In this document: piece by piece, positions 1 to 28,833 of the stretch | Layout of the letters: each line of letters opens with the position of its first letter | Numbering within the stretch: the stretch's first letter is position 1 | NCBI GenBank assembly: GCA_002269645.1 | Contig: NIVC01000774.1 | Location: 128,584 to 157,416, forward strand | Direction: 5' to 3' | Origin: Macrostomum lignano | Lineage: Eukaryota | Length of the DNA stretch: 28,833 nt | Notes under the pieces: generated by a model | The model's database searches: none | The model's input: only the letters and a program-made list of their open reading frames with translations | What the model was told of the DNA's origin: nothing | Program-made: the position numbers and the translations under genes

Positions 1-625
1 CTACAATATGTTGCAACGTGAGAAAGGCGATTTTTTTACTGCTGTGACTCAGACCTGCTATAGTTGAATCTAGAATTAACTCCTATACATGGCATACCAT
101 GCTAAACAAAATGCGTTAATGAATCGCAAATTTATTCAATTCAATTCTCATTACAACCCGACCTATAGGGGTAGGAAACAGCAGACGATTGTTCAAGTGC
201 GTGTATTGCGAATGGAGTAGCAGAGACGGCTGACTGTTTCAATCAGCAGCTTATAATACTGTTTGCAAATGCAAGCCGCTACCCACATAACTGCAACTGG
301 AGCACTTATATGGACTCGTGTGTTTTATGGAATTTTTTATACTAAGCAATTTTAAGTTCGAGATCAGTGAATTTGAGTTAATGGCCGGCTCACATTGCCT
401 CCAGCCAGTAGCTCCGCAAGTCAAAGATTGCTCAAATCAATGCTCAGTCACAATTTCAAACTTAATTAGAGATAACTTATTTCGAGCGGTGGATCTCCAT
501 ATAGAAATATGTTGCAGTGTTTTATATGGCACGTGCTGGCACTCTCACCTGTTTTCCCTCTACTAACCTCGCTGACCCAAGGCACAAATTAAAGCCCATT
601 GGCTTGCACTTTCCCTTGACCCCAG

Positions 626-1010
626 GGTGCCCAGCAGGACCACACATTCGTATTCAAGCTGCCGATCCTCGCACCTGCAAGCACCTGTGGCGTTGCGCAG
701 TTGAGCATCACTCGTTCTTCCGTCTGGTGCAGCCGAAAGCACCGCCAGGCAAAGCCAAGCAGCTGCTGCGCCTGCGCTCCAGGTTTTACCACAGCTTCCG
801 CACGGAGACCAGCCTGGTGCAGGCCAACCAGTTTGGCACCAGCCAGCGCCGCTCAGCCAGATTCGAACGGAAGCCGTCAACCAGGCACAGCTGCCGGCCG
901 AGCTTCGCCCGGGCTGACGCTGATCGCCAGCTGCATCACCGGCGAACTGACCGACGGGCCGAACCAGCAGCGGCGGCCTCCGGCGACAGCTTGCGAGTTG
1001 TGCCTGTCGA
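626..1010 (+). CDS. Internal exon of a band 4.1-family FERM protein (end of FERM-C lobe plus FERM-adjacent FA region; Yurt/EPB41L5-like); 1-nt frameshift at ~662
   Basis: Acceptor ttcccttgaccccag|626; donor 1010|gtgagt. Reads GAQQDHTFVFKL (frame starting 626), then DPRTCKHLWRCAVEHHSFFRL...RLRSRFYHSFRTE...RRSARFERKPSTR (frame of ORF 517..1014). This matches the FERM-C/FA pattern EHTFVFRL...CKHLWKCAVEHH.FFRL...SRFRYSGRTE...FERRPS. One extra C at ctgCCgat joins the two frames. Confidence 0.9.
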
Positions 1011-1097
1011 GTGAGTTGTCTGGCCGCTTGTCTGCTTTTGCTCGCACAGTGCGAGCAGTTTCTGCTTTTTTGTTTATTTCTATATTAACAACTGCCT

Positions 1098-1390
1098 GGG
1101 GGGTTGTAGCCTATTCGTTAGAACGTCGGACTCACGACTTGAAGGTCGGGGGTTCGATTCTCGATTCCACTGGAACAATTTGTGTCCTTGAGCAAGACAC
1201 TTAACTCTGCATTGCTTCAGTTCACCCAGCTGTAAAATGGGTGCCAGCATTAGCTGGGGTAATTGAGGACTGTGTGTGGTGACCCTAGTCCTTGGACTGA
1301 ACAGCCGTACGCAGCCTTCAGATGCGCCGCGCAATAGCTGCGGCTGAGCTGTCGGTTGCACATCTGGCCATTAAGGCAGGTGTAATCAAA
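1098..1390 (+). mobile_element. tRNA-derived SINE, family A (CORE-like central domain), copy A1
   Basis: tRNA-like head with A-box-like tagcctattcgtt and B box ggttcgattc. Central tgtgtccttgagcaagacacttaactctgcattgcttcagttcacccagctgtaaaatggg resembles the MIR/CORE-SINE core. Near-identical copy at 14570-14877. Confidence 0.85.
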
Positions 1391-1407
1391 TTTTTTTTTC
1401 TAAATTG

Positions 1408-1674
1408 AGCTATCCCACAGTCAGTGATGAGGCAAGCAGTCATGCTCATTCAGATGACCCCTGAGCACGCATGCAAATAATTATGCAGATATACTCTCAT
1501 ACTGGGTGTACATCAGCCCTGACTTTTCCATTGTCAGCAGAGGGCACACTTTAGTGGGCATATAAACCCTGCGACATACCCTGACCACTACTGAAATTGA
1601 TGAGGTCAGAGAGGTGAGGTTAAAAGGCCAGAGAATGGGAATCGAACCCAGGCGCTGTCACTGGGCTACAGGGA
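1408..1674 (-). mobile_element. Diverged tRNA-derived SINE, family B-related, copy B1
   Basis: Minus-strand head tagcccagtga...gggttcgattcc. It shares ctgac-loop-gtcagggc..tgtacac and gtgctcaggggtca..gaatg.gca with the copies at 13385, 24141 and 25056. Confidence 0.6.
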
Positions 1675-3397
1675 CTGACAATGCAAAAGTCAGAATCGCT
1701 GTGCACCCCGGTGTGCATTGAGCTTCCCAGCTAACCCAAGCTGTTGATCATTTTTTGTTAACTGCCTGTATGTTTTGTCTTTTGCCTGATCAAGGATTTC
1801 TCTATAGCTAGAACTTGGATCGGAAACCTCTTTGTGGGGCGTACCAACTGAGGCCTGTCCAGCAGAATACTCATTCGAGCAGTCGGCCTCAGTTAGTACA
1901 CAAAATATATGGTTTCTCATTCGGTTTTAGTTATAGAGAAATGCTTCAACCGATGTTCGTATCTAAGTTACTAGACGAAGTTTATGACACCCGAGTCATA
2001 ACAGCATGCTATCGCTAGTTTGTGTTACTATTAAACAATTTTAGTTTGCAATACGCAAACATTTTCCACTTTAGAAAGATGCTGTGACTACTCATAGCAA
2101 GTAAGTAGTATGTCTGATGTTAAGTAGATATGAGCTCGTGCAGTATGCATGCTGATTTATCTGTGAGTAGATTGATTAAATAATTTTTTTGCTTTGATTA
2201 GCAAGTTAGACAGACCCTGTTTGCCAGACTGTAACAAACAAGCGCAGAAATTGCGAAGCTATTCCAAAATTAGGGGGGGGGCGAAAGCCTAAATGTTTTT
2301 AATTACACGAGCAAGCTTTCCGGGAAAGCGAAGTTCGACTTTTCGAGCTTCTGTTTTTAAACCTATTTTTTATCTCAGATGCTGCACTAGTAATTTGCGC
2401 AGCAGTTCACTAGGGCCTCTTAATGCTAAGCCGAACTGCGCTGCATTTAATGTACTCTTAATTCCTTTCATTGCTGGCCTCGCATTTCAGAATCTTGGCC
2501 TGACGAATTTTAATTGATGCAGGAGGAGTCTTTGTGCAATAAAAGCTGGCGGTTGACACTATGAAACCTGTCATACTCATGCTCATTATTTACAGCTTTT
2601 ACGAACTCGATCGATCAATATCCATAAACGGCTCACTCGCACCAGGGTCTATTCATGGAGTTTTAAGCTTAAAATCTTGAGCAATAATTCAGGTCTACCA
2701 CTCCAGATAGTACTTTTAGAGCTCCATGATGATGTATAGCGTTGGCTATAGCTTATCAAATGCTCAGCCTAATCAAGCCTTAGTGTGTCGTCTTTTTCTA
2801 GCGTTTAGCAGACTTAACTTGCAAATTATACTGCTCACAGTAGTTAGTAGGAATAAAGTAAGTTAAGAAGAAGTTTGCTTTAGAATCCTGTCATCATACC
2901 CCATCTTCCATTAAAAAAACCGAACTGTCCTCAATTCATTCTGTCTAATCACAGTGTCAAACTATAAATTGTCAAGCATGTTTTGTTTTCTTTTAGTTTT
3001 TCCCGGTCAAGGGGCGAGAATTGCAGTCTTATTTTACCTTTTACAGCCTAGAATTTCCTCTTCTAGGGGTGCTTTGAATTTCTTTGCGTAACGGATCAGG
3101 CAAATTTCATAATTGGCATGCTTCTGTGATAAAAAGTATAATGCAAATATTTTCCGAACTTACCTACTCGACATTATATACGGCAATAAAACAGCAATTA
3201 TTGACACTTGTTTGCTGCTTCTCTCATCAGTAGTGTGATAAGCGCATTATGTCTTCTTAGCTTCTGTGCGCTGAAAATATAATTTCATGTCAAGCTTGAA
3301 ACTCCAGTCAGTTTCACTTGGGCCCACATGCCGGCTTGATTGTGCTGCATTCTCCCAGCTGGTGTTAATCAGCCAGCTGTTCTCCGCACCTTTGCAG

Positions 3398-3543
3398 CAA
3401 CAGCTCTGGCGACAGTCAGCCAATCAAAAGCGGCCCGGAGACCATAGAAACCAAAGCTATCATTATTGCCGCTGGCATTCCCGAAGAGAATGATGATGAC
3501 GTGCAGGAGGCTGAGCAGAAGTTGGTCGTTGAAGCTGCATCGC
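3398..3543 (+). CDS. Probable internal exon of the same FERM gene (acidic, disordered)
   Basis: Acceptor ctttgcag|3398; donor 3543|gtaagt. Open frame NSSGDSQPIKSGPETIETKAIIIAAGIPEENDDDVQEAEQKLVVEAAS. The phase matches the phase-2 end of exon 626-1010. Assignment to the FERM gene is inferred from strand, order and phase. Confidence 0.65.
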
Positions 3544-3625
3544 GTAAGTAGCTGGGCTGCCGAGCTCCGTGCAAATTTTATTAGCTGTGAAAATTCTCTG
3601 ATTCACTGGTCTTTCACTCCTACAG

Positions 3626-3753
3626 CGCAAGCCTCGCCAAGTCGTCGGTTGCATGGCAACGAAGCTGCCGCTGCCGCAGATTTCTCCGGTCCGCTCTGCT
3701 ACCGGCGGCTCGCCGCTGCCTTCGCCAAGCGCTTTGGCTAATTACAGCTCCAG
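3626..3753 (+). CDS. Probable internal exon (Ser/Pro-rich); reading frame ambiguous
   Basis: Acceptor ctcctacag|3626; donor 3753|gtgaga. The frame giving TKLPLPQISPVRSATGGSPLPSPSALANYSS ends in phase 2 and fits the next exon, but it is not in phase with the preceding exon. An indel or another exon is implied. Confidence 0.5.
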
Positions 3754-4156
3754 GTGAGAATGATTGACTGTTTGCTAGTGCCAGGCCCGCGGCTGGCGAG
3801 TGGCCCACCCGAAAAAATAGTCGTAATACTAATTAGATGACGAGGCGTTTAACCTTACTAATACTGTCATAGTTTCTCTTGCTGTTTACCCCAAATTAAC
3901 TTAACTTTTGCTTAGGTTTCTTTCATATTTAAGTCGCATTTTTAGTCAAAAATTAAGCCGCACGGCCAGTGTAAATTAAGGTAATTGCGCATGTATGGTG
4001 GGGCTTGTGCAATTTTTGCCATATACACTGCTTGACGATGAGAAAGAAGAAAACAGATATGTACACCACTCTGCAAGTGGTAGCTTACGCTAGGTCTTTT
4101 ACTATGCTGTGTTTCAACATACTTTAAAAAAACCTACAAAAATAAACATTCGTCAG

Positions 4157-4810
4157 CGGCCAGTCCGACAGCGGCGACAGCAGCGCCCTCAGCCAGCGGA
4201 CTGTGATCGAAGTGTCGGCTCAGAAGCCGACGTCGCCGCAGCAGCAGCAGCAGCAGCCGGCATCCTATGACTCGATGTTCCCAGCCCGGCGGCCATCGCA
4301 GACTAGCGGCCTACGCCAGCCAACCGCCATTCCTAAGCTGGCGCCGACACCGCCACCAGCTCAGTTGGCGCAGCCGTCCAACCTGGCGGCGGCTGCCCTG
4401 AACGGAGGCGAAAAGTCCCTGTCCGCATCGGCGCTGCCCGCCCCAAGGTGCTCGCACAGAAGCAGCAGCAGCAGCCGCCGCCGCCGCCTTCCATGGCCGC
4501 TGCGCCGGCTCTCTCCGCCAGTTCCCTGCCGCGGCGTCTCAGTGGCGCGGGTGACGAAACCAACGGCACAGCAGGAGGTGGCAGCGGCGGCGCCAGCCGC
4601 ATCCCACCGCCATCGGCAGCAGCTCCTGGCGCGGTTGTGTTGCCGCCTATTGCGTCTAATTCAGCTAATTCGGCGCCGAAATCGCGGATTCCTGCGCCAT
4701 CGATGCAACAGCAGCCGCCAGCAGCAGCCAGCAGCCTACCGCAGCCGCGGTCCGGCATTCCAAGGCTCGCCCCGGCCGCTGCTACGAGCGTTGGGCCGCA
4801 GTTTAGTCTG
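4157..4810 (+). CDS. Probable large low-complexity (Q/P/A/S) exon; 1-nt frameshift at ~4441-4444
   Basis: Acceptor cgtcag|4157; donor 4810|gtgagc. GQSDSGDSSALSQRTVIEVSAQKPTSPQQQQQQP...SALPA then, with one extra C in the CCCC run, PKVLAQKQQQQPPPPPSMAAAP...SRIPAP...GPQFSL. The second frame is closed upstream by TAA at ~4334. Confidence 0.65.
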
Positions 4811-5050
4811 GTGAGCCTTGTATATGGTATCTTTCGGTGTATTCCTTTTACTGTTGTCGTGTTCACTGCACTTTGTTGCCATTGACTACACGAATTTGCT
4901 TCTACGGCTGCCTGTTCCCGTCTGTATGTATGAATACTGCCTATGTTTTATTTCATCGATGTTGTTCAGATGCGATGCCTATCATGGTCAAAGGAAAATT
5001 ACTGTAGGCTGTATCTTGGTAAAACAAATTGTAGGTCTCAAATGAAATGC

Positions 5051-5972
5051 TCTCACAGTCCTTCAGAAAAATCCGCTGTCTCCCTCACTGTCCTTCAGAA
5101 AAATCCGCTGTCTCCCTCACAGTCCTTCAGAAAAATCCGCTGTCTCCCTCACTGTCCTTCAGAAAAATCCGCTGTCTCCCTCACAGTCCTTCAATGAGAT
5201 GCCGCTGTCTCCCTCACAGTCCTGCAAAAAATCCGCTGTCTCCCTCACAGTCCTTCAAAAAATCCGCTGTCTCCCTCACTGTCCTTCAGAAAAATCCGCT
5301 GTCTCCCTCACAGTCCTTCAGAAAAATCCGCTGTCTCCCTCACAGTCCTTCAGAAAAATCCGCTGTCTCCCTCACTGTCCTTCAAAAAATCCGCTGTCTC
5401 CCTCACTGTCCTTCAGAAAAATCCGCTGTCTCCCTCACTGTCCTTCAGAAAAATCCGCTGTCTCCCTCACAGTCCTTCAGAAAAATCCGCTGTCTCCCTC
5501 ACTGTCCTTCAATGAGATGCCGCTGTCTCCCTCGCAGTCCTTCAATAGAATTTCGCTGTCTCCCTCACAGTCCTTCAGAAAAATCCGCTGTCTCCCTCAC
5601 TGTCCTTCAGAAAAATCCGCTGTCTCCCTCACTGTCCTTCAATGAGATGCCGCTGTCTCCCTCACAGTCCTTCAATGAGATGCCGCTGTCTCCCTCACTG
5701 TCCTTCAATGAGATGCCACTGTCTCCCTCACAGTCCTTCAATGAGATGCCGCTGTCTCCCTCACAGTCCTTCAATAGAATTTCGCTGTCTCCCTCTCAGT
5801 CCTTCAATAGAATTCCGCTGTCTCCCTCTCAGTCCTTCAATAGAATTCCGCTGTCTCCCTCTCAGTCCTTCAATAGAATTCCGCTGTCTCCCTCTCAGTC
5901 CTTCAATAGAACTCCGCTGTCTTCTCTCACAGTCCTTCAATGAGATGCCGCTGTCTCCCTCACAGTCCTTCA
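5051..5972. repeat. Intronic minisatellite, 32-33 bp unit, ~28 copies
   Basis: Constant part ccgctgtctccctcac(a/t)gtccttca followed by the variants gaaaaat (32-bp unit), atgagatg or atagaatt (33-bp units). The ORFs called here are artefacts. Confidence 0.97.
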
Positions 5973-6518
5973 ACGATAGAAATACATGCAGCATCAGCGT
6001 CATCCTATAATGGCTGTCCTATAATCCTATATGTTCTACTTTATTACGTCTACACGCGCACATTTACTGTTATATTTTTTTAATCTAAATTTCAGAAATT
6101 GTGATGATCTGCCCGAATCTGGGAAGCACAGATCGCATCCGTGTACAGTCTGTATAAGCCAGTGTATATTCTAGGTAATTTACCTGCATGCCTAATGCCT
6201 AATTATTGGCTTAGCTAACGAATTGGCGTCGTTATTTGTTTTAATCGTCTTAAATGCTTTTTGGCACGGCGACTTAATTTGATTGTATGCCGGAGATTAA
6301 CATAGCAATTTGCATCAGCGCTTGGTGCACTAGACTGACTGGACTATAGCCTCTGAAATTAACCGCAATTTGACAAATTTATTTCTAACACCACTCACTA
6401 TTTGCACTTTAAAAACGGCATGTCATTTTAATGACACTCGTTTGCTCCACTATCATCAACTCTTGTGAAGTTTTGAGACTTAAAAATATTATTATTATAA
6501 TTATATTATGATATTATG

Positions 6519-6962
6519 ATTCACAAGACCGGGAGTTCACAGCGCCAAAAGATACTGGCTGACATTCACAACACCTGGAGTTCATAGCGGCAAAAGAGAC
6601 TGACTGACATTCACAAGACCGGGAGTTCACAGTGCTAAAAGACACTGACTGACATTCACAAGACCGGGAGTTCACAGCGGCAAAAGACACTGACTGACAT
6701 TCACAAGACCGGGAGTTCACAGCGCCAAAAGACACTGACTGACATTCACAAGACCGGGAGTTCACAGCGGCAAAAGACACTGACTGACATTCACAAGACC
6801 GGGAGTTCACAGCGGCAAAAGACACAAAGGACATTTACAAGATCGGTAGTTCACAGCGGCAAAAGACACAAAGGACATTTACAAGATCGGTAGTTCACAG
6901 CGGCAAAAGACACAAAAGACATTTTCAAGACCAGGAGTTCACAGCGCCAAGATACAGTGACT
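6519..6962. repeat. Intronic minisatellite, 45-bp unit, ~10 copies
   Basis: Unit gacattcacaagaccgggagttcacagcggcaaaagacactgact; period of 45 seen at 6606 and 6651. Confidence 0.97.
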
Positions 6963-7070
6963 CAGGCTCCACTGCTGAGACCCGCACTCACCACAACGGG
7001 CTCGGCTTTGCTGGCATTTCTCAGTCTAAACTATTATTTTTAACCCGAGTCCGGTCGGCCCCTTTTGCAG

Positions 7071-7289
7071 AGAGCGGCGCCGGCCACTCCGGTGTGTCGC
7101 AGCCAGCCCAAAGCCAAGCTGGCCGCCTACAGGCGCTCGATATCGGTAATTTCCCACGCGTCCAGCGGCCACTACTGCCAGCCTGGCTGCTGCCGGCCTG
7201 GCCACCGGCTTAAACAATCTGCTACGCTTGGCAGGCTGCCAAATCGGCAGCGCAGAGCCGCCGCCTCGACCGCTGTTGAGTCACTGTAA
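7071..7289 (+). CDS. Candidate terminal coding exon of the FERM gene
   Basis: Acceptor ccccttttgcag|7071. The phase-0 frame RAAPATPVCRSQPKAKLAAYRRSISVISH...AVESL* fits the phase-0 donor at 4810. GC-rich island; AATAAA at 7392-7397. Confidence 0.45.
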   Translation, partial: RAAPATPVCRSQPKAKLAAYRRSISVISHASSGHYCQPGCCRPGHRLKQSATLGRLPNRQRRAAASTAVESL

Positions 7290-7391
7290 TTATTTATTAA
7301 TGTGTTCTTAGCCTGGCTCATTGCAAATTGTAATACTACTATTGCTAAGACTGCTGAGTTAAATCTAAAAAACTTGCTAACAACAGCTTAA

Positions 7392-7397
7392 AATAAA
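7392..7397 (+). promoter_or_regulatory. Candidate polyadenylation signal of the FERM gene
   Basis: AATAAA ~100 nt after the candidate stop at 7287-7289. The context is AT-rich, so it could be chance. Confidence 0.3.
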
Positions 7398-7459
7398 ATT
7401 AAGTGCTGACCACAGATGTAGAATAACTAGATCGGCCACTCAGTACATTTGCGTGCAAG

Positions 7460-7793
7460 CTACTTTCAGTTCAGTAGTAAGTTAAAAAGAAGCATTTTAA
7501 TGCATTTTTTAAAGCCAAGGCTCATTTATTTGCTCTTACCCCTCCCCAGCTTAAACCCTCCAACCGCGCCTTTCCACACTGCCCCCGCCCCGCCCCAGTT
7601 TTTATTGCCTTTCTCAGAATTCCAGCCTAAAGCTGCCATGTACATTTCAGTGGACTGGCTAATGTACATTGCTGAACCAATTAGCAAGTTGTTTACGCCT
7701 GCAAGCTTGTGGGCTTCTATCAAAGTCATTTCAACTGTCTTTATTTTTATAAAATAGCTTATGTATTCTTTTTTGCTACTGAACTGAAAGTAG
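7460..7793. mobile_element. Possible MITE-like element bounded by an 18-bp perfect inverted repeat
   Basis: ctactttcagttcagtag (7460-7477) and its reverse complement ctactgaactgaaagtag (7776-7793), with partial inward extension. No clear TSD. Confidence 0.5.
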
Positions 7794-8829
7794 AAAGCTG
7801 TTTTACTAAGTATATGCAGCCCATCTAGTTATTTTAGTATCTGTGGTACTGATTGGGATTGTACCGATTTTTTATATTTAACCCGCTTTTTCAACAAAAT
7901 TGAGTTGTGTTTTTAGCATCAATTTTTTTTACTCAAATAGTCCTAGAAACATCTTTTTTTCTGGCATTTTCGTTTCTTTTTAAAATGCTAGCACACACTG
8001 ACTTCGTGGCCACACTTTTAGGGTGCTAATGTATTATTATTGCTCATGCTAACATTGCTCATGCTCAATAGGTACTCGATTCTAATTTTAGCTAAAAATC
8101 TTTGCTAAGTTTTTTTGAAACTTTTCTTTCAAATTTAGTATTATATTATAATAAAATAAAAGCACACAGACCGACTACATATAGTAACACTTGAAGTGTT
8201 TAATAAACATTTTTATGTTATATCGGTGAAGATTTTTAATCATCTCTGCGCGTACATGCTGTTTACTTTTTCAGTACGTGTCAGTTTTTGCTTTGGCTAA
8301 AAGTTTTAGCATTGGCACCTTTTTAATAGTTACTGTAGTAGCTTAGTAGTTCTATGCATTCTGTTGTATGCTCAAGTCATAACCTGATCCCATGTACGCA
8401 TTCTCCACTGTGAATATTGCTCGGCTGTTATTAATATAATTATAATATTTCTCTCTGATCTTCACTAGCTGCTATGCAATTGCAGCGGTTTTTTAAATCT
8501 TTATTAGCACTATTAATCTCACTGATTGATTGGCACTCGGTTTTTAAAACGCAAAATCTTTTTTGTGCTTTTTTATCCAGTTTATGCTGCAGTTTTATCT
8601 GCTCTTACCTGTACCTGACTTGTTTTGAATTTTAGTCTTAGTAGTTCAAATATAAATTGCTGCCTGCTTCTGTTTCAAAGTGTTCTTCACCTTACGATGG
8701 CACTGATGCAAACAATGAAAACAAACTCAATTGTATTATTGCTGTGTCAGTCTCTGCTTTGAGAATTTCATTTTTAACAATTTTAATTTATATAATAATT
8801 CCCCACCACCTGGAAACAGGATCGCACCA

Positions 8830-9260
8830 AGTGTGGGGAAGCGAATACTGGTAGCTATTTATAGTCCAGAGTCGCAGTGACTCATTATCGAAACTGAGTA
8901 TTATAGCAATCTGTTTAAGTATATCTCCAGTGTGGCAGTGACGGCAGCGGCGGGGCGTCAGTCAAGCTGAAATTCGATCCGGTATGGAGAGCAGATGGGT
9001 AAAACTGGCGTTCACAGTGAAAATAGGACAGTGGATAAAGCACAGTGGTGGGATTATCTACGAAGCAGGGTTATATGCAGCTGTTGGAGTACTGCAAAGA
9101 GTTTCACAATAGAGAGAATCTCAAAAACGCAAAAGTAAATGATTTTTTACAATAGGCACCCGCGATGGGGCAGTTGGTCAGACTACAGCTGCGTCAATGC
9201 TTGCTGCAGTTGCGTTTTGTTAAGTCATTAATAAATATACGATCATAAATTTGTGTTCCT
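8830..9260 (+). mobile_element. Decayed non-LTR retrotransposon (RTE-like APE endonuclease) remnant
   Basis: Broken frames give, in the expected order, VAIYSP, VKIG, QGYMQLLEYCKE, HPRWGSWSDY and DHKFV. These resemble the APE-domain motifs xxYAP, DFNAKIG, NG..LLE.C, HPR..W..IDY and SDH..V. There are many stops and shifts, and the comparison was from memory. Confidence 0.45.
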
Positions 9261-9707
9261 TGGCGGCAGTGCATTTCAAATGGGGGGCATCCTGGATGTT
9301 GCTATCAAAAACAGAGTCAGAATTGAGATTCGTGAAGCGGATTTACATGTACAATACAAGGCATAAATGGAGTTTATGTCTGAGCGCATCGAGATCTGCT
9401 AAAAATATTGACATCACGTTCAACTATCAGCAATACAAAGGTACCCGTTATTGTATTGAGGGTTTAAAGAAAGAGAGTTACGAATTACATTTGCGGCTTA
9501 AAAAGAGTTAGCAGACGACAGGTCATCCGTATGATTCATTGTTGAGACATCCGGTTCTGAATTGCTTCGCATTGAGCTGAGATTTAGGTGCTTTAAGAGT
9601 CAGCTACAAATGTCTTACGCCTTATTTATAGTCTTTCTGTTTGAAGTATATTCGATTAATATATTGCTTCTCCGCATTGTATTATGAATATCTTCATTGA
9701 ATCATTT

Positions 9708-9713
9708 TTTATT
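9708..9713 (-). promoter_or_regulatory. Candidate polyadenylation signal of the MLCK gene
   Basis: tttatt on + equals AATAAA on -, ~135 nt past the predicted stop at 9849-9851. Confidence 0.35.
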
Positions 9714-9848
9714 AAAGAAATTAAAACTTTTTGTTAAAATTGACATATTTTTGGAATGACCCATCCCCTGAAACTCATTGTGAGGATCGTGAAGTATTCA
9801 AAGCAAAAAACCATGCTCGTCTACTCAGCTGAGATGCGCTTTGAGGTT

Positions 9849-10548
9849 TCAGTGTTTTTTGGATGGCCCGCTGTTGCTCGATGTTCCACTGTTTGATGCT
9901 CCCGTCTTGATTGGTGCTCCTGATTTGCTTGCTGCTCCGGTGTTTTTCGATTCTCCGATGCTTGATTTTCCAAAGTTCCATTTTCCGGTGTTACTCGGTG
10001 TTCCGGTGTTCCATTTTCCGGTGTTACTCGGCGTTCCGGTGTTCCAACTTCCGGTTTTCCATTTTCCGGTGTTACCGGTACTCCATTTTCCGGTGTTACC
10101 GGTGTTCGATTTTCCGGTGGTTATGGGTGTTCCCGTATTTGATTTTCCGGTGTTTTTCGGTGTTCCGGTGTTCGATTTGTCGGTGTTACTTGATGTTTGG
10201 TGTTGCTTGGTGTTCCGGTGTTTGATTTTTCGTGTTTTCGTTTCTACTCAATTTTTCGGTGCTGCTCGGTGTTCCGTCAGTCGATTTTTCGGTGTTGCTT
10301 GGTGTTCCGGTGTTAGATTTTTCGTTGTTGCTCGGCGTTTCGGTACCCAATTTTTCGGTGCTGCTCGGTGTTCCGGTGTTCGATTTTTCGGTTTTGCTTG
10401 GCTCTTCAGGGTTTCCAATGTTGCTTGATGTTTCTGCGGTATTTGGTGCGCCGGTTTTATTGCTCGAGGTGCCGGTGTCTTTTGTTGCATCCGTCTCATT
10501 CAATTTGCCTCCCATTCTGATTAGCGCGATGATGGCGTTGAATGCTTT
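9849..10548 (-). CDS. MYLK: MLCK exon 9 (terminal): end of calmodulin-binding helix plus ~220-aa TGKSNTGTPSN-type repeat tail; two 1-nt frameshifts (~10232, ~10196)
   Basis: Acceptor ggttgcag|10548. KAFNAIIALIRMG continues RRKWH of exon 8. The repeat register is restored by adding one base in each of two homopolymers, and then reads ...KWNTGTPSNTGKWNFGK...SGPSKKH* (TGA at 9849-9851). The symbol denotes the family; orthology is not established. Confidence 0.8.
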
Positions 10549-10621
10549 CTGCAACCGAGTTTAATTTACTCATTTTAATAATAGCAGAAAGATCGAGTTT
10601 TTCTATTGGTTTTAACTACAT

Positions 10622-11031
10622 CAGATGAAGAATCCAGCTCATGGCTGCGGGCCAGATAGAGTGAAAAGGAGAGAGCGAATAAAAGATAAGAGAAGAAAGA
10701 AGAAAGAGGCAAGAGATGGGATAAGAGAAGAATAAAAAAGATAAGAGGAAAGACAAGAGCGGAGACGAGAGAAGGGAGAGAGGGGAGAGAGAGAAAATGG
10801 GAGGGAGGGGAGGATATAGGAGTGGTAGAGAGAAGAGAGGAGAGAGGGAGAGAGAGGAGAGGGGGAGAGAGGGGAGTGGGGGGAGAGAAGAGGAGAGAGA
10901 AGAGAGAGGAGAGGAGAGACAAACCTTAAGCGAGCCAGATTGCTGTTGAAAAGCTTTAAAGGACCCTAGGGTCAGATAAAGATGCTTTGTAGGCCTCATG
11001 TGGCCCGCGGGCCGGATTTTGCCGACCCCTG
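10622..11031. mobile_element. Non-autonomous hAT (Charlie/Buster-like) element in MLCK intron 8
   Basis: Right end tggcccgcgggccggattttgccgacccctg is a typical Charlie-type terminus; the left end cagatgaag...gctgcgggccagatag is degenerate. The 8-bp TSD has a central TA: aactacat (10614-10621) / aactacct (11032-11039). Confidence 0.8.
10655..10920 (+). repeat. GA-rich polypurine tract inside the hAT element
   Basis: Almost exclusively G/A for ~265 nt; the ORFs here are low-complexity artefacts. Confidence 0.9.
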
Positions 11032-11101
11032 AACTACCTAAACTGCAATTTTTCAAGAAATTTGACAAATACCCCTCCTGGGGAAAGCTAAATTTACTTA
11101 C

Positions 11102-11179
11102 GTGCCACTTTCTGCGATAGACCCAGCTCTTCAAACGTCTTTTGCAGACATGGCCCTGGTGAGTGCTGGCTTCGGGGTC
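11102..11179 (-). CDS. MYLK: MLCK exon 8 (autoinhibitory segment and start of CaM-binding region)
   Basis: tttacag|DPEASTHQGHVCKRRLKSWVYRRKWH|gtaagt; 78 nt, phase 0/0; resembles smooth-muscle MLCK KKYMARRKWQK. Confidence 0.9.
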
Positions 11180-11284
11180 CTGTAAAGGAAATTATAGCGA
11201 CGCTTAATATCGTTCCGGTTCACGTGCACTCAAGAACAGCTGAATACTCGTACATTTGAAGCAAAATAATAAAGTGAAATTCAC

Positions 11285-11330
11285 CTTCAGCCAAGAGTGC
11301 CTCAGACACTGGCTTGCTGTGAGGCGACTC
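11285..11330 (-). CDS. MYLK: MLCK exon 7 (kinase subdomain XI)
   Basis: ttttag|(K)SRLTASQCLRHSWLK|gtgaat; 46 nt, phase 2/0; canonical RxTAxQCLxHxWL. Confidence 0.92.
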
Positions 11331-12710
11331 CTAAAATTGCAGGAATTGATCATTGTGTAACGGGAGAAAGCATGTACATCGGAAAGTTAAATGGCATATG
11401 CGTAGAATGTAAAAAATAGAAAGTTAAAATCAAAATAAAGATATTGGCCACACTCTTTACAGCATACTCAATGAGTGAGTGCATCAGCGATACGGCAAAT
11501 ATATGTACGAGTACGTTAAAGGAAACTACTATTTGCCATGAATAATGGGAAGAAACTAGCAAGGTGGAAGCGCAGAAAAGTTCCTATCATATGTTGTCCG
11601 TTTTGCTTGGCATTCTCTCGGTTAGTCTTTTCTTTTGCTATTTTCTTTCCTCTCTGGCGGTGTGCGCGTGATTGACGAACCGGCCGGTCCAGACTTGGGC
11701 GCTGGCTGCCTTGTCTATCTCTATTCCTGCGCACGCCAGACCCGTATCGACCAGGTTGCTGTTGACTACCCACTCACACACTCTCTCCGCACCTATAGGC
11801 TAAACATTATTTACTTGACCAATGGCACAGTCGTTATTCTTAACAAGTTCGACCACCTCAGTGCGAGAAATGATTAGAAAAGTGTTGCCTGAAGCTTATG
11901 CATTTATTATGCCTTCGGACAGAGAATAATGGTACCCTCAATAGTTTGTCGCGAATATGATGACACAAGCAAAGGCTGCTTTTCGATTCTGATAGATGAA
12001 AGAAGACTGCGCGCTGTCCAAAGCCGGCAAGCCGCTGTTTATCTGATCTGCAGATGAAAAATCCTATGCCAAAACTTGTACTTATCTGATACTTTTTTCC
12101 GGGGGGGGGCGCCGAAGAGTCATGTGCAATCGCAAATGCCAAAGCTGGTTTTGTCTGCCGACTACGGCCAGTAGAATTAGGATTATATGGAGTTTCTGCA
12201 GCCAAATTCGTTCGCAAGAAGGCTTTACGAAGGAGTTAACTTTTAACATATATATTAAAAATAGAGCTACGCGAAAAGTGTTAAGTCTGAAAAAAAGTTT
12301 TTTCTATTGCGTTGCAAGCAATCACGCAGAATTTCTAGGTGTTGTCGAGAAACGGGAGTTCTTCTTTTGAGCGATCTGGTCAAAGATTGCGGATGTACGG
12401 TCGGTTGCTCCCGGAAAGCAGAAAAAGAATTGACTAGTACACTTTGTAATCCTTATTGGAATGATAACGTTTACCTATTGAATTCGGTCTTTCTGGACGT
12501 GTACCAAGTATGATGCAAGGACCACTGTAGTATGACAGGACATAAAACCTAAAAATCGTGCATTTTAGGAGGCCAATTTCTTGGAAATAATACACTGCAT
12601 TACAAAATCAATGATTGCATTGGAATTGTGGCAGTGAAGATTACCATTTCTATAATTCTCAGTTATATTCTGTGTAGTTGTTGTTAAAGTTTTATTTTCC
12701 TATTGTTTTC

Positions 12711-12906
12711 TTTTTTCATAAGCCCAAAATCGTAAACACTCCAAGTGGCACTAGCTTAACTTTTCGTTTTGTTCATTCTTGAATCGAGTGTATTTGTAAT
12801 AAAAATGTTGCACGCAGGTATTTTAAAGCCACTATTTTGAAGGTACAATTCAATTTCAATGAAAATTAGTTCCTTCGTGCATACAACTTTGGGCTTATGA
12901 AAAAAA
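12711..12906. repeat. Imperfect ~24-bp inverted repeat (possible MITE remnant) in MLCK intron 6
   Basis: ttttttcataagcccaaaatcgta (12711-12734) versus tacaactttgggcttatgaaaaaa (~12882-12905); 18 contiguous complementary bases. Confidence 0.5.
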
Positions 12907-13140
12907 ACGAATTTTCCCTATTCTCCGCAGTGTATTTTTCCAAGAAATGGGCCTCCAAAAATTACACGATTAAAGAGCTTTACGTCCTTGTATACTAAAG
13001 TAGTCCTTGGTATGATGTGCGCCCTACATTCACCAAAAGTGCATTGCCGCATTGCAATGCCTGCATGTCTTTCCCGTACCCCACGGCGCCTCCAGATCTG
13101 GTTCGACTTTCAAATAAGCAAACGAATCGATTAAACTCAC

Positions 13141-13293
13141 TTGGCGTCCTTCTGCAGCAGGCGTCTGACAAAGTCCCTGGCATCGGCCGAGATCTCGTCA
13201 AATTCTGGGAACTCGAACGAGTAGGACACCTTCGCGATGTTGGAGTAGGTCTCGCCGTCATTGTCGCCCATGAAGGGAGACAGTCCGGAAAGG
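13141..13293 (-). CDS. MYLK: MLCK exon 6
   Basis: tttcag|LSGLSPFMGDNDGETYSNIAKVSYSFEFPEFDEISADARDFVRRLLQKDA|gtgagt; 153 nt, phase 2/2. Confidence 0.95.
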
Positions 13294-13384
13294 CTGAAAC
13301 GATACACAGATTTCCCTTTAATGAAGCTGCTTTGATGGTTTAGCATACTTTTATGGTGTATACTCAGTTGCTCAACCAAAATAT

Positions 13385-13765
13385 TGGTAAAAATTGCGGA
13401 GGGCTACGGGCACCCTAGTGCAACGCCTTCGGCCAGATCGTCTCACAACGGTGATGCAATTCTGCCCATTCCGCTGACCCCTGAGCACATGCGAGCGTAC
13501 CAGCGCGCACAATACTGTACGCAGACACGCACTCATGCACACGCTCCCACAGGGTGTAAGAGTACAGCGGCCCTGACTTTCTAATCGTCAGGCATGTACA
13601 CTCTCTGTGCCTTGGGGGCTGGCCCTCACGGCTGTGAATCGCACGACAACCTCCGGCTAATTTTACGTTCTCAAGCCGCAAATCAATTCTGCCGCACACA
13701 GATTCGAAGCAGGGGTCGTGACGCGAAAGTCAGAGCGGCTCTGCTACTATCAACCAACTGGATTA
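13385..13765 (-). mobile_element. tRNA-derived SINE, family B, copy B2 (MLCK intron 5)
   Basis: Head with B-box-like gcttcgaatct. The body gagggccagcccccaaggcacagagagtgtacatgcctgac...gtcagggccgctgtac and the 3' module tgctcaggggtcagcggaatgggcagaattgc match copies B3 and B4. Confidence 0.8.
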
Positions 13766-13778
13766 GTTAGCGACTCAC

Positions 13779-13972
13779 AGGACGTAGCAGATTACACCGA
13801 CGGACCACATGTCAGCAGGCGGACCGATCGACTCGTAGGCCAGCACCTCGGGCGACACGAACTCCGGCGTGCCGAACATGACGCGCAGGTCCGGGGCGCA
13901 GTAGCGGGACAGGCCGAAGTCGATGATCTTGATGCGGTAGCCGGTGCGAGTCAGGCACAGAATATTCTCCGG
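13779..13972 (-). CDS. MYLK: MLCK exon 5 (PEN, DFG, activation segment, DMWSVG)
   Basis: cccacag|PENILCLTRTGYRIKIIDFGLSRYCAPDLRVMFGTPEFVSPEVLAYESIGPPADMWSVGVICYV|gtgagt; 194 nt, phase 0/2. Confidence 0.95.
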
Positions 13973-14047
13973 CTGTGGGAGGTGGTCGGCAATTCGTTAA
14001 TGGAAACAGCCAGGCTTACAGTTATATTTAAATTCACAGATGCCAAC

Positions 14048-14189
14048 CTTAAGATCTAGGTGAATAACATTCTGCGAGTGGATGTACTCAATGCCCTCGC
14101 AGATCTCTCGCATGAACTTTTCGCACTTCGCTTCCGTCAGATCGAAGCTTTCATCGATGACCCGGTCAAATAGTTCACCGCCAGTTATG
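14048..14189 (-). CDS. MYLK: MLCK exon 4 (hinge to catalytic loop)
   Basis: ttccag|ITGGELFDRVIDESFDLTEAKCEKFMREICEGIEYIHSQNVIHLDLK|gttggc; HLDLKPEN is typical of the MLCK group; 142 nt, phase 2/0. Confidence 0.95.
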
Positions 14190-14210
14190 CTGGAATTAGA
14201 AATCAATTTC

Positions 14211-14433
14211 ATAATAATAATAATAATAATAAATAATCGCAAGAGGGTTGCGGGCACCCGGGCGCAACGTCTACGGTGACATCGTCCCGAAACCAGCGCT
14301 GTGGCAGTTCTGCCCACCCTGAGCACATACTACCGTACGCACTCGTAGACATGCTGACACATGGTGTGCGGTGTCAAACCAGAAGTCCTGATGCGGGAGT
14401 AAGACGCGTTTACCATTAAGCTACTCTGCCCCC
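14211..14433 (-). mobile_element. Short tRNA-derived SINE (family C) sharing the family-B 3' module, with (ATT)n tail
   Basis: Head ggggcagagtagcttaatggtaaacgcg...ggtttgacacc; then tgctcagggtgggcagaactgcc...gacgatgtc...ttgcgcccgggtgcccgcaaccc; tail (att)n at 14211-14233. Confidence 0.7.
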
Positions 14434-14569
14434 AGATCGGTGCTATTAGATGGTCTTTTTGCATTGTGAATATTTCGGCTAACAACTAGCTGGCCGGGAA
14501 ATTTTATACAAGTTTACAGTGAGTTAATTAGCGACTGTTTGCCGCCAGTTCGCCGCCAGAATCTCTATA

Positions 14570-14877
14570 GAGTTGTAGCCTAGTGGTCAGAGCGTCGGAC
14601 TCACGACTTGAAGGTCGGGGGTTCGATTCTCGACCCACTCGGAACAATTTGTGTCCCTGAGAAAGACACTTAACTCTGCATTGCTTCAGTTCACCCAACT
14701 GTAAAATGGGTGCCAGCATTAGCTGGGGTAATTGAGGGTATGTGTGGCAACCCCCCAGTCCTTGGACTGAACAGCCGTACGCGGCCTTCATATGCGCCGC
14801 GCAATAGCTGCGGCTGAGCTGTCGGTTGCATATCCGCCAATTTAAGCAGGTGTAATGAATTATTATTATTATTATTA
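14570..14877 (+). mobile_element. tRNA-derived SINE, family A (CORE-like), copy A2 with (ATT)n tail
   Basis: A box tagcctagtgg, B box ggttcgattc, CORE-like centre and (att)n tail; aligns end to end with 1098-1390. Confidence 0.9.
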
Positions 14878-14975
14878 CAGTGAAACAGCATTTTAATATT
14901 TGATAATACATGAGCCTCAGTTTACTGTAAATATGCATCTGATCAGCAGCCTAGAGGAGCTCCCCCGAAACTCAC

Positions 14976-15179
14976 AGCTCCAAGATGAGCACGTAGGTAT
15001 TTCGAAAAAAGTAGGCATCGTACAGCTGAAGCAGGCGCGGGTGCTTCAGCTTCTTCATGATGGCGATCTCGCTGCACACGTTCTCCTTGTCGTTTTCGCA
15101 AGAAGTGGCGACGTACTTGGCTGCGAACGGCTTTGAAGTGGACCTTTCGGTGCACTTGTGCACCTCGCCGAATCGGCCG
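14976..15179 (-). CDS. MYLK: MLCK exon 3 (Gly loop, ATP-binding Lys, helix C)
   Basis: gacag|GRFGEVHKCTERSTSKPFAAKYV...CSEIAIMKKLKHPRLLQLYDAYFFRNTYVLILE|gtgagt; 204 nt, phase 2/2. Confidence 0.95.
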
Positions 15180-15405
15180 CTGTCATTGGGATATTGTGCA
15201 GAAATTGATGCATAAATTCTATTAAATTACTAACAAAATCGAACATAGTTTGTATTCTAAACTTCTATTTTCTCCCATTTTCTCCCTAGACTCATTGCAC
15301 ACGCTTAGAAACGGTTTAATGATGATTAAAAACGGAATAAACTTGATTAAAAAATATATATGCTCTTTGATGTTGAGAAAAATTTTAAGAAACGATCTCA
15401 CTCAC

Positions 15406-15499
15406 TTCCCAATGACCTCCTCGATGATGTAGTCTTTTTCCACATTTCTGTTTTTCTTGATTTCCACCTTCTTCTTTAGCACATTCGGGTCCGTTTCGT
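15406..15499 (-). CDS. MYLK: MLCK exon 2
   Basis: cttttag|(D)ETDPNVLKKKVEIKKNRNVEKDYIIEEVIG(N)|gtgagt; 94 nt, phase 1/2; leads directly into GNGRFG. Confidence 0.9.
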
Positions 15500-16612
15500 C
15501 TAAAAGGTACAATTAACAGTTCGGCAATGGTCTGGAGACACGCAGGAATTTTCAGACAAGCGCATGCTGTCGCAGATAATTTATAGGTGCAGCTTTCCTC
15601 CGAGTTCAGGGCCTTATGGGTTGAACGGCTCATACATAAGTACTACTTGTAAATAAGTTAATTAACCTGTCTGACAGCCAAATATTTTGCATCAACCAAA
15701 TAGAGAAAAAGGGAAGGCAATGCCCAACAGTTGATAAACATATTTCTGGCATAGCATCGAACATCAACCGGCATCGAAATGAATGCGTATTCTGAAAAAT
15801 GCGGGTCGAAATCTGCCCGTCCTCCATTGCCAAAGTCAGCTTCCCACCCACACAGACACTGGGGACAGCAAAGAACAGAGCGGTTTCACTAAAAACACCA
15901 GATGGCCAGCCGCTTCCCGGATGCCATCGGATCCGAGTCACCCACCTTCGGCCTTCCAGCGCTTTTCAAACCCTATATGTGGACTGACTCGCACGATCCA
16001 TCAAAGGCACACGGGACGAGAGACCAAAAACTGCGGATAGCGCAAAGTCGGGTTACTCCCGTCTGCCCCCTGTCCACCCCCAGCTGCCCTCCACTGTGGC
16101 TCGCACTCTGTAGGGCAAAGATGCAGTACAGCTGCTTGCATTTGTTAGATATCAGCAGCGCAGTCACGGGACCCGTTGCCCCGTACCGGCCCTAGCTATC
16201 CTATCTCCTGCGTCTCAGTTTCTAATACCGCTTTAAAATCTCTCATGTGCATGCAGATTAGCATTGCCGACTCCCCAATGCCGCTCTCCATTCCCAAAGC
16301 GCATTTTTTAACGCAAAAACTGAGGCTAGCCACACAATCCTAGTGTTAAATGAAACCGCAGCACCCGTGGCCAATCCACCCGACCTATACACGTAGATGC
16401 CTTCAAAACATTGTTGCGTTGTATGCAAGTGTCAAGTGCTGCGTTGATTAGCTTTGGTTCCAGAGGCGTGGCCGAGGATACCCGATCTGCAGATCTGCAT
16501 ATCATTAAATGGCATTCACGAGTTGCCATATGACCACTGTAACTCGCCATTAAGCTGAAAATAGATGCTATATCAAATCATGGAGTCGAGCGACCGAAAT
16601 GATCGACAGTTG

Positions 16613-16826
16613 TGCAAGGACCACTAGAGGATATCGTTGTACTGTTGTAAAATACACCTATTCTAGAGCTTCTGAGGCTCGAAGGTAGTGCAAGTTTCTT
16701 TAAAACAATCGAGTAAGATGCTTTTTTGAAGGCAAGAATCGCCAAATACACATAAACAAGCGGGCCTTCAAATAATTTTGCAATATTTGCGTCCTGATAC
16801 AATGGTAACTTCTAGTGGTCCTTGCA
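16613..16826. mobile_element. 214-bp non-autonomous element with TG...CA ends, 16-bp perfect TIR and 4-bp TSD
   Basis: tgcaaggaccactaga (16613-16628) / tctagtggtccttgca (16811-16826), flanked by GTTG on both sides (16609-16612, 16827-16830). Confidence 0.8.
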
Positions 16827-17026
16827 GTTGTTCAAGACGTCAAGTAAGGGGACTAAATACGTATAGGTATAGTTTCAGTCAGAATATCGGGACTCAGTGT
16901 GTCAGACGCAAGGTCACGATCAAATTGCCATAGCATTATGACTGCCTTGTACATCATAAGTACTTTATAACAGTATCGAGAAGGCAATCTAGGTGTATTA
17001 ATGATGTTTCAACTGTAACTGCTCAC

Positions 17027-17090
17027 CCGGATCCACCTGAATCTCAACGGCGCCCTGCTTCTGGAAGGTTTTGAAGACGCTCTTCAGCAT
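17027..17090 (-). CDS. MYLK: Candidate first coding exon of MLCK
   Basis: aaaATG...MLKSVFKTFQKQGAVEIQVDP+g|gtgagc; phase 1 joins exon 2 as ...QVDPDETDP. The sum of exons gives a ~558-aa protein after correcting two tail frameshifts. Confidence 0.65.
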
Positions 17091-19553
17091 TTTATTACGC
17101 CAGGAGGAGGCTGTGTCAAGTCACGAATATGCAATTGATTCTGATTTTCCAGAGGCTTCTGTATTTTGCTGCTGGACTTGGAGCTTCTTAGGGAATGCCG
17201 TCTTCCATTGAGGCAATCCAGAAGTGAGTTCGCTGTGGCGTTGAGTTGCACAGTTACTGTTAAAGGTAAGACAGATTATTTTCGTATGGAAAATATCGCA
17301 TGAATAGTTTTACTAGTCATCCCTTGATCTTACGGATTTAGGGTTTATTAAGTATTAAAGCATTTAAAGTAGTAGGAAGAGTAGACTTGCTACTTGTGGC
17401 TGAGTAACAGACAACTTTGTCGCAACTTGTCAGGTAGAAAGTTTCATTTTTGCTCCTTTAGTGTCAAGCCTTTTATGCCCCGGAAACGACTAAAGTTTGC
17501 ATCTGCAGAATCTGTCGATCTGCAGAACTGGTAGCGGTCTCACACTGCTGCTAATCTCTAAAATCTACAATTGATAGCTTCATCGCCACCTTCTGCTTTT
17601 TTATCAGTAGATTTCAGTTATCTTGACCACAAATTACTGATTACGATTGTCTGGTGCTCTTTGCTACGACGTTAATGATTTGAGATCACTAAGCAGCTGG
17701 TAAATAAGAATGCAAGCCCAGTGAAAGCGGGAAGGCAAATGAACTAAAATGATTTTAAACAGAGATAGATGCCTTGTTTACCTGGTGGCGGCAACTCATA
17801 TAATCTGAAGGTCGCTCTGCCTGAAACTTAAATGCCGCGATCGCCTTTGGCTTTCTGATTATCCGCTCAGACCGGGTAATTAAAGACGGAAAGTCTCGCT
17901 CTGATGTATAACGTCTGCAAGGTTTTAGCTATGAGGCATGGATCCCCCAAGTCGGAATGACGGAGAAAAAAACGAAAAGGCGATTGGGAGGCCAGTTAAA
18001 CAGACGAAGAGAGAGAGAGAGAGAGATCTGGACGGGGATGCTGGAGGCAAAAGCTGCGTGCAGGCACAAATAGAGCAGCAGCGATAGAGCCAATGGCGGC
18101 ATGAATATACAAGCATCCGGGGGGAAGGTGGTCGCCCATCCGAAACTCTCGCGCATTCCACCAGCCCTCCCACGAAACCAGCCGCGCTTCGGATCCCCGC
18201 ACACTGATCTCCCGCGCTCCCAGCGCAAAGCTTGGGGAGAGGGATCCGAGAGTGGAGGAAGCAGCGGGGCCGCTACCCACCAGAGGCTGATTCTAGCATC
18301 TTCCCCTCGAAATCCCAGCAGTTCTCTGATTTCGTCTGCATATTGCAGGCTATAGGGCCAGCTACAACAGGCCGGAGCGGGGGCCCCAATCAATCGATCG
18401 CCCCGCCCCCCGCTTCTGTTACCTTTCGTTCCCCCTATCTCCATAAGCTTAACCCGCCGGCTCTTTCCTGACGCACACGCAGCTGCTAGCCTCTCCTCCA
18501 CTCGGTAATGAACGAAGCAGCTGAGGGGAGGGGGGGGTAATGATCGCATTAGAGGCAGCGCTGCAAGCAGCATGCAGGGAAGGATGCATATTGCATAGCC
18601 CCACTATTTTCTTCTCCTGTTTTCCCCTTCAAGCAGTCCTAGCTCGTTTGCCTTGCACATCGCAATCAATTTGCATTTCAAACAGCTATTTTTTCGGCAC
18701 TATGTGCACGAGACTGGCGGAACAATAAAAGTCTGTTGGCATTCCGTCCGTACACCGGAGGTGCAAATCCTCAAAAGCGTAACGCAGATTTCCACCCGTT
18801 TCATACAGTAAAAAACAGAATTGCATAGTACAGTAGGAAGGCTTTCAACTTCCCTACCCGAAATTCACCAAAACCTATTCGTATGGATCAGCAGATGAGC
18901 GACAGGCGAAATCTAACCGTCTGGCGAAAATATTTGTACCAAATTGCACCCCTATCCTGATATGGTGGTCAAACATGCATCATGTAAATTATTATCCTTT
19001 TTTCTAAAATTTCAAACTGCGAATAAAGGTTTAACGAGTACATAATTTTAGTTCGTAGAGATCAGAGTCGTAATGCATAACTCGAAATCTACGTATCTAA
19101 ATATATAACTACATATAAGTGTATGTACATTTTCAAAAGTTGAAAAAATCTTATTTTATCTTGATTACTCCTTGGCTTTGGATCAAGCTGACACTACGGA
19201 ATTACACTACGGAAAACTCAACACGCATACATGTATTGTATCGACTTTTCCAATGTTTGGATCGAAAGAAAAGCTTATTCTGACTAGTTGCAGCCATCGG
19301 AAGAATATTTAGTCTATTGGAAATACCTTTTTATATTAGTTTTTATATGGATTTTTATGTGCCAACTTATAGAGATTTTGTGGAAATAACTGATCTTTTT
19401 CGATATTTTGTACATATTAAATATATATGCCATTTAAGTAGATTGACTCGGCATAAATATAGGGCGATTAAAAGGTTTTTTAGCTGCTTAATTAGTTGGA
19501 ATTTACTAGACTTAGTTAAAATTAAATTTTAGTTGCAACAACCATTTTCTAAT

Positions 19554-19726
19554 TAGGCGTGTAGTAGCCAGGATTCACGTCAAGGTGGCTGGGACAGATC
19601 GAGAGACATCAATCCATCTCATTATTAAATGACGTGTAGAAACCAAAAGCAGATACAAAAGCAGTAAAAAATTATCTCCCCCAGGGAGACATGTCCCCGG
19701 TGTCCCCCCTCTTGGCTACGCCCCTA
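19554..19726. mobile_element. 173-bp hAT-type MITE
   Basis: Ends taggcgtgtagtagcca... / ...tggctacgccccta; perfect 8-bp TSD tttctaat at 19546-19553 and 19727-19734. Confidence 0.8.
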
Positions 19727-21120
19727 TTTCTAATTAAACTGAAATATTGTCTGTACATACCGTGTCCTTTATTACTTAAAGTTCTAAAATTCTAAAAACA
19801 ACTAACCGTGTAGAGGTCAACTTCTAGGTCTGCGTCTTATTTTTATTGTTTAATAATAATTCTCTTATCAGGCTAATAACAATATTTTCGATCTTCCTGT
19901 GAAATTTTTGTTTTTCTTTTTAAATGTTCAAAAGATACATTCTAAGAAATAGATGACATTTGATCGATTTGTACATAATTGAAAACTGCAATGCCGATTG
20001 TAATGATTGTAGTAAATAGGCATTTTAAGACTTTGTACTTGCTCACTACACTGGTGCTAGTATTTTTCCTCATTTACGCGTAGGCCTACACTGATTTTGG
20101 GTGATTAAATAGTTCACTAGGTGGCACAGCTTCCTGACTGAATTCATTTTGGTATAGCGGATTCAAGAATCAAAATAACTTGTGCGAATGCATATTAAGG
20201 CTTAGGTTTCCATTACAGCATGCCATAAGGCACAAGCAAGCCTTTTAAAAAATGAAGTTTTTTGTATATCATGTACATTGTCAGGCCGTTATACAATGTC
20301 AATGTCAATAGACGTCACATGAAAAGGAAAGCGAAAAAATGTGTAGCTAGACAGAAGTCTGTTGATACTATTTTGTGTATATATTTTTAACATCTACTTA
20401 TCAGGCAAATCTAGTTAGTAGTTGCCAGTGGTGTAACAGAAAATTTGTTGTCATTAAATTAAGAAAATATGCCAGTTTAACATAATAGATCCCATATTGT
20501 CAGGTAAATAAAAAGTTTTTTAGAAAATTTAATATATTGTTATATGAATACTTTATTTAAGGCTGTTCACACTGCCATCAAAGGAGGCCAATTTTCAATT
20601 GATTACACAAAATTTGATTTGATGATTAATGAATCCTTGACAATACTTCAGTTTTTCATGCCATTAGACCTATTCATCAATTGACTTTATGAGTGATTAC
20701 AAGCATTCACACTGCAATCAACTAACTGATACTAAGGAGAATGACTAGGCTAGGGTTTAAAAAAGGTGATGCAAGTTTTCTTATTGATTGCACAAGCAAT
20801 ATTGTGCGTATATATTGAAACTAAGCCTAAATTTTGTGTATATATTTTCAATAGATTTTAGAAAACTATTTTGTGCTCTGAATTCAATACCAATGTATAG
20901 TCTATATTAAAGTATAAAGGCTAGCACTCTTATTGACATAACTGGCTTAAGCTAATAAAAACCAAGCATAGTACAATTTTCTAATTGTCCTTTTTCCTAG
21001 TATTTAATTGTCAAGGTGCTGAAGGTTATATAAAATGAGATTTTCTTGCACCTTGTTACCAGGGGTTCTAGTGGCAATTAATAAGCATACTGTTTTTTCA
21101 TGCTTGCTCATTTCACTTGT

Positions 21121-21365
21121 CATAAGTTGGCAAACTTTTTATCTTAAGGGCCAGATAGAGAACTTAGAGCATGACTACAGTCCTAGAGATGAGGGAATAA
21201 AAAGGAGATATAGGAAAGGAAAGGTAAGGGAATAATAGAGCACAGAGAAGATGAGAGGAAAAAAGAGATAAATTAGGTAGAGAGTAGAAAAGAGGAGAGG
21301 GAGAAGAGGAAAAAGAGAGGAAAGGAGAGAGAAAATAAGAGAGAAAAAAGAGAGAAAAGATGAGA
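21121..21365 (+). mobile_element. Decayed Charlie-like hAT terminus followed by a GA-rich tract
   Basis: cataagttggcaaactttttatcttaagggccagatagag resembles CAGGGGTCGGCAAACTTTTT...AAGGGCCAGATAG termini and shares gggccagatagag plus a GA tract with the element at 10622. The other end was not found. Confidence 0.45.
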
Positions 21366-22275
21366 GTGTTGTGGCACTGATGATTAATAAAGCATTTTAT
21401 TAATTGTAAAATATTCCTATAGATATGCGAAGGGATTTGTGCATTACAGGTATAAGCTTGAAGCCAGCGAATGCTAGGAAAAATTTACAAGCACATAAAA
21501 GAGCTAAGAGCTCATTTTGAATTAAGAACTTGTAGTAATTTGTGTCTCACAACTTCAATCTAATTCATCAAAAAAGTGGAGAACACAATAGAAGAGAAGA
21601 AAAAAGAGAAAAGTGCTGAAAAAAGACAAACATTGAGTGGGCTAGATTACTATTGTAGAGTTTCTAAGGACCAAATGGAGAGTTGTTGAAATAGAGTGGC
21701 TTGAGTTGAGTTTTGTGTGTTGTGCAACTTGGGGTACTATGTAAGAGGCAAGCAACCAATGTATAGCATTTTAGTTGATCAACTAGCCCTTGCATTATTA
21801 GCTTTTGTCACTAAATTTGAGATTTCAAGCAATTAGGAAAAAATTAAAAAATAATATGTGGTTAAACAAGTCATATGATTTGGTCCCTCATTTGATTGCA
21901 GTGTGCATAAGCCTTTAGATATTATAAACTGGAACACCAAAAAGCAATCTAGGGTACTGAAATACTAAGCACCAAAAACATGGGTGCCAAAAGCATAGAA
22001 ACTAATATTACTTATACTACCCCTTAGGTTGAGTCTAGGTGATACACTGTCACTTTCTCTGCCACTTTTTTGTATGCTAGCAGATAAAATGACTTTAAAA
22101 ATAGAAGTAAAACTAGCCAAAGGGCTTGTTACCTTAATTCCATCAATTGGTTATTCTATACAAAAAAAATATATGGCAATCTTTATCATAAAAATTTTAA
22201 TTGTAGCATTTTTTCTCATTTCTTATTTAGATTTTGATTTCAATATCTCCTAAGCATCCTCCAATAGCAAAAAAT

Positions 22276-22435
22276 CTTAGCAATTTCCCCAGTAAGCCTT
22301 GACATCTCAATAATTCTCCCAGTTAGCCTTGACAACTCAGTAATTCCTCCAATTAGTCTTGACAACTCAGCAACTCCACTAAACCTTGACATCTAAGGAA
22401 TTCCCCTAGTAAATCTTGACATCTCAGCAATTCTT
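22276..22435. repeat. Degenerate ~30-bp tandem repeat, ~5 copies
   Basis: (c/t)cttgaca recurs at ~22297, 22327, 22357, 22384 and 22414. Looser ccctttagcagtctgcag-like repeats continue to ~22980. Confidence 0.75.
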
Positions 22436-24140
22436 AAGATATCCTACAACAACCTGAAATTATTCCTTCTAATCCTACAAAACAGACTACAGTCATACTC
22501 TTAGCAGCCTATAGTCTACAACTTTTTAAAACTTTTAATGTTTATTAAGCATTTATCCTTTTAGCAGCCTAAAACTCCCCCCTTTAGCAAACCACAATAA
22601 TTCACTAGGCAGTAACAGTAAGCAGTAATCCCCTTAACAACCTCTACTTAATCTTCCACAGTTTTTACCCACTCAAAACTTAATAGTTAGTTATCCTTTT
22701 CAGAAGTCTGCCATCATCCTCCAAGCAGTCTGCAGTTATCCCCCTTAGCAATTTGCAGCTATACACTTATAAGTCCAGAGGAATTACCTTAGTAGTTTGT
22801 CATTTGTCCCCTTTGCAGTCTGCAATGATCCCTTTAACAATCTTTGATTCTCCTCAGTAGCCTGTAGTCATTCTATTTGTATATTACAACTATTCCTTTA
22901 ACAATTCTTATTTATCCTTTCAGCAGTATGTAGTTCTCCTCTTGGCTAGCACTTTAGTCTCTTAGCAAACTGAAATGATCCTTTCAATAATCAAATTTTT
23001 TTAGCATTTAGTATAGCTCACTAATCAATTTTTGACACTGTACAACTTAAAATTTAGCAATATACTCAATATCAGTTTAAATATATTTAGCAGCATTGTT
23101 GTAATTTAGTAATTTCATACTTTCATAGAGCTAGGCAATACCTATTGATGGATCAGTAATACTTAGGCAATTTTTTACAAAAAAATTTGCCTAGTAGACT
23201 TATGCCAAATAGCAAAAATAATATTTTAAGTGTACCTTGCTAAAATAAAAAATGTCCAATTTTCATTACAAGCTACAAATGAATGAATAAATTCAATTTT
23301 AATTGTCCCTTGGCAGGTAACTCAAACTTGGGACCTTACACATAGTCTAAACTAGTGCTAATGCCTATAGTATAGACAATTCCACCTATTGATAATAGGG
23401 CAAGAAAATCAGCCATATTGCTTTGCCACTGCAGTCAAATACATAACAATGATAGGTTACTCAGTGTGCACAGGTTGTGTGTAGGCAGAGCCTAAGTGCA
23501 GTTGAATGAGCTATATTAATAGCTATTTTATATATATTTTGCTAGTTAGCCAGGGTCAGAATACACATACACATACACATACATTTTTATAAAGCATTTG
23601 AAATGGACTTGACCTGCTTATCATAGTATTATACAAAGATCTATGTTCAGATAATAGCAAATAAGAGTAACAGTCTCTATTTTATTAACTTAGAATATAT
23701 AACCAACTATTGTTAAAAAGAGAAAGAAAGAGAAAGAGAAATGAATCAAAGAGAATATCAAAGAGAAAGATATGAATTATTTCATTATAGGACTCTGTTA
23801 TAGACTGTTTACTAACCATAAAAGATTTTGAAAGACTTTCTAGGAAAGCCATTATTGTGATTTGATTAATGGTATATTTCTTGTACTTTAAGTCTTAATA
23901 ATTTAGGCATGCATAGACTTAATAAGTCAATTTTCAGTCATTCAATCAAATCAATAAATCAAAAATGAAATCAGTCCAGCTAAATGTCCACTCGCAGTTG
24001 AAAAGTTGCAGGTCACAGGTGATGCTTGCATGAAATGTTAAATTGTATACTATATGCTTTGTTATACTAGAGCCTATTTTACATGTCTGGTAGGGGCATC
24101 AGGTTTGTATCTAGGCCCTTAAATCTTATTTTTACTCTTT

Positions 24141-24500
24141 CATGGCCTAGTGGTCTAGCGCGGTGCTCTCATGTGCCAGTGGTCCAGTTTGGGGCTGAAT
24201 TGGAATCTCGGCTTGGCTCTGCTCGTGCAATTAATGCCCTTGAGGGCCAACCCCAAGGCACAGTGAAGTGTACATGCCTAACGATAAATAAAGTTAAGGG
24301 CCGCTGTACACTCCTGTGTGAGTGTGTGCCTGTGCGTATGACTGCGTACGTACGTATCCGCGCGCTTGTGTGCCTGCTCAGGGAAGTCGGCGGAATAATG
24401 GGCAGTAATGCCTCTCGTCGGTTGTGTGACAATGTCGCTTAAAGTGCGCCAGCGTGTCCACAGCCCCTGCCTATAGATTTAGATTTTTTATAAAATAATA
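24141..24500 (+). mobile_element. tRNA-derived SINE, family B, copy B3
   Basis: A box tggcctagtgg; the B box is eroded. The body aligns closely with the reverse complement of 25056-25396. Confidence 0.85.
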
Positions 24501-25055
24501 AATCTGTACCATTCTAGTAACGGAACGCGGCATGTTCATTGTAGCTGATTCACAACCTCACATTGCATTTAGCGATGCCAATAAAAATGGAAAATGCTAC
24601 TAAAAAGAGAGGAGAGACCAAACAGATTTTTTTAGCTTTTTTTCTTTGCGTGAAAATTGCTGCCCGGAGTTGCTGGCTCTGTCCGCTGTGTGTATTGCGC
24701 TGCACAGTTGACTGCAGGGACACGGATCTGCGCAGCTGGTCTAGGATTTCTTAAGGCCACCAGACTTTGTCTTAATGCCGCTAGCTGCATAAACAGATTC
24801 TTTCTTGGGAATGCTTTGGGAGACAAGCCAATGGAATAAGTTCAGTGCAGGCGAAGGTTAGCTAGATAAGGTAGCTGCCTGCTGTTTCTGTTGTGTACTT
24901 GTTTGGCTTTCCAGCGTCTAGCTAAGGTCAAGTAGCCCGGCCTGTCTGCGGTATAACTACCAAAAATCATGTGCTTCTGGATAATTGCATCAGTGCATGT
25001 GAAAAATGATCTAGCAAAACGTGTCACTCGTAACAAGGTGACTGACAGCAGCTGT

Positions 25056-25396
25056 TAATTAATATTATTATAGGACGGGCTGTGTGCACCCTGGCGCACT
25101 TTTAGCGACTGTCAACCGGCGAGAGGCATTACTGCCCATTCTTCCATCGACGCCCCCTGAGCAGGCACACAAGCGCGCGGATACGTAGGCAGTCATATAC
25201 ACACAGGCACACACTCACACAGGAGTGTACAGCGGCCCTTAACTTTATTTATCGTTAGGCATGTACACTTCACTGTGCCTTGGGGGTTGGCCCTCAAAGT
25301 TCCAGGTTAGCCCCAAATTAATGTGGCTGCACTTGGAATCGAGCCTGGGCCGCTGGCATATAAGAGCGCCGCGATAGATCACTGGGCTACGGCCCC
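25056..25396 (-). mobile_element. tRNA-derived SINE, family B, copy B4
   Basis: Head ggggccgtagcccagtga...ggctcgattcc; body and 3' module as in B3; AT-rich tail at 25056-25072. Confidence 0.85.
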
Positions 25397-25530
25397 TCGA
25401 CATTAGTAAAGTTAATATCTGCACCAATAGAAATTCCTGTGAGCTGCACCATGTGTATTACTGCTAATGTTTAAATGTTGATTATTGTATCATGTTGCAT
25501 TTATGCCCAATTAGAACGCGCATCAAATCA

Positions 25531-26001
25531 ATGGCTGGTGACAATTCTTTAAAGTCCTTCACTGTGTGGGTCCTAGTAGCTCTGACCACCGGCGCTAGCG
25601 CGGTTGTCATGACAACAGTATGGCTAACTAAGTACCTTGGCGGATTCGACTGGAACAATGAAAAAGTGTTCAACTACCATCCGCTGTTCATGGTCATCGG
25701 TATGGTGTTTTTGTACGCCAATTCCGCATTGGTTTATCGCGTCTTTCGCAACAGTCGCAAGCCTTTATTGAAGAGTGTGCACGGAATCCATGGCACTCGT
25801 GTTCAGCATAGTAGGCCTAGTTGCTGTGTTTAAGTTTCACAACCTGCCTACCCACAATATACCCAATATGTACAGTCTGCACTCTTGGATCGGCCTAGCG
25901 GTTGTCATCCTGTTCTGCATGCAATGGGTCATCGCTTTTGTCGCGTTCGTATTCCCGACATTGTCGGATTCTCTGCGGGCCTCTTATCTCAGTATGCATC
26001 G
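25531..26001 (+). CDS. CYB561: Cytochrome b561-family (CYB561/CYBRD1-like transmembrane ascorbate-dependent reductase), coding exon 1; frameshift at ~25785
   Basis: MAGDNSLKSF...VFNYHPLFMVIG...LYANSALVYRVFR...LLKSVHG / MALVFSIVGLVAVFKFHN...NMYSLHSWIG...YLSMH(R)|gtatgt. The four canonical haem His are in NYHP, VHG, SLHSW and MHR. The symbol denotes the family. Confidence 0.9.
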
Positions 26002-26047
26002 GTATGTTCATGCCATTTATTACTTATGTCTAGTGCTACTCCTTGAC

Positions 26048-26328
26048 CATCTACCAATGCTTATCTACCAGTGCCACTCCACCTGTGCTTATTTACCAGT
26101 GCCACTCCAATGCTTATCTACCAGTACCACTCCACCAATGCTTATCTACCAGTACCACTCCACCAATGCTTATCTACCAGTACCACTCCACCAATGCTTA
26201 TCTACCAGTGCCACTCCACCAATGCTTATCTACCAGTGCCACTCCACCAATGCCCATCTCCCAGTGCCACTCCACCAATGCTTATCTACCAGTGCCACTC
26301 CACCAATGCCCATCTCCCAGTGCCACTC
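26048..26328. repeat. Intronic minisatellite, 28-bp unit, ~10 copies (cytochrome b561 intron)
   Basis: Unit ccactccaccaatgcttatctaccagt(g/a); period of 28 at 26111, 26139 and 26167. Confidence 0.95.
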
Positions 26329-26373
26329 AAGCAACGCTAACTTGTCATTTCCCCACGCCCAATAACCCCGCAG

Positions 26374-26617
26374 GTTCTGGGGCGCCGGCATATTGTTGGC
26401 TCCGTGGCCAGCTGCCTGCTAGGCCTAACAGAGAAGAATTTCTTCGCTGGCAACTATGCCAAGCTGCCTGACGCTGCCAAGCTGTCGAATTGCCTTGGCC
26501 TGGTGCTCAGCGCCTACGCAATTTTAATTGTCTACATTCTGGCGCGAGGATTTCCGCCGCTTGGAGTCGGCCACCACGCCCGAGCGGGTGGAGCTTCGTC
26601 AAGGCGGAGACAAATAG
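26374..26617 (+). CDS. CYB561: Cytochrome b561 terminal exon; probable frameshifts at ~26398 and ~26545
   Basis: Acceptor ccccgcag|26374 (phase 2). FWGAGILL[G]SVASCLLGLTEKNFF...LSNCLGLVLSAYAILIVYILA then, after a shift, EDFRRLESATTPERVELRQGGDK* (TAG 26615-26617), which matches the family ending I...xFKR. The exact stop is inferred. Confidence 0.8.
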
Positions 26618-27263
26618 ACGCAGAGACAATATTGGGTTTATTCATTTTAGTTATTAGGCAGACAAAATTCTATAAGTATATTTCTTACCATCTAGTATAG
26701 CCTATTAGTGTTAAAAATGCATGGTAGATAGGATAGATCTAGTCTCAATATTATTGGCCTCTAATCATCTAGGCCTTCTGTTTAATCTGTATCCTATTGT
26801 AAATAATCTTTCTCTATGTTATAGTCAAATATAAGTATTAGTTAATGCTCTATAGTATATCGTCTCATTTGATTAATTCGTATATTAAAATATTGTTTAT
26901 TTAATTAGTTACTTTATAACCTTCGCTTTCTCTTTAATATTCCGGTGTTAGGTCCTTAAGTAGTATGTTCGGTGCATGCTTGCTTCAATTCAATTGACCT
27001 TTTATTTAGCCATATGATTATGCGTACAAGAATCAGAACAGAAGTTTTCAGTGCATCTTCAACTATATGTATTTCTTGTGTATCGGCAAAGCAATTTTAG
27101 GCGCTGCTTTTCATCTTATGGTTTTAGGCTGCTTGTGAATAAGTTTCTCTCGATCAACTATTTTCTACTTATTCTGTTTCATTCAATAAGTGTCATTTTC
27201 TTTGAAACACGCTTCATACTGCTGCCTTGGTTACTTCGTTTGCTAGCATTGTATTGTAGCTTA

Positions 27264-27985
27264 TGGGATAGTGGCACCCAGCCATGCACCAAAGTGACTG
27301 CTGTGGATAGTGGCACCCAGCCCATGTACCAAAGTGCCTGCTGAGGATAGTGGCACCCAGCCCGTGCACCAAAGCGCCTGCTGTGGGATAGTGGCACCCA
27401 GCCCATGCACTAAAGTGCCTGCTGTGGAATAGTGGCACCCAGCCCATGCACCAAAGTGCCTGCCGTGGGATAGTGGCACCCAGCTTACCAAAGCGCCTGC
27501 TGTGGGATGTGGCACCCAGCCCATGCACCAAAGTGCCTGCTGTGGGATAGTGGCACCCAGCCCGTGCACCAAAGTGCCTGCTGTGGGATAGTGGCACCAG
27601 CCCATGCACCAAAGTGCCTGCTGAGGGATAGTGGGATAGTGGCACCCAGCCCGTGCACCAAAGTGCCTGCTGTGGTATAGTGGGATAGTGGCACCCAGCT
27701 CACCAAAGCGCCTGCTGTGGGATAGTGGCACCCAGCCCATGCACTAAAGTGCCTGCTGTGGGATAGTGGCACCCAGCCCGTGCACCAAAGTGCCTGCTGT
27801 GGGATAGTGGCACCCAGCCCGTGCACCAAAGTGCCTGCTGTGGGATAGTGGCACCCAGCCCATGCACCAAAGTTCCTGCTGTGGGATAGTGGCACCCAGC
27901 CCATGCACCAAAGTGCCTGCTGGGATAGTGGCACCCAGCCCATGCACTAAAGTGCCTGCCGTGGGATAGTGCACAGTGGCACCCA
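27264..27985. repeat. Minisatellite, 41-bp unit, ~17-18 copies
   Basis: Unit gggatagtggcacccagccc(a/g)tgcaccaaagtgcctgctgt; period of 41 at 27801 and 27842. Confidence 0.97.
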
Positions 27986-28108
27986 GGTCACAAAGGTACA
28001 TTTTACAAATATATGGTGCATTGCCACTCTTCAGCCAGGCATCAGGCTGGTGCGGCAATCCAATTCAGCTCCTGTCAGCCGGGCAAGAGCGCCAATTTGA
28101 GTAGCTGC

Positions 28109-28502
28109 AGTTGCCAGGGCCTATAGTGACTCTCAATCTGGAATGGCAACGGAGAGGAAGCATCGGCGGTTTCCATGACGACGATGATGAAGACGAATTC
28201 GCCTGCCTGCCCTGGCGTCGAATGTCGCCGCTGGTATTCGACGAGCTGCGCCAGCGAACTGGGATCGGCGTTGTCGGCTTCCCCGGCGACGCCAGCGAGT
28301 GTCAGGATCGTCGACGCGATGACGACGACGGCTACATCTGGGAAGACGACATCTTTGAGCAGCCCGCGTCGGCGCCGTGCGGCGCTCTGTGCGGCTCCGT
28401 TCGACAGCCAATTGGATTACTATGACGACGGAGCGGCTGCAGAGGAGCAGACTGGCTGGCAGGGATTCGATAGGAATTCGCTATGCGCTCGCTGCAAGAA
28501 GG
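28109..28502 (+). CDS. Candidate exon of an unidentified acidic protein; frameshift near 28400
   Basis: GC-rich island. ...GGFHDDDDEDEFACLPWRRMSPLVFDELRQRTG...DDDDGYIWEDDIFEQP then FDSQLDYYDDG...FDRNSLCARCKK|gtaagc (donor 28503). The 5' boundary is uncertain and no family was recognised. Confidence 0.45.
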
Positions 28503-28833
28503 GTAAGCAATTCCTGGTATCGTTTGTAGAAAAATAGAGCTGTGAGCTCCTGCACGCGTGGCTAAAAGTTCCCAGTTAATACTGCTCTCAACTGGTATTA
28601 ACCTCTTGCCTCTTAAGTATTAGTATGCAATATTTCTGGCAGACACGAATAAGAAATTCACTTAAAACTATTTTATTACTACTTTTCAGTAGATTATCTA
28701 TCATTATATTGTGACAGATTGCATTTCACCTTCAAAATTTCTTAATTAAATTATCGCTTCCGGTGGCGGCAATGCCACATTTGTGCACCCTGGTTCCACT
28801 CTTTCTTAAGTGCGTTATAATACATGTATTGAA

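Follow-up and report, generated by a model that had tools for sequence, protein, structure and literature searches.

A sharply bounded CpG desert with excess C>T substitution in an intergenic spacer of Macrostomum lignano

Location and composition of the desert

The window examined here is a stretch of 28,833 nucleotides at the end of contig NIVC01000774.1 (positions 128,584 to 157,416; assembly Mlig_3_7, Macrostomum lignano). Two genes in divergent orientation lie on it, one for an MLCK-like kinase and the other for a cytochrome b561, and the spacer separating them holds a segment that is almost free of CpG (NIVC01000774.1:148916-152741). Two further copies of the locus from the same assembly, L004 (NIVC01004510.1) and L006 (NIVC01001558.1), were compared with the window. 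The following features, in window positions, define the desert, its edges and its remaining CpGs.

20333-24158, no strand: CpG desert, non-coding; 3826 bp, 32.4% GC, 4 CpGs, CpG observed/expected ratio (o/e) 0.04
21469-23992, no strand: core of 2.5 kb without any CpG
20287-20332, no strand: left edge; the final three CpGs before the desert, in DNA of normal CpG content that is equally AT-rich
24141-24505, + strand: SINE-like repeat with an A/T-rich tail, forming the right edge; CpG o/e 0.84; found in all three copies
20807-20808, no strand: residual CpG common to the window and L004, inside a 196-bp segment absent from L006
21428-21429, no strand: residual CpG of the window copy only; gained as CA>CG by parsimony
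21468-21469, no strand: residual CpG, ancestral, kept in the window and L006 and TG in L004
23993-23994, no strand: residual CpG common to all three copies

The original prediction, made by eye, placed four CGs in a desert of about 3.8 kb. Exact counting gives the same number in 20333-24158 (o/e 0.040). Three of the four positions (21428, 21468 and 23993) were right, and the one put near 20797 is actually at 20807. The CpG-free stretch of about 2.5 kb that had been described between 21470 and 23990 is a run of 2525 bp (21468-23993), compared with a maximum of 335 bp outside the desert in the same window. On the left, CpGs at 20287, 20313 and 20332 are followed by the one at 20807, and CpG spacing goes from ~40 bp to ~1 kb within 100 bp. 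The left-flank DNA (18740-20332) has 35% GC and a CpG o/e of 0.93. On the right, CpGs resume at 24159 and 24161 in the CpG-bearing SINE-like repeat, which starts at ~24141 as anticipated and may mark the boundary of the domain. Further copies of this repeat lie on the minus strand at 25069-25400 and 13437-13646. No TSD, TIR or LTR was found at the edges of the desert.

Base composition in the desert is A.352, C.161, G.163 and T.324. As a composition control, 25 windows of 500 bp with <40% GC were taken from elsewhere in the stretch. None of the comparable depletion that would have made the desert ordinary was seen, the mean CpG o/e of these AT-rich windows being 0.83 (0.83-0.84 across AT-rich controls). 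About 84 CpGs are therefore expected in the desert, and the Poisson probability of four or fewer is ~1e-30; even at a vertebrate-like o/e of 0.2 it is ~1.6e-5. The AT-rich region 7300-8800, cited earlier as keeping many CGs, retains 23. GpC remains common, as had been stated (o/e 1.40 in the desert versus 1.34 in the rest of the window), showing that the depletion is confined to CpG. The impression that TAG/CTA is frequent was also borne out (1.38-fold above the AT-rich control), and CTAG reaches an o/e of 2.36 (27 sites). A reciprocal excess of TpG and CpA, which the prediction had proposed to look for, is absent (TG+CA o/e 1.13 in the desert versus 1.10 in the control).

The desert was searched for coding or foreign content. 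A six-frame scan gave no Pfam match. Rfam was likewise empty, whether judged by gathering or by E-value thresholds, and no tRNA was detected. Neither the longest desert ORF nor exon 1 of the cytochrome b561 gene yielded a candidate in a protein search, and two window ORFs had no entry when looked up by exact product. Exact-pattern scans with a desert 27-mer and the core of the SINE-like repeat had no match in viral or metagenome collections, and blastn against plasmids and phages had no match to the desert.

Three genomic copies share the desert

The desert is present with the same edges in L004 (4 CpGs) and L006 (2 CpGs), that is, in all three copies that reach the locus, and no empty site was seen. 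The copies differ from one another by 1.5-1.9%, plus large indels. CpGs in the flanks are conserved across them (46, 49 and 49 on the left; 84, 85 and 84 on the right). The desert predates the separation of the three copies. Because two further copies share both the block and its edges, it is neither an assembly artefact nor a recent insertion.

One of the large indels lies within the desert.

23561-23615, no strand: (ATACAC)n microsatellite and deletion junction, at which L004 is longer by ~600 bp of unique, CpG-free DNA

The window and L006 lost these ~600 bp at different breakpoints, which puts the ancestral desert at 4.5 kb at least. The extra DNA of L004 matches nothing beyond itself in L004 and nothing elsewhere in the compared loci.

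Artefacts of assembly or sequencing were considered owing to the sharp edges and the position of the window at a contig end, and no support for them was found. Chimeric assembly, contamination, vector sequence from cloning and systematic miscalls at methylated sites may all be dismissed for practical purposes, since the junctions on both sides are identical on three separate contigs, native repeats lie inside the desert, and no plasmid, phage, viral or metagenome match was obtained. The assembly was built from PacBio reads with Canu and polished with Illumina reads (PMC5730564). Nanopore base-calling error at 5mC was rejected as a candidate, the assembly being PacBio with Pilon.

Repeats and relics within the desert

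Only about one third of the desert is internally repetitive, and TRF coverage is ~10%. Diverged paralogues were sought in a purine/pyrimidine-recoded search, which found only two families, an element ending at 11031 and a 30-bp minisatellite.

21180-21623, + strand: low-complexity tracts rich in purines (GA), in collinear position with the outside element's GA-rich minisatellite (10575-10922)
21624-21672, + strand: relic homologous to unique sequence at 10916-10964, which adjoins the element end at 11031
10565-11031, + strand: CpG-bearing copy of the relic's element outside the desert
22250-22990, + strand: degenerate pyrimidine-rich minisatellite, with the best-preserved 30-bp units at 22274-22434

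A transposon end showing CpG decay had been proposed within the desert. The 10-mer on which this was partly based, at 21127, is not collinear with the element end at 11031. The actual relic of that element lies at 21624-21672 and is 75.5% identical to 10916-10964 (77.6% in L006). Where the alignment of the relic is secure, TG stands opposite the outside paralogue's CpG at 10929. A further three outside CpGs, closer to the element end, face TG or CA where the alignment is less certain; the paralogue alignments behind this comparison are short. The minisatellite likewise has a paralogous array that contains CpGs (L006 17327-17430). Since native-repeat relics within the desert have CpG-bearing copies outside it, the desert is not foreign. 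The original prediction had offered a foreign CpG-poor insertion as one explanation, and this one is not supported: there is no empty site, no insertion signature and no foreign match, and native relics and a native minisatellite lie inside.

GC skew flips at ~22000. A large palindrome was rejected as the cause, as the inverted repeats there are short and have no common center. The flip reflects the GA-rich tract and the CT-rich minisatellite. An excess of AGG/CCT and AG/CT is judged, speculatively, to come from the same kind of purine and pyrimidine tracts; C>A (G>T) conversion at CpG was considered as its source and set aside as speculative.

Amplification of short CpG-free units could produce a desert that never had CpGs, and 22250-22990 and 21180-21660 are indeed degenerate arrays. 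The genome of M. lignano is full of such arrays. In an independent 28-kb locus, L007, half of the sequence is tandem repeat, and all six CpG-free gaps (0.6-1 kb) are tandem arrays of CpG-free units. The desert shares with these arrays their sharp-edged CpG-free stretches, and 22250-22990 is an array of this kind. However, unique sequence makes up most of the desert, which has four times the length of the longest array-type gap observed. Two segments, 21660-22250 and 22990-24158, together span 1.76 kb with one CpG and do not exceed dinucleotide shuffles or control DNA in repetitiveness. Recognizable tandem units reach only the TRF coverage given above, and arrays too old to recognize would have regained CpGs, at about six gains per 2.6% of tree length by a rough estimate. 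The paralogous array in L006 also speaks against units that were CpG-free from the start. Descent of the whole desert from old minisatellites is thus improbable.

Cytosine substitutions among the copies

Substitutions were polarized among the three copies, and 7.2 kb of neighboring DNA served as the comparison region. C>T at non-CpG cytosines is raised in the desert (34/1074 versus 23/2622; odds ratio 3.7, P = 2e-6). In the left flank, where AT content is equally high, the count is 2/440 (P = 7e-4), and the odds ratio is 2.7 (P = 0.006) with both repetitive blocks removed. T>C is not raised (12/2170 in the desert versus 29/3870), nor are transversions (24/3248 versus 42/7212). C>T events fall in all three lineages (11, 12 and 16). 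As the excess persisted in all three copies after their split, the locus is hypermutable now. These results uphold the original suggestion of local hypermutation amid CpG-normal DNA, which is seen in three of three copies as a 2.7- to 3.7-fold rise of C>T in native DNA.

The distribution along the desert is uneven, with 12/156 non-CpG cytosines changed in the GA-rich tract versus 1/175 in 20333-21180. Slippage may mimic G/A changes in the GA-rich tract. Every non-CpG context shows elevated C>T. By 5' neighbor, YpC gave 27/569 and RpC 12/580, the CpC part coming mostly from the GA tract; CpC is highest of all (14/203 in the desert versus 9/997 outside), again largely from that tract. No strand-coordinated clusters were found among the 21 C>T and 18 G>A events (plus strand), which track base composition and are intermixed along the desert and among lineages.

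At CpG itself, one of three ancestral desert CpGs became TG. Transitions number 1 at 4 CpG C/G sites versus 34/1074 at other cytosines, a comparison with few sites. Outside the desert CpGs are not hypermutable (8/965 versus 36/3711); another M. lignano locus showed modest CpG hypermutability (13/441 versus 26/1979, P = 0.02). CpG gains in the desert were 3, compared with 6.4 expected neutrally (P = 0.12), so CpGs arise at about the neutral rate. Holding the desert at 2-4 CpGs therefore requires fast loss. By a rough estimate, a steady state at o/e 0.04 needs CpG loss at ~20-50 times the baseline C>T rate.

Discussion

The desert is a non-coding block of native DNA from which CpG, and CpG alone among the dinucleotides compared, has been almost completely lost. 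The loss predates the three copies, and C>T substitution has continued in excess since. The desert is best read as a sharply bounded domain of sustained cytosine deamination. Dense, long-lasting methylation of germline cytosines is the most likely cause, a reading to which we give about even credence. Both 5mC as the agent and its action in the germ line are inferred.

Under the methylation reading, old native repeat-derived DNA in the spacer would lie within a sharply bounded chromatin domain, where deamination would remove cytosines much faster than in the flanks. With near-complete methylation, CpGs would be lost about as fast as mutation makes them, giving a steady state of 2-4 CpGs per 4 kb. 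A weaker effect on non-CpG cytosines would keep reducing GC. The usual TpG/CpA footprint would also disappear as C>T went on at CpA/TpG. Substantial non-CpG methylation is unusual in the animal germ line. According to three papers, DNMT1 and DNMT3 have both been kept in M. lignano, and its 5mC level is low (PMC11292947, PMC9246332, PMC10658182). All three cite Wasik et al. 2015, which is reported to have measured the low 5mC. The genome otherwise carries little sign of heavy methylation, and the desert is most likely a small island of it.

Methylation-driven CpG depletion is well known from vertebrate bulk DNA and its "CpG deserts" and from the low-o/e compartment of mosaically methylated invertebrates. 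The desert shares with these systems CpG-specific loss with normal GpC, an AT-rich non-coding setting, residual turnover between CG and TG/CA, and an organism with DNMT1 and DNMT3. It is deeper (o/e 0.02-0.04) than vertebrate DNA (~0.2) or invertebrate methylated genes (0.3-0.5). Unlike those systems, it is a 4-kb intergenic island with edges of <100 bp in CpG-normal surroundings, in effect the inverse of a CpG island, and it combines raised non-CpG C>T with no TpG/CpA excess.

A different history is that the desert became CpG-free elsewhere and moved here shortly before the copies diverged, its edges being junctions of insertion or rearrangement. Candidate sources are a compartment that is heavily methylated or heterochromatic and a family of CpG-free repeats. 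We consider this unlikely, although it is the strongest of the alternatives. The edges are very sharp, and the right one coincides with a repeat insertion. About three ancestral CpGs would fit a CpG-free start followed by ~1.5 neutral branch lengths before the split. A second sharp, non-repetitive block exists at L002 12104-13040 (937 bp, 27.5% GC, 1 CpG). Its host is a 3.2-kb insertion in the homeologous intron, bounded by 32-bp terminal inverted repeats, and CpG-free DNA can therefore travel in mobile elements. Against a move stand the lack of any copy without the block and of TSD, TIR or LTR at its edges, and a C>T excess that continued at the locus in all three copies since the split. Moreover, a move merely shifts the question of CpG loss to another place.

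Enzymatic hypermutation of a defense type, either RIP-like or by an AID/APOBEC-like deaminase, might also have acted on repeat-derived DNA independently of CpG methylation. Fungal RIP creates AT-rich isochores, some basidiomycetes have CpG/TCG-targeted repeat hypermutation, and APOBEC/AID editing leaves footprints in vertebrate retroelements. Like the fungal products, the desert is AT-enriched, derived from repeats and sharply bounded, with normal neighbors and an excess of C>T. With the APOBEC/AID footprints it has in common a surplus of C>T or G>A in DNA of repeat origin and perhaps a slight preference for YpC. A process of either type would account for elevated non-CpG C>T in all contexts, with YpC above RpC and CpC highest, in a desert made of repeat relics. 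The enrichment of CTAG and TAG is what CCAG>CTAG and CAG>TAG changes would produce, and one change of this type was seen in the paralogue alignment. The RIP index nevertheless does not fit: (CpA+TpG)/(ApC+GpT) is 475/356 = 1.33, compared with a RIP threshold of <~1.03. TpA/ApT, expected to be high under RIP, is 398/380 = 1.05, and there is no depletion of CpA. Most of the CpC signal originates in the GA-rich tract. Duplication extends to all of the homeologous DNA, but the flanks are spared, and the main target is CpG rather than CpA, in an animal. APOBEC/AID products differ as well, since the desert lacks strand-coordinated clusters and retroelement structure and its CpG loss is almost complete. 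We know of no such deaminase that removes CpG nearly fully yet spares about two thirds of other cytosines. The RIP-like and APOBEC-like processes named in the original prediction are consequently both disfavored, and enzymatic hypermutation seems a poor prospect here.

Invertebrate methylation normally marks gene bodies, not spacers. A bolder form of the methylation reading, which we regard as doubtful, is that the sparse 5mC in M. lignano is not of the gene-body type and would instead occupy sharply insulated, non-genic islands of repeat-derived DNA, with methylation or deamination and gradual erasure of cytosines in all contexts and tRNA-derived SINE-like elements as barriers. Such islands might be an animal counterpart of the methylation-coupled repeat hypermutation related to RIP, or "inverse CpG islands".

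A caution for surveys of this genome is that most CpG-free gaps in M. lignano are just minisatellites. A 2022 review describes the genomic methylation pattern as not known for any free-living flatworm (PMC9246332). Free-living flatworms are a gap in the animal DNA methylation map, and M. lignano serves this group as its transgenic model. If the desert is ordinary old methylated DNA, it would still be a useful marker for annotating such domains. If methylation of the desert is borne out, intergenic repeat relics would be targeted, with sharp insulation and involvement of non-CpG cytosines, unlike the invertebrate gene-body pattern. As a mutational footprint, the desert predicts the germline location and the strength of methylation or of some other process specific to cytosine.

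A CpG-poor block conserved among copies of the locus

The original prediction of a sharply bounded CpG desert of about 3.8 kb was confirmed by exact counting. Between 20333 and 24158 (3826 bp, 32.4% GC), CpG is found only at 20807, 21428, 21468 and 23993, giving an observed/expected ratio (o/e) of 0.040. CpG-free runs reach 2525 bp here and no more than 335 bp outside the desert. Twenty-five 500-bp windows elsewhere with GC below 40% served as the AT-rich control. Since their mean CpG o/e is 0.83, about 84 CpGs would be expected in the desert (Poisson P ~1e-30). GpC o/e is 1.40, so the loss is CpG-specific. The expected products of deamination are not enriched (TG+CA o/e 1.13 in the desert versus 1.10 in the control). 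TAG/CTA, predicted to be frequent, is 1.38-fold over the AT-rich control with CTAG o/e of 2.36, and a SINE-like repeat does start at ~24141, as predicted for the boundary. The GC-rich (60%) tandem array at 27264-27971 is also CpG-poor (o/e 0.16); unlike the desert, this array-type stretch has a TpG/CpA excess (TG+CA o/e 2.0).

The window is the final 28.8 kb of contig NIVC01000774.1 in GCA_002269645.1, a PacBio/Canu assembly polished with Illumina reads (PMC5730564). The desert sits in an 8.4-kb spacer with two divergently oriented genes on either side.

Genes flanking the spacer
10186-17090, minus strand, MLCK-like kinase gene
from 25522, plus strand, cytochrome b561 gene

Joined together, the kinase exons (11207-15512, minus strand) match BOX15_Mlig005017g3 of Macrostomum lignano with 100% identity. 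Cytochrome b561 (25492-26700) is represented by two partial models (103 and 262 aa), compared with 244-245 aa models on homeologous contigs, and looks fragmented in this contig. The desert contains no annotated genes and no ORF longer than 74 aa, and stops are ~8% of codons in the single frame counted, about as in AT-rich random sequence. Neither a six-frame Pfam scan nor an Rfam scan of the desert gave a match.

Many loci are multi-copy in the assembly owing to chromosome duplications (PMC5730564), and three further contigs were reached via cluster members of both flanking proteins. One copy (L003) ends at window 19460, short of the desert. L004 (NIVC01004510.1) is 98.5% identical to window 9164-26338, while L006 and L002 (NIVC01001558.1) are 95-98.6% identical across the whole locus. 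The desert is present in 3/3 copies that reach it, with identical edges in a three-way alignment, and the flanks keep their CpGs (left 46, 49 and 49; right 84, 85 and 84).

The desert in three copies
window copy, 3826 bp, 4 CpGs
L004, 4530 bp, 4 CpGs
L006, 3631 bp, 2 CpGs

The desert is genuine, very pronounced and conserved. Because all three copies share it, the block is older than their divergence (1.5-1.9%), which rules out a recent insertion. L004 carries ~600 bp of extra unique CpG-free DNA at window ~23611. This stretch is missing from the window and L006 with different breakpoints; it was therefore deleted independently in each, which puts the ancestral desert at 4.5 kb or more. The deletion site (window 23561-23615, L004 2777-3532, L006 8061-8106) adjoins an (ATACAC)n microsatellite and a 'CATTTTTATA' direct repeat, suggesting a local deletion hotspot. 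The desert's left part has two pairs of short direct repeats, each near-identical, at 20369-20390/20831-20851 (461 bp apart) and 20566-20581/20706-20721 (140 bp apart), around a 196-bp segment absent from L006, a hint of an old local duplication.

Origin of the block and surrounding repeats

Searches of viral, metagenome, plasmid and phage collections found no match to the desert. Two pieces have paralogues in M. lignano DNA. Positions 21624-21672 resemble 10916-10964 (75.5% identity, E = 3.7e-4; L006 copy 77.6%, E = 3e-5), unique sequence within the kinase gene adjoining the end (11031) of a CpG-bearing repeat element, and a GA-rich tract lies collinearly upstream of both. The 30-bp minisatellite at 22274-22434 resembles an array at L006 17327-17430 (74% identity, E = 2e-10). 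Both outside paralogues carry CpGs. Where the element alignment is secure, the desert has GTG in place of an outside GCG; nearer the element end, where the alignment is less secure, three more outside CpGs face TG or CA. Because CpG-bearing paralogues reside in native DNA, the block is old native repeat DNA rather than an import, and the suggested foreign CpG-poor insertion is not supported.

Two dispersed SINE-like families occur in the window, one at 1103-1397 and 14572-14867 (90% identical), the other at 24141-24505, 25069-25400 (minus) and 13437-13646 (minus). The inverted pair of the second family (88% identical) encloses ~560 bp that lie directly upstream of the cytochrome b561 gene. In one homeologous copy an LTR-retrotransposon (L002 1-8358 and L006 1-3415) is inserted at window ~18735, with normal CpG o/e (0.7-0.9) and an intact 771-aa RT/RNase H ORF (L002 2898-5213, minus). 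Its absence from the window and L004 indicates a young element, possibly active. The same copy alone carries a 3.2-kb non-autonomous insertion (L002 10591-13807) with 32-bp terminal inverted repeats (TIRs) in a kinase intron at window ~16500. Its sharp-edged middle has 27.5% GC and one CpG; in the arms, CpG o/e is 0.95 and 1.38.

Excess of C>T substitutions in the desert

Substitutions were polarised by the majority of the three copies, with columns near gaps dropped, and compared with 7.2 kb of neighbouring CpG-normal sequence (11050-18730).

Substitutions in neighbouring DNA and in the desert
CpG-cytosine transitions, neighbour 5/720, desert 1/4 (four sites only)
non-CpG C>T transitions, neighbour 23/2622, desert 34/1074
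T>C transitions at T/A, neighbour 29/3870, desert 12/2170
transversions, neighbour 42/7212, desert 24/3248

Non-CpG C>T is in excess in the desert relative to the neighbour (odds ratio 3.7, P = 2e-6) and to the equally AT-rich left flank (2/440; odds ratio 7.2, P = 7e-4). Neither T>C nor transversions in the desert depart from baseline. The C>T events occur in all three lineages and on both strands. They are uneven, being highest in the GA tract (12/156, to which slippage could contribute) and at baseline in 20333-21180 (1/175); with both repetitive blocks excluded the odds ratio is 2.7 (P = 0.006). Between copies, transitions are very few in the left flank (18740-20332; 35% GC, CpG o/e 0.93), with 6 versus 16 transversions; this flank lies directly upstream of the kinase gene's GC-rich 5' region and may be under constraint or shielded from deamination.

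One of three ancestral CpGs has changed to TG in L004. Three CpGs are new (2 by CA>CG), where baseline rates predict ~6.4 (P = 0.12); CpG creation is roughly neutral. As each copy nevertheless has only 2-4 CpGs, either CpGs are removed very fast, which by a rough estimate would mean ~20-50x the baseline C>T rate, or the block was fully CpG-free only ~1.5 branch lengths before the split. CpG hypermutability is absent over all DNA outside the desert (8/965 versus 36/3711). Unlike this locus, the independent locus L007 has CpG sites ~2.3x as mutable as other cytosines (13/441 versus 26/1979, P = 0.02), a modest hypermutability showing that 5mC-type decay occurs in M. lignano.

A proposed domain of cytosine deamination

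The block is native, old and non-coding, its erasure is specific to CpG, its ongoing C>T excess stays within its limits, and flank CpGs show no hypermutability. All this is most simply explained by a domain with sharp boundaries in which cytosine deamination is sustained, in agreement with the local hypermutation originally proposed. The most likely cause would be dense germline 5mC. According to PMC11292947, PMC9246332 and PMC10658182, M. lignano keeps DNMT1 and DNMT3 with low overall 5mC; its genomic methylation pattern is described as unknown (PMC9246332). Dense methylation would erase CpGs, the classical TpG/CpA footprint would disappear through further C>T at CpA/TpG, and CCAG>CTAG-type changes would contribute to the CTAG/TAG excess. 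One such change is seen in the desert-element alignment. The SINE-like element at the right edge, present with normal CpGs in all copies, may serve as a barrier or may be no more than the trace of an old junction.

The CpGs could have been lost elsewhere and the block then moved here, a reading supported by the very sharp edges and by a second block, the 937-bp non-repetitive one-CpG middle (L002 12104-13040) of the TIR-flanked insertion in the homeologous intron. However, neither an empty site nor an insertion signature was found, and the continuing C>T excess points to the locus itself as the target. RIP-like or APOBEC-like editing, also proposed originally, fits in part, accounting for a weak YpC bias and for the excess of C>T at non-CpG cytosines, but it leaves the near-total CpG loss unexplained; the RIP index fails (1.33) and strand-coordinated clusters were not seen.

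A founder effect of CpG-free tandem arrays has a precedent in L007 (28 kb, NIVC01002517.1), where tandem repeat makes up half the sequence (periods 4-47 bp, arrays up to 2.6 kb) and 6/6 CpG-free gaps of 0.6-1 kb are arrays of a CpG-free unit. It fails for most of the block, which is not array-like. TRF coverage is ~10%, and repetitiveness, judged against dinucleotide shuffles and control DNA, exceeds shuffles only in 22250-22990 and more weakly in 21180-21660 and 20333-21180; 21660-22250 and 22990-24158 (1.76 kb together, one CpG) do not exceed shuffles or control. An assembly artefact or chimera is excluded by three concordant contigs.

The best reading of the desert is an 'inverse CpG island' that local cytosine hypermutation has produced in this flatworm. 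As a variant of methylation-type CpG erosion, itself known, it is unusual in its extreme depth, intergenic position and sharp edges, in the involvement of non-CpG cytosines and in lacking the TpG/CpA footprint.
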